Of a stretch of DNA of 57,232 bases, positions 1 through 57,232 are shown in pieces. Below the pieces are notes generated by a model that worked only from the letters and a program-made list of their open reading frames with translations, was not told the DNA's origin and searched no databases. Made by a program: the position numbers and the translations under genes. Origin of the DNA: Candidatus Omnitrophota bacterium (GTDB lineage Bacteria > Omnitrophota > Omnitrophia > JAHJGZ01 > JAFGJY01); assembly GCA_016928875.1 (NCBI GenBank), contig JAFGJY010000012.1, positions 1 through 57,232 of the forward strand. Reading direction: 5' to 3'. Positions within the stretch are counted from its first letter, which is position 1. Each line of letters opens with the position of its first letter.

Positions 1-812
1 ATCCACTGCGCCCATTCGGTCGTGCTACAATCTTCTTTATAGAGTTTACGGATCGTGCTTAAGCGCAGGTCGCTCGCCTGCGGCAGTTTGTTCTCGTGCT
101 TGACGAATTGTATGTTATCGAAATACAAAACCCCTTCAAGCACATCGGCCAAACGGCTGTCTAAAATGATTACGAACTCATCAACCGCGGTCCAGCCGGC
201 TAATTCGCCGTTATATGCGTCGATCGCACTGAAATGCGCAAGCGGTATCGAAACCCTCTGCCATGTTCCATTAACGTTCTTAACGGTATACGCGCCAACC
301 AACTTCTCAACGCGATCGTTATCCTTAAATTTCTTTAGCTCAACCTTGAACGTGGTCGTGTATTTCAGCTCGGGATCGCCTTTGACAAAAAATTCTAAAT
401 GCGTATAGCCGCGTGCATCCAAATTCATAAGTTTCATCCAATAACCATTCTGGGCGCGATCGGGCGATTCCAGGTCATAGGTGATCTTAAGTACCTTCGT
501 CGACAGTTCTGGTGAGGACATAGCAACGATTTCGGGATACACTGAAGTATGTTCTTCATTCGCATCTAAATTCCATGCGCCGCAACTGCCACCCAAGCGA
601 TTAATAAGGTCACCGTCCTCAAAATCATCGATCATGATCCGTTCCTCATTTATCGCAGGCTCACGCGTATTGCCCATTTCGCCGTTAAACCACTGAGATA
701 TATCGCTGGCAGGTTCCTCTCCCGGAGCAACACCGATCGCTGCGCATAGCCTCATCATGGTTGCAAACACAATGAATAATAAACACGCTAAAAATATGCC
801 TTTTCGCCTCAT
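1..812 (-). CDS. Secreted protein with CBM11/CIA30-like carbohydrate-binding signature (3' end runs off the window)
   Basis: Absent from the ORF track because no stop lies in the window. Manual minus-strand translation from the ATG at 812-810 gives MRRKGIFLACLLFIVFATMMRLCAAIG (signal peptide) ... IDDFEDGDLINRLGG ... VLYFDNIQFVK and stays open to position 3. Context is TAAGGAGACAGTATG, i.e. the GT2 stop, a GGAGA SD, then the start. Confidence 0.6.
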   Translation of the reverse strand, partial: MRRKGIFLACLLFIVFATMMRLCAAIGVAPGEEPASDISQWFNGEMGNTREPAINEERIMIDDFEDGDLINRLGGSCGAWNLDANEEHTSVYPEIVAMSSPELSTKVLKITYDLESPDRAQNGYWMKLMNLDARGYTHLEFFVKGDPELKYTTTFKVELKKFKDNDRVEKLVGAYTVKNVNGTWQRVSIPLAHFSAIDAYNGELAGWTAVDEFVIILDSRLADVLEGVLYFDNIQFVKHENKLPQASDLRLSTIRKLYKEDCSTTEWAQW

Positions 813-821
813 ACTGTCTCC

Positions 822-1856
822 TTACGTCTTGTTAGCCGATTGCTCAATGGTCCTATACGAAGTTCTGAGCACGTCTTCATCTTGCAGTACCACGTTCTTT
901 TTCTCCTTGATCCGCCTTAAACAAATGATAGGCACATATGGTAGTGCTCTTAAAAATCCTATCACATAACGCCATCTGCCGTTCAATAAGAATTTCATCA
1001 ATTTCACCGGAAGCCACGCAAGGTGCCCCACAAGGATCCGGGGTGACCTTATATTTTTCCACATAAAGATGAATTTATTGCGCCACATAAGCGACACAAA
1101 GAACACATTACTGAATGCACTGCGTGTTGTTGCCTCGCGTTTATGGTACGCCACAGAACGTGGTTCATAGGCGATCGTATACCCACGTTTCCATGCTCTA
1201 TAGGCAAGGTCAAGGTCTTCCCACGCATACGGGGTATATAACGTGTCAAAACCTTCGAGTTCGATAAAGAGTCTTTTTTTACATAAAAAACATGCGCCGC
1301 AAAAAAAGGTCACCCAATGCGCGACATCATACTTGGCGCGCTCGCTCTCAAGTTCAACAGAAAAAAGTCCTGAATAATACCGGCCATACCGTAACCCATC
1401 GTCGATCGTTTCTTTATCCCACCTGAGTATTTTGGGTGCAACAGCGAATACTTTTTCGTTCTGCAAACGTTCGTACAACGGCGTTATAAAACCGTCTTCC
1501 AAATATATATCATTGTTGAGGAACAACACTGTTTGAAAATTGGCTTGCTTAACGGCCAGATTGTTCGCCTTTGCAAAACCAAGGTTTTGGGGAAATTCAA
1601 TTAAGCAGAACGGTCTGTTGAGGCCGACAGATCCCACAGATATATTTCTGCATTCCCTCGTAGGGGCCATTGGCCTCAATGGCCCGTACATTTCTTTAAG
1701 ATATTCTATGGAACCATCGCTGGATCCATTGTCAACGATGATAAATTCGTACGGAATATCCCACCGAGACAGGTTGTCGACCACCTTTGGCAAGCATTCC
1801 TTGAGCAAGGATACGCCATTCCAGGTTAATAATATTACGCTGATACCAGGTTCCAC
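822..1856 (-). CDS. Glycosyltransferase family 2
   Basis: ISVILLTWNGVSLL, EFIIVDNGSSDGSIEYL and FLNNDIYLEDG motifs typical of GT2. GTG start overlaps the TAG stop of the upstream gene (TAGTG). Confidence 0.85.
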   Translation of the reverse strand: MEPGISVILLTWNGVSLLKECLPKVVDNLSRWDIPYEFIIVDNGSSDGSIEYLKEMYGPLRPMAPTRECRNISVGSVGLNRPFCLIEFPQNLGFAKANNLAVKQANFQTVLFLNNDIYLEDGFITPLYERLQNEKVFAVAPKILRWDKETIDDGLRYGRYYSGLFSVELESERAKYDVAHWVTFFCGACFLCKKRLFIELEGFDTLYTPYAWEDLDLAYRAWKRGYTIAYEPRSVAYHKREATTRSAFSNVFFVSLMWRNKFIFMWKNIRSPRILVGHLAWLPVKLMKFLLNGRWRYVIGFLRALPYVPIICLRRIKEKKNVVLQDEDVLRTSYRTIEQSANKT

Positions 1857-3709
1857 TATGTCGTACTCCTATATTTGCTTTGTAGGGACAGGTCGCGACC
1901 TGTCCCTACCTTCCCTGTTCTTCCCGTCTCAGAACACTCTATCACTCGTCCTTCTGATGTCATAGCCCACACCTTCGGACACTGTATCTGTTGCACAACT
2001 GTATGGACATTCTCGTATCCCTGTCCCTGTGAATTACCATAAACAATAATAATATGATCATATGCTTCATCCGAAAGTGATCGTAATAGACCTTTATCAA
2101 ATGTCTCAACATCCATATACCCCTTACCATATGAAAAGGCCTGCGTCACTTCATCCATAGCACGATATTCCTCGGCAACATCATCCTGAACTAATATATC
2201 AAGCCGAAAATCACGTTCTTCTGCATTTGTTAGTGCTTTGATCGCTTCTTTCATCTGCAGTGGCCTTGATGAACGCACGAGCAATACTTTGGTATCCTTC
2301 GTACAATGAGCTGTGATCTTCTCGATATTATCATTTATCGTATGCTTGAATCGATTGCAGAGCGCTATATCGTAAAAACGTTGTGATTCAAAATAATTAT
2401 ATGCGATCTGTTCCTTTTTATAATTCGGATACTCCACAACAACAAAATTGCCGCCATCGAATTCGCGTGCATTCTCGGAACGCAGATATCCTTGTTCTTT
2501 CGCCCATCGGTAATACGGCGTCCCCGGCTGTGGGGTGCAGATCGATGTTTGATACCGCCACAACAATTCTCGATTGATAAGTTGGTCCATAAGCCCAAGC
2601 GTTTCCTGATCGCTCTCATATGTCGAACCCGGAGCACCGAAGGTAAACGTGCCGTACATTTTAAGGCCGATCTCTTTAGCCTCGCGTAAAACCTGTTTTA
2701 ATTTTGCAATATTGTGTTTTGCGCCTAAGTTGACTCCCGCAGCACATGCAGTCGCAGCCGTCTCGATACCGATCCGTAACATATAATATCCGGATTCTTT
2801 CATCGCCTGCATCATTTCTCGGTCGAGCGTCGCATACGCACACATTGCATCGATCTTAAGATCATTAAGGTCGTGCTCTTTTAGCGCATGACACAAGTCC
2901 ATGATGAACGCTTTGTTGACATTATGGTATTCTTCATCAAAAAAGATCCCTTGCATCCGCGGGTACTTTGACTTGAGATAAACCAACTCTTTGATAATAG
3001 AACTTACGCGGCGCGGCCGCCAACTCGGTTTTCCTTGATAATACATCGTTCCGGCAACGCAAAACGAACAATGGAATGGGCACCCGCGCGATGCGTATGC
3101 CTGGATCTCGATATATTCACTCGAAGGCTCCCCCGGAATCGCATAATCAAAGCGCGAGACGTCTTCGTCCTCCGGCAGCGGCAAAAAGTTCACATCCAGC
3201 AATTCCCGCGGCGGGTTCGGATATAATCCACGAATATCCTTAAGCGGCTTATCCCGGAAGATATCCAATAACGTCATTTCGTACTCACCGATCAATATGT
3301 GGTCCGCGACCGTGCTGACCTCTTCCGGATACGCGATCGCATGTTGTCCGGCAATGATCAACTTTGTATCGCAACGCTGTTTCACTGCGAGCGCCAACGT
3401 TTTATCATCCTCCCACGTTCGGGTCGAACACTCCATGACCAGATAATCCGGCTTTTCTGCGCACAATACGTCCAGGTATTGCGCATGATCGTATTTTTTT
3501 AAACACCCGTCGATAAGTTTGACCGTGTGATGCGTCTCGCGCTTGAGAAGGGCCGTTGCGTATGCGAGCTCCCACGGATAGTATGTAAATACATTTCTAT
3601 TCGAGCTTGAATTGGTCCAGCGGCTCGGTGAATGGATGATAGCATACCCGTTCCTATCGATCCCGACCGAGTTAGCTAACACGATCTTTTTCGCGTTCTG
3701 CATGCCCAT
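1856..3709 (-). CDS. B12-binding-domain radical SAM protein (class B) with an extra ~150-aa C-terminal domain
   Basis: ASRGCPFHCSFCVAG (CxxxCxxC) follows a Rossmann-like N-domain (KKIVLANSVG...KLIIAGQHA). Preferred start is the ATG at 3709, 1 nt after the upstream stop. The track ORF uses the TTG at 3724. Confidence 0.85.
   Translation of the reverse strand: MGMQNAKKIVLANSVGIDRNGYAIIHSPSRWTNSSSNRNVFTYYPWELAYATALLKRETHHTVKLIDGCLKKYDHAQYLDVLCAEKPDYLVMECSTRTWEDDKTLALAVKQRCDTKLIIAGQHAIAYPEEVSTVADHILIGEYEMTLLDIFRDKPLKDIRGLYPNPPRELLDVNFLPLPEDEDVSRFDYAIPGEPSSEYIEIQAYASRGCPFHCSFCVAGTMYYQGKPSWRPRRVSSIIKELVYLKSKYPRMQGIFFDEEYHNVNKAFIMDLCHALKEHDLNDLKIDAMCAYATLDREMMQAMKESGYYMLRIGIETAATACAAGVNLGAKHNIAKLKQVLREAKEIGLKMYGTFTFGAPGSTYESDQETLGLMDQLINRELLWRYQTSICTPQPGTPYYRWAKEQGYLRSENAREFDGGNFVVVEYPNYKKEQIAYNYFESQRFYDIALCNRFKHTINDNIEKITAHCTKDTKVLLVRSSRPLQMKEAIKALTNAEERDFRLDILVQDDVAEEYRAMDEVTQAFSYGKGYMDVETFDKGLLRSLSDEAYDHIIIVYGNSQGQGYENVHTVVQQIQCPKVWAMTSEGRVIECSETGRTGKVGTGRDLSLQSKYRSTT
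1882..1909. repeat. Perfect 28-nt palindrome GTAGGGACAGGTCGCGACCTGTCCCTAC inside the last 18 codons of the radical SAM ORF
   Basis: Read directly; the two 14-nt halves are exact reverse complements. Same length and GTAGGG...CCCTAC termini as the intergenic palindrome at 21490-21517. Confidence 0.9.
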
Positions 3710-3710
3710 T

Positions 3711-5228
3711 TTATACTCTCGCAACTTCTTCCATTATCTTGTCTTTAACTGACTGATCGACCGGCTCATCCCTCAATGTAAGCGTGGTCTTGTCGAGCGA
3801 TCTCTTTAATATCTTATCAAGTTTTTTGATGTTATTTATCCTGTCCGTCCCCTGTATCTTAGAGCCTTGTGACATGAGATTGTATACATGCCGTTTCGGA
3901 TTACGGCTTATGATCTCCTCGATCTGCCGTAAATATAAATACAAGGTCTCATGGGTCGGGATACGTTTACCGCTATTGTTCTCGACATAGCGCACTTTGT
4001 TATTTTTGATCACTTCATAATGCATCATTTCGATCGTATTGAACCGGTTAACATCACGATACCACTTTTTCATCTCGATCGTGTTGGTCGAATAATATTT
4101 ATTAAGCGGGAATGCATAATCCATGCCCGCAAAAATGATCGGCTCACACCCTAATTGGAACATAACATCCAGCGCAATGCATGATACCGCACCACCCGCA
4201 TGGGTGAATGCTTTATTCTCAAAATGTTGTTCAAGTTTTTTAGTGATGGAGTTGTCCTTTTGAATAATACACATTTTGGGGCCTGAATATTTGTGTAAAC
4301 TATGTGTATCCATAGTCGGTAATGCGATCAATAATGCATGGTCCTTCTCTGAATAGGAAAAATGCTTGATCGTATCTGCTTGAGGATCGACGCTAAAGAC
4401 CACATCCGGCGTAATCCCCGCTTTTTGCAAAAATGGGTAGGAAGTGTCCGCGGTAAAGATAAACGCCTTATCAACATATTCCCTCAAGCTACCGAGCACG
4501 ATATCAAGCGACGGACCGGCGCTGATCAAGATCGCCGGCTTACCGTGAAAAACCTTCCTTAACTTTTCTATGTTCGGGGAGGCAAGAGTAATATCCAGAT
4601 TCTTAATGAAATTCTCTCTCTCGAGATCTCCAAACACTTCCGATGCCTTGCGCTCAAGCAACAAAAGATCAAAACTCTCTTTAATGCTGATCAAATGTTC
4701 CGGGAAACAATGATACGAAGGCAAATGAATAACGACCTTTTTCTTCTTCTCACTCACGTCAGCAAAATGCCGCGACAGTAATGCGGATAAACGCATCGCA
4801 AGGTGCCCCTCCGTCCTCCCGGCAATAAGATAAACTTCATGCTGAGCGAATATTTCCCTGAAATCAACAAGAATAAGGGCAGCATTCATAACATCAAAGT
4901 TCGGCTCGAAGATGATCAATTTCCCTTGTGGGCCGATACGCGTGAGCACTTCTTTGACATGATAGGCCAGACCGAAACCACACAAAAGAACACGGTCCCC
5001 CGGCTGCAGGTTCTGGGCCTCTATGAATCGTTGCGCTTCCTTGACCGGATCGTACGCACTATGCAGTAATATATTATTACAACGTATCGTGAGCGCAGCG
5101 GTACGCGTTTGCTCTATTTGAATGTTATCGGGCAGTTCAGTATCGAGCGTGATCAGTTCAGCATTGCTCATCCCACGCTCTTTTAAAAAATTTAAATTAC
5201 TGATCAAATGCATTTGATGTTCTAACAT
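3711..5228 (-). CDS. DUF115 / MptE-like, motility-accessory-factor (Maf)-type putative glycosyltransferase
   Basis: LHSAYDPVKEAQRF near the N-terminus and GKPAILISAGPSLD in the central domain are the hallmarks I associate with Maf/DUF115 proteins. Confidence 0.7.
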   Translation of the reverse strand: MLEHQMHLISNLNFLKERGMSNAELITLDTELPDNIQIEQTRTAALTIRCNNILLHSAYDPVKEAQRFIEAQNLQPGDRVLLCGFGLAYHVKEVLTRIGPQGKLIIFEPNFDVMNAALILVDFREIFAQHEVYLIAGRTEGHLAMRLSALLSRHFADVSEKKKKVVIHLPSYHCFPEHLISIKESFDLLLLERKASEVFGDLERENFIKNLDITLASPNIEKLRKVFHGKPAILISAGPSLDIVLGSLREYVDKAFIFTADTSYPFLQKAGITPDVVFSVDPQADTIKHFSYSEKDHALLIALPTMDTHSLHKYSGPKMCIIQKDNSITKKLEQHFENKAFTHAGGAVSCIALDVMFQLGCEPIIFAGMDYAFPLNKYYSTNTIEMKKWYRDVNRFNTIEMMHYEVIKNNKVRYVENNSGKRIPTHETLYLYLRQIEEIISRNPKRHVYNLMSQGSKIQGTDRINNIKKLDKILKRSLDKTTLTLRDEPVDQSVKDKIMEEVARV

Positions 5229-5242
5229 TTTGCTGATCCTAC

Positions 5243-6205
5243 TTATAAGATTGTATATCCAAACTTAAACAACTGGCCGTCCCAAAAATCACACACCAAA
5301 AATTCTTGCTCCTTTACATCGAATGCCCCGACCCGTACATCAAGCACTGTAGACATTCCTGTCTCTTTCTGCATTACCGCTTTGTTCTGATCGCTTCCCA
5401 GCCACAATACCCCCTGATCATCGACCGCTCCGCAATTTATTATGCCCGGGGCACCTCCATTACCGCTACCTGCCTTATTGTCAGCATGAATATATTGTTT
5501 ATGTTTAAGATCGGGCGAAAACACCGCAACGATATTATTGACCTTGTCGATCACGACAACATTGCCGTCCGGCAACACCATAAGTTCTTCGGGATATTCC
5601 ATCACGCCAACCCTAAATCCGCTGGCTTCAAATTGCGAATCCATAGAGCAGAACCGGGATGCGTTTACCAACCATCGTTTGTAATGCAGATTCGTTTTGA
5701 ACGATCTGCTTTCATAGAACTGCGGCATCGGTGCGTTGTTCTCAAAGGCCGCGACAACATGCCCTTTTTCGTTAAATGCTTGCAAACGGCCATTTGTACG
5801 CTCTGCCACATATAACGTTCCGTTCTTCCACGCTACGCTACACGGCTCATTGAACGTACCGTGATCGGTGCCAAAGGCACCGATCTGTCGCATGAACACT
5901 CCGTTCTCATCGAACACTTGTATCCTGTGATTCCACTTGTCAGCAACATAAATACATCCTTCAGAGTCACAACATAACGATGAAGGATACCAAAATTCAC
6001 CCGGGCCCTTACCCTGTTTTCCAAAACAACCTCTTTGTTCAAGATCCGTATCGAAACGAAATATTTTATGGCCTATTTCGTCAACTACCAAGATCTCGTG
6101 ACGAACTATCTTGATACAGGCAGGAGCAAAGAGCGGCTCCTGCTGCCGCACATTCTTGGCCAACAACAATGAACTTGAGATCTGTCCGCTATATTGTACT
6201 GTCAT
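5243..6205 (-). CDS. NHL-repeat beta-propeller protein (no signal peptide)
   Basis: Repeated NHL-like units IYVADKWNHRIQVFDENG and LYVAERTNGRLQAFNEKG. Confidence 0.65.
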   Translation of the reverse strand: MTVQYSGQISSSLLLAKNVRQQEPLFAPACIKIVRHEILVVDEIGHKIFRFDTDLEQRGCFGKQGKGPGEFWYPSSLCCDSEGCIYVADKWNHRIQVFDENGVFMRQIGAFGTDHGTFNEPCSVAWKNGTLYVAERTNGRLQAFNEKGHVVAAFENNAPMPQFYESRSFKTNLHYKRWLVNASRFCSMDSQFEASGFRVGVMEYPEELMVLPDGNVVVIDKVNNIVAVFSPDLKHKQYIHADNKAGSGNGGAPGIINCGAVDDQGVLWLGSDQNKAVMQKETGMSTVLDVRVGAFDVKEQEFLVCDFWDGQLFKFGYTIL

Positions 6206-6214
6206 ATATACCTA

Positions 6215-7414
6215 TTAACGCAAAAGCTGAGCTCTGTCCTTTATCTTATTAAAAAGCTCCATATCCATCTGCTCTAAGATACGCGAAACCTCTATGGCCT
6301 CCGCATATTTCTTCTCTTCTTCCAACGTGTAGTAAAGCAGGAAAAAAGCCCGCGTAAATTTCGGACATAGCCGGACCGCTTCCCGCAAGGTTGATTCAGC
6401 CGCTTCCAAATTACGCTCTTTATAATAGACCGCACCAAGATTGTAGCGATACAGTACCGACGTCGGTCTCAAGTTCACGGCCTTGACCAGCGAATTGATC
6501 GCCTCTTGTACTCTCCCGGTTTCATAATAGGCTATCCCAAGCATCATGAATGCCTCGCTATAGCGCGCATTGAACCCTATGACCTTCTCCAAAACCTCGA
6601 TCGCTTCCGCATACATCGTGCAATGATAATATGCCGAAGCCAGATTCGTATAGACCAGTTCCGAGTTCGTACCCAGTTGCGTCGCACGTTCTAAGTATGC
6701 AACGGCTTCCGGATAACGCTGCAGATCGTGATACTGCCGACCCAATAAAAAACATGTTTTAACGCTGTACGGATCGTTCCCGTATTCTTTTAAAAGTATG
6801 CGTAAATACCTTTCCTGTTTTTCCCGTGCAGCCTCACTGCGAAAATCCTTTCGATAGTGATGAATCGGAATATCGGTATATTTTATTTTCCGCGGCGTGA
6901 TGGTATCATCAACGAGCTCATGGACTATGCCTTCAAAATAAATATGCGGGATATTTTTAAAAAAACGGATCACCGGCACATCGGCATATCCGGTAAATTG
7001 TTTGCCCTCCTCATAATCAGTGCGATTGGCGCACCAATTTTCGGCCGAAGGGTCTTCAAAATAGTTTCTTTGATAAAAACCGGCCGCTTCATATTTCTCA
7101 CCGTGCATAATAGCGCGTATCTCGTCATGATCGCGTTTGGCTATCACTTCATCAGCATCTAATACCAATATCCAATCACCCTGCGCCTGCTTTAAGGAAA
7201 AATTCCGCGCTGCCGCAAAATCGTCATGCCATTCATAATCATACACGGCGGCCCCATGCTTAAGGGCGATCTCACGGGTCGCATCTTGCGAATTGCTATC
7301 AACGACAACGATCTCGTCAACCAGCTCTTTTACACTTAACAGTGCCCGTTCTAAGTTCGCTTCTTCATTATGAACGATCATGCACAATGTGATCTTGGGT
7401 TCCTTAGGCATCAT
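6215..7414 (-). CDS. Glycosyltransferase family 2 fused to C-terminal TPR repeats
   Basis: ITLCMIVHNEEANLERALLSV, VVVDSNSQDATREIA and VLDADEV (DxD), followed by TPR-like repeats (GRQYHDLQRYPEAVAYLERA ...). Confidence 0.85.
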   Translation of the reverse strand: MMPKEPKITLCMIVHNEEANLERALLSVKELVDEIVVVDSNSQDATREIALKHGAAVYDYEWHDDFAAARNFSLKQAQGDWILVLDADEVIAKRDHDEIRAIMHGEKYEAAGFYQRNYFEDPSAENWCANRTDYEEGKQFTGYADVPVIRFFKNIPHIYFEGIVHELVDDTITPRKIKYTDIPIHHYRKDFRSEAAREKQERYLRILLKEYGNDPYSVKTCFLLGRQYHDLQRYPEAVAYLERATQLGTNSELVYTNLASAYYHCTMYAEAIEVLEKVIGFNARYSEAFMMLGIAYYETGRVQEAINSLVKAVNLRPTSVLYRYNLGAVYYKERNLEAAESTLREAVRLCPKFTRAFFLLYYTLEEEKKYAEAIEVSRILEQMDMELFNKIKDRAQLLR

Positions 7415-7599
7415 TATGACAAAAATACCCTTTATTATATTTATAGTTATGGGTAACTGCTTTTTTCATCATAAGGCATATGAGGTCACTAACAAAATGA
7501 AAAAAACGTGCTATCGTTGAGAGCGATTATATTTGGTATTTTATGCAGGAAACCGGTTAGATGAATAACACCACGCGGCACTGTTTGAACCCCGCCCGT

Positions 7600-8844
7600 T
7601 TAAACCATCTCGGTGTGTACGCTGTCAAGGTCTTGGATATTTATACGAAGTTGCATGATGGCCCGAGATACGGCGGCCTCGGCTTCTTCCCTATCATTGC
7701 CCGTGGCAATGATGTTGGCCACTTTGCCAAGATTGCTGCGTAATGGATAAACAATATCTCCTTCACGCAAATTGAGAATGATGCGTTCAATCCCGGGGAT
7801 CGTAAGTGCTTCATCAACACCTTCGATACTATCGATCCTGCCGGGACGCGTTACGACCGCACGTTCGATCGCTACTCGATCCCATTTCGGCGTGATCAAA
7901 AAATGATCGAGGCGCTCTCCGATGGCAAGTTGTACCGCCGCCCGCGTGGAGTTCATACCGGTCGCCAGATATTCGGTGAACTGCGAGTGAAAACCGCCGC
8001 TCAACCGTGCGGTGATCTCACCGATCCTTGCCCCGTCTCTGGTGATCTTGATATCCGCCTTTGCAGCCCCATGTTTTATACCGATCGCCCGGATCGCACG
8101 GCGCATCATGTCAAAGGCATCTGCGATCTGATCCTTGGAAAGTGCAGAAGGAATAGTATGGCCCATCTCAATAAAATAAGGGGGATTTTCTATGTGGCGA
8201 TCGGCAACTGTAATGAGATGAATCGTATCATGTTCGACCAATGTATCCATGCTGATCTCAGGCCCTTCCATATATTCTTCAAGGATCACTGCCGGAGAAG
8301 AATAATGCCCGCTGAATTGGAGAGAACAAACAAACTGTTCCCGCAGTTCTTCGTATGTATCGATACGCCGCACGCCGCGTGCCCCCATGTTATCGACCGG
8401 CTTGATGACCAACGGAAAACCCAATGAAGCCGCAACATCATATGCCTGCTCAAGACCGGTTACTTGCCTAAACCGCGGGACCGGCACGCCCGCTTCAAAG
8501 AGCTTTGTGCGCATATGAAATTTATTTGTCGCGCAAAATGCTGCATCGACCGAGATGCCCGGCAAGCCGAGCGCATCCGCAACACATGCAACAGAATACG
8601 CAACATCCGTTCCTGCGGTCATTATTCCACGCACATTGTATGTACGAGTGTATTTTTTAACGCACGTGACTATAGCAGGAATGTCTTTGGTACTTACACA
8701 CTCAAAGAGATCGCAATGCTCTCTGCCCGGCGCCAGGTCATTGCGATCAACGGCCAATACCGTAAGCCCGAGTTCCTTGGCCTCACGGATCGCCTTGATC
8801 TGAAAGAGCCCTGCTCCGATAATAATGATAAGATCTTTTTTCAT
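7600..8844 (-). CDS. ATP-grasp domain ligase
   Basis: N-terminal IIIIGAGLFQIKAIREAKELG, then FPLVIKPVDNMGARGVRRI and LEEYMEGPEISMDTL, typical of the ATP-grasp fold. Confidence 0.8.
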   Translation of the reverse strand: MKKDLIIIIGAGLFQIKAIREAKELGLTVLAVDRNDLAPGREHCDLFECVSTKDIPAIVTCVKKYTRTYNVRGIMTAGTDVAYSVACVADALGLPGISVDAAFCATNKFHMRTKLFEAGVPVPRFRQVTGLEQAYDVAASLGFPLVIKPVDNMGARGVRRIDTYEELREQFVCSLQFSGHYSSPAVILEEYMEGPEISMDTLVEHDTIHLITVADRHIENPPYFIEMGHTIPSALSKDQIADAFDMMRRAIRAIGIKHGAAKADIKITRDGARIGEITARLSGGFHSQFTEYLATGMNSTRAAVQLAIGERLDHFLITPKWDRVAIERAVVTRPGRIDSIEGVDEALTIPGIERIILNLREGDIVYPLRSNLGKVANIIATGNDREEAEAAVSRAIMQLRINIQDLDSVHTEMV

Positions 8845-8864
8845 AACAAATCGTCTACCTGCGT

Positions 8865-9872
8865 TTAACGTTTACGTGCAAGTTTTTCAATTATACCCAA
8901 CACTCTGAAAATCCCCTTGCCATCAACGATCTCTTTGCCCGCATCAGAGAGTTTTTTCCGGAATTCAAGGTTATCACATACCTTACGTAACCTTTTATTA
9001 AGCTTGTTCACTGAGACCTTTTTACCGAGACCTACATCCAAGACCGCATTTTTTCGCTCAAGACGTTTAACATTTTTTACCTCGTCGGTATTCTGCGAGA
9101 CGACAAGTGTCGGAGTGCCGAGACACAATGATTCGAACATCGTCAGCCCGCCGTTAACGATCGCGCAATCCGCCCACAAAAGTGGTTTGACGAGCGTCTC
9201 AAGGTCCTCGAGAAAATACACACGTTCGTGATTCTTCCATTTTTGCTTTATGTGATGGATATCCTTGAAGGTCGGTCCAAGGATCACTGCGGTATTGAAT
9301 GTATAATCGACCCCCTCCAAACATTCCAAGATCTTTTGGGTATAATTATGCGGATCACCGCCGCCGATAGCAACGACCAGATTTTTGACATGTTTATGTA
9401 ACGTCCGGGATCGCTTATGCTCACGCGCGAAATCATCGTGCAAGATAACATATTTGGGCCCGAAGAGCTTTTTCTTGTTTTCGCGGCGATTAGCATCGAT
9501 CACGACATCCGCCAGGTCAGCACCATCACCAAGGTCATCGAAATTCACCAGACGGGCTTTCGCGAGGCTGATCGCCTGCATATAATCTGATGATGTATTT
9601 TTAATATCGTTCACAATGATCTTGGGCGACCAATCGCTGAGAAACTGGGTAAAGACGTTTAAATCCTCGTTCGCATCGATATCCTTCTCCAAATAATGTG
9701 TTTCGATACCTGTTTTCTTAAGGATCGTACTTGATTCCTTGGTCTTTTTTGTAAAAAAAGCGACGTCGAATTTTCCCCGTAACCATTGCGCAAGATTGAT
9801 ACACCGACGCAAATGTCCGAACCCTATTTCATTACTACCATCACATCTAAAAACGATCTTGGCTAATTTCAT
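8865..9872 (-). CDS. PseG-like UDP-sugar hydrolase / GT28-C-type protein
   Basis: IVFRCDGSNEIGFGHLRRCINLAQWL matches the PseG/SpsG N-terminal signature. Size is 335 aa. Confidence 0.65.
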   Translation of the reverse strand: MKLAKIVFRCDGSNEIGFGHLRRCINLAQWLRGKFDVAFFTKKTKESSTILKKTGIETHYLEKDIDANEDLNVFTQFLSDWSPKIIVNDIKNTSSDYMQAISLAKARLVNFDDLGDGADLADVVIDANRRENKKKLFGPKYVILHDDFAREHKRSRTLHKHVKNLVVAIGGGDPHNYTQKILECLEGVDYTFNTAVILGPTFKDIHHIKQKWKNHERVYFLEDLETLVKPLLWADCAIVNGGLTMFESLCLGTPTLVVSQNTDEVKNVKRLERKNAVLDVGLGKKVSVNKLNKRLRKVCDNLEFRKKLSDAGKEIVDGKGIFRVLGIIEKLARKR

Positions 9873-9873
9873 A

Positions 9874-10491
9874 TTACAATTTCCTTATTTTTATTCCGCG
9901 TGATTCATATTGTTTTATTTGACGATAGATCTCCTCTTGATGTCCTGACGAAGAGATCACCACCGCATCCGGCATGATCTCCTCGATCTTTGATGGAGCT
10001 TCGATAATATTGCCGAAAAATTCACGGCCTTGCTTGTTCACGTTCCCATCGACGACACCGATCACCTTCAAGCCAATGCAGTCCGCGGCATTCAGGGTTA
10101 TTTCTGCTGTTTCAGCCGCACCGTAAAGGACGATCGAACGAATACCTTCGGCCAGAAATTCATTTAATTTGGTCTGTATCTCTTCTTTTACATTTTTATA
10201 CAACCCTACTGTTTCACGAAAATACGATAGCAGAAGAGAAAACCGGTGTGCTTCACCCGCGTTCGTGATCGTATAGCGCATGTCACGATTATTGCCTTGT
10301 ACGGAAATATACCCTTTTTTAATGAAGGTTTTAATATAATTGTTGACCATAGCGGGAACGATGCCGGCACGCGATGCTAATGCGCTTTGGGTAACACGAT
10401 GATTAGCCGCGATCTCATCAAGCAAAACAAGTTCACGGAATAATGAGGTGGGATGCAAAAAACGCAGATTATGCGCGATAAGCTGAGTCAT
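9874..10491 (-). CDS. Winged-helix DNA-binding domain fused to a Rossmann-like domain; putative regulator
   Basis: VTQSALASRAGIVPAMVNNYIKTFIKKGYI (wHTH-like), then IVLYGAAETAEITL...LKVIGVVDGN. Ends 1 nt before the PseG-like gene. Confidence 0.5.
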   Translation of the reverse strand: MTQLIAHNLRFLHPTSLFRELVLLDEIAANHRVTQSALASRAGIVPAMVNNYIKTFIKKGYISVQGNNRDMRYTITNAGEAHRFSLLLSYFRETVGLYKNVKEEIQTKLNEFLAEGIRSIVLYGAAETAEITLNAADCIGLKVIGVVDGNVNKQGREFFGNIIEAPSKIEEIMPDAVVISSSGHQEEIYRQIKQYESRGIKIRKL

Positions 10492-10612
10492 GAATAATGA
10501 TGATTACAGGTTAAATGATAATTGTCGCCAATTACCGGTTGGGTATTATATACATACTATTAACTTACAGATTTAATTATATAGTCACTGAATAAATATT
10601 CAAGGTAAAAAA

Positions 10613-11701
10613 TTATACGCGAATAACTTTATACATCAACACGCTACCAATTGCCGACATCAAGACAAATGGCGTCCACAATGCAATGTGCGGCGCCACC
10701 AATCCTTGCAGAGAAACCGCTTGGGCCCATGAATAGAAAACATAATAAATAGTAAGTACCATTAACGCTAACCCAAAGCTTATCAACATGTTACCACGTC
10801 TTGTAATGATGGCTATCGGCAGTCCCAATATTGTAAATACCAAACACCCAAATGAAAACGAGATCTTTTTATGGATCTCTATCACATATTCCCTTCTCTT
10901 TGCCTCTGAGAGGCCGGATGATCTAAGCTTCTGAACTAATTCATCGATACTGTATTCCTTGGTCTTTTTTCCTATTAAATTAATATTTTCGAGATCGAGC
11001 AACGGTAACTCATATATGCTGAAATCAAGCTTATTGAAAACCTTAGTATCTTCTTCATCAGGTTCATCGATCGTTCCGTTATATAACCGGACTTTGATCT
11101 TTGATTCATGCTCGAGACGTACTACTTCACACCGCTCAGCCAGGATCGTACGTGTCGGCTTACCTTCCTGAGGCTGATACACCGTTACATTTTTTAGCTC
11201 ATTTTGTCCGACTTCACGCGCCAAGAACACATAACCATTATCGAGTTCAGCCGGAATGCCTGGCTTTATATATGCAAAGGGATCTTTAATAAATAAACTC
11301 TTGAGAGTTTTTCGAGATAAGAAACTATACCGTGGGACGATCTGATCTGAGAGGATAAGCACAAAGATCGAAAGCAGCAAGCCAATGACTATCACCGGCA
11401 TCATAACTTTAAAGGGATTAACACCGTGGGCCCGGATAGCAATGATCTCGTTATGTTCCGCAAAATCACCGAAGACAAGTAAGATCGAGGTGAGCACGCT
11501 TGTGGGTAACGTAAATATTAGCATTTGGGGAATGATCAACGCGAGGAATTTCATTAACTCAAAAAAATCAACGCCGCGATTAAGCAATAGGTCCGCGATC
11601 TTGACCACATTGCCCACAAGAAAGATGAACGTCAAGGTCACGACCGATATGAAAATAGGATAACACAATTCTCGTAATATATAGTTGCGTAGTATTTTCA
11701 T
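10613..11701 (-). CDS. LptF/LptG-family (YjgP/YjgQ) LPS export permease
   Basis: MKILRNYILRELCYPIFISVVTLTFIFL N-terminus, 362 aa, multiple TM segments. Confidence 0.8.
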   Translation of the reverse strand: MKILRNYILRELCYPIFISVVTLTFIFLVGNVVKIADLLLNRGVDFFELMKFLALIIPQMLIFTLPTSVLTSILLVFGDFAEHNEIIAIRAHGVNPFKVMMPVIVIGLLLSIFVLILSDQIVPRYSFLSRKTLKSLFIKDPFAYIKPGIPAELDNGYVFLAREVGQNELKNVTVYQPQEGKPTRTILAERCEVVRLEHESKIKVRLYNGTIDEPDEEDTKVFNKLDFSIYELPLLDLENINLIGKKTKEYSIDELVQKLRSSGLSEAKRREYVIEIHKKISFSFGCLVFTILGLPIAIITRRGNMLISFGLALMVLTIYYVFYSWAQAVSLQGLVAPHIALWTPFVLMSAIGSVLMYKVIRV

Positions 11702-11750
11702 GGAAATTCAATATGATGAGATATGTTGAGTTGTCGTAACAGAAGCGATC

Positions 11751-12008
11751 CTAACGGGCACCGTTCACCGGCCGCGCTATTTCCTGGATCTCTATCGGAT
11801 TATTGCGTACGGCACTATCTTCCAAGAACCCCTTCACCTTGATCATAGACTGGTCATTCATAGAAAAGAGGCCTTCTACCTTGCTGCGGACCGCAGCGTT
11901 ATCTTTATATAGCAAAAAGGTTTGGACGAAGATCGCTATCGCAAGAATCACGAACGCGATCTGCCATATGTGTTTCTGCCTACGAACACGCTTTAACGTA
12001 TTTGGCAT
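11751..12008 (-). CDS. Small membrane-anchored hypothetical protein
   Basis: ATG at 12008 is preceded by an AGGAGAG SD. One TM segment (IWQIAFVILAIAIFVQTFLLY). No family recognised. Confidence 0.5.
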   Translation of the reverse strand: MPNTLKRVRRQKHIWQIAFVILAIAIFVQTFLLYKDNAAVRSKVEGLFSMNDQSMIKVKGFLEDSAVRNNPIEIQEIARPVNGAR

Positions 12009-12096
12009 ATATATCACTCTCCTCTTACGGTACCTTACTATACCTTAAGTATATCATATATCGACTTATTTTGAGGTTAATTTTAGCTTAAAATTT

Positions 12097-13497
12097 TTAA
12101 ACTTTTTTTATATCCTTTTTCGCTTCGATCTTTGCGGAAACCTGTCCCCGCTTACGCGATGAAAGACTCACGTATTCCCTATGAACAGTTACGTTCTTAT
12201 ACGCAGGACGAATGATGCGCGGAGATACCATTAATTCCTCGATCCGGTGCGCCATCCAGCCGGCGATACGCGCAACCGCAAAAAGCGGCGTATAGACTTC
12301 GGTCGGAATACCCAAACAATCATATACAAATCCTGAGAAAAAGTCGACATTCGGAGAAATGACCTTCTTGCTTCCTTTGATCTCCCCAAAAACCTCAGGC
12401 ACGAGTTCTTCCATCGCAAGATACAACACCAGTTCTTTTTCCCGTTTTTTCTGTTTCGCCAATTTGATCGCAAATTCCTTAAGCAGGATCGCGCGCGGAT
12501 CGGACCTCGTATACACCGCATGGCCAAAACCGTATACTTTACCGCTCTTATCCGCCGCTTCACCCTTTATGATCTTAACCAGATGATCCTTAAGCTTTGC
12601 TTTATTGTTCCAGGGATGAACATTATTTTTCATATCTTCCATCATACTCATAACACTTTTATTCGCGCCGCCATGCAACGGTCCTTTCAACGAACCGATC
12701 GCTGCCGAAATAGCGGAATAGGTATCAGTACCACTTGAAGAAACAACGCGGGTCGTGAACGTTGAATTATTCCCGCCGCCGTGATCGGCATGGAGGATCA
12801 ACATAATATCCAGCACTTGCGCTTCTAATTTTGTGAATTTCCCGTCTGGACGTAACATATGCAAAAAATTCTCCGCTGTCGAGAGCTCATCAAGCGGTTG
12901 ATGAATGAACAGGCTTTCTCCAATGAACTTGTGCTGGCGCGCATGATACGCATAAGCTGTAATAACAGGGAATTTAGCTATTAAACTGATCGCTTGTCGT
13001 ACTAAATTCGGCAACGATGTATCATCAGGATTTTCATCCACACTGTAGAGCGCAAGGACGCTACGTGCCAGACTGTTCATGACATCCGGGGTTCTAAAGG
13101 TCAAGATAATATCTCGCACAAAATTCCCCGGTAAATGCCGCTCGTGTGCAAAGTATTTTCCGAACTCTTTTAATTCGCTTTTAGTTGGTAATTCCCCGAA
13201 TAAAAGCAAATAAGCGACCTCTTCAAACCCAAAACGGTCTTCAGTCGTTAAACCATTCACGATATCTTTAATGTTGACACCGCGATATTCGAGCTGACCT
13301 TCGACAGGATGAATGTCCTCATCTCGTTTCTCGAACCCTATGACCGTAGAAATTTCGGTCAGTCCGACCAATACTCCGCTGCCATCTTCATTACGCAATC
13401 CTCGTTTTACATTGTATGTTTGATAGAGTGACGGAGATATTCTGTTATTGGCTACGCACTTATCAGCTAATTTTTGTATGATCACTCTGTTACCCAT
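12097..13497 (-). CDS. Citrate synthase
   Basis: LILHADHGGGNNSTFTTRVV signature. Start set at the ATG at 13497 (MGNRVIIQKL, G-rich SD upstream). The longest ORF (to 13566) would overlap the PilZ gene. Confidence 0.9.
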   Translation of the reverse strand: MGNRVIIQKLADKCVANNRISPSLYQTYNVKRGLRNEDGSGVLVGLTEISTVIGFEKRDEDIHPVEGQLEYRGVNIKDIVNGLTTEDRFGFEEVAYLLLFGELPTKSELKEFGKYFAHERHLPGNFVRDIILTFRTPDVMNSLARSVLALYSVDENPDDTSLPNLVRQAISLIAKFPVITAYAYHARQHKFIGESLFIHQPLDELSTAENFLHMLRPDGKFTKLEAQVLDIMLILHADHGGGNNSTFTTRVVSSSGTDTYSAISAAIGSLKGPLHGGANKSVMSMMEDMKNNVHPWNNKAKLKDHLVKIIKGEAADKSGKVYGFGHAVYTRSDPRAILLKEFAIKLAKQKKREKELVLYLAMEELVPEVFGEIKGSKKVISPNVDFFSGFVYDCLGIPTEVYTPLFAVARIAGWMAHRIEELMVSPRIIRPAYKNVTVHREYVSLSSRKRGQVSAKIEAKKDIKKV

Positions 13498-13513
13498 TCT
13501 GCCCCCTGTATAT

Positions 13514-13888
13514 TTATGTTTGTTTGTGGATGAGCCCTTCGAATTCTTTTTCGATCCTATCCGCATCCTTAAAGTTAATGGCGATCAAGCGCTTTAAGTT
13601 GCCGAGCCCGGAAAGGTCTAAGCTCGCAAAATAAAGCCCATATCCTCTCTTATTATCATGCCAAATAACGACCGCACTTCCTGTGACAACAATATCATTT
13701 ATCTCAGCAAACCTGATCGAAAAAGAGACGATCTCATTTATGTCTAATCCTTGTACTTTTGATAATGAGACGTAACTCCCTTTAAGACATATATTTAAGA
13801 CTTCCCCGGTAACTTTCTGTCCATTTTCCCGAACCAATTCTATGTCCGTTGTATACGAAATTCGGGTATATTTTCTTTTTTCTTGCAT
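13514..13888 (-). CDS. Stand-alone PilZ-domain protein (putative c-di-GMP receptor)
   Basis: RKYTR (RxxxR) and NICLKG (D/NxSxxG-like) motifs; 124 aa. Confidence 0.65.
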   Translation of the reverse strand: MQEKRKYTRISYTTDIELVRENGQKVTGEVLNICLKGSYVSLSKVQGLDINEIVSFSIRFAEINDIVVTGSAVVIWHDNKRGYGLYFASLDLSGLGNLKRLIAINFKDADRIEKEFEGLIHKQT

Positions 13889-13968
13889 AGCTCAAATTCC
13901 TAATAAAATCAGTAGGTTATAACCAAAACCGCGAAGAATTATATCACTCCGCACCTACAATATAAAAG

Positions 13969-13998
13969 TAAAAAAATAGAGGTGTAAAACACCTCTAT
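13969..13998 (-). terminator. Rho-independent terminator after the 14032-14331 ORF
   Basis: Minus strand reads ATAGAGGTG-TTTTA-CACCTCTAT followed by a T-run. Confidence 0.7.
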
Positions 13999-14031
13999 TT
14001 TTCTGATCCGTGTAATGCGGGACCGCCACGC

Positions 14032-14331
14032 TTACTTGGCCGCTACGTTTTTTCCGTTCTTTTTCTCAAGCTCACTGATGATCTCATTGAACTTGAGGTT
14101 GATGACATGCGATTCAGCAAAATTCTCAGCTTCGTTTATAAGATGCTCGATCTCGACTTTGCTTAATCCAACTTTTAATGCCAGTAACGCGATCATACGC
14201 TTTGTCGCATTATGGCGTTTAACGATATCGCTCACGAGTGTACGAATGTGTTCGTATATCTCTTCATCGACCAAGTGCTTCATATCTTTCAAAAAACGAA
14301 ATACAAGCGCTTCTTCATTAACACGATCCAT
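14032..14331 (-). CDS. Hypothetical 99-aa protein, helical, no family recognised
   Basis: Clean ORF with its own terminator. Sequence MDRVNEEALVFRFLKDMKHLVDEEIYEHI... Confidence 0.5.
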   Translation of the reverse strand: MDRVNEEALVFRFLKDMKHLVDEEIYEHIRTLVSDIVKRHNATKRMIALLALKVGLSKVEIEHLINEAENFAESHVINLKFNEIISELEKKNGKNVAAK

Positions 14332-14356
14332 TCAAGTCTCCTTTCTTGTAAATACG

Positions 14357-14920
14357 TTATCTATTTTTTGCAATCTCATCGAGCGTTACATATTGATCTT
14401 GTCCGAGATGAATGACCGGGCGGCCAACTTCAAGCATCCATTTACCTTCTTTATCAAAAAGCCCTTCCCTTACAAAGACCGAAACAACATTGCCGCAATA
14501 GATCGTATGATCGCCTACCGCAATGGATTGATTCAGGCGGCATTCAATATGGGCAAAACATTCATTGATAAGCGGCGTCTCTATAACGATCGCCGGCATC
14601 ATGGTCAGCCCGGTTTCCAAGAACTTGTCACGCTCATTACCGCTGACCGAACCGCATAGAATGATCTCTTTCATAAGTTCGATACCCGGGATATTGATCG
14701 CAAACTGCCGGGAATTCTCAATAAGAGACTGTGTATATGTCCCCTTGCTAAGCATGATCGCGACACACGTCGGTGAAAAACTGACCGGCGAGACCCAACT
14801 GATGGTCACTATATTCTTCTTTTCTTCAAACTCAGATGTCACCAAGGTGATGGGGCTTGGATTAAGCAAGGTAGTAGCATAGTTCTTATCGACGGTTATC
14901 CTTTTAAGCGTCATTTTCAA
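14357..14920 (-). CDS. Flavin reductase-like (FMN-binding split-barrel) protein
   Basis: LNPSPITLVTS...NIVTISWVSPVSFSPTCVAIMLSK pattern. GGTGAGGAGGG SD upstream. Confidence 0.7.
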   Translation of the reverse strand: MKMTLKRITVDKNYATTLLNPSPITLVTSEFEEKKNIVTISWVSPVSFSPTCVAIMLSKGTYTQSLIENSRQFAINIPGIELMKEIILCGSVSGNERDKFLETGLTMMPAIVIETPLINECFAHIECRLNQSIAVGDHTIYCGNVVSVFVREGLFDKEGKWMLEVGRPVIHLGQDQYVTLDEIAKNR

Positions 14921-14987
14921 CCCTCCTCACCAGAAAGTTATTTTACACAGATATGTTTCGACAGCAATATATTTTATCCGATATTGA

Positions 14988-16973
14988 TCAACTTTCTTTA
15001 AAAAAATGCGAATACTTTGCCTTGATCGCATGAACATCATCCCGCAGTTGCGCTGCTTTCTCAAAATCAAGTACACTCGCTGCTTGCAACATCCTTTTCT
15101 CAAGGAACGCAACATACGACCTGACCTCCTCCTCGTCTTCACTTTCACTCATTAACTTTGCTGTAAGTTCTTTAGCAGCCTTGACTTGCTCAATACCTTC
15201 AAAAATGGCTTTTTGGATAGAGCGGGGTACTATACCGTTCTCTTTATTGAACTTTTCCTGGATGGCACGCCGGCGCTTTGTCTCAGCCATGGTCTTGGCG
15301 ATCGATTCAGTTACGGTATCCGCATACAAAATAACGCGGCCATTAACGTTCCGGGCAGCACGTCCTGCAGTTTGTATCAGAGAAACCTCGCTGCGCAGAA
15401 AACCTTCCTTATCGGCTTCCAGGATCGCGACCAAGGACACCTCCGGCAGATCGAGCCCTTCGCGCAAAAGATTGATACCCACAAGACAATCGAATTCCCG
15501 CAAGCGAAGGCTTTTGAGGATCTCGACCCGCTCGATCGCATCAAGGTCGGAATGTAAATATTTAATGCGAATACCCAACCCACTTAGATACTGCGCCAGA
15601 TCTTCGGCCATGCGTTTGGTCAGTGTTGTTACGAGCACGCGTTCGTGCCGCGTGACGACATTACGGATCTCGCCGATCAAGTCGTCGATCTGCGAATGCG
15701 CAGGCCGGATCTCGATCTCAGGATCCAGCAAACCGGTTGGACGAATCAGTTGTTCAACAATATATTTTGTTTTCTTACGTTCATACGGTCCGGGTGTCGC
15801 AGAAACATACAGGACTTTCTTCATTAAAGTCTCAAATTCGTCAAAACGTAGCGGCCGGTTATCCAACGCAGACGGTAAACGAAAACCATGTTCGACCAAC
15901 ATCTCTTTGCGTGCCCGGTCACCGTTATACATTCCCCGTATTTGCGGTAGTGTTACGTGTGACTCGTCGATCAAGAGCAAAAAATCATCCGGGAAATAAT
16001 CAATGAGCGTATACGGCCGCGAACCGGGTGCCCGGCCTGCCAAATGCCGCGAATAATTTTCTATCCCTGAACAATATCCGACCTCTTGCAACATCTCGAG
16101 ATCATAATTGGTCCGTGACTCAAGCCGCTCGGCTTCAATATCTTTTCCGATCTTTCGTAAGTATGCAAGCTGTTCAACAAGTTCCGCTTTGATCGTTTCA
16201 ATGGCATGACCTATACGTTCTTCTCCGACAACAAAATGTTTAGCAGGATAAATGATCGTCTTCTTCAATTCCTGGGAACATTCGAACGATGTGTGGTCTA
16301 GCATAAAAATATGCTCGAGCGTATTCTCGAAGAACTCAAGCCGAATGGGATCATCCGTGTAGGACGGGAACAATTCGATCGTATCGCCGCGCACGCGAAA
16401 TGTCCCGCGCGTAAGCGCCTGTTCGCTGCGTTCGTATTGTATGCTCACCAAGTGTCTCAGGAGCTCGTCTCGTTCGCATTGCTCACCTTGGGTCATCGCG
16501 ATGAACATGCCGGCCCATTCTTCCGGTGCCCCCAGGCCGTAGATCGCCGAAACACTCGCAACAACGATCACATCATCGCGCGAAAGTAATGACCCGGTCG
16601 CCTTGATCCGTAATTTATCGAGGTTCTCGTTGATCGATGCATCTTTTTCGATATAGGTATTCGTATGCGGGATATACGCCTCAGGCTGGTAATAATCATA
16701 ATACGACACGAAATATTCTACCGCGTTACGCGGGAAAAAATTCTTAAGCTCGCTATAGAGTTGCGCAGCAAGTGTTTTATTGTGCGAGATCACGATCGTC
16801 GGCCGGCCGAGTTGCTCGATCACATTGGCCATGGTAAAGGTCTTGCCCGAGCCGGTCACGCCAAGCAAGATCTGTTCTGGTACATTTTTGTTGAAATTGC
16901 GGACGAGGTGTTCGATCGCCTGCGGTTGGTCACCTTGCGGTTTAAAATGTGATACGAGGGTAAATGATGCCAT
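14988..16973 (-). CDS. uvrB: Excinuclease ABC subunit B
   Basis: GVTGSGKTFTMANVIEQ Walker A, helicase motifs and a C-terminal UVR domain; 661 aa. Confidence 0.97.
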   Translation of the reverse strand: MASFTLVSHFKPQGDQPQAIEHLVRNFNKNVPEQILLGVTGSGKTFTMANVIEQLGRPTIVISHNKTLAAQLYSELKNFFPRNAVEYFVSYYDYYQPEAYIPHTNTYIEKDASINENLDKLRIKATGSLLSRDDVIVVASVSAIYGLGAPEEWAGMFIAMTQGEQCERDELLRHLVSIQYERSEQALTRGTFRVRGDTIELFPSYTDDPIRLEFFENTLEHIFMLDHTSFECSQELKKTIIYPAKHFVVGEERIGHAIETIKAELVEQLAYLRKIGKDIEAERLESRTNYDLEMLQEVGYCSGIENYSRHLAGRAPGSRPYTLIDYFPDDFLLLIDESHVTLPQIRGMYNGDRARKEMLVEHGFRLPSALDNRPLRFDEFETLMKKVLYVSATPGPYERKKTKYIVEQLIRPTGLLDPEIEIRPAHSQIDDLIGEIRNVVTRHERVLVTTLTKRMAEDLAQYLSGLGIRIKYLHSDLDAIERVEILKSLRLREFDCLVGINLLREGLDLPEVSLVAILEADKEGFLRSEVSLIQTAGRAARNVNGRVILYADTVTESIAKTMAETKRRRAIQEKFNKENGIVPRSIQKAIFEGIEQVKAAKELTAKLMSESEDEEEVRSYVAFLEKRMLQAASVLDFEKAAQLRDDVHAIKAKYSHFFKES

Positions 16974-16976
16974 TAA

Positions 16977-17864
16977 TTATATTATTTCCAATGAGAAATT
17001 AATGCCCGTCGCCGAATGGGTCAGAGCACCGATCGATATCCGGTCGATCCCCGTCCTGGCAACGCTTGTTACATTGTTAAGTGTGACCCCGCCTGATGCT
17101 TCGAGTATTGGTCTCTTGATCCGCTCCTTCTTGACAGCAGCACGCACGATCGTAACTGCCTTTTTTAACATCGCGGGTTCCATATTATCGAGCAAAATGA
17201 TATCCGGCGATGCTTTCAATACGTGCCTGAGTTGCGCTAATGTGTCAACTTCTACTTCAACCAACACCTCTTTTTTGGCCTTATTTTTTGCTCTTTTAAC
17301 CATAACAGCCAGCGAGGTCTCTTTTTCATATTTACGTGCGATAGCGATATGGTTGTCCTTGATCAACACTTGATCAAAAAGGCCGAAACGATGATTGCAA
17401 CCTCCGCCGGCACGTACGGCACAACGTTCGAAGAGCCGTAGATTAGGCGTGGTCTTTCGTGTATCAAAAACATCGACACCATATCTTTTTGTTTTCTTGG
17501 CATAGTCCGCCGTAAGCGTAGCGATCCCCGAGAGGCGCCCTAAATAATTCAGCGCTACGCGTTCTATCTTTAGTATCGAACGTGCCGGGCCTTTAAAAGA
17601 AATGATCGTATCGCCAGAGCGTAATTTACTTCCATCCTGCTTCTTTATCACAACCTTGATCTTTTTATCAACAAGCCGTGCGAGCCGCACAACCACCGTG
17701 GTACCACATAACACGCCTGACTGTTTCGCAATGATGCGCGCACGAACTATCGCGTTTTTCTTTAAAACCGTATTCGTGGTCACATCGCCGCCTTCAACGT
17801 CTTCTTTGATCGCGTGGCGTAGCAACATTTTAACGGTCCTTACAACTTTGTTGTTCATGATCAT
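16977..17864 (-). CDS. nadC: Nicotinate-nucleotide pyrophosphorylase (carboxylating)
   Basis: TRKTTPNLRLFERCAVRAGGGCNHR and IKDNHI motifs. Confidence 0.92.
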   Translation of the reverse strand: MIMNNKVVRTVKMLLRHAIKEDVEGGDVTTNTVLKKNAIVRARIIAKQSGVLCGTTVVVRLARLVDKKIKVVIKKQDGSKLRSGDTIISFKGPARSILKIERVALNYLGRLSGIATLTADYAKKTKRYGVDVFDTRKTTPNLRLFERCAVRAGGGCNHRFGLFDQVLIKDNHIAIARKYEKETSLAVMVKRAKNKAKKEVLVEVEVDTLAQLRHVLKASPDIILLDNMEPAMLKKAVTIVRAAVKKERIKRPILEASGGVTLNNVTSVARTGIDRISIGALTHSATGINFSLEII

Positions 17865-18580
17865 GCTCCTATAACTTTCTTCACATCCTTTTTCGTCAAT
17901 ATCCTGAATTCTCCGATGGGAATGTCGATCATTTTATATCCGCCGACTTGTGTGCGGTGCAATCGCAGCACTTGATATCCGAAGAACTCGAAGATCTTAC
18001 GGATCTCGCGTTTTTTACCCTCGCCGATAGTAAGCGTGATCCGGCACTTTTTCTCTTTCGCATCATACGTATATCCTTCCACGCCGCACGGGGAGACATC
18101 GAACTCCGGATGCGTGAATCCCTTCTTAAGCTGCTCTAAATGCTCTGAACGTACTTCTCCGCGCACGGTCACTTTGTAACGCTTCCGTATCTCGTAGCGC
18201 GGATGCGTGACCCTGTTCGTAAAATCTCCGTCATTGGTGAGCAACAAAAGCCCGCTTGTGTCTTTATCAAGCCGGCCCACGGTATGTAATGTTTGGTATT
18301 TTTTGGGCAAAAGATCGAAGACCGTTTTACGCTCATGAGTATCGCTGCGGGTCGTAATGAATCCGCGTGGCTTGTTAAGCGCAATATATACGTGCTCTGA
18401 GAGAAAAACCTCCACATCGTCGACAGCCAAAGATTCCTCGTTAATATCGATCTTGTACGCAAAATCCTTTACCACAACGCCATTGACCGTGACCCGGCCG
18501 GCGGTCATAAGTTCTTCCGCTTTTCTTCTTGATGCGATGCCCGCATTCGCAATGATCTTTGCTATCCGTTCTTCCGGCAT
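17861..18580 (-). CDS. rRNA pseudouridine synthase, RsuA/RluB family, with S4 domain
   Basis: IASRRKAEELMTAGRVTVNG (S4) and VGRLDKDTSGLLLLTNDG. Confidence 0.9.
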   Translation of the reverse strand: MPEERIAKIIANAGIASRRKAEELMTAGRVTVNGVVVKDFAYKIDINEESLAVDDVEVFLSEHVYIALNKPRGFITTRSDTHERKTVFDLLPKKYQTLHTVGRLDKDTSGLLLLTNDGDFTNRVTHPRYEIRKRYKVTVRGEVRSEHLEQLKKGFTHPEFDVSPCGVEGYTYDAKEKKCRITLTIGEGKKREIRKIFEFFGYQVLRLHRTQVGGYKMIDIPIGEFRILTKKDVKKVIGA

Positions 18581-18604
18581 GATTCTATAACATCCTTAAG
18601 GTGT

Positions 18605-18764
18605 TTGGGGACACATATCATTATGTGTCCCCAATTTCCTTTACGTTGTCATCCTCGCGTCGCACCCCGCCACAGGCGAGGTTCCGCCTAAAGGCGGGAC
18701 CGTGGGAAAGCGAGGACCTACGTTCGTAGATACCGGATAAGCCTTCGGCTTTCCGGGACGACAC
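18605..18764. repeat. Composite palindromic element: 13-bp-stem hairpin TTGGGGACACATA/TATGTGTCCCCAA plus a GC-rich multi-hairpin module with degenerate TGTCxTCC...GGGACGACA ends
   Basis: Read directly. Same organisation and orientation as 35831-35940. Shared core is ACCTACGTTCGTAGATACCGG here versus ATCTACGTTCATAGATCCCGG there. Confidence 0.8.
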
Positions 18765-18772
18765 AAAGCTAT

Positions 18773-21454
18773 TTACAATTCAGCAATGGCTGTTTTTAAG
18801 TTCTCGATCTTGATGATGAGGTCCCGCTGCTTGCCTTCTTCTTTTTCTATGATCTCCCGCGGCGCACGTTCGACAAAGCTCTTGTTCGACAGTTTCTTTT
18901 TGGCAGCCTCTAAAAACCCCTCCATCTTATCAAGCTCTTTGGCAAGCTTCTCTTTTTCCTTATCAACATCGATGAATTCACCGACATCAACGTAAACTTC
19001 GAAATCATGCAGCGTTGACGGGACATTAAGCAACAGCCATCCCTTTTCTTTCTTAAATCCCAGTCGATCTTCGAATACCCCGACATGTGCCAGCTTCTTA
19101 ACATACGACCCAAAGAGCTCTGTCAACATACGTGCTTGCGTAACACATCCAGCATCGAGAGGTTTTATAACAACATGTAATGCTTCTTTTGAAGGAATAT
19201 TAAAGCGGGCTCTTTTATCCCTCACTTCAGTTATAATTTCTTTCATCGCAGGAATAAAAGTACTTTCTTGAAAATTAAATTTTATGTCTGGCCAATTCGC
19301 GTTCATAATTGTCTCGGGCATTTCTTCAGTGGAATAGTTCTTTAGCTGTTGCCAGATCTCTTCTGTTATAAACGGCATTATAGGATGCAATAAACGTAAC
19401 ATTGCATCAAGAACAAAGAAAAGAACCTTCTGAGTATCTTTCCTTTGTTCTTCATTTTCATTACCGTACAAAACGGGTTTCTGAAGTTCTAAATACCAAT
19501 CACAAAAATCCCCCCAAATAAACCTTTGTAAAGCATGACACGCGTCATTGAATCGATATTTCAAAAGAGCGTTCTCAACATCTCGGGAAACTTTGCTTAA
19601 TTCCTGCAATATCCATTGGTTAACAAGCGATAATTCATTTGCGGAAATCTTAAGTTTTGCAGAACCTTCTTTGAAGCCTTCTAAATTCATGAACGCGAAA
19701 CGTGCCGCATTCCATATCTTATTAGTAAAATTGCGGCCGCCTTCAAAGCGCTGTTTCGAAAGATAGACATCCTGCCCCTGAGAGACAAGCGAAATAACGA
19801 CGAACCTGAGTGCATCCGCACCGATCTCTTCGATGATCTCAAGCGGATCGATGATATTGCCGAGCGATTTTGACATCTTGCGTCCGGTCTCATCACGCAC
19901 TGTTCCATGTAAATACACATCCTCAAAAGGAATATCTTTCATGCAATAGAGCCCTGCCATAATCATGCGCGCGACCCAAAAGAACAATATTTCAGGCGCA
20001 GTAACAAGGGTTGAGGTCGGATAGAACTTTTTTAGATCTTCCGTTTTTTCCGGCCACCCTAAGGTCGAGAACGGCCATAACCACGAAGAGAACCACGTAT
20101 CAAGCACATCCTGATCCTGCCGAATATTCTTAGACTTGCAATGCTGACATTCTGTAGGGTCATCACGGGTAACGGTAAGCTTTTTACAGTCATCACAATA
20201 CCACACCGGGATCTGATGCCCCCACCAGATCTGCCGCGAGATACACCAATCGCGGATATTGTTCATCCAGTTAAGATAGACTTTTGTCCACCTCTCCGGA
20301 AAGAATTTCACCTTTTCTTTCTCAGCGACCGCGATCGCTTTTTTAGCAAGCGGTTTCATTTTCACGAACCATTGTTTCGAATAATACGGCTCAACGATCG
20401 TATTGCAGCGATAACAATGCCCGACGGCATGAATGTGCTTTTTCTGCTCTATAAAGAGCCCCTGCTTATCAAGGTCTTCGATGATCTTCTTACGTGCCGC
20501 AAAACGGTCCATGCCGCGATACTGCCCGCCGTTCTCATTGATCACACCGCTCTCATCCATAACGCAGATCTCAGGCAAATTGTGGCGGCGGCCCATCTCA
20601 AAATCGTTCGAATCGTGTGCGGGCGTTACTTTGACAATACCGGTACCGAATTCCTTTGAAACGTATTCGTCTTCAATAACGGGGATTTCTCTCTGCATGA
20701 GTGGCAGGATGACCGTCTTGCCCTGAATATGGGCATAACGCTGATCGCTCGGATTGATCGCGACACCGGTATCCCCCAGCATCGTCTCGGGCCGTGTCGT
20801 CGCGACCACAACAAACTCTTTGGAACCTTTGATCGGATAGCGTATGTAATACAGCGCGCCTTCAAGCTCTTGATGTTCGGCTTCTTCATCGCTTAAGGCC
20901 GTGTGGCAACGGGGACACCAATTGATGATGTAATTGCCCTGATAAATAAGTCCGTCCTCATAGAGCTTCACGAACACTTCGCGCACTGCACGGGAAAGGC
21001 CTTCATCCATCGTAAAGCGCTCGCGTGACCAGTCGCATGATGAGCCGAGTTTGCGTAATTGCCGAACGATGGTAGAACCGTATTCTTCCCTCCACTGCCA
21101 TACTTCCTTAACGAACGCCTCACGGCCAAGTTGATGACGGTCACGTTTTTGTTGGGCAAGTTTCTTCTCGACCACGTTCTGGGTCGCGATACCGGCATGA
21201 TCAGTCCCGGGAACCCATAGCGTCTCGATCCCCTTCATGCGCTGCCAACGAATAAGAATATCCTGAATAGCATTATTAAGCGCGTGGCCCATATGCAAGA
21301 TACCGGTCACATTCGGAGGAGGGATAACAATAACGTAGGGCTTACCTTTCTTACCACGCTTAAGCGGCTTGAAATAGCCCTTCTTCTCCCATAAAGGATA
21401 CCAACGTTCCTCAACGTCTTTGGCTGAATATGTTTTCGATAATTCGTTCGGCAT
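18773..21454 (-). CDS. valS: Valine--tRNA ligase
   Basis: PPPNVTGILHMGHALN (HIGH) and KMSKSLGN (KMSKS), with a C-terminal coiled coil. ATG at 21454; the track uses the TTG at 21460. Confidence 0.97.
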   Translation of the reverse strand: MPNELSKTYSAKDVEERWYPLWEKKGYFKPLKRGKKGKPYVIVIPPPNVTGILHMGHALNNAIQDILIRWQRMKGIETLWVPGTDHAGIATQNVVEKKLAQQKRDRHQLGREAFVKEVWQWREEYGSTIVRQLRKLGSSCDWSRERFTMDEGLSRAVREVFVKLYEDGLIYQGNYIINWCPRCHTALSDEEAEHQELEGALYYIRYPIKGSKEFVVVATTRPETMLGDTGVAINPSDQRYAHIQGKTVILPLMQREIPVIEDEYVSKEFGTGIVKVTPAHDSNDFEMGRRHNLPEICVMDESGVINENGGQYRGMDRFAARKKIIEDLDKQGLFIEQKKHIHAVGHCYRCNTIVEPYYSKQWFVKMKPLAKKAIAVAEKEKVKFFPERWTKVYLNWMNNIRDWCISRQIWWGHQIPVWYCDDCKKLTVTRDDPTECQHCKSKNIRQDQDVLDTWFSSWLWPFSTLGWPEKTEDLKKFYPTSTLVTAPEILFFWVARMIMAGLYCMKDIPFEDVYLHGTVRDETGRKMSKSLGNIIDPLEIIEEIGADALRFVVISLVSQGQDVYLSKQRFEGGRNFTNKIWNAARFAFMNLEGFKEGSAKLKISANELSLVNQWILQELSKVSRDVENALLKYRFNDACHALQRFIWGDFCDWYLELQKPVLYGNENEEQRKDTQKVLFFVLDAMLRLLHPIMPFITEEIWQQLKNYSTEEMPETIMNANWPDIKFNFQESTFIPAMKEIITEVRDKRARFNIPSKEALHVVIKPLDAGCVTQARMLTELFGSYVKKLAHVGVFEDRLGFKKEKGWLLLNVPSTLHDFEVYVDVGEFIDVDKEKEKLAKELDKMEGFLEAAKKKLSNKSFVERAPREIIEKEEGKQRDLIIKIENLKTAIAEL

Positions 21455-21489
21455 GATCAAAAATCCGTATAAAACAATTTAAATAGGAC

Positions 21490-21517
21490 GTAGGGGCGTA
21501 TCGCAATACGCCCCTAC
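21490..21517. repeat. 28-nt palindrome GTAGGGGCGTAT-CGCA-ATACGCCCCTAC
   Basis: 12-bp perfect stem with a 4-nt loop, in the cimA-valS spacer. Confidence 0.9.
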
Positions 21518-21539
21518 TTTCCCATAAGTTCAAATATTC

Positions 21540-23099
21540 TTACCCCTTCATCAACCTGTATTCTATCGCATCCACGATCGCCTGCCAGCTGGCTTCAATG
21601 ATATTTTCCGAGACCCCGACCGTGGTCCAGGCGTATTTCTCGTCCTGGAATTGAACGAACACACGTACTTTCGCGGCAGTCCCTTCCTTGCCGTTGATGA
21701 CACGGACGCTATAATCGATCAAGTGGATCTGTTCGAGGATCGGATAGAATTTGGTCAAGGCCTTCCTCAGCGCTCCGTCCAGTGCATTGACCGGGCCGTC
21801 ACCATCCGCAGCAGTATGCTCTTCAACACCATTGACCTTAAGCGTGATCGTTGCCTCTGATACCATCTTATTATCTTCGCGTTTTTCATCGATCACGCGG
21901 AAACTTACCAGATCAAAAAAGCTTTTGTGTTTGCCCATGACCTTCTTCATGAGCAGTTCAAGCGACGCTTCAGCTGCTTCGAACTGATAGCCTTCATTTT
22001 CAAGATCCTGTATCTTCATCAGGATCTGCCGTGTTTCAGGTGTATTTTTATCGAGGTCGAACTCGAGTTCTTTGGCTTTGATCAATATGTTCGTTGCTCC
22101 GCTTAGCTCTGAGACAAGGAAGCGGCGATGGTTCCCGACAAGCGCAGGATCCAATATTTCATAGGTTGTTTTATTTTTGAGCATCGCATTCACGTGCACG
22201 CCTCCTTTGTGAGCAAATGCTGAGACACCCACGAAAGGTTGTGAATTTTGGAGCGGCAGATTACACACCTCGGCTACAAAACGGCTTAATTTCTGCAAAT
22301 TTTTAAGTTTGCTTTTTGGTACGGTCTGCTTCTTATACTTAAATGTTAATATCGGTATGATCGAAACAAGGTTCGCATTCCCACAGCGCTCGCCAAAACC
22401 GTTGATCGTCCCCTGCACTTGCGTACACCCTTGGTCGACTGCGATCACGGAATTTGCGACTGCCATCCCCATGTCATTGTGGCAATGTATGCCCAATTGC
22501 ACCGGCACCTCTTTTTTGACCGTTTCCATAATGGTCCATATATCATTTGGCGTGCTGCCGCCGTTGGTATCACACAGAACGACCGCGTCAGCACCGCCTC
22601 GTACGGCTTCACTGAGCGCCTTGAGCGCATATTCCGGATTTGCTTTATACCCGTCAAAGAAATGCTCCGCATCGAAGAAGACTTCCATTTTTTTGCTTTT
22701 CAAGTAATCGACCGATTCATATATCATGGTGAGGTTCTCTTTGAGCGAAACCTTGAACACCTCAGTAACATGCAGGTCCCAGCTTTTGCCGAATATAGTC
22801 GCGGTCTTGACCTTGGCATCGACAATGGCTTTTATGTTCGCGTCATCTTCGACTTTTATGTTTGCCCGTTTGGTCGAACCGAATGCCGCGACCGTCGCGT
22901 GATTCAGCTCTTCTTTGCGTATCGCTTCAAAAAAAGCCATGTCCTTCGGGTTAGACCCCGGCCATCCGCCTTCGATATAATGGATGCCGAACGCATCAAG
23001 TTGCTTGGCTATACGCACCTTTTCATGCGCGGAGAGAGAAACTCCCTCCGCTTGCGTACCATCGCGTAACGTTGTATCGTATAAGATCACTTTTTTCAT
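21540..23099 (-). CDS. cimA: (R)-citramalate synthase (LeuA-family)
   Basis: YDTTLRDGTQAEGVSLS, IHYIEGGWPGSNPKD and HCHNDMGMAVANS. 519 aa with a LeuA-dimer-type C-terminus; resembles the Geobacter-type CimA as I remember it. Confidence 0.8.
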   Translation of the reverse strand: MKKVILYDTTLRDGTQAEGVSLSAHEKVRIAKQLDAFGIHYIEGGWPGSNPKDMAFFEAIRKEELNHATVAAFGSTKRANIKVEDDANIKAIVDAKVKTATIFGKSWDLHVTEVFKVSLKENLTMIYESVDYLKSKKMEVFFDAEHFFDGYKANPEYALKALSEAVRGGADAVVLCDTNGGSTPNDIWTIMETVKKEVPVQLGIHCHNDMGMAVANSVIAVDQGCTQVQGTINGFGERCGNANLVSIIPILTFKYKKQTVPKSKLKNLQKLSRFVAEVCNLPLQNSQPFVGVSAFAHKGGVHVNAMLKNKTTYEILDPALVGNHRRFLVSELSGATNILIKAKELEFDLDKNTPETRQILMKIQDLENEGYQFEAAEASLELLMKKVMGKHKSFFDLVSFRVIDEKREDNKMVSEATITLKVNGVEEHTAADGDGPVNALDGALRKALTKFYPILEQIHLIDYSVRVINGKEGTAAKVRVFVQFQDEKYAWTTVGVSENIIEASWQAIVDAIEYRLMKG

Positions 23100-23123
23100 G
23101 ACGATTACCTCATCGTATAGACT

Positions 23124-23249
23124 CTCAATTATTCTAATTACTAATCGCTCTAATTTCTAAAAAAACCTAATACCATACAACCCTATCATTCACACGAAAT
23201 AGTCCAACGTATTTAGAGCAATTAGAAATAAGGTTAATTAGAAATTGAG
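23124..23249. repeat. AT-rich imperfect inverted repeat built from TCTAATT / AATTAGA heptamers
   Basis: Left arm has CTCAATT (23124), TCTAATT (23133, 23149) and GCTCTAA (23147). Right arm has TTAGAGC (23213), AATTAGA (23220, 23236) and AATTGAG (23243). Confidence 0.6.
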
Positions 23250-23255
23250 TTCTCT

Positions 23256-24500
23256 CTATTTTTTCTTCTTTTTTGCTTTTGAGCTTTTGCCGCCCAGACC
23301 GAACGCCCTATGCAACACCTGCATCGCTTTGGTCGCTTTATCCTTCTTGATCACACATGAGATCTTGATCTCCGATGTCGCGATCATATCAATATTGATC
23401 TTTTGCTTGGCCAATGCGCCGAACATGGTCGCTGCTACACCCGGATGGGACCGCATGCCCACGCCGACGACGCTGACCTTGGCAATATTTTCATCGATCG
23501 TCACACCTTTGGCTTTTACATCTTTGACGATCTTTTTGATCAATGACTGCGTCCGTTTGAATTCATCCTGATACACAGTAAAAGAAATGTCGGTCCTGTT
23601 CGTCTTAGTTTTATTCTGAATGATCACATCGACATTTATATTCTTCTCCGCCAGGTCCTTGAACAGCTTTGCCGCGATACCGGGCTTATCCGGCACCCCG
23701 AATAAGGTAACCTTCACTTCATTTTTTGCAACTGCCACACCGCTTACAACAACTTCTTCCATATCTTTTGCCTCCTTACAAATTATCGTACCCGGGTTCT
23801 TGTTCAGGCTACTTCTTACAACAATAGGAATACCATATTTTTTTGCGACTTCGATCGAGCGGCCCTGCATAACTTGCGCGCCGAGTGAAGCAAGTTCCAA
23901 CATTTCATCATAACTTATTTTTTGGATCTTACGCGCTTCCTTAACGATCCGCGGATCTGTTGTATACACACCGTCAACGTCGGTATATATCTCACACGCC
24001 GCCGCCTTAAGCGTGCACGCGATCGCAACTGCGGTAAGGTCTGACCCGCCACGGCCAAGTGTAGTGATCTCTTGATCCTCGGTCTTGCCTTGGAAACCAG
24101 CAACGATAACAATGTTATCCTGGCGCAACGCTTCTATGAACCTTTTCGTACTGATGCTTTTTATCCGAGCGCGTGTGTGCGCTGAATCGGTAACGATCCC
24201 AACTTGCGCCCCGGTAAATGACATAGCCTTATACCCCAGCTCATGTATTGCCATAGCAAGTAAGGCTACCGAGACCTGTTCTCCGGTTGAAAGCAACATG
24301 TCCATCTCCCGATCAGGAGGACTACTCGTGATCTCTTTGGATAATGTAATGAGATCATCGGTCGTATCTCCCAAGGCCGAGACAACCACGACGACATGAT
24401 ACCCTTTGCGCTTGGTCTCCACGACCCTGCGTGCAACGTTCTTTATACGATCAGTATTCTTTACCGAACTGCCCCCGAATTTTTTAACTATGATCTTCAT
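23256..24500 (-). CDS. lysC: Aspartate kinase (with a poly-Lys C-terminal tail)
   Basis: IVKKFGGSSVKNTDRIKNVARRV and two ACT-like regions. ATG at 24500 lies behind a GGGAGCGGAAG SD. Ends ...GGKSSKAKKKKK. Confidence 0.93.
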   Translation of the reverse strand: MKIIVKKFGGSSVKNTDRIKNVARRVVETKRKGYHVVVVVSALGDTTDDLITLSKEITSSPPDREMDMLLSTGEQVSVALLAMAIHELGYKAMSFTGAQVGIVTDSAHTRARIKSISTKRFIEALRQDNIVIVAGFQGKTEDQEITTLGRGGSDLTAVAIACTLKAAACEIYTDVDGVYTTDPRIVKEARKIQKISYDEMLELASLGAQVMQGRSIEVAKKYGIPIVVRSSLNKNPGTIICKEAKDMEEVVVSGVAVAKNEVKVTLFGVPDKPGIAAKLFKDLAEKNINVDVIIQNKTKTNRTDISFTVYQDEFKRTQSLIKKIVKDVKAKGVTIDENIAKVSVVGVGMRSHPGVAATMFGALAKQKINIDMIATSEIKISCVIKKDKATKAMQVLHRAFGLGGKSSKAKKKKK

Positions 24501-24559
24501 ATGTTCTTCCGCTCCCACATCACTTTTGTATTAGAGTTCTCTTAGCTTTCATTACGAAA

Positions 24560-24679
24560 GTAGCCGCGGGTTTTAGCCCGCGCAACAAACTCTCTCACTG
24601 ATGCAGTGTGAGAAGAATTCTTTTTCACACTGCATCAGTGGAATTGTTAAATACGACACAGGCTAAAGCCTGCGGCTAC
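24560..24679. repeat. Nested inverted-repeat element
   Basis: GTAGCCGCGGGTTTTAGCCCGCGC (24560-24583) and its near reverse complement GGCTAAAGCCTGCGGCTAC (24661-24679) flank a 16-bp-stem palindrome: CACTGATGCAGTGTGA (24596-24611) / TCACACTGCATCAGTG (24625-24640), centred on GAATTC. Confidence 0.85.
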
Positions 24680-24705
24680 CAACAAAACGTTAAAAAACGT
24701 TTGAA

Positions 24706-25905
24706 TCACTCTTTTCCTATCAACACATCCACGAGCTTGTGCCCTTCCTCAACCTTGAACGATGAAAGCTCTGCAACACTTTCACTATATGTAAGTATCT
24801 CATCTGCGATCACGTTCTTACCGTATAAAATGAACGGCACTGGGTCCATTGTGTGAGTACGCACGCTGATCGGTGTAGCATGATCAGGCACGACCAGAAC
24901 ACGCGTATCAGGATTCTTTTCGCAATACTTTCTGACTTGTCCGGCAATATGGTAATCAAAATTCTCGATCGCCTGGATCTTCGCCTTGATTTTCCCTTCA
25001 TGCCCCGCCTCATCCGGCGCTTCAACATGTACGAACACGAAATCTTTTTTATCAAGTGACTCGACCGCATAGCGCCCTTTGGCATCATAATCCGTATCGA
25101 AATATCCTGTCGCTCCGGGCACATCGATCACATCCAAACCAATGACCTTACCGATCCCCTTGATCAGATCGACTGCAGATATGATCGAACCCTGGACACC
25201 GTTCTTCTCGGCGAAACTCTGCAAATCAGGCGTAATACCTTGCCCCCATAGCCAGATCATATTCGCCGGATTCTCTTTAAGATCAAGCCGAATGATATTT
25301 ACTTCGTGATTCTGCATGATCGTCTTGGCCTTGAGCATAATCTCCCTGATCACGTCAGCTCCTTCACCGCTCGGGAAATACGACTGCACCGGTTTACCGA
25401 GAATATCGTGCGGCGGCACACATTTCGCACTGAGCTCTTCTAATCCTCTTTTGGTCTTAATAACACAAATGTGGCGATAACTCACTCCGGGATAAAAGCG
25501 CACATTATCGCTGCCGATCTTTTCATTGAGCAATTCGATCAGCACCGCCGCTTCTTCATTAGAAATATGCCCAGCGCTGTAATCAGCCATCTTCCCGTCA
25601 AATTCCGTGATCAGGTTACACCGGAACGCAACTTCCCCTTCTTTAAGTTCAATGCCCATGTTCGCGGCCTCAAGCGGCGCACGGCCGGTATAGAACTCGC
25701 GCGGATCATACCCGAGCAAAGAAAGGTTCGCTACATCAGACCCCGGCTTGCATCCTTGCGGGATCGTCTGTGCCATACCTACGCGTCCATGTTGCGCGAA
25801 ATAGGTCATATTCGGTATCTTGCTCACTTCAAGCGGGGTTTTTCCATCCAGCTCTTTAAGCGGCCGATCTGCCATTCCGTCAGGTACTAAAATTATATAC
25901 TTCAT
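24706..25905 (-). CDS. Cofactor-independent phosphoglycerate mutase (ApgM)-family protein; predicted non-orthologous homoserine kinase
   Basis: ILVPDGMADRPLKELDGKTPLE and GSDVANLSLLGYDP are ApgM-family signatures. The gene sits between thrC and lysC. Confidence 0.75.
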   Translation of the reverse strand: MKYIILVPDGMADRPLKELDGKTPLEVSKIPNMTYFAQHGRVGMAQTIPQGCKPGSDVANLSLLGYDPREFYTGRAPLEAANMGIELKEGEVAFRCNLITEFDGKMADYSAGHISNEEAAVLIELLNEKIGSDNVRFYPGVSYRHICVIKTKRGLEELSAKCVPPHDILGKPVQSYFPSGEGADVIREIMLKAKTIMQNHEVNIIRLDLKENPANMIWLWGQGITPDLQSFAEKNGVQGSIISAVDLIKGIGKVIGLDVIDVPGATGYFDTDYDAKGRYAVESLDKKDFVFVHVEAPDEAGHEGKIKAKIQAIENFDYHIAGQVRKYCEKNPDTRVLVVPDHATPISVRTHTMDPVPFILYGKNVIADEILTYSESVAELSSFKVEEGHKLVDVLIGKE

Positions 25906-25935
25906 CTTGATATCTCCATTCTTTATTCAAACATT

Positions 25936-27015
25936 TTATCCAACAATGATCTTCTCGATCTTCTTTAAGTCAGCATCAATAACGATGACCTCATCATCAA
26001 AACTAAGTGCAAGATCAGGGTCTTTGAGGCCATGACCGGTAAGCGTACACGTTATCACTTCCCCACCTTTAAAATAGTTTCGCTTTGCAAGTTTGATCAC
26101 TCCCGCAACACTTGCGGCAGAGGCAGGTTCACAAAAGATGCCTTCTTTCTCGGCCAAAAATCTATATGCCGCAACGATCTCATCGTCGGTCACGGCTTCT
26201 ATAAGCCCTCCGGATTCATCACGTGCAGCTTCGGCCTGCTTCCAACTGGCAGGATTACCGATCTTGATCGCAGTTGCAAGCGTTTCCGGATGTTCGATCG
26301 GATGGCCATGCACGATCGGCGCAGCGCCCGCTGCCTGGAATCCGATCATTTTTGGCAGAGAATCGATCTTGCCTGCTTGTTTGTATTCCTTGAACCCTTT
26401 CCAATAGGCAGTAATATTACCGGCATTGCCGACCGGGATCGCATGATAATCCGGTGCGCACCCGAGCAGATCGCAGATCTCAAAGCTCGCGGTCTTCTGT
26501 CCTTCAATGCGATATGGATTAAGCGAATTGACCAATTGGATCGGATGTTTCTCGGTTATCTGTTTTACGATCTCAAGTGCCTGATCGAAATTCCCCTTGA
26601 TCTGGATCACCTTCGCGCCATGACGGAAGGCTTGGCATAGTTTCCCTTTTGCGACATTACCTTCGGGAATGACCACGAAGCATTTAAGTCCCGCGCGTGA
26701 AGCATACGCGGCAGCAGATGCAGAGGTATTCCCTGTCGACGCGCAGATAACGGCTTTTTTACCTTCCTCGACCGCATTGGTAACCGCAAAGGTCATGCCG
26801 CGGTCCTTGAACGAGCCGGTCGGGTTGAGTCCCTCGAACTTAAAATACACCCGCAGGTCACACCCCACCCGTTCCGCCAAATGCTCAGACAAGATGAGCG
26901 GTGTATCCCCTTCATTAAGGGATACAATGCATTCGAGCGTTTTATCGGAGACGCACATAAATTCCTTATAGCGTTCGATTATGCCTATTCTGCGTGAGAG
27001 TATCTTTTTCATCAT
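25936..27015 (-). CDS. thrC: Threonine synthase
   Basis: FKFEGLNPTGSFKDRGMT PLP-lysine motif. Confidence 0.95.
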   Translation of the reverse strand: MMKKILSRRIGIIERYKEFMCVSDKTLECIVSLNEGDTPLILSEHLAERVGCDLRVYFKFEGLNPTGSFKDRGMTFAVTNAVEEGKKAVICASTGNTSASAAAYASRAGLKCFVVIPEGNVAKGKLCQAFRHGAKVIQIKGNFDQALEIVKQITEKHPIQLVNSLNPYRIEGQKTASFEICDLLGCAPDYHAIPVGNAGNITAYWKGFKEYKQAGKIDSLPKMIGFQAAGAAPIVHGHPIEHPETLATAIKIGNPASWKQAEAARDESGGLIEAVTDDEIVAAYRFLAEKEGIFCEPASAASVAGVIKLAKRNYFKGGEVITCTLTGHGLKDPDLALSFDDEVIVIDADLKKIEKIIVG

Positions 27016-27019
27016 CCAC

Positions 27020-28303
27020 CTATTCTTCGATACGTAATACCTGTGTTCTTTTCTTTATACACTTTAAACGATCTATCTGTTTGATCGCAGCGCGTAAATT
27101 CTTTTCGTACGCTTCATGCGTAAGCACGATGAGCGGCACCACCCGACCGGCTTTTCTCTCCCTTTGCATCACATCCGAAATACTGATACCCTGCTTCCCA
27201 AGCAAGCTCGATATCTGCGAAAGCACGCCCGGTTTATCGATCACCGAAAAGCGCAAATAATACCGCGATTCGATATCCACCAGTTTTTTGGCCGATATCG
27301 GCGCGAATGCCGGATACGGCAGTAACGGAGCGTTCGCACAACGAACTTTCGCCAGATCGATGATATCTGAGACCACCGCACTGGCAGTCGGCCGTGAACC
27401 AGCCCCTCGTCCGTAGAGCAACATATCGCCGGTCTCATCGCCATGTAAATAAATGGCATTGAACGAACCATTGACCGAGGCGAGAATGTGATCCTTCGGC
27501 AAAAGGGTCGGCTGCACCCTGATCTCGATCCCGCCTTTCGTTTGCTTTGCGATAGCGAGTAGCTTGATCACATACCCCACTTCATCCGCGAATTCTATGT
27601 CAGCTTCATCAATATGAGTAATGCCTTGGCAATATACTTCTTTAAGCGATACGCTCTTGCCGAATGCGATCTCGCTTAAGATCGTGATCTTATGCGCAGA
27701 ATCTATGCCTTCGATGTCAAAGCTCGGATCAGCCTCGGCATATCCCTTGTGCTGTGCCAGTTTGAGCGCTTGTTTGAAATCCATCTTATCAATGCTCATG
27801 CGGGTCAGGATATAATTAGCTGTTCCGTTTATGATCGATAATATAGATGAAATATCATTGCTCACTAAACTTTCCCTCAGCGACTTGATGACCGGGATAC
27901 CGCCGCCGACGCTGGCCTCGAAATAGATCTGCCGATCTGACCGCTTTGCTGCTGCAAAGACCTCTTTTCCGCATTCGGCCAACAACGCTTTATTCGCGGT
28001 CACCACATCTTTGCCGTTCTTGAACGCATCGAGGATCAGCTTCTTGGCAATACCCTTGCCGCCGATCAGCTCAACGATACAATCGATCTTCGGATCGTTG
28101 ACAACCTGCCTAAGATCGCGTACCGCAATGCTGCGTGACAAATTAAGCGCGCGTCTTTTCTTGGCATCGTTATCACACGCGGCTACAAGGCGAATGCGCA
28201 CACCGGCACGGTGTGCCAGCAAGGACGCTTTCTGCTTTAGTATCTTGTAGACGCCGCTTCCGACCGTACCTAATCCGACTATCGCCACATTAAAAGTCTT
28301 CAT
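27020..28303 (-). CDS. hom: Homoserine dehydrogenase
   Basis: FNVAIVGLGTVGSGVYKIL NAD-binding motif, a catalytic domain and a C-terminal ACT domain. Confidence 0.95.
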   Translation of the reverse strand: MKTFNVAIVGLGTVGSGVYKILKQKASLLAHRAGVRIRLVAACDNDAKKRRALNLSRSIAVRDLRQVVNDPKIDCIVELIGGKGIAKKLILDAFKNGKDVVTANKALLAECGKEVFAAAKRSDRQIYFEASVGGGIPVIKSLRESLVSNDISSILSIINGTANYILTRMSIDKMDFKQALKLAQHKGYAEADPSFDIEGIDSAHKITILSEIAFGKSVSLKEVYCQGITHIDEADIEFADEVGYVIKLLAIAKQTKGGIEIRVQPTLLPKDHILASVNGSFNAIYLHGDETGDMLLYGRGAGSRPTASAVVSDIIDLAKVRCANAPLLPYPAFAPISAKKLVDIESRYYLRFSVIDKPGVLSQISSLLGKQGISISDVMQRERKAGRVVPLIVLTHEAYEKNLRAAIKQIDRLKCIKKRTQVLRIEE

Positions 28304-28378
28304 GTGTTCGTAACTCCATTTAGAGTAATATGTTATTATTTTACATAATATTGTGCAACTATATATATTAAACTATGA

Positions 28379-28407
28379 AATATACTATAAGGCCGGGAAA
28401 ATTGCAA
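28379..28407 (-). promoter_or_regulatory. Candidate sigma70 promoter for hom-thrC-...
   Basis: Minus strand reads TTGCAA - 17 nt - TATATT, about 75 nt upstream of the hom ATG. Confidence 0.35.
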
Positions 28408-28488
28408 GAGGGTTATACACAGCTCAAAATGAGGGGCCATCAAGGCTTGCAACCGTCATACATGATCCAATCGAAACCCGCCCTTCAT

Positions 28489-28514
28489 AAAAAAAGACCA
28501 GAAAATCTCTGGCC
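28489..28514 (-). terminator. Rho-independent terminator after the pilin-cluster genes
   Basis: Minus strand reads GGCCAGA-GATTT-TCTGGTC followed by TTTTTTT. Confidence 0.6.
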
Positions 28515-28551
28515 TTGCGATATACTCTGGAATATTTACCAGGGTCATTGA

Positions 28552-29040
28552 CTATTTAATGTATTTTGTGAACGCACCCTCCCAATATATAAGAAATCCA
28601 ATGATACCGACACAAAGCACGAAAAAGACCACTTGCATTATTTTTACGTGCTGCCGAAACCGTACGACCTTCTGCTGGGCCTCTGTTTTTTCCAACGCTG
28701 CGTTGCGCTTTTGCTCAAAATTCTCGCGCAATTCTTCGTTCCTTATCTGTTCTGCTTGCTCACGCGCTTTACGCTCGTCCATAACCTTTTTGTGTTGCTT
28801 ACGCATCTGGATCGTTTCCGTAAGCTCGGCACTGTCGTTCATATCGAATGAAGAGATCGGATCATAAAACACGTCTTCCGATTCCAATCCTAGGCGTTCT
28901 TCATACGCCTGTATCCTCGCCCCTGCAAAAAGATCGTCTTCAGTGTGTTTTGCTTTTTCTTCGGTTAAATAGAACGCTTCACCGCTCCTGAAAATGCCAA
29001 GGATGATACATAAAAAAAAGAATATGCGCCAACACCTCAT
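28552..29040 (-). CDS. Signal-peptide + coiled-coil + C-terminal TM protein (paralog of 30806-31288)
   Basis: MRCWRIFFFLCIILGIFRSGEA, an E/K/Q/R-rich centre, and C-terminal MQVVFFVLCVGIIGF. ATG at 29040 lies 8 nt after the upstream stop; the track ORF starts at 29061. Confidence 0.6.
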   Translation of the reverse strand: MRCWRIFFFLCIILGIFRSGEAFYLTEEKAKHTEDDLFAGARIQAYEERLGLESEDVFYDPISSFDMNDSAELTETIQMRKQHKKVMDERKAREQAEQIRNEELRENFEQKRNAALEKTEAQQKVVRFRQHVKIMQVVFFVLCVGIIGFLIYWEGAFTKYIK

Positions 29041-29048
29041 CTTCTCGC

Positions 29049-30620
29049 TCACTCTCTCCATTCAGTTATACGCCACACCTGATCGCTGGGCAATCCAAGC
29101 TGAATGAACCAATCAGCATTTGTTGTCATAAACCGGCTGTGCAATCGTAGATCATAAAATAAGTTCAGCGAATTGTCATAACATATCGCTTCATCTTTTG
29201 CCAATAACGCGCCAAATACTGTAAGGTTCTTGACTTCTCCGGCAATAGCATGATTCGTAAAAAGAACACCCTCGATGCTCCCTATATCATTGGTCGCGAT
29301 ATCACCAAAGCCTTCGATATCTTCAGGACAATACGCGAATTCAGTGATCGGAACACTGGTCTGGACATCAGACCACCCATAATTATCATCCATAATTCCG
29401 TCGCCGTCGAGGTCCTCATACTCCGCTTGGAATTCACCATCATTTTCATAATCATCGTCGGTACCAGGAATACCATCTTCACCAACATCTTCATCCCCTT
29501 TATTAAAAAGGACGGTATCTGCGGTCCATTCGCCGCCCGTCGTGGATGTATAATCACCTAGGATAATATTTTCCCGCGCCGCGTAACAAATAATATCTTC
29601 ATCCATGTTATTTTCATACCACGTATCCATGGCTTCTTCATTCGGCAGAGCAGTCCCGGGACTGTTCTTATACGTTGTGTTATCCGCAACATAAATGTTA
29701 CGACCTGAGTAGATCGTCCCATGTCCCATGATCTTTCCTTTTACAATAACATCACCACGAATAACAACAGGACCATATACTTCAATAGGATTTTGTACAG
29801 TGCCGATCAGTATGATGTTACCGCATTCGTCCCCGTCGTCGCCGAAAACTCCGTCAACAATAACCGTTCCGCCCACACTTATCGAGGCATTATTGGCAAG
29901 TGCCATTTCTTCATATTTTGTAAGATCGCTAAGATTAGGCATAGGTAATTCAGTGGAAAAAGGATGTTGATACGGGAACTCACCATCTTGTTCGTAACTT
30001 GCCGTACCACGTATGTCACCGTCATCCGTATCGATCTCTCCTGAGGCATAGATCTCGCCGTTAACGGTCGGATTTTCATCGAAATAAAAAGGCCCGTTAG
30101 ACCGAATATCGCCGCGAGCCAGAATGCCGTTGCCATAAAAAGTACCGAGATTATTCATGAAATAGACATAATCAAAGATCGACGGCCCTGCATTTTCTTT
30201 GCTGATCGTTACAAAGATCGTTTTAGTCGCACTACGGACGAGTGCCGATGATTCCACAATAAATGAAGCAGCTTCCGGTTTTATCATGACATCAATTGCA
30301 TTATCCCCTAAGAAATTATCTCCAACTTCGCCGACCGCATCCAATTTGAATCCTTCTATCGCATAATCGGCTGTCGGTAAATTATGTGCTTTATCCAGCT
30401 GATTGACCTCGTATAAAGCCCGTTGGATGCCTGCTTCTGCAAGGTATAAGGCCGCTGTTGAATCCACCACATGCTGAACATTTTTGATCTCATTGACCGA
30501 CATGCTCATACTGATGCCTGCGATCATAGTACTCATAGCCACAAATACGACGACAAGCATGAGCGCCATACCGCGGTTGGATGATAGTAAACGAATATGA
30601 GTTCTTGTGAACAAATACAT
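29049..30620 (-). CDS. PilX-N/GspK-like minor (pseudo)pilin with a large G/D/N-rich, acidic Ca-binding-like C-terminal region (copy 1)
   Basis: SNRGMALMLVVVFVAMSTMIAG...ALYLAEAGIQRAL, and EDLDGDGIMDD (DxDxDG). About 60 percent identical by eye to 31293-32846. Both end in EWRE. Confidence 0.65.
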   Translation of the reverse strand: MYLFTRTHIRLLSSNRGMALMLVVVFVAMSTMIAGISMSMSVNEIKNVQHVVDSTAALYLAEAGIQRALYEVNQLDKAHNLPTADYAIEGFKLDAVGEVGDNFLGDNAIDVMIKPEAASFIVESSALVRSATKTIFVTISKENAGPSIFDYVYFMNNLGTFYGNGILARGDIRSNGPFYFDENPTVNGEIYASGEIDTDDGDIRGTASYEQDGEFPYQHPFSTELPMPNLSDLTKYEEMALANNASISVGGTVIVDGVFGDDGDECGNIILIGTVQNPIEVYGPVVIRGDVIVKGKIMGHGTIYSGRNIYVADNTTYKNSPGTALPNEEAMDTWYENNMDEDIICYAARENIILGDYTSTTGGEWTADTVLFNKGDEDVGEDGIPGTDDDYENDGEFQAEYEDLDGDGIMDDNYGWSDVQTSVPITEFAYCPEDIEGFGDIATNDIGSIEGVLFTNHAIAGEVKNLTVFGALLAKDEAICYDNSLNLFYDLRLHSRFMTTNADWFIQLGLPSDQVWRITEWRE

Positions 30621-30805
30621 GCCGTACCTTTTTGAATGTATGTATTATAGTAATGTGTAGGATTAGTAATTAGCAGTCAATGTACTATAACTATAGCACA
30701 TATTTATGGGTTTTAAAGGGGAACGGAAGAAATACCTAGAGCATAAAATGATTCGGATTGCATATAAGTCTTTTCCTGGCAACAAGTTAAGTTTTATAAG
30801 CAAGA

Positions 30806-31288
30806 TCAGTTAGCAAGCGTCCGATCTCGTATAAACCATACCGTACCCACGCATACGACAAAAAACAGGATCTGCACTATCATAAGCTTCTTGCGTATGC
30901 TCTCTTGAATTTTTTGAGCAGCCGCTTGTTCGCGCACTACTCGTAGCCGCTCTTGAAACTCAGAAGATACATCCTTGGTGAACTCGATCTCGGTCTCTTT
31001 TTGGACCTTCATGTTCGCAACAATCTTCTTCTTCTCTCTTTTCATATCAATGATACTTTGTTCTATTTCATAATTCGAAGAACCCTCTTCCATTAAATCT
31101 AAAGGGTTATTATTAGGAACGAGACCGAGTTGCGATTCATACGAAGTTTTTTTCGAAGAATCAAAAATTGTATCACGCGGGTCTTCTGCCACACCACTTC
31201 CATCAGTGTATGCAGCCAATGCTAGTCCCGCACACACACTAACACATATAATGACCAATAAGCTCGCTATTGCTTTTTTGAACAACAA
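30806..31288 (-). CDS. Signal-peptide + coiled-coil + C-terminal TM protein (paralog of 28552-29040)
   Basis: TTG start 4 nt after the upstream stop, behind a GGAGGGAA SD. LFKKAIASLLVIICVSVCAGLALAA and C-terminal VQILFFVVCVGTVWF. Confidence 0.6.
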   Translation of the reverse strand: MLFKKAIASLLVIICVSVCAGLALAAYTDGSGVAEDPRDTIFDSSKKTSYESQLGLVPNNNPLDLMEEGSSNYEIEQSIIDMKREKKKIVANMKVQKETEIEFTKDVSSEFQERLRVVREQAAAQKIQESIRKKLMIVQILFFVVCVGTVWFIRDRTLAN

Positions 31289-31292
31289 CCTT

Positions 31293-32846
31293 CTATTCCC
31301 TCCACTCGAATATTTCCCAGTCTACAGCTACCGGAAATCCCAAATTAATGAACCAATCAAGGTTATCTTTATGCCATTTGCTATGGATCCTAAGATCATA
31401 GAACAAATTAAACGATCGGCTATAGACCATACCATCGTCCTTCCCGATCAAAGATCCGTACAAAACTAAATTTCCCACACGACCCGTAATCGCATGATTA
31501 GTGTAGAAGATCCCATCTAACTGTTGTAATCCGTTGCGCGCAATATCTCCGAAGTTAGATACGCCGGCAGGACAATTGTCAAAATCACTAATAGGTACAC
31601 TCGTGTACACATCATCCCATGTATAAAAATCATCCATCACTCCGTCGCCGTCAAGGTCCTCATGCTCAGCATCGAATTCACCGTCATTCTCCCCTTCATC
31701 TTCGGTTCCCCATATACCGTCTACTCCTACATCTTCCGTCCCCATATCAAATAGATATGCATCTGCATCCCACGTACCACCGGTCGTAGAAGTATAGTCA
31801 CCGAAAATGATATTCTCTTGTGCTGCATACCCCACAAGGTCCTTATCCTTGTTGACCTCATACCAAGTCTCTTCCGCATTTTCGTTCGGCTGAGAGGCAC
31901 CAGGACTTACTGTATAACTAACTTCATCCGCTATATAAATATTCCTACCTGAATAGATCACACCCTGTCCCGTTATCTTGCCCTTTATCACAACATCTCC
32001 CGTGACCACAACAGGACCATTGATCTCGATCGGATCTTGAACCGTACCTACCAGAACGATATTTCCGGATTCGCTTGCATCATCACCATAAACACCATCA
32101 ATAAGAACATTACCGCCAATGCTTACGGTAGAACCGTTCTCTATGGCAAGTTCTTCATATATAGAAAGATCTTGTAAGTTCGGCATCGGCAATGTACTTG
32201 AACTAGGGTGTTGATATGGAAAATCGCCATTTTCATCTTCCTGTCCTGCCCAACCTCTGATATCACCATCATTTGTTTCAACCTCATTAACAGCATAGAT
32301 CTCACCATTAACCGTTGGGTTGAATTTGAAATCAAATCTTCCGTTTGAGCGCACATCGCCACGTGCCATTATACCGTTACCGTAAAACCAGCCCCAGTTG
32401 TTGATAAAATACACATAATCGAACACCCCAGACGGAAGTCCGGCAACCAAGGTCGCATAGATCGTCTTGGTCGCACTGCGTACCGATGCGCTGGCTTGCG
32501 CGTAATACACAAGCGTGCCGCTTCCGGGTGTTATGGTCACTTCAATATCATTATTACCCAAGAAATTCTCTCCTGCCGTACCCACTGCATCAAGTTTAAA
32601 GTCTTCGATCGTGATCTCCTCGTTCGGCAGGTTTTCTTCGTCGGTCAATTTTTTTAGTTCGCCCAACGCCCGTTGTATCCCTGCTTCCGCTAAATACAAT
32701 GCTGCTGTAGAATCGACCTGATGCTGCGCATTGCGTGATTCGCTCACCGCAATCTGCAATGTGATCCCGCCCAAAATAGTCCCCAAGATAGCAAAGATAA
32801 CTACGATCACGAGTGCGACCCCTTTTTCTGACTGTAATAGTTTCAT
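31293..32846 (-). CDS. PilX-N/GspK-like minor (pseudo)pilin with a large G/D/N-rich, acidic Ca-binding-like C-terminal region (copy 2)
   Basis: MKLLQSEKGVALVIVVIFAILGTILGG...ALYLAEAGIQRAL and EDLDGDGVMDD. ATG at 32846 lies behind GGTGGTGA; the track uses the GTG at 32858. Confidence 0.65.
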   Translation of the reverse strand: MKLLQSEKGVALVIVVIFAILGTILGGITLQIAVSESRNAQHQVDSTAALYLAEAGIQRALGELKKLTDEENLPNEEITIEDFKLDAVGTAGENFLGNNDIEVTITPGSGTLVYYAQASASVRSATKTIYATLVAGLPSGVFDYVYFINNWGWFYGNGIMARGDVRSNGRFDFKFNPTVNGEIYAVNEVETNDGDIRGWAGQEDENGDFPYQHPSSSTLPMPNLQDLSIYEELAIENGSTVSIGGNVLIDGVYGDDASESGNIVLVGTVQDPIEINGPVVVTGDVVIKGKITGQGVIYSGRNIYIADEVSYTVSPGASQPNENAEETWYEVNKDKDLVGYAAQENIIFGDYTSTTGGTWDADAYLFDMGTEDVGVDGIWGTEDEGENDGEFDAEHEDLDGDGVMDDFYTWDDVYTSVPISDFDNCPAGVSNFGDIARNGLQQLDGIFYTNHAITGRVGNLVLYGSLIGKDDGMVYSRSFNLFYDLRIHSKWHKDNLDWFINLGFPVAVDWEIFEWRE

Positions 32847-32881
32847 GGCTATCACCACCCTTTACTTTCTTTATACGATTA

Positions 32882-33397
32882 TTAATTCCTCCAAAACGTA
32901 GTTAAGGAAAAATCACTCCCTTGATATCCGTCATTGTCACTTGTATCCGGGTCCATAACGCGAAAATTTATATTCACCCTCCTGTCTCCTTCCCGCGCAA
33001 ACACCGGGTCATCCCCTAATTCGACGACATTATTAAGTACCATGACTTCATCATTAGCGCTGCTTATATTGTCATCATAGGTTATCGCTTCATCAGCAAT
33101 GGTAAATACGTACTCAGCTATCGGTCCATCGATCGTTGCGATCTGCATCGTTGATGTCGTGCTAGTATTAGAGACCGCGACACCGCTTGAATTGCGGATC
33201 GTACGGCCGACCTCATCGAGGAATGTGCGGCCACGTGCTTGGCAACTGACCTCACGGCTTGCATTAAGCCAATATTCCTGGAAAAGAAAATATGTTTGGC
33301 CGGTTGCTATCACAACGACCGCAAAGATCGCAATGGCCATCATAAGTTCGATCAATGAAAACCCATTTTCATTTTTTATGTTCATATCTTTACTCAC
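32882..33397 (-). CDS. Prepilin-type N-terminal cleavage/methylation-domain protein (PilW/GspJ-like minor pilin)
   Basis: NGFSLIELMMAIAIFAVVVIATGQ. GTG start overlaps the upstream TGA (GTGA); an alternative ATG lies at 33385. Confidence 0.8.
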   Translation of the reverse strand: MSKDMNIKNENGFSLIELMMAIAIFAVVVIATGQTYFLFQEYWLNASREVSCQARGRTFLDEVGRTIRNSSGVAVSNTSTTSTMQIATIDGPIAEYVFTIADEAITYDDNISSANDEVMVLNNVVELGDDPVFAREGDRRVNINFRVMDPDTSDNDGYQGSDFSLTTFWRN

Positions 33398-33828
33398 TCG
33401 ATTATGTTGTTATAGAGAACACAATCCAAATACTCAGAACATTCCGCATTGTTTTCTATCCATGTACACTGGATCATTATTTTTTTGGCGATCGTAACAC
33501 CGGAATCCTCGACATCAATGATCGTCGTCGTAATACTGCAAGGAATATCATCGTCGAATGAATCAAGATCAGCGCCATTGTCCAAAACGATCGAATTATC
33601 AGTGTCCGTACCTTCGCTGGGTAAATTTACGAAGCTTATCTCACGCAACTCTTCCATCTTGGTCTGGCACGCCTTGATCGCGGCAACTTTACACTGTGAT
33701 TTATTGACCAGCATCTTCATCTTCGGAAACGTGATCATAAGTGCCAAGAGCGTGGTCGCGAGGATCCCCAGTGAAAACATGACCTCAAGTAAGGTCAATC
33801 CTTTATGTGACTTAACATAGCGTATCAT
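33394..33828 (-). CDS. Prepilin-type N-terminal domain protein (PilV/GspI-like minor pilin)
   Basis: KGLTLLEVMFSLGILATTLLAL. Strong AGGGGAGG SD before the ATG at 33828. Confidence 0.8.
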   Translation of the reverse strand: MIRYVKSHKGLTLLEVMFSLGILATTLLALMITFPKMKMLVNKSQCKVAAIKACQTKMEELREISFVNLPSEGTDTDNSIVLDNGADLDSFDDDIPCSITTTIIDVEDSGVTIAKKIMIQCTWIENNAECSEYLDCVLYNNIIE

Positions 33829-33857
33829 TTCGCCTCCCCTAGTAACTAGTACTATAA

Positions 33858-33873
33858 TTCAACATGCATGCCA
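33858..33873 (-). promoter_or_regulatory. Sigma54-like -24/-12 element upstream of the pilin operon (imperfect -12)
   Basis: Minus strand reads TGGCATGCATGTTGAA versus the consensus TGGCAC-N5-TTGCW. The GG-N10 spacing is correct but GA replaces GC. Predicted TSS is about 20 nt before the ATG. Confidence 0.3.
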
Positions 33874-34077
33874 TACGATTTTATTTTTAACTTATTATTA
33901 TATAATGAGTTACGGAAAATGACCATAATGGCTTATTACTAATATGTTACAAATTTGACATAAAGTTAATATATTTACTAAACGTGCAGTCTTGTAAACG
34001 GTCTTTTTTGTAACTATTTCCGCCGCTTAATGTTCCTTACAATTTACAACATCTTCTCTAAACATATCGGCAAAACT

Positions 34078-34086
34078 TGTTATAAT
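34078..34086 (+). promoter_or_regulatory. Extended -10 promoter element for prmA
   Basis: TGTTATAAT (TGn + TATAAT) about 70 nt upstream of the prmA ATG. No good -35. Confidence 0.35.
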
Positions 34087-34156
34087 AACCACTGCTAAAT
34101 GAGAATTGAAAAATTTAATTCCCGTATACAATAAAAAATTCCTATTTAAAGACACT

Positions 34157-35086
34157 ATGGCCACTACTGACAATACCTATATCGCCTTTACTGTATTTGT
34201 GCCGGTCACGCATTCGCAGGATGTTGCCGAAGTATTGCGGACCTTAACAAACACCGAACCCGCGATTGTCTCAAAGCCGGGTCTTAAGGTGGATAAGGTG
34301 ATCACCTATCTTCCGCTCGATGCAGATATTGAATCACTTAGGCTATCACTTAAAGACCTTTTTCCTTCTTCATATAGAATGCAAACAAAGACGATCGAAG
34401 AACGTGATTGGCGGGATAAATGGAAAGAACATTTTCATCCGTTCAAGATCACCAAACACATAAAGATCGTACCCAGTTGGCATGTTGCGAAGAAGCGTTC
34501 ACGCTTTATTGAGATAACGCTTGATCCCGGATATGCCTTTGGTACTGGCCTGCATGAAACCACGCAATTCGTTGCGCGCATGATCGAACGTAAGCGTCGC
34601 CGCGCGCACACACTCCTCGATATCGGGTTCGGGTCCGGCATCCTCTCGATTGTTGCCGCAAAGCTGGACTACCGCGATATCTGTGCTATCGATAATGATG
34701 AAAATGCCATAACTGCTGCCATGGAAAATGCCAAAAAGAACTTTGTCCATGACATCATCACCTTCACCAGTGCTGACCTTGGCTCTTTCTCGACAAACAA
34801 GCAATATGATTTTATCGCAGCAAATCTCGATACGACGACCTTGTTCAATTTCAGCTTACTATTGATCAAAAAAATGCATAAGAGAAGTTACTTATGTATT
34901 AGCGGCATTACGCTTGAGAACCGCAAAGCAGTGCACAATCATTATAAAAAACAAGGGTTGCGCTGTATCAAGAAATATATTGGAAAAGAGTGGTGTGGGT
35001 TTTTATACAAAAAAAAGAAGAATGGCAAGATCTCCCGCCTTAATCCTCTCAAGAGACGAAAGAAAAGAAGATCAGTAGTGCACTGA
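34157..35086 (+). CDS. prmA: Ribosomal protein L11 methyltransferase (with a basic C-terminal tail)
   Basis: LDPGYAFGTGLHETTQ and LLDIGFGSGILSI. The only plus-strand gene. ATG at 34157; the track uses the TTG at 34106. The tail KKKKNGKISRLNPLKRRKKRRSVVH overlaps the truA 3' end by 15 nt. Confidence 0.9.
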   Translation: MATTDNTYIAFTVFVPVTHSQDVAEVLRTLTNTEPAIVSKPGLKVDKVITYLPLDADIESLRLSLKDLFPSSYRMQTKTIEERDWRDKWKEHFHPFKITKHIKIVPSWHVAKKRSRFIEITLDPGYAFGTGLHETTQFVARMIERKRRRAHTLLDIGFGSGILSIVAAKLDYRDICAIDNDENAITAAMENAKKNFVHDIITFTSADLGSFSTNKQYDFIAANLDTTTLFNFSLLLIKKMHKRSYLCISGITLENRKAVHNHYKKQGLRCIKKYIGKEWCGFLYKKKKNGKISRLNPLKRRKKRRSVVH

Positions 35087-35821
35087 TAGCAAGGTCAAAC
35101 CTTCGGGCGGCGCCGGTGGCGCTGCTTTCGTACGGTCTTTTGACCGAAGTATATTCCTAAAATCATCACTGGTCAGTTTTCCTTGGCCTACAAGGCATAA
35201 TGTCCCCATGATATTCCTTACCATGTTGTAGAGAAACCCATCAGCAGTAAGCCGAATGGCCAATCGCGCACCATTAAAGTTCAACGTGGCTTTCTTGATC
35301 GTGCGCTCTGTATTTTTATCGCTTGGGATCTTGGATGCGAATGCACGGAAATCATGTTTGCCAACTACATGTTTCAGTGCTTTACGCATTGCTTTGACAT
35401 TAAAATCATAGTTACAGCAATATGCATAGCGCTGTAACAACGGCGATCGTATACTCGCTAAAACAATGACATATTCATATGTTTTATCTTTTACGCTATA
35501 CTGTGCGTGAAAATCGGAAGCGACTTTCTCAATCTTCTTTATCACGATATCGCGCGGAAGGTATGTATTTAACGCGGCGCGGATATTTCTGTTCTTGAGA
35601 TCCGTGCTCACCTTAAAATTGATAACATGTCCCCGGGCGTGTACGCCACGGTCAGTACGTCCTGACGAAATGATCCGTATCTTCTCCCTGAACAACCTCT
35701 CAAGTGCATGCTCGATCTCGCCTTGGATGGTCTTTCCCTTGGCTTGTACTTGAAAACCTAAATAGTTCGTGCCGTCGTATTCGATGGTCAACTTATAGTT
35801 TTGCATAGTGTTATATAACAT
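35072..35821 (-). CDS. truA: tRNA pseudouridine(38-40) synthase
   Basis: YKLTIEYDGTNYLGFQVQ and SSGRTDRGVHARG. Confidence 0.95.
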   Translation of the reverse strand: MLYNTMQNYKLTIEYDGTNYLGFQVQAKGKTIQGEIEHALERLFREKIRIISSGRTDRGVHARGHVINFKVSTDLKNRNIRAALNTYLPRDIVIKKIEKVASDFHAQYSVKDKTYEYVIVLASIRSPLLQRYAYCCNYDFNVKAMRKALKHVVGKHDFRAFASKIPSDKNTERTIKKATLNFNGARLAIRLTADGFLYNMVRNIMGTLCLVGQGKLTSDDFRNILRSKDRTKAAPPAPPEGLTLLSVHY

Positions 35822-35830
35822 CTAAAAGTT

Positions 35831-35940
35831 TGGGGACACATAAATGTGTCCCCATTTTTCCCTTTATTGTCGTCCCCGCGAAAGCGGGGATCTACGTTCA
35901 TAGATCCCGGCTCGTCGCTTCGCTCCGGCCGGGACGACAC
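35831..35940. repeat. Composite palindromic element, second copy of the 18605-18764 family
   Basis: Hairpin TGGGGACACAT-AA-ATGTGTCCCCA followed by TTTTTCCCTTTA, then a module bounded by TGTCGTCCC (35869) and GGGACGACA (35931). Confidence 0.85.
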
Positions 35941-35942
35941 GT

Positions 35943-36941
35943 CTACAACAATTCAGCGATCTGGATCGCGTTCAGGGCCGCTCCTTTGCGCAAATTATCC
36001 GCAACGACCCAAAGATTAAGACCGTTCGCAATACTCTCATCTTCGCGAATACGTCCGACATACGTAGCATCCAACCCGCCCGCGTCCCACGGCATCGGAT
36101 ATTTATTCGTATGAACATCATCGATCACTTTGATCCCGGGAGCCTTTGACAAAAGCTCAATCGCCTTCTCGCGTGTGATCTTGCGCTCCGTCTCCACGTT
36201 CACCGACTCAGAATGCGCATAAAAGACAGGTACGCGCACACAGGTCGAGGTGACCTGGATCGAATCATCGCCCATGATCTTCTTGGTCTCGTGCACCATT
36301 TTCATCTCTTCCTTGGTGTAATAATTATCAAGGAACACATCAATGTGCGGTATAAGATTGAAAACGATCTGGTGCTGGAATTTCTCGACCACGAGATCAT
36401 CGCCGTCGACGAACTGCTTGGCCTGATTGCATAATTCATTGATCGCGCTTTGTCCTGCGCCCGAAACCGACTGATAGGTCGATACGACCACCCGTTTGAT
36501 TGTAGCGTAATCATGCAATGGTTTAAGCGCAACGACCATTTGAATGGTCGAACAATTCGGGTTCGCAATGATACCTTTGTGTTTTTTGATATCCTGCGGA
36601 TTCACTTCCGGCACCACAAGCGGGACCTCAGGGTCCATGCGGAACTGACTGGTGTTGTCGATCACCACCGCACCAGCCTTGACAGCCGACGGTGCAAACT
36701 CCTTACTACGCCCGGCACCGGCCGAAAACAACGCTATTTCGATATTTTTGAATGCATCATGAGTAAGTTCGCGCACCGGGATCTCTTGGTCGCAAAATCT
36801 TACTTTTTTATTGATTGAACGCGATGAGGCAAGCGGCCGGATCTCGTTAACCGGGAAATTCCGCTCCTCTAAGAGACGCAACATACATGTCCCCACAGCA
36901 CCCGTAGCGCCCACAACTGCAACATTGAACTTTCTTGCCAT
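35943..36941 (-). CDS. asd: Aspartate-semialdehyde dehydrogenase
   Basis: FNVAVVGATGAVGTCMLRLLEER and IIANPNCSTIQMV (active-site Cys). Confidence 0.95.
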   Translation of the reverse strand: MARKFNVAVVGATGAVGTCMLRLLEERNFPVNEIRPLASSRSINKKVRFCDQEIPVRELTHDAFKNIEIALFSAGAGRSKEFAPSAVKAGAVVIDNTSQFRMDPEVPLVVPEVNPQDIKKHKGIIANPNCSTIQMVVALKPLHDYATIKRVVVSTYQSVSGAGQSAINELCNQAKQFVDGDDLVVEKFQHQIVFNLIPHIDVFLDNYYTKEEMKMVHETKKIMGDDSIQVTSTCVRVPVFYAHSESVNVETERKITREKAIELLSKAPGIKVIDDVHTNKYPMPWDAGGLDATYVGRIREDESIANGLNLWVVADNLRKGAALNAIQIAELL

Positions 36942-36959
36942 AATTATGCTCCTCTATAC

Positions 36960-38018
36960 CTATTTAACCAAATGTTCACACACAAGATCGCCGACCTCTG
37001 TCGTCGAATAACCCATCTTACCAGCTGACAGGCTCTTGAGCTTTGTGCCCGTTACGGTCATGACTGACTTTTCGATCATATCGGCGGCCTTCGTCTCTCC
37101 CAACGTATCAAGCAGCATCCCTACGGCGCTGATAGCCGCCAATGGATTTATTACATTTTTTCCTGTATACTTTGGCGCAGACCCGCCGATCGGCTCGAAC
37201 ATGGAAACGCCTTCCGGATTTATGTTCCCGCCGGCTGCGATACCCATACCACCTTGGATCATTGCTCCGAGGTCAGTAATGATATCCCCGAACATATTGT
37301 CGGTCACGATCACATCGAACCATTCGGGATTTTTCACCATCCACATACACGTAGCATCGACATGCGCATAATCCCGCTTGATCGACGAATATTCTTTCTG
37401 GCCCATTTCATGAAAGGCCCGTTCCCATAAATGAAATGCGTATGTCAACACGTTCGTTTTGCCGCATAATGTCAACGTATTGGCTTTATTTCTTCGTTTC
37501 GTAAGTTCAAATGCATACCGCAGACAACGATCTACGCCTTTGCGTGTATTGATGCTTTCCTGTACAGCGACTTCATCCGGTGTTCCTTGTTTAAGCACAC
37601 CGCCGGCACCGGCATAAAGACCTTCTGTATTCTCGCGAACAACGACAAAATCTATATCTTTTGGGCCTTTGTCCTTGAGCGGCGTTTCGACGCCAGGATA
37701 TAATTTTACCGGGCGAAGGTTGATATATTGGTCTAACGCAAAACGCGCCTTAAGCAAAATCCCTTTCTCAAGGATGCCGGGCTGTACATCAGGATGTCCG
37801 ATCGCGCCGAGAAAGATCGCGTCCTTCTTACGTAATTCATCTATAGCAAGATCAGGCAATGTTTCACCCGTTCTTTTATACCGCTCACCGCCGAAATCGA
37901 AGACTTCGGTCTCATATTTGAACTTGCATAGTTGTGCAACTGCTTCCAAGACCTTCAATCCTTCTCGCACAACTTCAGGGCCGGTACCATCTCCCGGCAT
38001 TACGGCTATTTTGTACAT
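36960..38018 (-). CDS. leuB: 3-isopropylmalate dehydrogenase (archaeal/tartrate-DH-like subtype)
   Basis: IAVMPGDGTGPEV and NMFGDIITDLGA. Adjacent to leuD and leuC. Confidence 0.85.
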   Translation of the reverse strand: MYKIAVMPGDGTGPEVVREGLKVLEAVAQLCKFKYETEVFDFGGERYKRTGETLPDLAIDELRKKDAIFLGAIGHPDVQPGILEKGILLKARFALDQYINLRPVKLYPGVETPLKDKGPKDIDFVVVRENTEGLYAGAGGVLKQGTPDEVAVQESINTRKGVDRCLRYAFELTKRRNKANTLTLCGKTNVLTYAFHLWERAFHEMGQKEYSSIKRDYAHVDATCMWMVKNPEWFDVIVTDNMFGDIITDLGAMIQGGMGIAAGGNINPEGVSMFEPIGGSAPKYTGKNVINPLAAISAVGMLLDTLGETKAADMIEKSVMTVTGTKLKSLSAGKMGYSTTEVGDLVCEHLVK

Positions 38019-38041
38019 GATCGCATGCTCCCTTCACTGAA

Positions 38042-38539
38042 TTATTTAAATTGTTTTCTTTTCTGGACCCACGGCATAAGTCCGCCTTCACTGATAAGCT
38101 CTTTCATGAATTCCGGATATTTTTGCGCGTTATAAAATCGCCCTGTCGTGACATCCTGGATCGCACCTGTATCCAGATCAACTTCCACCTCATCGCCGCT
38201 TTTGATGTTCTCGGCCGCTTCCTTGCATTCAAGGATCGGTAAACCGATATTGATCGCATTACGGAAAAATATACGCGCAAACGTCGGCGCAATGATCAAA
38301 GATACCTTGGCTGCTTTAAGCGCGATCGGGGCGTGTTCACGGGAGGAACCGCATCCAAAATTTTTACCGGCGACAATAATATCTCCCGGGACCATCTTGC
38401 TCATAAAATCCTTGTCCGCATCTTCCATGCAATGTTTGGCCAATTCCTGCGGATCGCTCGTATTCAAATACCGTGCCGGAATGATCTCGTCGGTATTGAT
38501 GTTCTCCCCAAAAACATGTACCCTGCCTTTTAATTTCAT
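38042..38539 (-). CDS. leuD: 3-isopropylmalate/citramalate dehydratase small subunit
   Basis: GKNFGCGSSREHAP; 165 aa (short archaeal-type). Confidence 0.9.
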   Translation of the reverse strand: MKLKGRVHVFGENINTDEIIPARYLNTSDPQELAKHCMEDADKDFMSKMVPGDIIVAGKNFGCGSSREHAPIALKAAKVSLIIAPTFARIFFRNAINIGLPILECKEAAENIKSGDEVEVDLDTGAIQDVTTGRFYNAQKYPEFMKELISEGGLMPWVQKRKQFK

Positions 38540-38593
38540 GCTTTTCTCCTCGTTTACACACGCGCAGACGTAAGCCTGCAGCTACCTTTTGCC

Positions 38594-39865
38594 TTACCTA
38601 ACGATCTCTTCCGGATGGACAATGCTGCCCTTGACCGCACTTGCTGCACAGACCGCAGGTGAAGCAAGATATACTTCGCTTTCAGGATGTCCCATGCGGC
38701 CAATAAAATTGCGGTTGGTCGATGCGATCGCCCGTTCACCTTTGGCTAAAATACCCATATGTCCGCCTAAACATGGCCCGCACGTCGGCGTGGAAACCGC
38801 ACATCCGGCATCGACGAATATCTCAAAAAGCCCTTCTTTAAGCGCCTGTTTATAGATCTGCTGTGTTGCCGGAAAAATGATCGTGCGAACACCTTTAGCA
38901 ACTTTTTTGCCTTTAAAGATTTCAGCTGCGACTCGTAAATCCGTGATCCTGCCGTTCGTACATGAACCAATAACAACTTGATCGACCTTTACATCAGCAG
39001 CTTCGGTAACCGAATGCGTATTCTCCGGCAGATGCGGGAACGATACTTGAGGATCTAACGCACTGAGGTCGAATTCATATTTTTCACTGTACATCGCGTC
39101 ATCATCCGACGTATACAATGTATACTCTTTTCCCTCGGGTAATCGCTCCTTCACATACGCCTCGGTCACTTCGTCAGGGTTAATGATGCCGCTCTTGCCG
39201 CCGGCCTCGATCGCCATATTGCAGATCGTAAGACGATCATCGATCCCCAGATTTTCGATCACCGATCCTGAAAACTCCATTGCTTTGTATAACGCTCCGT
39301 CAACGCCGATCTGGCCGATAATGAAAAGGATCACGTCCTTGCCGCACACCCATTTCTGTAATGTACCGTTCAAGGTAAAATCGATGCTCTCCGGAACTTT
39401 TAACCACACAAGCCCGGTCGCCATAGCTGCCGCAAGGTCAGTCGAGCCAACGCCTGTTGAAAACGCGCCGAGCGCCCCGTATGTACAGGTATGCGAATCT
39501 GCACCTATAACAAGATCCCCCGGCACAACGATACCTTGCTCCGGCAACAGTGCATGTTCGATCCCCATTGCGCCCACCTCAAAAAAATGCGTGATGTCCT
39601 GCGCATGTGCAAAATCACGCATGATCTTGCATTGTTCCGCTGACTTGATATCTTTATTCGGTGCGAAATGATCAGGCACTAAGGCAATTTTATCCTTATC
39701 AAAAACTTCGCGCGCGCCGATCTTCTTAAAACCATCTATAGCTATCGGTGCAGTAACGTCATTGGCCAGCGCAATATCAACCCGCGCCAAGATGAACTCA
39801 CCCGGTGTAATGGCGTCTTTGTCCGTATGCGCGAGTAAAATTTTCTCTGTTATTGTATGTCCCAT
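38594..39865 (-). CDS. leuC: 3-isopropylmalate/citramalate dehydratase large subunit
   Basis: [15 protein letters not shown] and [11 protein letters not shown] Fe-S ligand motifs; 423 aa. Confidence 0.92.
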
Positions 39866-39908
39866 GCTGCTTGCTCTCCCCTCTTATCTTTCAAAAATAC
39901 CGCATCCT

Positions 39909-40409
39909 CTACATGCTTTCTCTCAACATCGCTATTTCGTCACAATCCGGGAACTGTGGACAATTGATGCAATCGCTCCAGATCTTATGCGGCAGATCAT
40001 GTTTATCGATCACCTTAAACCCAACTTTGCTGAAAAATGCTTGTTCATATGTCAATGAAAAGACCTTTTGTATCTTAAGCGAGGATGCCTCATCCATGCA
40101 GGCTTCGACCAAAGCCCGGCCGATCCCTCTGCCTTTGTAACGACTATCAACTGCAAGTGAACGTATCTCAGCCAAATTTTCCCATACAACCTGCAGGGAG
40201 CAACAGCCGATCAGGCGCCCTTGTTTGTTCTTACACACAAAAAAATTCCTGACATTCTCGTAAAGCCCGTGAAGCGGACGCGGCAATAATCGCTTTTTCG
40301 ACGCATAGGTATTGATCAGTTTTTGAATGTCTTTAACGTCGTCGATCGTTGCTTTTTGGATCAGAAAATTGCGAGCTGTAAGGTCGTCCATTGTATTGAT
40401 CCTGTTCAT
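39909..40409 (-). CDS. GNAT-family N-acetyltransferase (amino-acid N-acetyltransferase-like)
   Basis: [29 protein letters not shown] acetyl-CoA motif. C-terminal [10 protein letters not shown] cysteine cluster. Confidence 0.75.
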
Positions 40410-41188
40410 TGCTTCTCGACCTTAAGTCCTTCTTGGGGACTTGAGGCAACAGCGTAGTCTTTTTGCGGAATGCGTCCGGCACAGTATGCTTTGCGCCCGG
40501 CCGATACTGCTTCGCGCATCGCCTCGGCCATAAGCACCGGATCATCGGCACACGCGATCGCCGTATTCATTAACACGCCATCAACACCAAGCTCCATACA
40601 TTTTGCGGCATCTGATGCTGTACCAACACCGGCATCAACGATCACGGGACACTTCACCGCTTCCTTTATGAACCGGATATTCAGTGAATTCTGGATACCG
40701 CGTCCCGAACCTATTGGAGATGCAAGGGGCATGACACACGCCACACCCAGGTCTTCCAGTCTCTTCGCCACGATCAGATCATCGCTCGTATATGGCATAA
40801 CGGTGAAACCTTCCTTGAGCAAAACGGCTGTAGCCTCAAGAAGCGCATGCGTATCAGGCAAGAGGGTCTTTTGATCACCGATAACCTCTAGTTTTATAAG
40901 ATCACCTAATCCCGCGGAACGCGCTAAGCGCGCGATGCGTATCGCATCTTTTGCAGTATATGCCCCTGCTGTATTCGGCAAGATCGTATAGTTGCCTTCC
41001 TTCAGATGATCAATGATCGTCTTCTCTTGCGGTGCATCGAGATTAACGCGCGCGATCGCGACCGTGACCATTTCGGCCCCGCTTGCTTTGAGCGCCGCAA
41101 CCATCTCCTGATTGTTCCTATATTTTCCCGTACCCACGATCAAACGCGAAGCAAAGGTATAACTACCGATCACAAGTGTATCACTCAT
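40406..41188 (-). CDS. thiG: Thiazole synthase
   Basis: [13 protein letters not shown]...[13 protein letters not shown]...[14 protein letters not shown]. Confidence 0.93.
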
Positions 41189-42648
41189 TATGCGAATCCT
41201 TTTTTTTGAACAGTATTTCTATAGAGGTCAATATATTTTCGAGCCGAGACTTTCCATGAAAAATCTGACTTTGCGCCATTCTCGATCACTTTGCGCCATA
41301 GTTTCTTATCTTTAAATACATTGATCGTCCGATCGATCGTGCTTAGCAAAGCTTCGCTCGTATAATCTGAAAAAACAAATCCGTTTCCTACGCCGGATGC
41401 GGGATTGAAATCGGTAATAGTATCCGCTAACCCTCCGGTCGCCCGCACCAGCGGAACGGTTCCGTAGCGTAATGCGATGAGTTGACCGAGGCCGCAAGGT
41501 TCGTAATGCGATGGCATTAAAAAGATATCTGCACCGGCGTAGATCCTTTTTGACATTTTGGGATCGAAAAGAATATTAATGCCGAACTTCCCGCTGTATT
41601 TTTTCCCCATTTTTTTAAAAAGGTCGTTGTACTTTGCAGTCCCTGTACCCAAAAGAACGAACTGCAGGTCCTTCTTGGCCAATTTTTCCATGATCGGCGC
41701 AAGTATATCGAGCCCTTTTTGATCAGCCAACCGTGTAATAATACCTATAAGAGGAATGTTCGGATCGACCTCAAGACCATTTTCCTTTTGCAGAATCCCT
41801 TTATTCGCGATCTTGCGATTGAAGTCACCCGGTTTGTAGTTTATGTTCAGGTCTTTATCGGTCTCCGGATTCCATTCAGCATTATCGATCCCGTTCAATA
41901 TGCCGCACAGGTCGTCCTTCCTTTTTTGCAGAACTCCTTCTAACCCGCACCCATATTCTTCGGTTTGGATCTCTTCACTATAACGTTGGCTCACGGTTGT
42001 GATAACATCAGCATACACAAGCGCACCTTTCATATATGAGATCTTGCCGAAAAATTCCAATTTATCGATCGTAAAAAAATCCCACGAAAGCCCGGTAACT
42101 GGCAAGGTCTCTACATTGAACAAACCCTGATATGCTAAATTATGGATCGTGAAGACCGTCTTTGTGTCCTGAAAGAACGCAACATCTTTATACAATACTT
42201 TCGTGTATACCGGAATAAGCCCTGTTTGCCAATCATGGCAATGCAGGATATCGGGCGCAAAATCAATTTTTTTCAAAAGAACAAAACAACTTTTTTGGAA
42301 AAGGCTAAAGCGCTCGGGGCTGTCGGGATAATCACCCTCCGCTGTGCCATAGAGATCTTCTCGGTCAAAAAACTTCGGTACATCTACAAAAAGCACTTCA
42401 ACATCATGCCGTGCCTGATATGAAAGCACTCTTACTTTATACGAATCATGCCCGAGCGGGATCGTAAAATTCTCGCATTTGTGCTCAAGCTTGAGATTCT
42501 TATCTTTGATCATCTTATAGAAAGGCAGGATGACCTTTACGGTATGCCCGAGTTGGGAAAGTTCAAAAGGCAACGAACCACATACATCCGCCAACCCACC
42601 CGTTTTTGCGAACGGGGCCATTTCTGAAGTAACAAAGACTATACGCAT
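41188..42648 (-). CDS. glgA: Glycogen synthase (ADP-glucose type)
   Basis: [22 protein letters not shown]; 486 aa. Confidence 0.95.
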
Positions 42649-42727
42649 GGCAAAAATCCTTTCTCATCGCGCACTGCACGACGGCATCCCTGTCATTTCC
42701 GGCTGCATTAGGATAGTCGCAAAATGC

Positions 42728-43102
42728 TTAAGAAGTCACTCCCAATACGCAATTCGTCGAACCGAACTCATTCTGTCTCATCTCGACCGGCCGTTGATCG
42801 TTTGCCCATTGCCCATCGACCAAAAAACGATATTCATAAGTACCCGGTTTTAGTTTCACTGTCGTCTGCCACTTGCCATCCCTATTAGACTTCAGTTTGA
42901 TCGGCTTTTTGTTCCAATCCGTAAAACTACCCGCAACTTTGACATCTTTCGCGCTCGGAGCAAAGAACGAAAATTCGATTTCTTTATACAATTCCTTGCT
43001 AATCGCAGCGCGCAGATCGGTGATCCTGCTTGCGGTTATTTTTTGGTCTTGATCCGTGTTTTTTCTGGGTCTGCCGACCGGTCTTCTTTCTTTCTTTTCC
43101 AT
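42728..43102 (-). CDS. Small CBM48/AMPK-beta-like glycogen-binding protein with an AT-hook-like N-terminus
   Basis: FSFFAPSAKDVKVAGSFTDWNKKPIKL and PGTYEYRFLVDGQW. N-terminal RRPVGRPRKN. ATG at 43102 lies behind a perfect AGGAGGTG SD; the track uses the GTG at 43150. Confidence 0.75.
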   Translation of the reverse strand: MEKKERRPVGRPRKNTDQDQKITASRITDLRAAISKELYKEIEFSFFAPSAKDVKVAGSFTDWNKKPIKLKSNRDGKWQTTVKLKPGTYEYRFLVDGQWANDQRPVEMRQNEFGSTNCVLGVTS

Positions 43103-43337
43103 AATGACACCTCCTAATGTCTTTATAATACTCAAAATTTTAGTAAACACAGTCCCACTTCCCTTTTAATATTTATTAGCATTAACCCTCTCTAATAAAA
43201 TGAGTTAGGTGATATTTCGCCGTGTGAAAGCTGACTCGAAATCAAGAAAACAGAGTATATATCAAAGGATGGTAAAATGCAAGAATATATTAAATAGTAT
43301 ATAGTTATACGAAAATTAGGCGAGAGTATGAAAGTGC

Positions 43338-43892
43338 TTATAACTCAGGGTGATATGATTCAAATATAGGGGGCAAGTAATTATTTAGGATATCCTCTAT
43401 CTCTTTACTTTTAAATGGCTTACTAATAAATTCCACCACACCCTTTTCTTCGGCGTGTTCAATAAGTTCAGTATATTTATCGTATGCTGTTATCATGATC
43501 GGTGTGGTAGGCCTGCTTTCCCTATTCATGTCATCAAGGAGCTGGATCCCGGAACCATCCGTGAGCCGAATGTCCAAAAATGCAATGGGAAAATACTTTT
43601 TCTGGATGATCTGATAGGCTTGAAAATAAGAGTTGGCAGGATAAATCGCAAGCGCCTCAGGATAAACGGATTCAATAATATGCATAAGATTGTTACGAAT
43701 ACCATCTTCGTCCTCAACGATGAGAAGCGGTATCTTGGGACTATGGATCTTAAAAACATACATGCATTGGCTGTACTCAAGCGAAGAACATGTGCCCAAT
43801 TTTTTAAGCACTTCGAACTTTGCTCCTCCGGGATGTTTATTCAGTTTGTGCCACTGCTCACAAATCGCATAATTGGGGCATTTCATATCCAT
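43338..43892 (-). CDS. Single-domain response regulator with a ~55-aa Cys/His-containing N-terminal extension
   Basis: LLIVEDEDGIRNNL, IAFLDIRLTDGSG, ITAY and SKPF make a complete receiver. The N-terminus has C5, C11, C35 and C43. Confidence 0.8.
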   Translation of the reverse strand: MDMKCPNYAICEQWHKLNKHPGGAKFEVLKKLGTCSSLEYSQCMYVFKIHSPKIPLLIVEDEDGIRNNLMHIIESVYPEALAIYPANSYFQAYQIIQKKYFPIAFLDIRLTDGSGIQLLDDMNRESRPTTPIMITAYDKYTELIEHAEEKGVVEFISKPFKSKEIEDILNNYLPPIFESYHPEL

Positions 43893-44052
43893 TCGTATTC
43901 GACTCCTTAATATTCGTTATAACCATAATATAAAAAATCACAAATTACAATTCTTGAATATTCAGAAAATTTACAAGGCTTTTTTATTGTAATTTAAAAA
44001 TTGGGAATTGTTTGTTATTTATAATTTGGACATTAAGTACTCTTAAACCAAT

Positions 44053-47000
44053 TTAATTCCACGAAACATGCCGACGTCCCTTTTGCGTTTCTTTCGGTTT
44101 GTGCGCCGGGACGAATGGTACTGTGTGAGTAATTTTTATCATGAAATCTTCTAAAACAATATATATATTGGGAACGATAAAAATCGTAAAAAGAGTCGAG
44201 CTTGACAATCCTCCGACCACTGTAATAGCAAGCGGTGACCAGAGATTCGATGATTCACTCCAACCAAGCGCCAAGGGTAAAAATCCAAGCACCGTTGACG
44301 CAGTTGTCATGAGGATCGGACGTAAACGATCCTGCCCGGACGTAATGATCGCACGTAAACGGCGCATTCCTTTATCACGAAGCGTATTCGCATGATCGAC
44401 TAAAATGATCGCATTATTGACCACGATCCCCGCTAGCATGATCATTCCCAACAAGACCGGCTGGCTTAACGGTTTATCCGTGATCTGCAGCGAGATCCAT
44501 ACCCCGATCGAGGAAAGCGGTATCGAAAATAAAATTATGAATGGTTGAAAATATGACTGGAAAAGAGAAGCCAGTATCATAAAGATCAGAAAGATCGTAA
44601 TGCAGATCGCTAAAGAAAGCTGAGTTTTTCCTTTGATCAAATTAGGATATTCTCCGCCGAATTTATAAAAATAATCCTTAGGATATTCGACCTCATCCAA
44701 TAATTTCGTCAATTCTTTGGCCTTTGTCTCCAGTGCTCCTTCAAATATTTTGGCTTTAACAAAAACATAACGGAACTTATTGTACTTATCGACCGATGTT
44801 GGCCCGAAACTCGGCTCGAAACTTGCTATTTGTTCCAAAAAAACGCGTTCACCACGTTTAGAAGTAAGTACGAATTTCTTGAGGTCGTCAAGGGTCTTCC
44901 GGTCCTGTTCCTCCAGCCGTGTTATTGTTTCTACCTCATGTCCTTCGTGATGATATTTGGTCGGGCGCATACCGCGCATCTGCGCATGGACCGATTGCGC
45001 TATTTCATCGACCGTAAGGCCATACAAAGCCGCACGGCCTTTGTTGATCACCAAACTGTATTCCGGCCGTTTTCTCAGATCGGTCATAACAATATTGCCA
45101 ATGCCTGATACCTGCTTGAATTTTTGCGAAACTTCATTGGCTAATTTTTCTAACATTTCATCTTCGATCCCAAAGATATTGACGACAAGTTGCTTAGAAG
45201 CATCGATGCTCACACCGTCATCGATTATCACCGCATAATCGTTGTGAACCTCCTTTGCAAACGCGTCCGCTTTTTCTTTCAGTTCTGCTGATATCTCTTT
45301 ACGTGTACGAGACCGTAACTTTTCATCGATCAGACTGACATACAAACGTGGTTCATCTTTCTTGACCGTCGTTGAGATCGTTTCCACCTCACTATAGTCG
45401 ACAAGTAAATTCTCTATGCCTTTCATGATGGTATCATTGGCATCAAGATTAGCACCCGGCGGCGGGATCACGATAACCGCAAATTCGTTCTCTGACATGC
45501 GGGATGGAATATCAAATGGTTTCTTGACCAATCCGAAAAGCGTAAGAAGGAATGCAACACCAACAACAAGAAAAACATTTATTCTATTCCTGAACGTAAA
45601 GATCAAAAATTTCGTATAAACCCGCTTGATGAATCCTATAGGTATCAAAGCGATCCTGTTCTTTTTTTCTACATCTTTGCGTGGCAAGATCGAACATAAG
45701 GTCGGCACGATGCTTAATGCTACGAACAAGGAAGCACATAACGATGCCGTTACCGTAAAGGCCAAGCCTTGATAAATCACTTTGATCTCTTTATCTATAA
45801 AGATGATCGGGAGGAAGACAACGATCGTCGTGATCGTTGATGCAAAGATAGCGATCCACATCTCTTCACTACCCGCAACAACCGCACGTTTAAAGGACAT
45901 TTTCTTAGTTTGCACCCTTTGAAACACATTCTCGAGCACAACGATTGAGCTGTCGACCAAAATCCCTATGGCGAGGGTCAAGCCGCTCAAGGTCATAATA
46001 TTGATACTGATATTAAGAAAACTCATTGCAATAAAAGTCGCGACCACTGAGATCGGCATCGAAATGCCGATAATAAACGTCGAACGAACATCATTGAGGA
46101 AAGCAAAAATGATCACCATCGCCAATATCGCCCCCATAAGCAATGCCCAAAAAACATCTTTTATGGCAAGGCGTATGAATTCACCGGCATTATTGATGAT
46201 ATTTGTGTAGATACCTTTCTTTTCATATTCCTTTGCAAATTCGTCGATCACCTTTTTAATATGGTCTGTGACCGTGATCGTGTTCGCAAGGCTCTCTTTC
46301 TTGATATACATGGAAACGTTTTGCGTTAAATTAAGCCGTGCATAATCTTGTGACTCCAAAAATGAATCGACAACACGTGCGATCTGTTTGAGGCGAATAA
46401 TGGAGCCGTGAGAAGTAACTGCGACACCAATATTGGCGATATCCTCTACATTCATGAATTCCCCTATTGCGCGAATATGGAATTCCTTCTCTCCTTTCGC
46501 AATCCCGCCGGTCAGTACGTTCAGATTGTTAGCACCAAGTACTTCCATAATACGCTCAAAGGATATCTGGTATGCGTCGATCTTTTCTTTATCGATCTCG
46601 ACTAAGATCTTACGCTCACGACCACCATAAATATCAACATTCGCCACACCCTGGACACGCATGACCTTGGATTTAAGTTCTTCTTCAATAATGATACGCA
46701 CTTGTTCCGGCGTATAAAAATCAGATGTGAACGCGACAATAAATATCGGCGATTCACTTTCGTCATATTTAGCGATAACCGGCTTTTGGATCTCTCGCGG
46801 TAATTTGTTCTTTACCTTGGCGAATTTCTCGCGTACTTCCAAAGCGGCAAAATTCATGTCCGTACCGGTCTCGAAACTCATTGTCACACGGCTTTCCGAT
46901 TCTTTGCTGCTTGAATAGATCGCTTTAACATTACTGACCGTACCACAGGCTTCCTCGATCGGTCGCGTCACGAGGTCTTCCACTTCACGCGGTGGCATAC

Positions 47001-47160
47001 CTCCGCGCACGCTCGTAAGAATACTGATAATTCCACGACCTGAATTTTGATAGAGCTCTACATTGAGCTTGGTCAGTGAAATGATCCCCACCAACATGAT
47101 CGCGCAAAATATCATTATGACCGTAACTGGTTTTTTAACTGAAAATTTCGGTATACCCAT
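44053..47160 (-). CDS. RND efflux permease (AcrB/HAE1-like), second of a tandem pair
   Basis: 1035 aa. FSVKKPVTVIMIFCAIMLVG N-terminus and the 12-TM/two-loop RND pattern. Confidence 0.92.
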   Translation of the reverse strand: MGIPKFSVKKPVTVIMIFCAIMLVGIISLTKLNVELYQNSGRGIISILTSVRGGMPPREVEDLVTRPIEEACGTVSNVKAIYSSSKESESRVTMSFETGTDMNFAALEVREKFAKVKNKLPREIQKPVIAKYDESESPIFIVAFTSDFYTPEQVRIIIEEELKSKVMRVQGVANVDIYGGRERKILVEIDKEKIDAYQISFERIMEVLGANNLNVLTGGIAKGEKEFHIRAIGEFMNVEDIANIGVAVTSHGSIIRLKQIARVVDSFLESQDYARLNLTQNVSMYIKKESLANTITVTDHIKKVIDEFAKEYEKKGIYTNIINNAGEFIRLAIKDVFWALLMGAILAMVIIFAFLNDVRSTFIIGISMPISVVATFIAMSFLNISINIMTLSGLTLAIGILVDSSIVVLENVFQRVQTKKMSFKRAVVAGSEEMWIAIFASTITTIVVFLPIIFIDKEIKVIYQGLAFTVTASLCASLFVALSIVPTLCSILPRKDVEKKNRIALIPIGFIKRVYTKFLIFTFRNRINVFLVVGVAFLLTLFGLVKKPFDIPSRMSENEFAVIVIPPPGANLDANDTIMKGIENLLVDYSEVETISTTVKKDEPRLYVSLIDEKLRSRTRKEISAELKEKADAFAKEVHNDYAVIIDDGVSIDASKQLVVNIFGIEDEMLEKLANEVSQKFKQVSGIGNIVMTDLRKRPEYSLVINKGRAALYGLTVDEIAQSVHAQMRGMRPTKYHHEGHEVETITRLEEQDRKTLDDLKKFVLTSKRGERVFLEQIASFEPSFGPTSVDKYNKFRYVFVKAKIFEGALETKAKELTKLLDEVEYPKDYFYKFGGEYPNLIKGKTQLSLAICITIFLIFMILASLFQSYFQPFIILFSIPLSSIGVWISLQITDKPLSQPVLLGMIMLAGIVVNNAIILVDHANTLRDKGMRRLRAIITSGQDRLRPILMTTASTVLGFLPLALGWSESSNLWSPLAITVVGGLSSSTLFTIFIVPNIYIVLEDFMIKITHTVPFVPAHKPKETQKGRRHVSWN

Positions 47161-47211
47161 CGTTCTTTATTTCTCTCCTAGATATAGAATAGCGGTACGA
47201 TACGTATAGGC

Positions 47212-50200
47212 TTACGCGGATGCTTCCTTCGCTGCAAAACTTTTTAAAAGAAAATTAAAAAAGATATACAGCAAGGGAATGACGAATAGGGTAAGAAATG
47301 TGGAGGTGATCAGCCCTCCCATAACGGCGATCGCCATGGGAGCTCGTAACTCTGCACCGTCTCCAAGACCGAGCGCTAACGGCAGCAAACCAAAGATCGA
47401 GGTAAGTGCGCTCATCATGATCGGCCTAAAACGGATAACACTTGCCTTTTCTGCCGCGGTCACTATCCCTTCTCCCGCTTCCCTGAGTATGTTGATGTAT
47501 TCGATCAACACGATCCCATTATTGACAACAATACCGCCAAGCATGATCACGCCGAGCAGCACCACCGCACTTATAGAAGTGTTGGTTATAAAAAGTGCAG
47601 TAACAACACCAATTATCGAAAGTGGTACGGTGAACATAACGATGAAAGGCTGAAATAACGATTCGAATTGCGATGCCATGATCATGTAGATCAATATAAT
47701 AGAGAGGATCAACGCAAACATGAATTTGCGATTAGATTCTTCGACTTCTGCGCTTTCACCAGCCATCTGCACTCTGAAATCGATCAACTCCTTGCCGATC
47801 TTGTCTACCTGTTGTTTGGCATTATCGATCACGTCCTTCTTGCTATACCCTTTTGCGATGTTTGCAAGCACAAGTACTGTACGTTCCTGATCAACACGTT
47901 TTATCTCACTGGGCCCTAACCCTTTTACGATCTTCGATACCTCACGTAATGGAATTACCGTATTAAGCAATGGCGAACGGATCAGCAAATTACCGACGCT
48001 CATAAAATCCTTTCTGTCTTCGGCTTGCAACTGAACTCTGATCTGTGTTTCCTGGCCAGCCTCCTTGAATTTTGTAGCGATCGCTCCGTCGAGCGCCATT
48101 TTTGCCGTAAGCGATATATCACTCACCGATATCGCGTATAACGCGGCTTTTTCTTTGTTGATCAAAACCTTTGTTTCCGGAAATGATTCACTACGGTCAT
48201 CCTCAACGTCAACGACCCCCTTGATCGTACCGAGATTCTCTTTAACTTGATCAACCAAACGGTCCATCATGATCGGGTCGTATCCCTTGACCTGTACGAC
48301 GATCGGTTTTCCTCCCGTAGCCAAGAATTGAAATTCACTCTCTTGCATTATGAATTGAATTTTCACCTTATCGTCTGCTACGCCCGACATCTTTGCGCGT
48401 AACTCGTCAATAACCTCCTGCGAAGATAGTTTGCGATCTTGTTTCAAATTGACCAAGATCTGCCCTTGATGCGGCCCCGTCAATGCCGCGCCCGCCGCGA
48501 CGGTACCTCTTGCAGCTCCGATACTCACGGCTGTGCTTTCGACATCTGGATGCCCCAAAACTATATTTTCGACTTTATCGACCATATAATGGGTCACATC
48601 CAAGACCGTGCCGGTCGGATAATCAACACGAATTATGAATTGTCCTTGATCTATTCTAGGCAAGAGTTCGACCTCCATAAATTGCACAAGAAACATTGAG
48701 GCGAAAAAAACACCTGCCACGATCAATATGATAGTTGTCCCAAGAACCTTTCTCCGTGCCGGCGGTAGATTACTGAAGTGCGTTGCAACATCCTTACGCT
48801 TATCGACCTCTTCGGTCGAAAGTTTCTTCATTTTGATCCCGACCGCAAGGAGGGGAACAAGGGTGACCGCAACGATAAGCGACATTACCAAAGAAAAGAT
48901 AACGGTCCACGAAAGCTCCTTGAATAATTGTCCGGATATCCCCGGTACGAACAATATAAGCGGCAAGAAAACTGCTATCGATGTAAGTGTTGAAGAAAAT
49001 ATAGCTGCAAAAACTTCATTGGTCCCTACTATCGCAGCAGCCTTAGGCCCAATACCCAGTTGCCGATACCTGAATATATTTTCAATAACAACGATCGCGT
49101 TATCGACCATCATCCCAACGCCGAGCGCTAATCCTCCGAGCGTCATCATGTTAATACTCAACCCCAGGCAAAACATTAAGAAAAATGTGCCCATGATCGA
49201 AAGTGGTATTGCGAGTGTAACTATTACGGCCGGGCGCAAATTACGCAGAAAGACCAATAAAATAAGGAATGCCAAAATGCCGCCTTGGACCGCGCTATCG
49301 CGGATCCCCCGGATCGCATTACGGATAAACGTGGAATGATCATAAATCACCTCAACGTTGACGTTCTTCGGTAATTCTTTGGCCCTCAGTTCAGCGATCT
49401 TCGCCAGCACACTCTCCACTACTTTGATGGTATTGTAGCCAGCCTGTTTTTGGATAGAAATCGATACGTTCTCTTTTCCGTTATAACGAGAAATGCTCGT
49501 TCGCTCCTTGATCGTGTCTTTAATGGTAGCTATGTCTTTAAGCAGAACAAGTCGTTTATCAGTCCTCCCCTTCATCTCTTTGACCCTTTGACTATCTGCC
49601 GATTCACGCGGCCCCTCATCTTGTTTCTCGACATATTCCCGGCGCTGCCCTTCCGCCTGAAAACGCGCGACATCATCAATTGAAACGACCACATAATTAA
49701 GTTCATCGACCGTCCTGAACTCGCCGACCGTCCTGATCAAATACTCATATAACCCTTTCTTGATCGTACCTGCCGGATAATTTACGTTCGCCTGAGAGAT
49801 CGAATCCACAACCGAAAGGATAGATGTATTGGCTGCGGAGAGTCGTGCCTGATCGATCTCGACAATGATCTCACGTTCGAGCCCACCACTGATGGATGCG
49901 GATGCGACACCCTCTACCTTCTCAAGATTATCCTTGAGTGCACGCCGTGAGATCTCACGCAATTCCATTAGATCGTTTCCGCCGGTTACGCTAAGTATCA
50001 AAATCGGACGTTCGAGCGGATTGAATTTCACCACAAGAGGGTCATCTGATTCAACCGGCAAACGTTCTTTTATCAGGTCTATCTTCTCTCGTACCGCCAG
50101 TGCCGCAAAATCGATCTTAATGTCCCATTCGAACGCGATCGTTACAACGCTCATGCCTTCACGTGACCGTGAATAAATGTGCTTTAAGCCCGCTACCGAA

Positions 50201-50415
50201 CCGATAGACTCTTCGATTGGGCGCGTGATCAACGTCTCGATCTCTTCTGGTGCAGCGTTTGCATAGTACGTAATGACACTTATTTGCGGGAATGTTATGG
50301 GTGGAAATAACTCCTGAGGAAGTTTCTGCCATGAAATAGATCCAAGCAACAAGATCCCAAGAAAAAACATTATAATAGTGACCGGACGTCGTACTGAAAA
50401 ATCAGGTAAATTCAT
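47212..50415 (-). CDS. RND efflux permease (AcrB/HAE1-like), first of a tandem pair
   Basis: 1067 aa. FSVRRPVTIIMFFLGILLLG N-terminus. Confidence 0.92.
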   Translation of the reverse strand: MNLPDFSVRRPVTIIMFFLGILLLGSISWQKLPQELFPPITFPQISVITYYANAAPEEIETLITRPIEESIGSVAGLKHIYSRSREGMSVVTIAFEWDIKIDFAALAVREKIDLIKERLPVESDDPLVVKFNPLERPILILSVTGGNDLMELREISRRALKDNLEKVEGVASASISGGLEREIIVEIDQARLSAANTSILSVVDSISQANVNYPAGTIKKGLYEYLIRTVGEFRTVDELNYVVVSIDDVARFQAEGQRREYVEKQDEGPRESADSQRVKEMKGRTDKRLVLLKDIATIKDTIKERTSISRYNGKENVSISIQKQAGYNTIKVVESVLAKIAELRAKELPKNVNVEVIYDHSTFIRNAIRGIRDSAVQGGILAFLILLVFLRNLRPAVIVTLAIPLSIMGTFFLMFCLGLSINMMTLGGLALGVGMMVDNAIVVIENIFRYRQLGIGPKAAAIVGTNEVFAAIFSSTLTSIAVFLPLILFVPGISGQLFKELSWTVIFSLVMSLIVAVTLVPLLAVGIKMKKLSTEEVDKRKDVATHFSNLPPARRKVLGTTIILIVAGVFFASMFLVQFMEVELLPRIDQGQFIIRVDYPTGTVLDVTHYMVDKVENIVLGHPDVESTAVSIGAARGTVAAGAALTGPHQGQILVNLKQDRKLSSQEVIDELRAKMSGVADDKVKIQFIMQESEFQFLATGGKPIVVQVKGYDPIMMDRLVDQVKENLGTIKGVVDVEDDRSESFPETKVLINKEKAALYAISVSDISLTAKMALDGAIATKFKEAGQETQIRVQLQAEDRKDFMSVGNLLIRSPLLNTVIPLREVSKIVKGLGPSEIKRVDQERTVLVLANIAKGYSKKDVIDNAKQQVDKIGKELIDFRVQMAGESAEVEESNRKFMFALILSIILIYMIMASQFESLFQPFIVMFTVPLSIIGVVTALFITNTSISAVVLLGVIMLGGIVVNNGIVLIEYINILREAGEGIVTAAEKASVIRFRPIMMSALTSIFGLLPLALGLGDGAELRAPMAIAVMGGLITSTFLTLFVIPLLYIFFNFLLKSFAAKEASA

Positions 50416-50417
50416 GT

Positions 50418-51596
50418 TTATTCAAATTCCAATGTTTGCTTTTCTATGATTTCGACTTTTGTTTCATCTTTTAAATTCGCGATCGAAGTGATCGCTATCG
50501 TCTGTCCAACGTCAACTCCCGATTCTACATGTGAATAATCGGTCCTTGTATAGGCAACTTTGACCTCAACTTTCTTCACGGTATTATTTTCGGGGTTTAG
50601 CACAAACACATACGATTTATCCTCTGCCTCATTAAGGATCGCTTCCGTAGGAACTACCAATGCATCTTTCTGCTTATAAAGGTCAACATTTATACGCGCG
50701 AACATACCTGGCAACAACCTGCCATCTTGATTATCTATTTTTACGGAAACAGTTGCTGTCCTGGAAACTCCGCCAACAACGGGAGCAATGGATTCAACAA
50801 TACCTTTAAATATCTCATTCGGATACGCATCAACAAAGATATTGGCCTCAAGACCTGTCTTGATCTTACCCATATCCCGTTCAATAACACCAAATTCCGC
50901 TTTCACGAATTCCGTAAGGATGTGGGTCCCGATCAACGTATTGGCCGTGATGGTTTCTCCTTCTTCAACATATAACTCACCGATCATGCCGTCGGAAACC
51001 GCATACATATTCGATTTTTCAAGAACTGATTCATTCGCCTGTAATTCGAGCTTCGCCGCTTCAAGATCGTACGATGCTGATTCAAGTTCAAGGCGCACAC
51101 GATCCATGGTCGTTTTGGGGATTGCGCCCATTTTAAAAAGCTTTTCGTGTTCTTCAACTTTTTGTTGTGCAATATCAACTGCGGTTTGTGTCTTATTCAT
51201 CTGTGCCTCGACCCGTTTCATTCGCAGAATGATATCTTCTTCATCAAGGCTCATGAGCATAGCACCTTTTTCGTATTTCTCACCTTCTTTATAGTTCACC
51301 GCCTTGATCGTACCGGGGATAGGAAACGTTAATTTAAACTCCATGCCGCCTTTAATACTGCCAAGTGCATCCAGAACATCAACAAAATCATGGCGTACCA
51401 CGTCCATGACCTTGATCGGGACTTTCTTATCACCGCCCTCTTCCTGTTGTTCCGCGGCTTCCTGTTTAAGCCGTTCTGATTCAGCTTTTTGCTTTCGCGG
51501 CTCAAAAACGAATTTATTCAAAAGTATGAATACGCCGATCGCCACCAGCATTAGGGTTACTAGTTTCCTCAATTTACCGCTTGTTACTTTTGACAT
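50418..51596 (-). CDS. RND periplasmic adaptor (membrane fusion protein, HlyD family)
   Basis: N-terminal TM segment, a coiled-coil hairpin and barrel regions. 2 nt before the RND gene. Confidence 0.88.
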   Translation of the reverse strand: MSKVTSGKLRKLVTLMLVAIGVFILLNKFVFEPRKQKAESERLKQEAAEQQEEGGDKKVPIKVMDVVRHDFVDVLDALGSIKGGMEFKLTFPIPGTIKAVNYKEGEKYEKGAMLMSLDEEDIILRMKRVEAQMNKTQTAVDIAQQKVEEHEKLFKMGAIPKTTMDRVRLELESASYDLEAAKLELQANESVLEKSNMYAVSDGMIGELYVEEGETITANTLIGTHILTEFVKAEFGVIERDMGKIKTGLEANIFVDAYPNEIFKGIVESIAPVVGGVSRTATVSVKIDNQDGRLLPGMFARINVDLYKQKDALVVPTEAILNEAEDKSYVFVLNPENNTVKKVEVKVAYTRTDYSHVESGVDVGQTIAITSIANLKDETKVEIIEKQTLEFE

Positions 51597-51639
51597 ATGT
51601 GCACCTACCTCTTTGTCTCTGTTTTAATAAAAAAGATCT

Positions 51640-53703
51640 TTAACTGACCTCTTTGGGTAATTTTTCAATATCGAAGAAATTACTAACGCCAATTGCTTTA
51701 TTTAAACTCGCGCGTGCGATGAAATAATCGATCATGGCCTGGTACAACGTATTGCGCTCTTCGACCAGGTCGATCTCGGATTGCAAATATTCTGATATTT
51801 GGATCTCATTGATCTCGCTACGATGCTTGGCAAGCTCGACCAACTTTTCACGATATTCAATCTTTTTGAGGATAGATCGCATTTGTATTTTCGCCCTGTT
51901 GTAGTTGTAAAACGATTCTTTCACTTCACTTACCATATCCTTCTCCGAAAGCTGGAATTCAAGGATCGCCTCCTTAGTCGCGATCTCAGCCTCTTTGGTC
52001 GTCGAAAATTGCTCTAGCCCGTCAAGTAATCCTACGGCAAACGTATTGGTGATCGTCCGCGTTCCCTGACTATTGCCTTTATACGCACTTGGACTAGGCG
52101 GTGTTTGGGTATTATCATAGAAGTACCGCGCATTACTGCCAAAAAAATTCCAACTGCATTCTATTCCACCATGATAAAGGTCGTTCCAGCGTCGCGGAGC
52201 AACGTCAGCTTCTTGTGTACGATAATATGAACGATTACGCCCCAGCTCGAAGAACAATGAGACCTGCGGTAACCATTTTCCCTTCTCGACCTTTTCCGCG
52301 TACTTTTTTGCACGGACTTTATTCTCACCGATAACGAACTCAGGCCGGTTCTCATAGGCCATATTGATCAATTCGCTTATCTTTTTCTCATCGATCGTCT
52401 CTGATTTTGCGTGGCCATCGTTGTCTTGTTCCATAAGTTCATCCTTAACGCCCATGAGGTCAAAATAATTATCAAGCAAATACACATCAATGTTCACGTC
52501 AAGGTCGATATTCATCGCTTTCTGTATCTCAAGCATGGCCAACTCGATGTCCTCACGGCCTTGCTGCAGATTGTGGTTAAGCTGACTTTGCTGGGATTGA
52601 ACATTAAGATGTTCTATCTCGGAGATCAAGTTCGCCGCGAATTTCTCTTCACTTAATGATAACGAGTAATTCGATTTCTCAAAAAGGTCTTCTCTATACG
52701 AAAGCATTGTTCTTGCTTTGGACAAATTAAAATATGCTGTTGAGACCTCAAGTGCAAGATCAGCAAATATCTTGTTGTACTCGGCCATCGCGGTCCTAAG
52801 ATTCGCCTCTTCTTCCCGGACCTTGTTCCATAAACTACCGCCCTGGTAGATAGGCTGCCGGACGATCATCTTGACTTCGTCGGTTTCTTCACGCGTATCA
52901 GCTTCTTCTTTTACATTATATTCTTTATCTGAAATGACCCCTGATACTGCCGGGAAAAGATCGCGATAGGCCTTGCGGATCTTTCGCCGGTACATCAAGA
53001 CCTTTTCTTTCGCTATTTCGATCGGCAAATGGTTCTCGGTCGCCTCCATGATGCATAATTTAAGGGTCTTAAAGGTTGGGGCGGCCTTGAGCACCTCATC
53101 ACCTCTGATCTCGATCGTCGGTTGTTCTATTTCTTCACCGATTAAATAATTGACTGTTTTCTCAATTATAGAGTCACGATCGATCGATTCGACTTCTTTC
53201 ATGAAATTATGAAAATCCCAGATCTCATAAGGCGCTTCGTCAATATATGAATCCAAATACGACATCTGATAATCATCATCGTTTATAGCGATATCTTTTG
53301 ATGAAAGAAGTGGTTGTTTTGGTTGCTGACTATATTGTTGCGCGATCGCTGTTTCCATCTCTTGTGCGCGGGCATAGAGCTCTTTGGCCGGCACGACCTG
53401 CTGAAGTGGCTCTTGTGCCGGAGGCGGTTGCACAGGAGCTAAAACGACCGGTTGCGGTGGTGGCACCGACACAGCAGGAGTCGCTTTCGCAACAGGCCTC
53501 GGTACTTCATCCTGCTTTTTCTCTACGGGCTTTGCCGCGCTTTCTTGTGCAGGTGGGGTTTCATCGTACTCTTCTAAGAAATAATCCTCGAAATACTTAT
53601 CGAGATCATCATCGGCTGCATAAAGAGACATGCCGGAGAGCTGACTAATGAAACAAGTGAACGTTGAGATCGTAATATACGTGCGTCGTAGGCCTCGCAT
53701 CAT
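51640..53703 (-). CDS. TolC-family outer-membrane channel with a ~210-aa N-terminal extension
   Basis: The C-terminal ~470 aa show TolC-like repeats (YRDLFPAVSG..., coiled-coil segments). The N-terminus has a signal peptide plus a Pro-rich tract, PPPQPVVLAPVQPPPAQEP. Confidence 0.8.
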   Translation of the reverse strand: MMRGLRRTYITISTFTCFISQLSGMSLYAADDDLDKYFEDYFLEEYDETPPAQESAAKPVEKKQDEVPRPVAKATPAVSVPPPQPVVLAPVQPPPAQEPLQQVVPAKELYARAQEMETAIAQQYSQQPKQPLLSSKDIAINDDDYQMSYLDSYIDEAPYEIWDFHNFMKEVESIDRDSIIEKTVNYLIGEEIEQPTIEIRGDEVLKAAPTFKTLKLCIMEATENHLPIEIAKEKVLMYRRKIRKAYRDLFPAVSGVISDKEYNVKEEADTREETDEVKMIVRQPIYQGGSLWNKVREEEANLRTAMAEYNKIFADLALEVSTAYFNLSKARTMLSYREDLFEKSNYSLSLSEEKFAANLISEIEHLNVQSQQSQLNHNLQQGREDIELAMLEIQKAMNIDLDVNIDVYLLDNYFDLMGVKDELMEQDNDGHAKSETIDEKKISELINMAYENRPEFVIGENKVRAKKYAEKVEKGKWLPQVSLFFELGRNRSYYRTQEADVAPRRWNDLYHGGIECSWNFFGSNARYFYDNTQTPPSPSAYKGNSQGTRTITNTFAVGLLDGLEQFSTTKEAEIATKEAILEFQLSEKDMVSEVKESFYNYNRAKIQMRSILKKIEYREKLVELAKHRSEINEIQISEYLQSEIDLVEERNTLYQAMIDYFIARASLNKAIGVSNFFDIEKLPKEVS

Positions 53704-53706
53704 AGA

Positions 53707-54138
53707 TTATGTTCTTTTCTTCAGGTCCGTTAAAGGAAGCCGATTTCGGTAATGAGAATCCAGTTCATACCAAAACTGGATATCCTCATCCGTATTCATC
53801 CAATTCAAAAAAACAAGTTCTTTGCCGTAAACATGATAAAAATCGACCACACCCTTTTCGATATCACGCAAAACACACCCATATTCGGCGATCTGTTTTA
53901 AGTCGGTCTCAAAAGATACGATCAAATTTTCCAGTGAGGATGCACGCCGAAGATATTCCTGGCCGGATTCGGTCTCAAAATTATTATTGTTCTCATCAAG
54001 CAGTTCCATGGTAAGCAAAGCATCATGCATTTTACTCATAGTGCTTTTTTTCTCGGCAAGTTCGATCAAGAGCGGCTTTAAGGTCGGAACCAGTGCATTG
54101 GCATCCTCGATACTAAAAACTTTATATTTCATAGGCAA
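53707..54138 (-). CDS. DUF2203-family protein
   Basis: FSIEDANALVPTLKPLL and GVVDFYHVYGKELVFLNW...FWYELDSHYRNRLPL match my recollection of the DUF2203 pattern. Confidence 0.6.
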   Translation of the reverse strand: MPMKYKVFSIEDANALVPTLKPLLIELAEKKSTMSKMHDALLTMELLDENNNNFETESGQEYLRRASSLENLIVSFETDLKQIAEYGCVLRDIEKGVVDFYHVYGKELVFLNWMNTDEDIQFWYELDSHYRNRLPLTDLKKRT

Positions 54139-54391
54139 CTCCGTCGCTTATGTATTGATAAAGAACACCGTTCGGTCACAAAAATAGCTTGTGAGCATAA
54201 CGATAGCCTCTTTAGTATATGTAAAGATATATTAGAGATTTATTCTAGATGAGCTATACCTAAATTGCAAACCTTTTCTACCTTCATTATCAAACTTCGG
54301 CATATACATATAAAAAATTTCATAACTTTAATCGAATAGAGTATTTCGAAGAATAGCTAAATATAGGAAGTTACAGATGGCAATGGTATAT

Positions 54392-55396
54392 TTAATTTTT
54401 GCGTAAGGTAGTAAGAAGGGTTTTAAAATGAGTTGGAAGTGCCACAGAAAAATGGACTGATTTTCCTGTAGAAGGATGGATAAATCCGAGGCTCGTAGCA
54501 TGAAGTGCCAAAAACCGTATATGGCTATTGTCCTCTATCCTGCGGCCTTTAAACTTCTTAAGATATATTTTTTCCCCGCAAACCGGATGGCCGATTTCAG
54601 CCAAATGTATCCTGATCTGATGGGTTCTGCCAGTCTCAAGACGGCATTCAACCAAGGTAAAACCAGCTAAATGCTCCAAAGCCTTGACATGGGTAATGGC
54701 TTCTTTGCCTGCTTGTTTTCTAGAACTTCCGCGGAGACCATCACCACGGTCGTGGGCGATCCAGGTACGTATCGTACGCGATGCGAGTTCTCCGATCACA
54801 AGTGCGCGATATGTGCGCTCGATCGTATGCGCACGAAATTGCTTGCCTAATGAAGAGGCCGCTTTATCGGTCCGGGCAAATACTAATAACCCGCTCGTTT
54901 CCTTATCAAGGCGATGTACAGCTTTCACCGGGATGGATGTGCCTGAACGTCGTTTCCTTCCTTCGCGGCGCTCGATGAGCTTGGGCAACAATTGCGCAAG
55001 CGTATCCGGCAAGAACTTTGCCTTAACCCCGTATTCTCGTGTTTCATCCGGATGCCTGATGGTCGTTAAACCTGCCGGTTTATTGACCACAACAACATGA
55101 TCATCAATATATACGATCTCGATAGCACCGCGTGCGCCGTGTGGTCTCTCCTTGCGCGGATCGGTTTGGCCTTGTTGGCTCCGGGCAAGATCGATCGTTA
55201 CGGTTTCTGTACCGTGTAAACGATGATCGTTCTTCATAACATACTTTGAAACAACTTTCACACAACCATCCTGTATCAGGTCCTTGACCTGCGACCACGA
55301 TCTCCCGGGCATCATGTTCTTAAGAAAATGAGAAAGTGTTTTTTCTTTAAATCGAGGCTCGACTGTAAATGTTTCTTTTTTATCTTTTTCCATCAT
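54392..55396 (-). CDS. RluA-family (RluD-like) pseudouridine synthase with S4-like N-domain
   Basis: VHRLDKETSGLLVFAR and GRTHQIRIHLA. Confidence 0.9.
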   Translation of the reverse strand: MMEKDKKETFTVEPRFKEKTLSHFLKNMMPGRSWSQVKDLIQDGCVKVVSKYVMKNDHRLHGTETVTIDLARSQQGQTDPRKERPHGARGAIEIVYIDDHVVVVNKPAGLTTIRHPDETREYGVKAKFLPDTLAQLLPKLIERREGRKRRSGTSIPVKAVHRLDKETSGLLVFARTDKAASSLGKQFRAHTIERTYRALVIGELASRTIRTWIAHDRGDGLRGSSRKQAGKEAITHVKALEHLAGFTLVECRLETGRTHQIRIHLAEIGHPVCGEKIYLKKFKGRRIEDNSHIRFLALHATSLGFIHPSTGKSVHFSVALPTHFKTLLTTLRKN

Positions 55397-55404
55397 CGTA
55401 CCAA

Positions 55405-55431
55405 TAAAAAACGAACGGCCGTGCCGTTCGT
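55405..55431 (-). terminator. Terminator-like hairpin after the thioesterase gene
   Basis: Minus strand reads ACGAACGGC-ACG-GCCGTTCGT followed by TTTTTT. The T-run ends only 8 nt before the next start codon. Confidence 0.55.
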
Positions 55432-55477
55432 CTCCCTGTTTGCCATACCTATTATTGTTGACGTTTCGTCTTCATGA

Positions 55478-55924
55478 TTAATCTATCGTTTTCTCGCTAA
55501 GTTCATACAATGTTACGAGAGCCTTTACCTCCGCCGGTACTTTAACAGTCTGTTTCTTATCATCGATGAAGACATGTGTTGTATACCCCCACGCCAAGAT
55601 CTGATCTTTCTTTTCATTTAAAACCTGATACGAAAATTTCATCGAGAACATTTTGCATTGTGTCACAGCAACCCGGATGAAGATCCTCTCATCATACGAT
55701 GTCGATGTATTATATTTGCAATACGCATCCGCGACCGGAAGATAGATCTTTTGTTTTTCTAATTCTGTATACGGCAATCCCAGGTGCCGGAAAAGTTCGG
55801 AACGGGAAGCTTCGAACCACACGAAATAATTCGCGTAATAACTGAACCCCATGCAATCGGTTTCACCATACCGAACTCGGATCTCACAATCAAAAAAACG
55901 TTTCTCAGTAGCGTTCTCTACCAT
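55478..55924 (-). CDS. Acyl-CoA thioesterase, YbgC/4HBT family
   Basis: FDCEIRVRYGETDCMGFSYYANYFVWFEASRSELFRHLG. Start set at the ATG at 55924 (MVENATEK). Confidence 0.85.
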   Translation of the reverse strand: MVENATEKRFFDCEIRVRYGETDCMGFSYYANYFVWFEASRSELFRHLGLPYTELEKQKIYLPVADAYCKYNTSTSYDERIFIRVAVTQCKMFSMKFSYQVLNEKKDQILAWGYTTHVFIDDKKQTVKVPAEVKALVTLYELSEKTID

Positions 55925-56313
55925 GGTATGTCCCTCATACACAATGCCCCAAGAGCTATTCCAGCACCATCTGCTATAAAATCCAACAGTGACGCCTCGC
56001 GTAATGTAATGAACATTTGATGAAATTCGTCTGAAGCAGCATAAAGAAGTGACAGTACTATGCCCCACAGAACGTAATGTACTGCAAAAGGTCTGTGCGG
56101 TACATTTCGTAAAACGCGAAAAAACAAGAATGGCAAAGGGAAATATTCAAGAAAATGTATCACTTTATCGCTTATAGGTAGCTCAACACCTTGCGTCGGT
56201 TCGGATAGATGCGAAAAATAAAATATCACGCCGAGATACCCGATAAGCGGCATCCAATACCAAATAATATTCTTTAATCCTTGCTTGCCGGACAATTCTT
56301 GCTCTCTTTGCAC
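55918..56313 (-). CDS. VanZ-like membrane protein
   Basis: DKVIHFLEYFPLPFLF and SDEFHQMFI...DFIADGAGIALG. The GTG start at 56313 overlaps the upstream gene by 40 nt; an alternative ATG lies at 56253. Confidence 0.7.
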   Translation of the reverse strand: MQREQELSGKQGLKNIIWYWMPLIGYLGVIFYFSHLSEPTQGVELPISDKVIHFLEYFPLPFLFFRVLRNVPHRPFAVHYVLWGIVLSLLYAASDEFHQMFITLREASLLDFIADGAGIALGALCMRDIPW

Positions 56314-56561
56314 GTTGCACAGCCCCCGGTGTTTCCTGTAGCAGGAGCATCTGCAGCTGCTTTTTGCTTATAGCCTTCACTGCGATAATCCGTTTGATAA
56401 AATCCGGAACCTTTGAAAATTATGCCGGATCCGGAGCCGATAAGGCGTCGCAATTTCAGTTTTGCGCATTGTGGACACTTTTGTAACGGCTGCGCCGTGA
56501 TCGGCTGGAACGCATCGAACGTATGTCCGCACGCTTGACATTCATATGCATATGTTGGCAC
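56274..56561 (-). CDS. FmdB-family zinc-ribbon protein
   Basis: MPTYAYECQACGHTF...KCPQCA. Confidence 0.85.
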   Translation of the reverse strand: MPTYAYECQACGHTFDAFQPITAQPLQKCPQCAKLKLRRLIGSGSGIIFKGSGFYQTDYRSEGYKQKAAADAPATGNTGGCATCKESKNCPASKD

Positions 56562-56575
56562 GTATATATCCTCCG

Positions 56576-57232
56576 CTATTTGAACGATTCTTTTACTTTG
56601 TTGAAAAAAGTCTTACTGTCAGTAACATTTTCCCCGCGAATACGGGCAAGTTCCTCAAAAAGCTTACGCTCGGCACCGGAAAGATTGGTAGGAATTTTGA
56701 CGAATATCTTTACCAACTCATCACCTCGGCCATATCCATGTATGTTGGGAAATCCCTTGCCGCGCAGACGAAAGGTCTTGCCTGTCTGGGTACCGGCAGG
56801 TATTTTTAGCTTCACCTTACCCTCTAATGTCGGTACCTCTACCTGCGCACCTAATGCTGCTTGTGTGATAGATACCTCGAGTTCATACAGCACATCATCA
56901 CCATGCCGCGTAAAATGCTCATGATCTCTCACATATAATTGTACGTATAGATTGCCACGTGGACCGCCGTTATGTCCTGCTTCACCTTCACCTGCGATCT
57001 TGAGCCGTGAGCCGTTATCAACACCCGCCGGGATCTTTAAATGGATCTTACGTGTATGTTTTACGCGTCCCGAACCGCCACATGCATGACAGGGTTTCGT
57101 GATTATCGTGCCTTCGCCTTGACAACGCGCACATGTTCGCGCAATACTGAAAAAACCTTGCGCTACGCGTAATTGCCCCGCACCGCCGCACTCGGGACAG
57201 GTTTGTTTGCTCGTGCCCTTTTCCGCACCTGA
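56576..57232 (-). CDS. dnaJ: Chaperone DnaJ, C-terminal 218 aa (5' end beyond the window)
   Basis: Manual translation from the window edge gives SGAEKGTSKQTCPECGGAGQ...CARCQGEG...CHACGGSG (CxxCxGxG zinc fingers), then the C-terminal domains. The track lists only the internal GTG ORF 56576-56932. Confidence 0.93.
   Translation of the reverse strand, partial: SGAEKGTSKQTCPECGGAGQLRVAQGFFSIARTCARCQGEGTIITKPCHACGGSGRVKHTRKIHLKIPAGVDNGSRLKIAGEGEAGHNGGPRGNLYVQLYVRDHEHFTRHGDDVLYELEVSITQAALGAQVEVPTLEGKVKLKIPAGTQTGKTFRLRGKGFPNIHGYGRGDELVKIFVKIPTNLSGAERKLFEELARIRGENVTDSKTFFNKVKESFK

Follow-up and report, generated by a model that had tools for sequence, protein, structure and literature searches.

The first 10,491 nt of the window (by which we mean the whole stretch analysed, 57,232 nt of contig JAFGJY010000012.1 from the Candidatus Omnitrophota bacterium assembly GCA_016928875.1), together with about 5.2 kb past its left edge, probably form a single island of about 16 kb for Maf-type nonulosonic-acid protein O-glycosylation. 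We favour seeing it as a variant of a known system that carries unusual tailoring genes, in a host that is a deep-branching, uncultured Omnitrophota from sediment. The family of the Maf protein, the nonulosonate genes, the recurring gene order, the solubility of the enzymes and the flagellar context of a Maf relative (P0011) speak for this explanation, while the lack of a flagellar gene within about 66 kb, the absence of PseB, PseC and PseH from the island and the NeuB scores below the cutoffs speak against it. No description of this gene set was found in the literature searched.

Extent and organization of the island

The six genes on which the original prediction was built are the middle portion of this larger island. 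All six minus-strand reading frames at 1-7414 were found where they had been placed, with intervals of 9, 14, 1, -1 and 9 nt, and their domain assignments hold (GT2 with TPR; NHL; MptE-like with Maf_flag10_N; Radical_SAM with CPFHCSFC; GT2), as does the motif IDDFEDGD...YFDNIQF in the edge-truncated ORF. However, although the operon had been taken to start at 7414, its start probably lies further upstream, because genes for a winged-helix (wHTH) protein, PseG and an ATP-grasp ligase precede this position in the same orientation, and in a related lineage (L004) an orthologue of the ATP-grasp gene (71% identity) likewise lies ahead of the GT2-TPR gene. The 185-nt AT-rich gap reported there is confirmed (7415-7599, GC 36.8% vs 45% for the window) and could possibly hold an internal promoter; its sigma-70-like match (9/12, 7495-7468) is not above chance, and no Rfam match was found in it.

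The island's first gene (9874-10491, minus strand like the other island genes in the window) encodes a 205-aa candidate regulator with an N-terminal MarR-like winged helix (Pfam HTH_24/MarR) and a C-terminal Rossmann-like domain (Methyltransf_14); the protein also matches NCBIfam MarR_EPS and the NeuD N-terminal region. Its gene is separated from the PseG gene by 1 nt and preceded by a sigma-70-like match (10/12, 10603-10576) of a kind no more frequent than in shuffled sequence. All island proteins except a secreted one of 711 aa are devoid of signal peptides and membrane-spanning segments, and profile searches of the island returned no flippase, polymerase, ABC exporter or initiating phosphoglycosyltransferase. 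The island abuts lptF/G. The sole RNA contig found, a 249-nt metatranscriptome contig, matches 8334-8582 in the ATP-grasp gene exactly; no transcripts were found over maf.

Four lineages (the window, L003, L004 and L012; Maf identity 50-65%) carry the block NHL-Maf-rSAM-GT2-GH-GT2-Gfo-CMP synthetase-NeuB, and L003 has an additional GT9. The co-conservation of the DUF115, radical SAM (rSAM) and NHL genes, to which the original prediction had pointed as a check, is observed: NHL, rSAM and the GT2s are kept with Maf in L003, L004 and L012, and Maf-rSAM adjacency persists in a fifth lineage (L015).

Nonulosonate genes and the continuation contig

It had been stated that none of the expected Maf partners was visible in the 57 kb, but the ORF at 8865-9872, beside the ATP-grasp ligase gene (7600-8844), encodes a PseG-type UDP-6-deoxy-hexosamine hydrolase of GT-B fold. 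It scores above the curated NCBIfam cutoff for TIGR03590 (158.2 against 153.55 bits, E 3e-46), and its N-terminus, KIVFRCDGSNEIGFGHLRRC, which includes GFGH, aligns with C. jejuni PseG (3hbm). The NeuB-type synthase and CMP-transferase thought to be missing were hidden by the window edge: both are on contig L002 of the same sediment sample and the same ~17x depth, which overlaps the window over 1907 nt at 98.2% identity and runs on past position 1. There follow a GT2 gene on the opposite strand and genes for a Gfo/Idh/MocA oxidoreductase, a CTP_transf_3 cytidylyltransferase and NeuB, all within 5.2 kb of position 1. The NeuB homologue (PF03102 6e-82; best PDB matches SpsE 1vli at 1e-55 and PseI 8h2c at 9e-53) falls under both curated cutoffs (NeuB 348 vs 400; PseI 270 vs 340). 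No PseB, PseC or PseH homologue was found in the island, where the pathway as seen is incomplete.

These genes bear directly on the original prediction of an undescribed pathway without nonulosonic acids, in which the DUF115 protein would act with rSAM, NHL and the GT2s to attach another modification. Two points would agree with that prediction: a pterin pyrophosphokinase (8sd5) likewise has a DUF115/MptE-like domain, and the accessory genes are not the usual ones of Maf systems. Yet the inference is not supported, because its basis was that pse/neu genes are absent, which is false with PseG in the window. In each of the four lineages NeuB and the CMP-sugar synthetase are conserved with maf and close the block downstream, which argues the same way, as do the Maf-specific N-terminal domain and a family profile that matches the M. 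magneticum Maf structure 5mu5 at 4.4e-29 vs MptE at 1.3e-11. The PseG, NeuB and CMP-sugar synthetase data already largely refute this reading, which we hold to be very improbable.

Maf, its neighbours and the acceptor

Maf genes are usually located in flagellar loci. The one here (3711-5228) encodes a short, 505-aa Maf (motility-associated factor, MAF_flag10/DUF115) glycosyltransferase matching PF01973 (MptE-like, 1.1e-37) and PF20157 (Maf_flag10_N, 29.4 bits, cutoff 23.5), in which GPSLD (238-242), D281 and G368-x-D370 are invariant among 34 Mafs. The view of a Maf-centred cluster is supported. Its closest relative with informative context, P0011 (31% identity), sits among FlgK, two flagellins, FliW, CsrA, FlaG, FliD, PseB, PseC, FliB and ATP-grasp, a classic flagellar island, and an Omnitrophica MAG carries a FliD-Maf-FliS-PseB-like arrangement. 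For acceptor binding, Mafs depend on a module that is either fused to them or encoded separately (bioRxiv 10.1101/2023.12.03.569772). The short Maf has no C-terminal TPR or helical domain and no accompanying GlfM gene; in a sister clade (34-35% identity) a gene for a ~198-aa TPR protein overlaps the maf stop codon.

Two of the neighbouring proteins could supply such a module. The NHL-repeat beta-propeller (5243-6205, 320 aa; Pfam NHL PF01436 6.8e-16, DUF5128) is cytoplasmic and has no hydrophobic segment, and in L003, L004 and L012 its orthologues (34-45% identity) are encoded next to Maf on the upstream side; it may be an adaptor or specificity factor. To our knowledge NHL proteins are not among Maf partners. 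The GT2-TPR protein (6215-7414; Glycos_transf_2 7.6e-22, multiple TPR families), with its catalytic domain at residues ~10-121, its TPR domain at ~190-385 and orthologues of 58-67% identity in L003 and L004, is a candidate for direct O-glycosylation of protein and/or for binding the acceptor. The ATP-grasp carboxylate-amine ligase is of the L-amino-acid-ligase type (LAL_C2 1.9e-18, ATP-grasp_4 2.3e-16) and may N-acylate the sugar precursor or the nonulosonate. TPR-GT partners had been placed outside the familiar Maf systems, but Clostridium islands encode GT2+TPR proteins that are predicted to glycosylate flagellin (PMC13317340), and ATP-grasp genes are present both in the sfm island of Shewanella (SfmE, PMC3765264) and in a flagellar island among our loci (L019).

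Flagellin is the most likely candidate for the acceptor, which we put at slightly better than an even chance; it is the substrate of every experimentally studied Maf (bioRxiv 10.1101/2023.12.03.569772; PMC4065374). The same chemistry could instead serve another protein in a non-flagellated host, the NHL and/or TPR domain guiding Maf before export onto a pilin, a surface-layer protein, a giant adhesin-like protein or the co-encoded secreted enzyme. The reported absence of flagellin from the 57 kb is borne out and extends to other flagellar genes, none being found within ~66 kb (the window and ~9 kb of L002) nor in L003, L004 and L012. The short Maf without either known flagellin-binding device and the NHL partner also fit a non-flagellin acceptor, as does the use of legionaminic acid in the B. 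subtilis spore crust (PMC7439481), SpsE being the best PDB match of the NeuB homologue. In the phylum itself, motility genes are lacking from most of the described members: none was found in 14 MAGs (PMC8542988), and another study never mentions flagella (PMC10066038). FlgV homologues, which speak for flagellin, have been reported from the phylum (PMC11607428). However, the nearest Maf relatives with context lie in flagellar loci, one of them in an Omnitrophica MAG, and flagellated Clostridium sometimes encodes Maf and nonulosonate genes apart from flagellar loci (PMC13317340). The pilin-like genes at 28.5-33.8 kb, proposed as targets along with the secreted protein, lie ~18 kb upstream, with housekeeping genes between them and the island, and neither target gained specific support. 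On balance, a non-flagellin acceptor appears unlikely, at about one chance in four.

The secreted enzyme

The protein at the left edge (1-812), described as secreted and CBM-like, does have a signal peptide (hydrophobic residues 4-31); the CBM-like part of the description was not confirmed, and the ORF holds only the first 270 of 711 codons (268/270 residues identical to L002:1096-3231). Behind an unassigned N-terminal beta-rich domain, the off-window C-terminal domain matches PF10091 (3.9e-23) and DUF3131, and in the PDB Cgs/NdvB (8rf9, 4.3e-45; 8wy1, 7.5e-44) and GH144 (5gzh, 2e-6). By homology, the protein is a putative glycoside-hydrolase-like enzyme, kin to beta-1,2-glucan-acting enzymes. 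Its C-terminal ~420 residues align with the SGL clan, namely the Cgs/NdvB cyclization domain (4e-45) and GH144 endo-beta-1,2-glucanases; unlike Cgs/NdvB, it is secreted and stand-alone, has its own N-terminal domain and lacks a fused glucan synthase, its catalytic activity and substrate being putative.

This enzyme and the opposite-strand paralogous GT2 are members of the conserved block, and the enzyme with the three GT2s suggests a link to a surface glycan. The island might then build a nonulosonate-containing polysaccharide (LPS O-antigen, capsule or modified beta-glucan), with Maf as a sugar-to-sugar transferase, the GT2s making the backbone and the secreted enzyme trimming the product. 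Three GT2 genes, the GT2-TPR, the homology to beta-1,2-glucan-acting domains, the adjoining lptF/G, the GT9 of L003 and the polysaccharide-type genes around rSAM-GT2 modules elsewhere are consistent with this. However, the block has no flippase, polymerase, ABC or Wza-type exporter, initiating phosphoglycosyltransferase or chain-length regulator, its transferases are all soluble, TPR-GT2 fusions are typical of protein-directed transferases, and no precedent for Maf on a glycan acceptor was found in the literature searched. We consider a polysaccharide product improbable, at roughly one in ten.

Comparison with known systems and proposed pathway

The Maf-type flagellin islands of Campylobacter, Aeromonas, Shewanella (Maf-1, Maf-2-GlfM) and Clostridium share with ours the Maf N-terminal domain and MAF_flag10 core, co-encoded PseG, NeuB-type synthase and cytidylyltransferase, an ATP-grasp ligase (cf. 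SfmE in Shewanella), a GT2+TPR protein (cf. the predicted flagellin transferases of C. sporogenes) and soluble enzymes. Unlike them, the Omnitrophota island has a short Maf with neither C-terminal TPR nor GlfM gene, has neither flagellin nor any other flagellar gene over ~66 kb, does not include PseB, PseC and PseH, and adds the NHL propeller, the rSAM-GT2 module, the paralogous GT2 and the secreted glucanase-like enzyme, in a different host phylum. The Bacillus subtilis sps pathway (SpsG, SpsE, SpsF) shares the PseG-like hydrolase, the NeuB-family synthase and the CTP_transf_3 cytidylyltransferase. It is an example of such a trio producing Leg instead of Pse and supplying a surface structure other than the flagellum. 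No SpsM, SpsC or SpsD homologues were seen in our island, which, unlike the sps operon, has a Maf transferase and a conserved extra Gfo/Idh/MocA gene.

In the pathway that we propose for a pseudaminic/legionaminic-type nonulosonic acid (a sialic-acid-like C9 sugar), PseB/PseC-type enzymes encoded elsewhere would make a UDP-linked 2,4-diamino-2,4,6-trideoxyhexose, which would be N-acylated, possibly by the ATP-grasp ligase. Going by family membership, PseG would free the sugar from UDP, the NeuB-family synthase would condense it with PEP and the cytidylyltransferase would activate it. The short Maf would then move the CMP-sugar onto Ser/Thr of the acceptor protein in the cytoplasm, recognition probably coming from the NHL propeller and/or the TPR domain of GT2-TPR, and rSAM-GT2 may extend or tailor the glycan by deoxygenation/dehydration or C-methylation.

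The radical SAM-GT2 module

The radical SAM enzyme (1856-3709, 617 aa; PF04055 4.5e-12) is predicted to modify a sugar. It begins with a Rossmann domain of B12-binding-like type, continues with a TIM-barrel core that carries CxxxCxxC, and has a further Rossmann-like domain at its C-terminal end (~470-590). Its AF2 model (pLDDT 91.9) fits best the sugar diol dehydratase AprD4 (6fd2; E 8.6e-21, TM 0.79 normalised to target), an enzyme of paromamine 3'-deoxygenation with 16-17% identity, while the best NCBIfam match is HpnJ (2.2e-42; 145.6 bits, far under the cutoff of 577.6, a quarter of it). The Rossmann domain and barrel are common to all three, but the conserved C-terminal domain (RSxRMWQ and YNNxxGxGY motifs; model pLDDT 93.4) is not found in AprD4 or HpnJ, and its model gave no significant fold match.

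The GT2 gene downstream, GT2a (822-1856; PF00535 3.9e-18), overlaps the rSAM stop by 1 nt, a tight pairing akin to that of HpnJ with its GT2 partner HpnI in the hopanoid pathway; GT2a has no match to the HpnI model. In nine loci of several phyla rSAM is followed by a GT2, immediately so for the homologues in L003, L004, L012, L007, L008, L009, L016 and L017, with neighbours such as SDR epimerase/dehydratase, GT28-like, GHMP kinase, cytidylyltransferase, rhamnosyl O-methyltransferase and PMT_2 genes. The universal partner of rSAM is this downstream GT2, not Maf, and in other phyla the two recur together in glycan settings. Context and fold suggest that the pair is an independently mobile two-gene module, which would add a sugar and radical-modify it.

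At the rSAM 3' end lies a perfect 28-nt palindrome, GTAGGGACAGGTCGCGACCTGTCCCTAC (1882-1909), which encodes a non-conserved tail missing in orthologues (pLDDT <50). The sample contains this repeat in multiple copies, the 31-mers at 1878-1910 reaching 55-115x depth and recurring in other contigs of the run.

Gene content and limits of the island

Judged from its sequence, the locus fits best as an island for Maf-type protein glycosylation with a nonulosonic acid that also carries uncommon tailoring genes, in an uncultured member of the Omnitrophota. The six minus-strand ORFs on which the original prediction was built were all recovered, with spacers of 9, 14, 1, -1 and 9 nt and an upstream gap of 185 nt at 36.8% GC (45% for the window), and profile searches bore out the domains proposed for them, namely GT2 plus TPR (6215-7414), NHL repeats (5243-6205), MptE-like plus Maf_flag10_N (3711-5228), Radical_SAM with the CPFHCSFC motif (1856-3709) and GT2 (822-1856). 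Three further genes on the same strand, directly upstream of this run, had been overlooked. The first gene of the island (9874-10491, minus strand) encodes a 205-aa protein with a MarR-like winged-helix domain and a Rossmann-like C-terminal domain, and is followed, also on the minus strand, by a PseG-type UDP-sugar hydrolase (8865-9872) and by an ATP-grasp ligase that the profile search places in the L-amino-acid-ligase type (7600-8844). In its Rossmann-like part the first product is similar both to NeuD/PglB acetyltransferases, at their N-terminal domain, and to sugar C-methyltransferases, at their C-terminal domain, and the protein could be a nucleotide-sugar-sensing regulator. An Rfam scan of positions 1-12200 found neither a cobalamin nor any other riboswitch. 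The promoter-like matches returned by promoter and terminator scans occurred no more often here than in shuffled sequence, and were thus not counted as evidence on operon structure. The sole transcript evidence found for the island is one 249-nt metatranscriptome contig of the same study, which matches positions 8334-8582 of the ATP-grasp gene exactly.

The window ends inside a gene, and its continuation was found in a Logan contig (L002) from the same sediment run, which overlaps window positions 1-1907 at a depth of ~17x, the same as that of the contig matching the window exactly. The two sequences differ at 34 positions, all within 45-396, and since the truncated product is still identical at 268 of 270 residues, L002 represents a strain variant. 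Nearly all differences in this patch, which sits exactly at the end of the window's contig, are silent, with two residues changed out of 270, and they reflect local strain variation or recombination. Given L002, what had been read as a secreted CBM-like protein (1-812) is the N-terminal 270 residues of a product of 711 aa, whose last ~420 residues match both the cyclization domain of cyclic beta-1,2-glucan synthase (4e-45) and GH144 glucanases (PF10091, 82.6 bits against a cutoff of 27; 8rf9, 4.3e-45; 8wy1, 7.5e-44; 5gzh, 2e-6). The protein thus carries a homologous (alpha/alpha)6-type domain of the SGL clan, which includes GH144 and the Cgs cyclization domain, and is glycoside-hydrolase-like by sequence. 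Beyond this gene L002 continues with a GT2 on the opposite strand, a Gfo/Idh/MocA oxidoreductase, a CTP_transf_3 cytidylyltransferase and a NeuB-family synthase, and then EF-G. The island thus spans from about window position 10491 to ~5.2 kb past position 1, and is bounded by lptF/G and fusA.

A perfect 28-nt palindrome, GTAGGGACAGGTCGCGACCTGTCCCTAC, lies at 1882-1909, at the 3′ end of the radical SAM gene, where it coincides with an assembly break and adds a disordered, non-conserved tail of 20-odd residues to the enzyme. Its 31-mers have a depth of 55-115x and are also present in several other contigs of the run, one of which has the ~17x depth of the genome itself; the palindrome resembles a dispersed REP-like element.

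Nonulosonate genes and the type of sugar

The original prediction held that the expected nonulosonate partners of Maf were absent. This was mistaken: the window stops in the middle of a gene and L002 carries the remainder, and the genes that seemed to be missing are present. CMP-nonulosonate biosynthesis genes are co-encoded with Maf, with PseG in the window and NeuB and CTP_transf_3 genes on L002 as well as in three related loci (L003, L004 and L012). PseG scores above the curated cutoff of TIGR03590 (158.2 vs 153.55 bits), and its N-terminus, including the GFGH motif, aligns to C. jejuni PseG (3hbm). The NeuB-family synthase is below both curated cutoffs (PseI, 269.7 vs 340.25; NeuB_NnaB, 348.4 vs 399.65), and among PDB matches B. 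subtilis SpsE is slightly ahead of the PseI structure with near-equal scores. No homologue of the PseB dehydratase, the PseC aminotransferase or the PseH acetyltransferase was found in the ~66 kb of the window and L002, and these enzymes may be encoded elsewhere in the genome.

The presence of PseG points to the pseudaminic route. SpsG of B. subtilis is presumably PseG-like. In the B. subtilis sps pathway, legionaminic acid is made via the hydrolase SpsG (PMC7439481). We place the sugar to type only, as a 5,7-diamino-type nonulosonate, and assign neither Pse nor Leg. Literature searches for a role of Gfo/Idh/MocA proteins in legionaminic acid clusters returned nothing relevant.

Conservation of the island and Maf relatives

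Only five proteins among 5.8 billion clusters are related to this Maf at 48% identity or more, and a metagenome scan with a profile of the subfamily added a single 1.9-kb contig (L015, with Maf followed by the radical SAM gene), which indicates that the subfamily is rare. The proposed co-conservation of the DUF115, radical SAM and NHL genes was confirmed in the three relatives with sufficient context, L004, L003 and L012 (65, 52 and 50% Maf identity, respectively), but always in the company of nonulosonate genes. The earlier observation was confirmed in part. Its interpretation has partial support, in that the unusual partners are truly co-conserved with Maf, and was wrong in its premise that nonulosonate genes are absent. 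These three loci share the gene order of the window: NHL, Maf, radical SAM, GT2, GH-like, GT2 on the opposite strand, Gfo/Idh/MocA, sometimes an extra GT2, cytidylyltransferase and NeuB. The GT2-TPR gene precedes the block in L003 and L004, while L012 begins at the NHL gene; the ATP-grasp gene is found upstream of GT2-TPR in L004, as in the window, and L003 has an additional 562-aa GT9 (heptosyltransferase-family) gene at 7284-8972, between GT2-TPR and NHL.

In the clade closest to these Mafs (34-35% identity; L005 10001-12015 and L013 3044-5064), the gene for a ~474-aa Maf overlaps at its stop codon the start of a gene for a ~198-aa TPR protein. The two genes are flanked by mutL and rnd, and their neighbourhood contains neither nonulosonate nor flagellar genes. 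The pair looks like a split form of the TPR-bearing Maf-1 architecture. A relationship between this small TPR protein and the TPR part of GT2-TPR was considered and discarded, as the comparison gave generic TPR similarity only.

The Maf enzyme and acceptor recognition

The catalytic domain of the 505-aa Maf is of the MAF_flag10 / MptE-like type (PF01973, 129.9 bits, cutoff 34.6), the Maf-specific N-terminal domain is present (PF20157, 29.4 bits, cutoff 23.5), and the profile matches the M. magneticum structure 5mu5 over 394 positions (4.4e-29). The residues G238-P-S-L241 are invariant across 34 Mafs, D242 is invariant in the alignment of the five-member subfamily, and the segment aligns to GSGPSIDDD of 5mu5. 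The acidic residue conserved in GPS(L/I)D, which is needed for the activity of both Maf-1 and Maf-2, is thus present as D242, and would be, by its position only, the counterpart of D247/D261 in Shewanella Maf.

Maf proteins require an acceptor-binding device, which in Maf-1 is a TPR fused at the C-terminus and in Maf-2 a small partner protein, GlfM (bioRxiv 10.1101/2023.12.03.569772). Neither a fused TPR nor a GlfM encoded in cis was found here: Maf ends at residue 505, equivalent to about residue 509 of the 666-aa 5mu5, so its C-terminus coincides with the end of the catalytic region in the M. magneticum structure, and there is no room for a small ORF after maf, as the radical SAM gene starts 1 nt past its stop codon. 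The only TPR domain near Maf is that of the neighbouring GT2. Given a Maf that has no TPR end and is followed by no small ORF, we propose that acceptor recognition would be supplied by the adjacent NHL propeller, by the TPR domain of GT2-TPR, or by both. GT2 plus TPR proteins are predicted flagellin glycosyltransferases in Clostridium islands (PMC13317340), and the Shewanella Maf island, like this one, carries an ATP-grasp ligase (SfmE; PMC3765264). A phmmer search with the NHL protein in 1.84 billion representatives gave 76,790 hits that were dominated by the NHL repeats of giant proteins and were uninformative on orthologues. How a minimal Maf recognises its acceptor is a lead worth following: if our reading is right, such an enzyme, always with an NHL propeller and a TPR-GT2 at its sides, amounts to a natural experiment on acceptor finding.

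Host and probable acceptor

UvrB branches deeply within Candidatus Omnitrophota, with its closest relatives at 73-81% identity and all named hits belonging to Omnitrophica/Omnitrophota (62-65%); the run containing the window (SRR13394437) is labelled as a sediment metagenome. All proteins of the island are predicted to be soluble except the 711-aa one, and the island encodes neither a flippase nor a polymerase, exporter or initiating transferase, which favours cytoplasmic protein glycosylation over polysaccharide assembly. If this is correct, Maf-type nonulosonate protein glycosylation would extend to the Omnitrophota, a phylum without isolates. It would not constitute a new category of system, given that flagellar and nonulosonate glycosylation islands are already known as hypervariable in their tailoring genes.

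We lean, with slightly more confidence than doubt, towards flagellin as the acceptor. The nearest Maf relative with an informative context (L019, 31% identity) comes from a textbook island for flagellar glycosylation, where it is accompanied by two flagellins, FliW, CsrA, FlaG, FliD, PseB, PseC, FliB and ATP-grasp, and in an Omnitrophica MAG (L018) a FliD-Maf-FliS arrangement is followed by a PseB-like gene. Within the phylum, where the evidence on flagella is mixed, FlgV homologues have been reported (PMC11607428), and Ca. Omnitrophus magneticus is flagellated according to work cited in PMC8542988. The main rival, in which the acceptor is a non-flagellar protein, seems to us rather doubtful, though it has points in its favour: no flagellin or flagellar gene was found in the 57 kb, where every substantial ORF was annotated, in ~9 kb of L002, or in L003, L004 and L012, many Omnitrophota are devoid of motility genes (PMC8542988), and a phylum-wide study makes no mention of flagella (PMC10066038). 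In a fuller version, which we hold to be less probable still, a Maf-type "protein sialyltransferase" would have been turned, in a non-flagellated Omnitrophota nanobacterium, to the decoration of a surface or secreted protein other than flagellin, with the NHL propeller and/or TPR-GT2 as a new specificity factor and a nonulosonate-containing glycan tailored by the uncharacterised, widespread radical SAM/GT2 module. The pilin-like genes at 28.5-33.8 kb, previously suggested as a target, were rejected given that they have no linkage to the island.

The radical SAM enzyme

The CxxxCxxC motif (CPFHCSFC), the PF04055 match (4.5e-12) and the barrel seen in the model identify a radical SAM enzyme. The model also has an N-terminal Rossmann domain; PF02310 is recorded for many homologues and is not significant for the window's own protein. 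With 481 relatives at E<=1e-20, most of them ~580-615 aa long including the C-terminal domain and abundant in Nitrospinota, the enzyme belongs to a large uncharacterised family. HpnJ is the top sequence profile, but membership in it was rejected on score, the 145.6 bits being a quarter of the equivalog cutoff of 577.6; no hopanoid genes lie nearby. In a search of species-representative genomes with the radical SAM profile the lineage of the island was not among the matches, and literature searches for radical SAM enzymes with pseudaminic acid found nothing relevant.

The AlphaFold2 model, built from 60 homologues (pLDDT 91.9), has as its best structural match AprD4, a radical SAM 1,2-diol dehydratase that deoxygenates paromamine (E 8.6e-21, TM 0.79 on the target); the cobalamin-dependent methylases MgmA, TsrM, CysS and TokK rank lower. 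AprD4 is not known to need cobalamin. The C-terminal domain is modelled as five-stranded and Rossmann-like (pLDDT 93.4) with conserved RSxRMWQ and YNNxxGxGY motifs; no match at E<=0.001 was obtained in a fold search, the weak best matches being N-terminal halves of GT9 heptosyltransferases and halves of UDP-GlcNAc 2-epimerase, and we regard the domain as Rossmann-like in a generic sense. A GT9 gene also lies upstream of the radical SAM gene in another locus (L016), which together with the extra GT9 of L003 and these weak matches may be coincidence.

Outside the Maf clade, the radical SAM loci (Nitrospinales, Lindowbacteria, an Omnitrophica MAG and unclassified MAGs) contain neither Maf nor NHL. 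A GT2 related to GT2a or GT2b of the island directly follows the radical SAM gene in seven of these eight loci, and other neighbours are an SDR sugar epimerase/dehydratase, GT28-like, GHMP kinase, cytidylyltransferase, rhamnosyl O-methyltransferase, PMT_2 and GT9 genes, so the constant partner of the enzyme is GT2 and its constant context is glycan biosynthesis. This conserved two-gene module, with hundreds of relatives, abundant in marine Nitrospinota, has an enzyme that resembles a sugar radical dehydratase in fold and bears an additional conserved domain. The chemistry of the module is a second lead, and solving it would annotate a sizeable family. Two contigs, of a Nitrospinales MAG (L006, 5260-9410) and an unclassified MAG (L011, 103-8440), each carry two full-length paralogues with 41-51% identity to the window's enzyme, without the usual GT2 directly downstream.

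Other genes of the window

The pilin-like cluster (28552-33828) contains two genes whose products have N-termini of the prepilin type (33394-33828 and 32882-33397). After them, a unit of two genes is duplicated in tandem: one gene specifies a product of 521/523 aa that is hydrophobic at its N-terminus (copies 59% identical), the other a product of 160/169 aa (23% identical) that has a signal at its N-terminus and an anchor at its C-terminus. Four of these six proteins had no match to any family model. At 41188-43150, a glycogen synthase gene is preceded by one for a 140-aa stand-alone protein with an AMPK-type glycogen-binding / CBM48 domain. Finally, 44053-53703 encodes two tandem AcrB-type RND pumps (1035 and 1067 aa), an HlyD-type adaptor and an unusually long outer-membrane factor of 687 aa.

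Follow-up and report, generated by a model that had tools for sequence, protein, structure and literature searches.

We present an analysis of a six-gene region from a Candidatus Omnitrophota genome that is probably the minor-pilin (priming and tip) operon of a type IVa pilus (T4aP) in an Omnitrophota-like diderm. The window, i.e., the whole stretch of DNA that was analysed, is 57,232 nt long. Two minor pilins, A and B, are encoded ahead of two rounds of a large cap pilin (L1, L2) and a small partner protein (S1, S2).

Organization of the operon

Reading of the open reading frames (ORFs) in the window places six co-oriented genes on the minus strand in the order A-B-L1-S1-L2-S2, which confirms the coordinates of the two-round, six-gene layout with a 185-nt spacer described in an earlier note on this DNA. 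The features are as follows.

33829-34105, minus strand: upstream non-coding region, presumed to hold the operon promoter
33394-33828, minus strand: minor pilin A, 144 aa, in the GspI/PilV position
32882-33397, minus strand: minor pilin B, 171 aa, in the GspJ/PilW position; its start overlaps the A stop by 4 nt
31293-32858, minus strand: cap pilin L1, 521 aa, GTG start
30806-31288, minus strand: partner S1, 160 aa, TTG start 4 nt past the L1 stop
30621-30805, minus strand: inter-round spacer, 185 nt, AT-rich
29049-30620, minus strand: cap pilin L2, 523 aa, a paralogue of L1 with the same architecture
28552-29061, minus strand: partner S2, 169 aa; its start overlaps the L2 stop by 13 nt
28484-28516, minus strand: intrinsic terminator-like hairpin and T-run at the operon end; 10-bp stem at 28516-28494 with 4 GC pairs, then TTTTTATGAA

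An alternative start of S2 at an internal ATG gives a protein of 162 aa that begins 8 nt past the L2 stop. The hairpin and T-run bear out the terminator that the earlier note had placed after the operon. At the other end, the divergently oriented neighbour prmA (34106-35086, plus strand) shares the upstream region with the operon, and a sigma-70-like match (TGGTCA-17-TATAAT, 33925-33897) is found upstream of A; promoter-like sites are no commoner in the sequence than in shuffled sequence. A scan of the spacer between the two rounds found no terminator-like site and a single weak promoter-like match (30717-30690), and the spacer does not resemble the region upstream of A in any meaningful way, so that neither the scan nor the comparison yields a convincing internal promoter between the rounds. 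Close relatives have a spacer of ~195-245 nt in the equivalent place. The duplication is not an assembly artefact because a separately assembled contig (L085, Logan SRR13394437) matches at 100% identity over 9132 nt with an identical gene order.

A search of the window detected no homologue of pilB, pilC, pilM, pilN, a major pilin or a secretin, in agreement with the earlier note, and no comEA, comEC or nuclease gene. Since assembly genes are absent from the window, the link to T4aP rests on the relatives.

Minor pilins A and B

In the type IV pilin-like class III signal, a short basic leader has Gly(-1) as its last residue and is followed by a hydrophobic alpha1N segment of ~20 residues with Glu at position +5. 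This signal can be read in the sequences of A (KG/LTLLE) and B (NG/FSLIE), the only ORFs in the window with the Gly(-1)/Glu(+5) motif, and by this signal both proteins are ordinary Glu5-bearing minor pilins. B scores above the cut-offs of Pfam N_methyl (E = 3.7e-8) and TIGR02532 (2e-6), and its match to gspJ (7.9e-4) covers the N-terminus alone. A falls just under the cut-off of N_methyl (E = 4.7e-4; 20.1 bits, cut-off 21.2 bits), and its matches to the NCBIfam models ComGE (4.5e-5), Verru_Chthon cassette B (3.7e-4) and gspI (5.7e-4) are all under their cut-offs. A would belong to the GspI class and B to the GspJ class by position, size and sub-threshold HMM matches only. Among related loci, a pilin ORF occupies the A position in ~66-68 and lies directly upstream of L in ~65. 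The prepilin signatures of A and B support the earlier description of the region as a minor-pilin cluster.

Cap pilins L1 and L2

Cap minor pilins of the GspK/PilX type have a leader with Gly(-1) and lack Glu(+5), and in the series of minor-pilin genes theirs comes last. The leader of L1 (KG/VALVI) has Gly13 at -1 and Ile at +5, and that of L2 (RG/MALML) has Gly(-1) and no Glu(+5). Across the L family Gly(-1) is present in 46 of 49 sequences and Glu(+5) in none, the +5 residue being always hydrophobic or Thr, and L follows two pilin ORFs in ~65 loci. L1 and L2 are by these features cap minor pilins of the GspK/PilX type, which, together with their GspK-like pilin domain, agrees with the identification of the large proteins in the earlier note.

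In the AF2 model of L1 (pLDDT 90), DSSP assigns an alpha1 helix (10-73), a pilin sheet (82-139), a beta-solenoid (~150-490) and a final strand (514-520), in this order. A triangular beta-solenoid of ~350 residues is thus apparently inserted ahead of the last strand of the pilin fold; a helical insertion of the GspK kind is not found in the model. A Foldseek search with the model gave ComZ (6qvi; E = 5.6e-10, prob 1.0, three 6qvi chains) as the sole significant PDB match, followed by weak matches to ice-binding-type (IBP/DUF3494) solenoids and the tapirin C-domain. The superposition of L1 and ComZ is poor (TM-scores 0.26-0.30, rmsd ~14 A), and we therefore read the match as common architecture and local structure rather than rigid superposition. 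A profile of 49 L-family members compared with all PDB sequences gave no ComZ match at E<=10. The predicted L structure appears to be that of a ComZ-type tip pilin, and homology to ComZ is not seen at the sequence level.

Of the domains that the earlier note had proposed to look for, PilX_N and GspK matched weakly, and PilY1 not at all. L1 and L2 score 21.4 and 10.0 bits with PilX_N (PF14341), both under the gathering threshold of 25.5; some L relatives have precomputed PF14341 matches, others match PF13400 (Tad), and several are named 'PilX N-terminal domain-containing' by NCBI. The relation of L to PilX_N is likely real although L1 and L2 fall under the threshold. The T2SS GspK model (NF037980) covers the N-terminus alone with 11.4 and 11.2 bits against an equivalog cut-off of 130 bits, and the matches to the tapirin model (15.6 against 600 bits) and Verru_Chthon_A (9.6 against 332 bits) are likewise N-terminal and weak. 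There is no PilY1/Neisseria_PilC Pfam match for L, which has a pilin-type leader and a solenoid in its model, no catalytic domain in L by Pfam or NCBIfam, and no HpsA-type match of L1 in NCBIfam.

The solenoid contains a loop of the form Dx[DN]xDGxxD (L1 D401-LDGDGVM-D409, i.e., 401-DLDGDGVMD; L2 403-DLDGDGIMD), which is the EF-hand-like Ca2+ consensus of PilY1 (PMC8833165). The motif occurs in 68 of 84 L-family ORFs compared with 11 of 6794 background ORFs, the strict form being missing in ~19% of the family. Both proteins are very acidic (pI ~4.05, with 84-86 Asp+Glu versus 27-28 Lys+Arg), and each keeps all 32 family-invariant residues. Towards the C-terminal end of the solenoid, the polar residues T453, N454, H455, K473, D474, E475, D488, R490 and S493 are invariant in the family. 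The solenoid is better conserved across the family than the pilin domain, as would be expected of a plug with a structural role, or of a conserved ligand, more than of a variable adhesin.

The partner protein S

S1 has a Sec-type signal peptide (ALA/AY), and its AF2 model (pLDDT 81) shows a low-confidence stretch (32-70) followed by a continuous helix of 89 residues (71-159), of which the C-terminal ~25 residues are predicted to be a transmembrane anchor by hydropathy and AF2. Hydropathy indicates an S1-like architecture for S2, with hydrophobic segments at both termini; the two proteins are 23% identical (E = 2e-13). We define the S family as proteins of 100-220 aa whose gene comes directly behind that of L and which have a Sec signal peptide, a charged central part that varies, and at the C-terminus a transmembrane helix with a basic tail. 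An ORF of this strict architecture follows L in 56 of 83 cases, and a profile adds 8 more (~56-64 of 83), so that the large-plus-small gene pair pointed out in the earlier note is a real, conserved module. An iterative profile seeded with S1 and S2 recovered 30 of 6881 ORFs, 29 of them directly downstream of L. The L stop and S start codons often overlap, a 13-nt overlap being common in Omnitrophota loci.

No Pfam or NCBIfam model matches S, and its database relatives are all 'hypothetical'. As delimited by architecture, position and profile, S is a conserved protein family that has no existing name, and it is this family, together with the L-S-L-S duplication, that remains undescribed. The interest of the locus rests mainly on the S family.

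Tandem duplication of the L-S pair

Compared from end to end, L1 and L2 share 59% identity. L2 is 63% and 62% identical to the L proteins of two relatives, P0002 and P0003, and lies outside the group formed by these and L1; the relatives have the same layout of L, S, a gap and an ORF, and the two-round layout appears to be kept in relatives at 70-72% identity. Identities between L1 and L2 at codon positions 1, 2 and 3 are 0.69, 0.78 and 0.38, which indicates purifying selection on both copies. These identities and the presence of all 32 invariant residues in both copies put the six-gene pattern far above chance. As judged from the codon positions, the L-S duplication is old and both copies are under purifying selection. 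Most segments of the solenoid are 61-71% identical between L1 and L2, and divergence is greatest in the pilin domain and alpha1N (39-46% identity). With respect to copy number, tandem duplication is scarce among relatives, being found in two independent cases among 80 loci.

Family distribution and pilus-machinery context

The L family comprises 453 species-level loci (318 clusters at 50% identity) in Omnitrophota, Planctomycetota, Verrucomicrobiota and allied phyla; some of its distant Nitrospirota members have Tad-type N-termini. The order pilin-pilin-L-S is the standard one of an operon that is widespread among Omnitrophota, the PVC group and allied phyla, and the pair is thus not special to the window. 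At one related locus (L003/L009) the module is followed by pilB, pilC, a pilin, pilM and two ORFs at the pilN and pilO positions, which have no Pfam match. At another (L036) the order is pilin, PilM, pilin, pilin, L, S, a gene at the PilN position, PilO, a PilP-like gene and a secretin. The machinery genes near the module in relatives belong to the PilM/PilO/secretin and MshEN-PilB type and are accompanied by a major-pilin-like gene of 160-167 aa; pilB or pilC lies within 10 kb in only ~7 of 80 loci. T4aP are near-universal in Omnitrophota, and host attachment has been proposed as their role (PMC10066038).

Because the module adjoins or lies inside T4aP machinery clusters in relatives, we regard it as probably a T4aP component and not a separate apparatus. 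The earlier note had suggested searching for pil genes elsewhere, and pilB/C/M/O/Q-type genes were indeed found beside the module in these relatives; its proposal of an undescribed adhesion or contact apparatus is not upheld, given this ordinary T4aP context and the resemblance of L to ComZ. Neither of the findings that it had named as counting against its reading was obtained: the pair is present in relatives, and the cluster as a whole is not homologous to the canonical T4P minor-pilin operon (fimU-pilVWXY1E) or to the T2SS gspHIJK set.

Comparison with known systems

The closest structural counterpart of L is ComZ of Thermus thermophilus (6QVI), which pairs with PilA2 at the competence-pilus tip and combines a pilin helix, a GspK-like sheet and an IBP-type triangular beta-solenoid placed before the last strand (PMC6561018). 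Like L, comZ is encoded right after small minor pilins. ComZ differs in that it binds DNA via lysines between its two domains, whereas L is acidic with a PilY1-type Ca2+ loop; L is, moreover, duplicated in the present operon. No S-like gene is known downstream of comZ, which is followed by pilA4. The cyanobacterial PilX proteins (PilX-Com and PilX-EPS, related to HpsA) resemble L as Glu5-less caps with an IBP-like solenoid between the penultimate and last strands, and they are proposed to replace PilY1 as the tip plug (bioRxiv 10.64898/2026.02.12.705559). The same likenesses to ice-binding solenoids and tapirins have been reported for both ComZ and cyanobacterial PilX (PMC6561018; bioRxiv 10.64898/2026.02.12.705559). 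Cyanobacteria, however, belong to a different phylum, we found no link to L at the sequence level, and the work on their PilX describes no S-type partner (bioRxiv 10.64898/2026.02.12.705559). Moreover, the cyanobacterial caps have separate PilV partners, whereas L1 and L2 would have one A/B pilin pair in common.

GspK and PilX of T2SS and proteobacterial T4aP share with L the Gly(-1) residue, the lack of Glu(+5) and the position as the last gene after I- and J-type pilins; GspK has an alpha-helical insertion at a different place of the fold, and the PilX of proteobacteria is a small protein (PMC6561018). The operon analysed here also differs from these sets in having no GspH/FimU-type fourth pilin. 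PilY1, itself a tip plug and adhesin, has the same Dx[DN]xDGxxD Ca2+ consensus as L (PMC8833165). The two differ in fold and export signal, since PilY1 is a non-pilin beta-propeller exported by a type I signal peptide and L is a solenoid-bearing pilin. A pilin-like N-terminal anchor joined to a large adhesin body, beta-helical or repetitive, is likewise found in the tapirins of Caldicellulosiruptor and in Verru_Chthon cassette protein A (TIGR02600), whose genes have T4P or pilin-like genes as neighbours, but their sizes and solenoid types differ from those of L and all scores are far under the cut-offs.

For S, the nearest counterpart would be one of function. TfcP, encoded in the cluster_1 minor-pilin genes of Myxococcus xanthus, is a small accessory protein, exported by Sec, on which the tip protein relies for support until it is incorporated. 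The likeness is by analogy only, since TfcP is a soluble haem protein (cytochrome c with a CxxCH motif) whereas S is a long, membrane-anchored helix; S1 and S2 have no CxxCH motif, and S has no sequence-level similarity to TfcP.

Alternative explanations

We consider it very unlikely that the locus encodes a T2SS pseudopilus tip of the GspI/J/K kind, in which L would be the head of a periplasmic piston and S a membrane component resembling GspL/M. The three pilin-like proteins would parallel the GspIJK trimer, there being no GspH/FimU-like fourth pilin, and the pilin domain of ComZ is closest to that of GspK (PMC6561018). The matches to gspI, gspJ and T2SS_GspK also point this way but are far under their cut-offs and confined to the N-termini, the topology of S is opposite to that of GspL/M and without a family match, a rigid solenoid of 350 residues is hard to fit in a short periplasmic pseudopilus, and the machinery and major-pilin-like gene near the module in relatives are those described above. 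Another idea is that L binds DNA for competence, which we regard as quite unlikely. ComZ, the sole significant structural match of L, is a DNA-binding protein and has a GspI-like pilin as its partner (PMC6561018), a PilX/PilV set specific to competence exists in cyanobacteria (bioRxiv 10.64898/2026.02.12.705559), and at nine distinct loci (11 with duplicate copies of one contig) of the nearest Omnitrophota clade the module is followed by a gene for a secreted nuclease of the SNase type. The window, by contrast, has no comEA, comEC or nuclease gene, the acidic composition of L1 and L2 does not favour DNA binding, the conserved Ca2+ motif suggests that L behaves like PilY1, and the DNA-binding lysines of ComZ are unmappable on L given the lack of sequence similarity.

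It is also unlikely that L2-S2 is a redundant leftover of the tandem duplication, with one cap effectively in use. The scarcity of such duplications, the lack of a distinct promoter or terminator between the rounds and the fairly similar solenoids would be compatible with redundancy. The third-position identity nevertheless marks the duplication as old, yet the L and S copies are intact with identities ordered as position 2 > 1 > 3; L2 keeps the Ca2+ loop and every invariant residue, the two-round layout seems to persist in relatives, and the concentration of divergence in the pilin domain, alpha1N and S is the pattern expected of subfunctionalised L-S pairs. Finally, the solenoid would be a beta-helix enzyme (such as a polysaccharide lyase or hydrolase) on a pilin anchor, with S as its inhibitor or immunity partner, a reading that we find extremely unlikely. 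Beta-helices are common in carbohydrate-active enzymes and tailspikes, and the invariant polar residues of the solenoid and its stronger conservation than that of the pilin part would suit an enzyme, but these residues could just as well cap the structure or bind Ca2+, catalytic domains are absent by Pfam and NCBIfam, and fold searches returned ComZ, ice-binding/DUF3494 and tapirin structures with no lyases, hydrolases or tailspikes at meaningful scores.

Proposed mechanism

In the T4aP minor-pilin interpretation, which we favour, A, B and L would nucleate the filament on a PilB/C/M/N/O/P/Q machine whose genes would lie outside the window, in another part of the genome. Since L keeps Gly(-1) without Glu(+5), nothing could be added above it, and its acidic solenoid with the Ca2+ motif would do the job that PilY1 does in proteobacteria, namely tip plug and Ca2+-dependent adhesion, plausibly to host or prey cells or to surfaces in the case of Omnitrophota. 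The S protein encoded behind each L gene, usually with translational coupling, would be exported by Sec and tethered to the inner membrane by its C-terminal helix, with the long helix reaching into the periplasm. There it may act as a cap-specific accessory that holds, stabilises or delivers L before priming, which would make it a functional analogue of TfcP, the supporter of PilY1.1 in Myxococcus. The ancient duplication would have left two kept copies that serve as alternative caps with A and B in common, and the idea of two alternative tip subunits put forward in the earlier note is plausible. Several tip sets per genome are known in Myxococcus. Cyanobacteria have several PilX paralogues and two minor-pilin sets per genome, which prime distinct filaments (bioRxiv 10.64898/2026.02.12.705559).

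A more speculative extension, to which we give rather little weight, is that S is no passing helper but an integral non-pilin part of the priming complex in T4aP of Omnitrophota and the PVC group. Its reverse-topology helix, which runs from periplasm to membrane and so mirrors a pilin alpha1, would pair in the inner membrane with alpha1N of the cognate cap and choose whether L1 or L2 is loaded onto the machine. If so, each L-S pair would be a self-contained, exchangeable tip cassette, which would account for the co-duplication of L and S and for alpha1N, the pilin domain and S being the most diverged parts.

Organization of the cluster

The earlier note had described six packed open reading frames on the minus strand at 28552-33828, and we find them exactly as described. 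They encode two small minor pilins, A and B, followed by two rounds of a large cap pilin (L1, L2) and a small membrane-anchored partner (S1, S2). A separate assembly, from SRR13394437, contains a contig that is 100% identical across 9.1 kb with the gene order unchanged.

Features of the cluster, in gene order
Minor pilin A, minus strand, within 28552-33828: 144 aa, 4-nt overlap with B
Minor pilin B, minus strand: 171 aa, 4-nt overlap with A
Cap L1, minus strand: 521 aa, ending 4 nt before the start of S1
Partner S1, minus strand: 160 aa, starting 4 nt past L1
Spacer ahead of L2: 185 nt, between S1 and L2
Cap L2, minus strand: 523 aa
Partner S2, minus strand: 169 aa, 13-nt overlap with L2, or starting 8 nt past L2 from an internal ATG
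28516-28484, downstream of S2: terminator-like hairpin and T-run

Alignment and repeat search of the spacer against the region upstream of A gave AT-rich chance similarity only and no duplicated promoter. The spacer contains no convincing internal promoter or terminator, promoter-like matches in the region do not exceed the level of shuffled sequence, and neither Rfam nor tRNA scanning gave any match in the window. Among the window ORFs only A and B carry a prepilin motif, and homologues of pilB, pilC, pilM, pilN or a major pilin are absent from the window. The neighbors are housekeeping genes of a diderm bacterium (thrC, hom, lysC, leuA, valS, uvrB, citrate synthase, lptF/G, prmA, truA, asd, leuBCD, glgA and RND efflux genes).

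Pilins A and B and the cap L

The class III signals of A (KG/LTLLE) and B (NG/FSLIE) are canonical, with Gly(-1) and Glu(+5). Both proteins match N_methyl/TIGR02532, and their matches to gspI/ComGE and gspJ are sub-threshold only. A-type and B-type pilins could not be separated, since iterating a profile from either one drew in all pilins via the common N-terminus.

The leader of L1 and L2 is also pilin-like and keeps Gly(-1), with Ile or Leu at +5; among 49 members of the L family Gly(-1) is found in 46 and Glu at +5 in none. Gly(-1) without Glu(+5) is a hallmark of cap subunits, for example GspK and PilX. The leader thus favors the PilX/GspK-type reading of the large proteins in the earlier note, but the PilX_N scores of 21.4 bits for L1 and 10 bits for L2 both lie under the Pfam cut-off.

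The confident AlphaFold2 model of L1, built from 49 homologues (pLDDT 90, pTM 0.82), places a 64-residue N-terminal helix before a four-stranded sheet (residues 82-139), a run of short strands from about 150 to 490 that in the model is typical of a beta-solenoid, and a last strand at 514-520. The only significant matches of the model in a search of PDB structures were three chains of Thermus thermophilus ComZ (E 5.6e-10 to 1.8e-8, probability 1.0), followed by weak matches to ice-binding-protein solenoids and tapirin C-domains; a viral fold library gave only weak matches to DUF3494, an ice-binding fold. The TM-scores of L1 to ComZ are low (0.26-0.30), and the L family profile found nothing meaningful among PDB sequences, ComZ included; L1 and ComZ therefore resemble each other in architecture and local structure, and homology between them is not demonstrable. 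ComZ has a GspK-like pilin domain whose last two strands are separated by an inserted ice-binding-protein-like solenoid, and it has been placed at the pilus tip together with PilA2 on steric grounds (PMC6561018). All cyanobacterial PilX proteins are reported to share the ComZ-type architecture, and their solenoid has been proposed as a tip plug in place of PilY1 (2026 preprint, bioRxiv 10.64898/2026.02.12.705559).

Both caps are highly acidic (pI ~4.05, with 84-86 Asp+Glu and 27-28 Lys+Arg) and contain the loop DLDGDG(V/I)MD, at 401 in L1 and 403 in L2. The loop fits Dx[DN]xDGxxD, the EF-hand-like Ca2+ consensus of PilY1 proteins (PMC8833165), and its alignment columns are at least 90% conserved. 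The motif occurs in 68 of 84 L family ORFs, compared to 11 of 6794 background ORFs of the same loci. The L family appears to merge the roles of a PilX cap and a PilY1 plug, Ca2+ loop included.

Distribution and genomic context of the L family

The L family is sizeable and essentially unannotated, with more than 420 database proteins and 453 loci in species-representative genomes; at 50% identity it forms 318 clusters (E<=1e-30) or 933 clusters (E<=1e-10). Names, where given, are "PilX N-terminal domain-containing", "Tad domain-containing" or "hypothetical". Carriers belong to the Omnitrophota (the closest), Planctomycetota, Verrucomicrobiota, Elusimicrobiota, Sumerlaeota, Auribacterota and Nitrospirota, and a few are cultured strains, including a Limisphaera strain and the planctomycete Poly30. 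The top profile matches are nearly all end to end, the shorter ones look like truncated ORFs because they begin at residue 1-7 of the matched protein, and the solenoid was not seen in other architectures among the profile matches. In the cultured verrucomicrobium Limisphaera sp. 4302-co (9962-11668 of its locus) the L homologue appears split into ORFs of 176 and 367 aa, which may reflect a frameshift or a pseudogene.

A pilin ORF lies directly upstream of L, with a second pilin before it, in about 65 of 80 loci. L003/L009 carries within 4 kb after the module pilB (MshEN+T2SSE), pilC, a 167-aa pilin and pilM, followed by two ORFs without Pfam match at the pilN and pilO positions. On the complete Omnitrophota chromosome CP070837 (locus L036, 7195-15075) the order is pilin, PilM, pilin, pilin, L, S, a gene at the PilN position, PilO, a PilP-like gene and the PilQ secretin, so that the minor-pilin module sits inside the machine operon, an unusual site for minor pilins. 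The pilus machinery that the earlier note proposed to look for elsewhere is thus linked to the module in relatives, through pilB, pilC and pilM in L003/L009 and pilM, pilO and the secretin in L036. Linkage to pilB or pilC within 10 kb is found in about 7 of 80 loci, most loci, the window included, being unlinked to machinery; minor-pilin operons commonly lie apart from the machinery genes.

In the nearest Omnitrophota clade the order pilin-pilin-L-S is followed by two further genes, one for a protein of about 670 aa whose N-terminus is weakly PilZ-like and one for a secreted nuclease of the SNase type (L001, 11968-14821; L003, 12013-14855; also L005, L006, L008, L010, L011, L015 and L022). Neither gene is in the window, where the second L-S round stands instead.

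The partner S

Of 83 L genes, 56 are directly followed by an ORF of 100-220 aa whose N-terminus is hydrophobic and whose C-terminus forms a TM helix. An iterative profile seeded with S1 and S2 recruited 30 of the 6881 ORFs of the loci, 21 of them already S by position and 8 of the 9 others with starts no more than about 50 nt from an L stop, which indicates that S is a real, fast-evolving family tied to L and not a chance ORF. The conservation of a large-plus-small pair in relatives, raised in the earlier note, is borne out by both counts. The start of S overlaps the stop of L by 13 nt in many Omnitrophota loci; at L001, L006 and L008, where L ends in RWWE-stop and S begins with MVGMR, the overlap is ATGGTGGGAATGA, which implies translational coupling of L and S.

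S sequences consist of a Sec-type signal peptide with an AxA-like site, a variable charged middle, the TM helix and a basic tail. The S1 model has a signal helix, a low-confidence stretch and a single 89-residue helix (71-159, pLDDT >90) that ends in the TM segment; this single-chain model agrees with the earlier description of a coiled-coil membrane protein as regards the long helix and its anchor. As modeled, mature S would have an N-out/C-in topology, with its C-terminus anchored in the inner membrane and a helix of ~9 nm reaching into the periplasm. Verrucomicrobial S proteins (alignment A4, P0164-P0180) have a strongly conserved mature N-terminus, AVDPLPPELENAPLEKKAEYWQRTSKES...KVAQERYD, which suggests a defined binding domain; the middle of Omnitrophota S is by contrast of low complexity.

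No Pfam or NCBIfam model covers S among 53 S proteins scanned, and all 21 database relatives are unnamed. Scattered single matches (glycophorin, ATP synthase b, anti-sigma and similar) were dismissed as TM or coiled-coil noise. A PEP-CTERM/sortase-type sorting signal was rejected, there being no conserved signature before the TM helix and no consistently matching CTERM model, and a lipoprotein was rejected because the lipobox is absent. In Elusimicrobiota-type loci (L017, 2254-3645; L020, 11528-12919; L026, 11441-12856) the gene after L encodes 463-471 aa and matches the N-terminus of L weakly in all three and the S profile in L017 and L020, and could represent a relative of S that has been fused or enlarged.

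The nearest precedent is TfcP of Myxococcus, likewise a small protein that is exported by Sec and has its gene within a minor-pilin cluster; it stabilizes PilY1.1 in the periplasm before PilY1.1 is incorporated (PMC8833165). S lacks the haem motif of TfcP and is not soluble, so the likeness is one of analogy rather than membership.

Duplication of the L-S cassette

L1 and L2 share 59% identity over their whole length, S1 and S2 only 23% (E=2e-13). Identity at codon positions 1/2/3 is 0.69/0.78/0.38 for L1/L2 and 0.41/0.54/0.25 for S1/S2, which indicates saturated synonymous sites and purifying selection and hence an old duplication. S is the most diverged of all parts between the rounds; within L, identity is 39% in alpha1N, 46% in the pilin sheet and 61-71% in most of the solenoid.

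The close relatives P0002 and P0003 are 72% and 70% identical to L1 and 63% and 62% to L2. Because L2 is less like them than L1 is, and only 59% identical to L1, it branches outside the L1/P0002/P0003 group, and the duplication is older than the divergence of these populations from that of the window. Both contigs share synteny with the window, prmA adjoining, and downstream of S, at a distance of 195-245 nt, carry an ORF that is truncated at the edge of the contig; identity ranks and layout are consistent with a second round conserved in these populations.

Copy number varies among relatives, as the earlier note had asked, the tandem form being rare: among 80 related loci full-length L genes stand in tandem only in the window and in L072, while several genomes carry L paralogues at separate loci. 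L072 (10004-14022), from another Omnitrophota lineage, has the layout L-L-S with a single partner. Its two copies share 72% identity, against 33% with L1 of the window, so this duplication is independent.

Interpretation of the operon

The cluster is, with high probability, a minor-pilin/tip operon of a type IVa pilus (T4aP). It encodes two Glu5 pilins, a Glu5-less, ComZ-like cap with a Ca2+ motif and a conserved membrane-anchored partner coupled to the cap in translation; the module is linked to T4aP genes in relatives, and both copies of the anciently duplicated L-S pair have been maintained. We propose that A, B and L would together form the priming complex of a T4aP machine whose genes lie elsewhere, and that L would remain at the tip, its solenoid plugging the filament and mediating Ca2+-dependent adhesion. 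S would bind the L of its own pair, in the inner membrane or the periplasm, and thereby stabilize or deliver it, a role to which we give about an even chance, and the two L-S pairs would be alternative caps sharing A and B.

Four rival explanations each meet specific counter-evidence. The architecture of L recalls a DNA receptor of the ComZ type; the acidity of L and its PilY1-type motif argue against that function and back a PilY1-like, Ca2+-dependent role of the solenoid as plug or adhesin. A cap with a GspK-like leader would, less probably, sit at the tip of a type II secretion pseudopilus, and the cluster matches neither a standard gspHIJK set nor fimU-pilVWXY1E; the pil genes beside the module in relatives are those of a pilus. 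The second round might be a redundant duplicate, a reading to be set beside the purifying selection on the copies, and an enzymatic solenoid beside structural matches that lead to ComZ, ice-binding folds and tapirins.

With the T4aP tip operon as the preferred reading, the undescribed apparatus envisaged in the earlier note becomes not a new kind of machine but an extension to new phyla of a known theme, the solenoid-bearing cap pilins ComZ and cyanobacterial PilX. Multiple tip sets per genome are likewise known, from Myxococcus and cyanobacteria. What is new is the L family of the Omnitrophota and the PVC-group phyla, the PilY1-type Ca2+ loop that it carries, the widespread partner S and the L-S-L-S cassette duplication.

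Omnitrophota and PVC lineages are mostly uncultured, host-dependent or predatory lifestyles have been proposed for them, and type IV pili are the main candidate attachment organelle in Omnitrophota and many PVC-group bacteria. To our knowledge the tip complexes of these pili have never been examined. T4aP are near-universal in Omnitrophota, with a proposed role in host attachment (PMC10066038). Should the stability or loading of the cap depend on S, this partner would be a missing pilus-priming component in several phyla, and the duplicated cassette a natural experiment in tip switching; the cultured carriers make the question of S testable.

Other features of the window

The plus strand is almost empty. 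Its sole sizeable ORF besides prmA, of 214 aa (14015-14659), has no Pfam match, overlaps in part with an ORF of 187 aa on the minus strand and may not be a real gene. A glycosylation-type cluster on the minus strand (822-9872) comprises a GT2, a radical SAM enzyme, an MptE-like/Maf protein of the flagellin or pilin glycosyltransferase type, an NHL propeller, a GT2+TPR protein, an ATP-grasp ligase and a 335-aa ORF without Pfam match. Since Maf-type enzymes usually modify flagellins or pilins, the pilus could be its target. At 44053-53703, also on the minus strand, a tandem pair of RND transporters of the AcrB type (1035 and 1067 aa) is accompanied by an HlyD-type adaptor and an outer-membrane factor of unusual length (687 aa).
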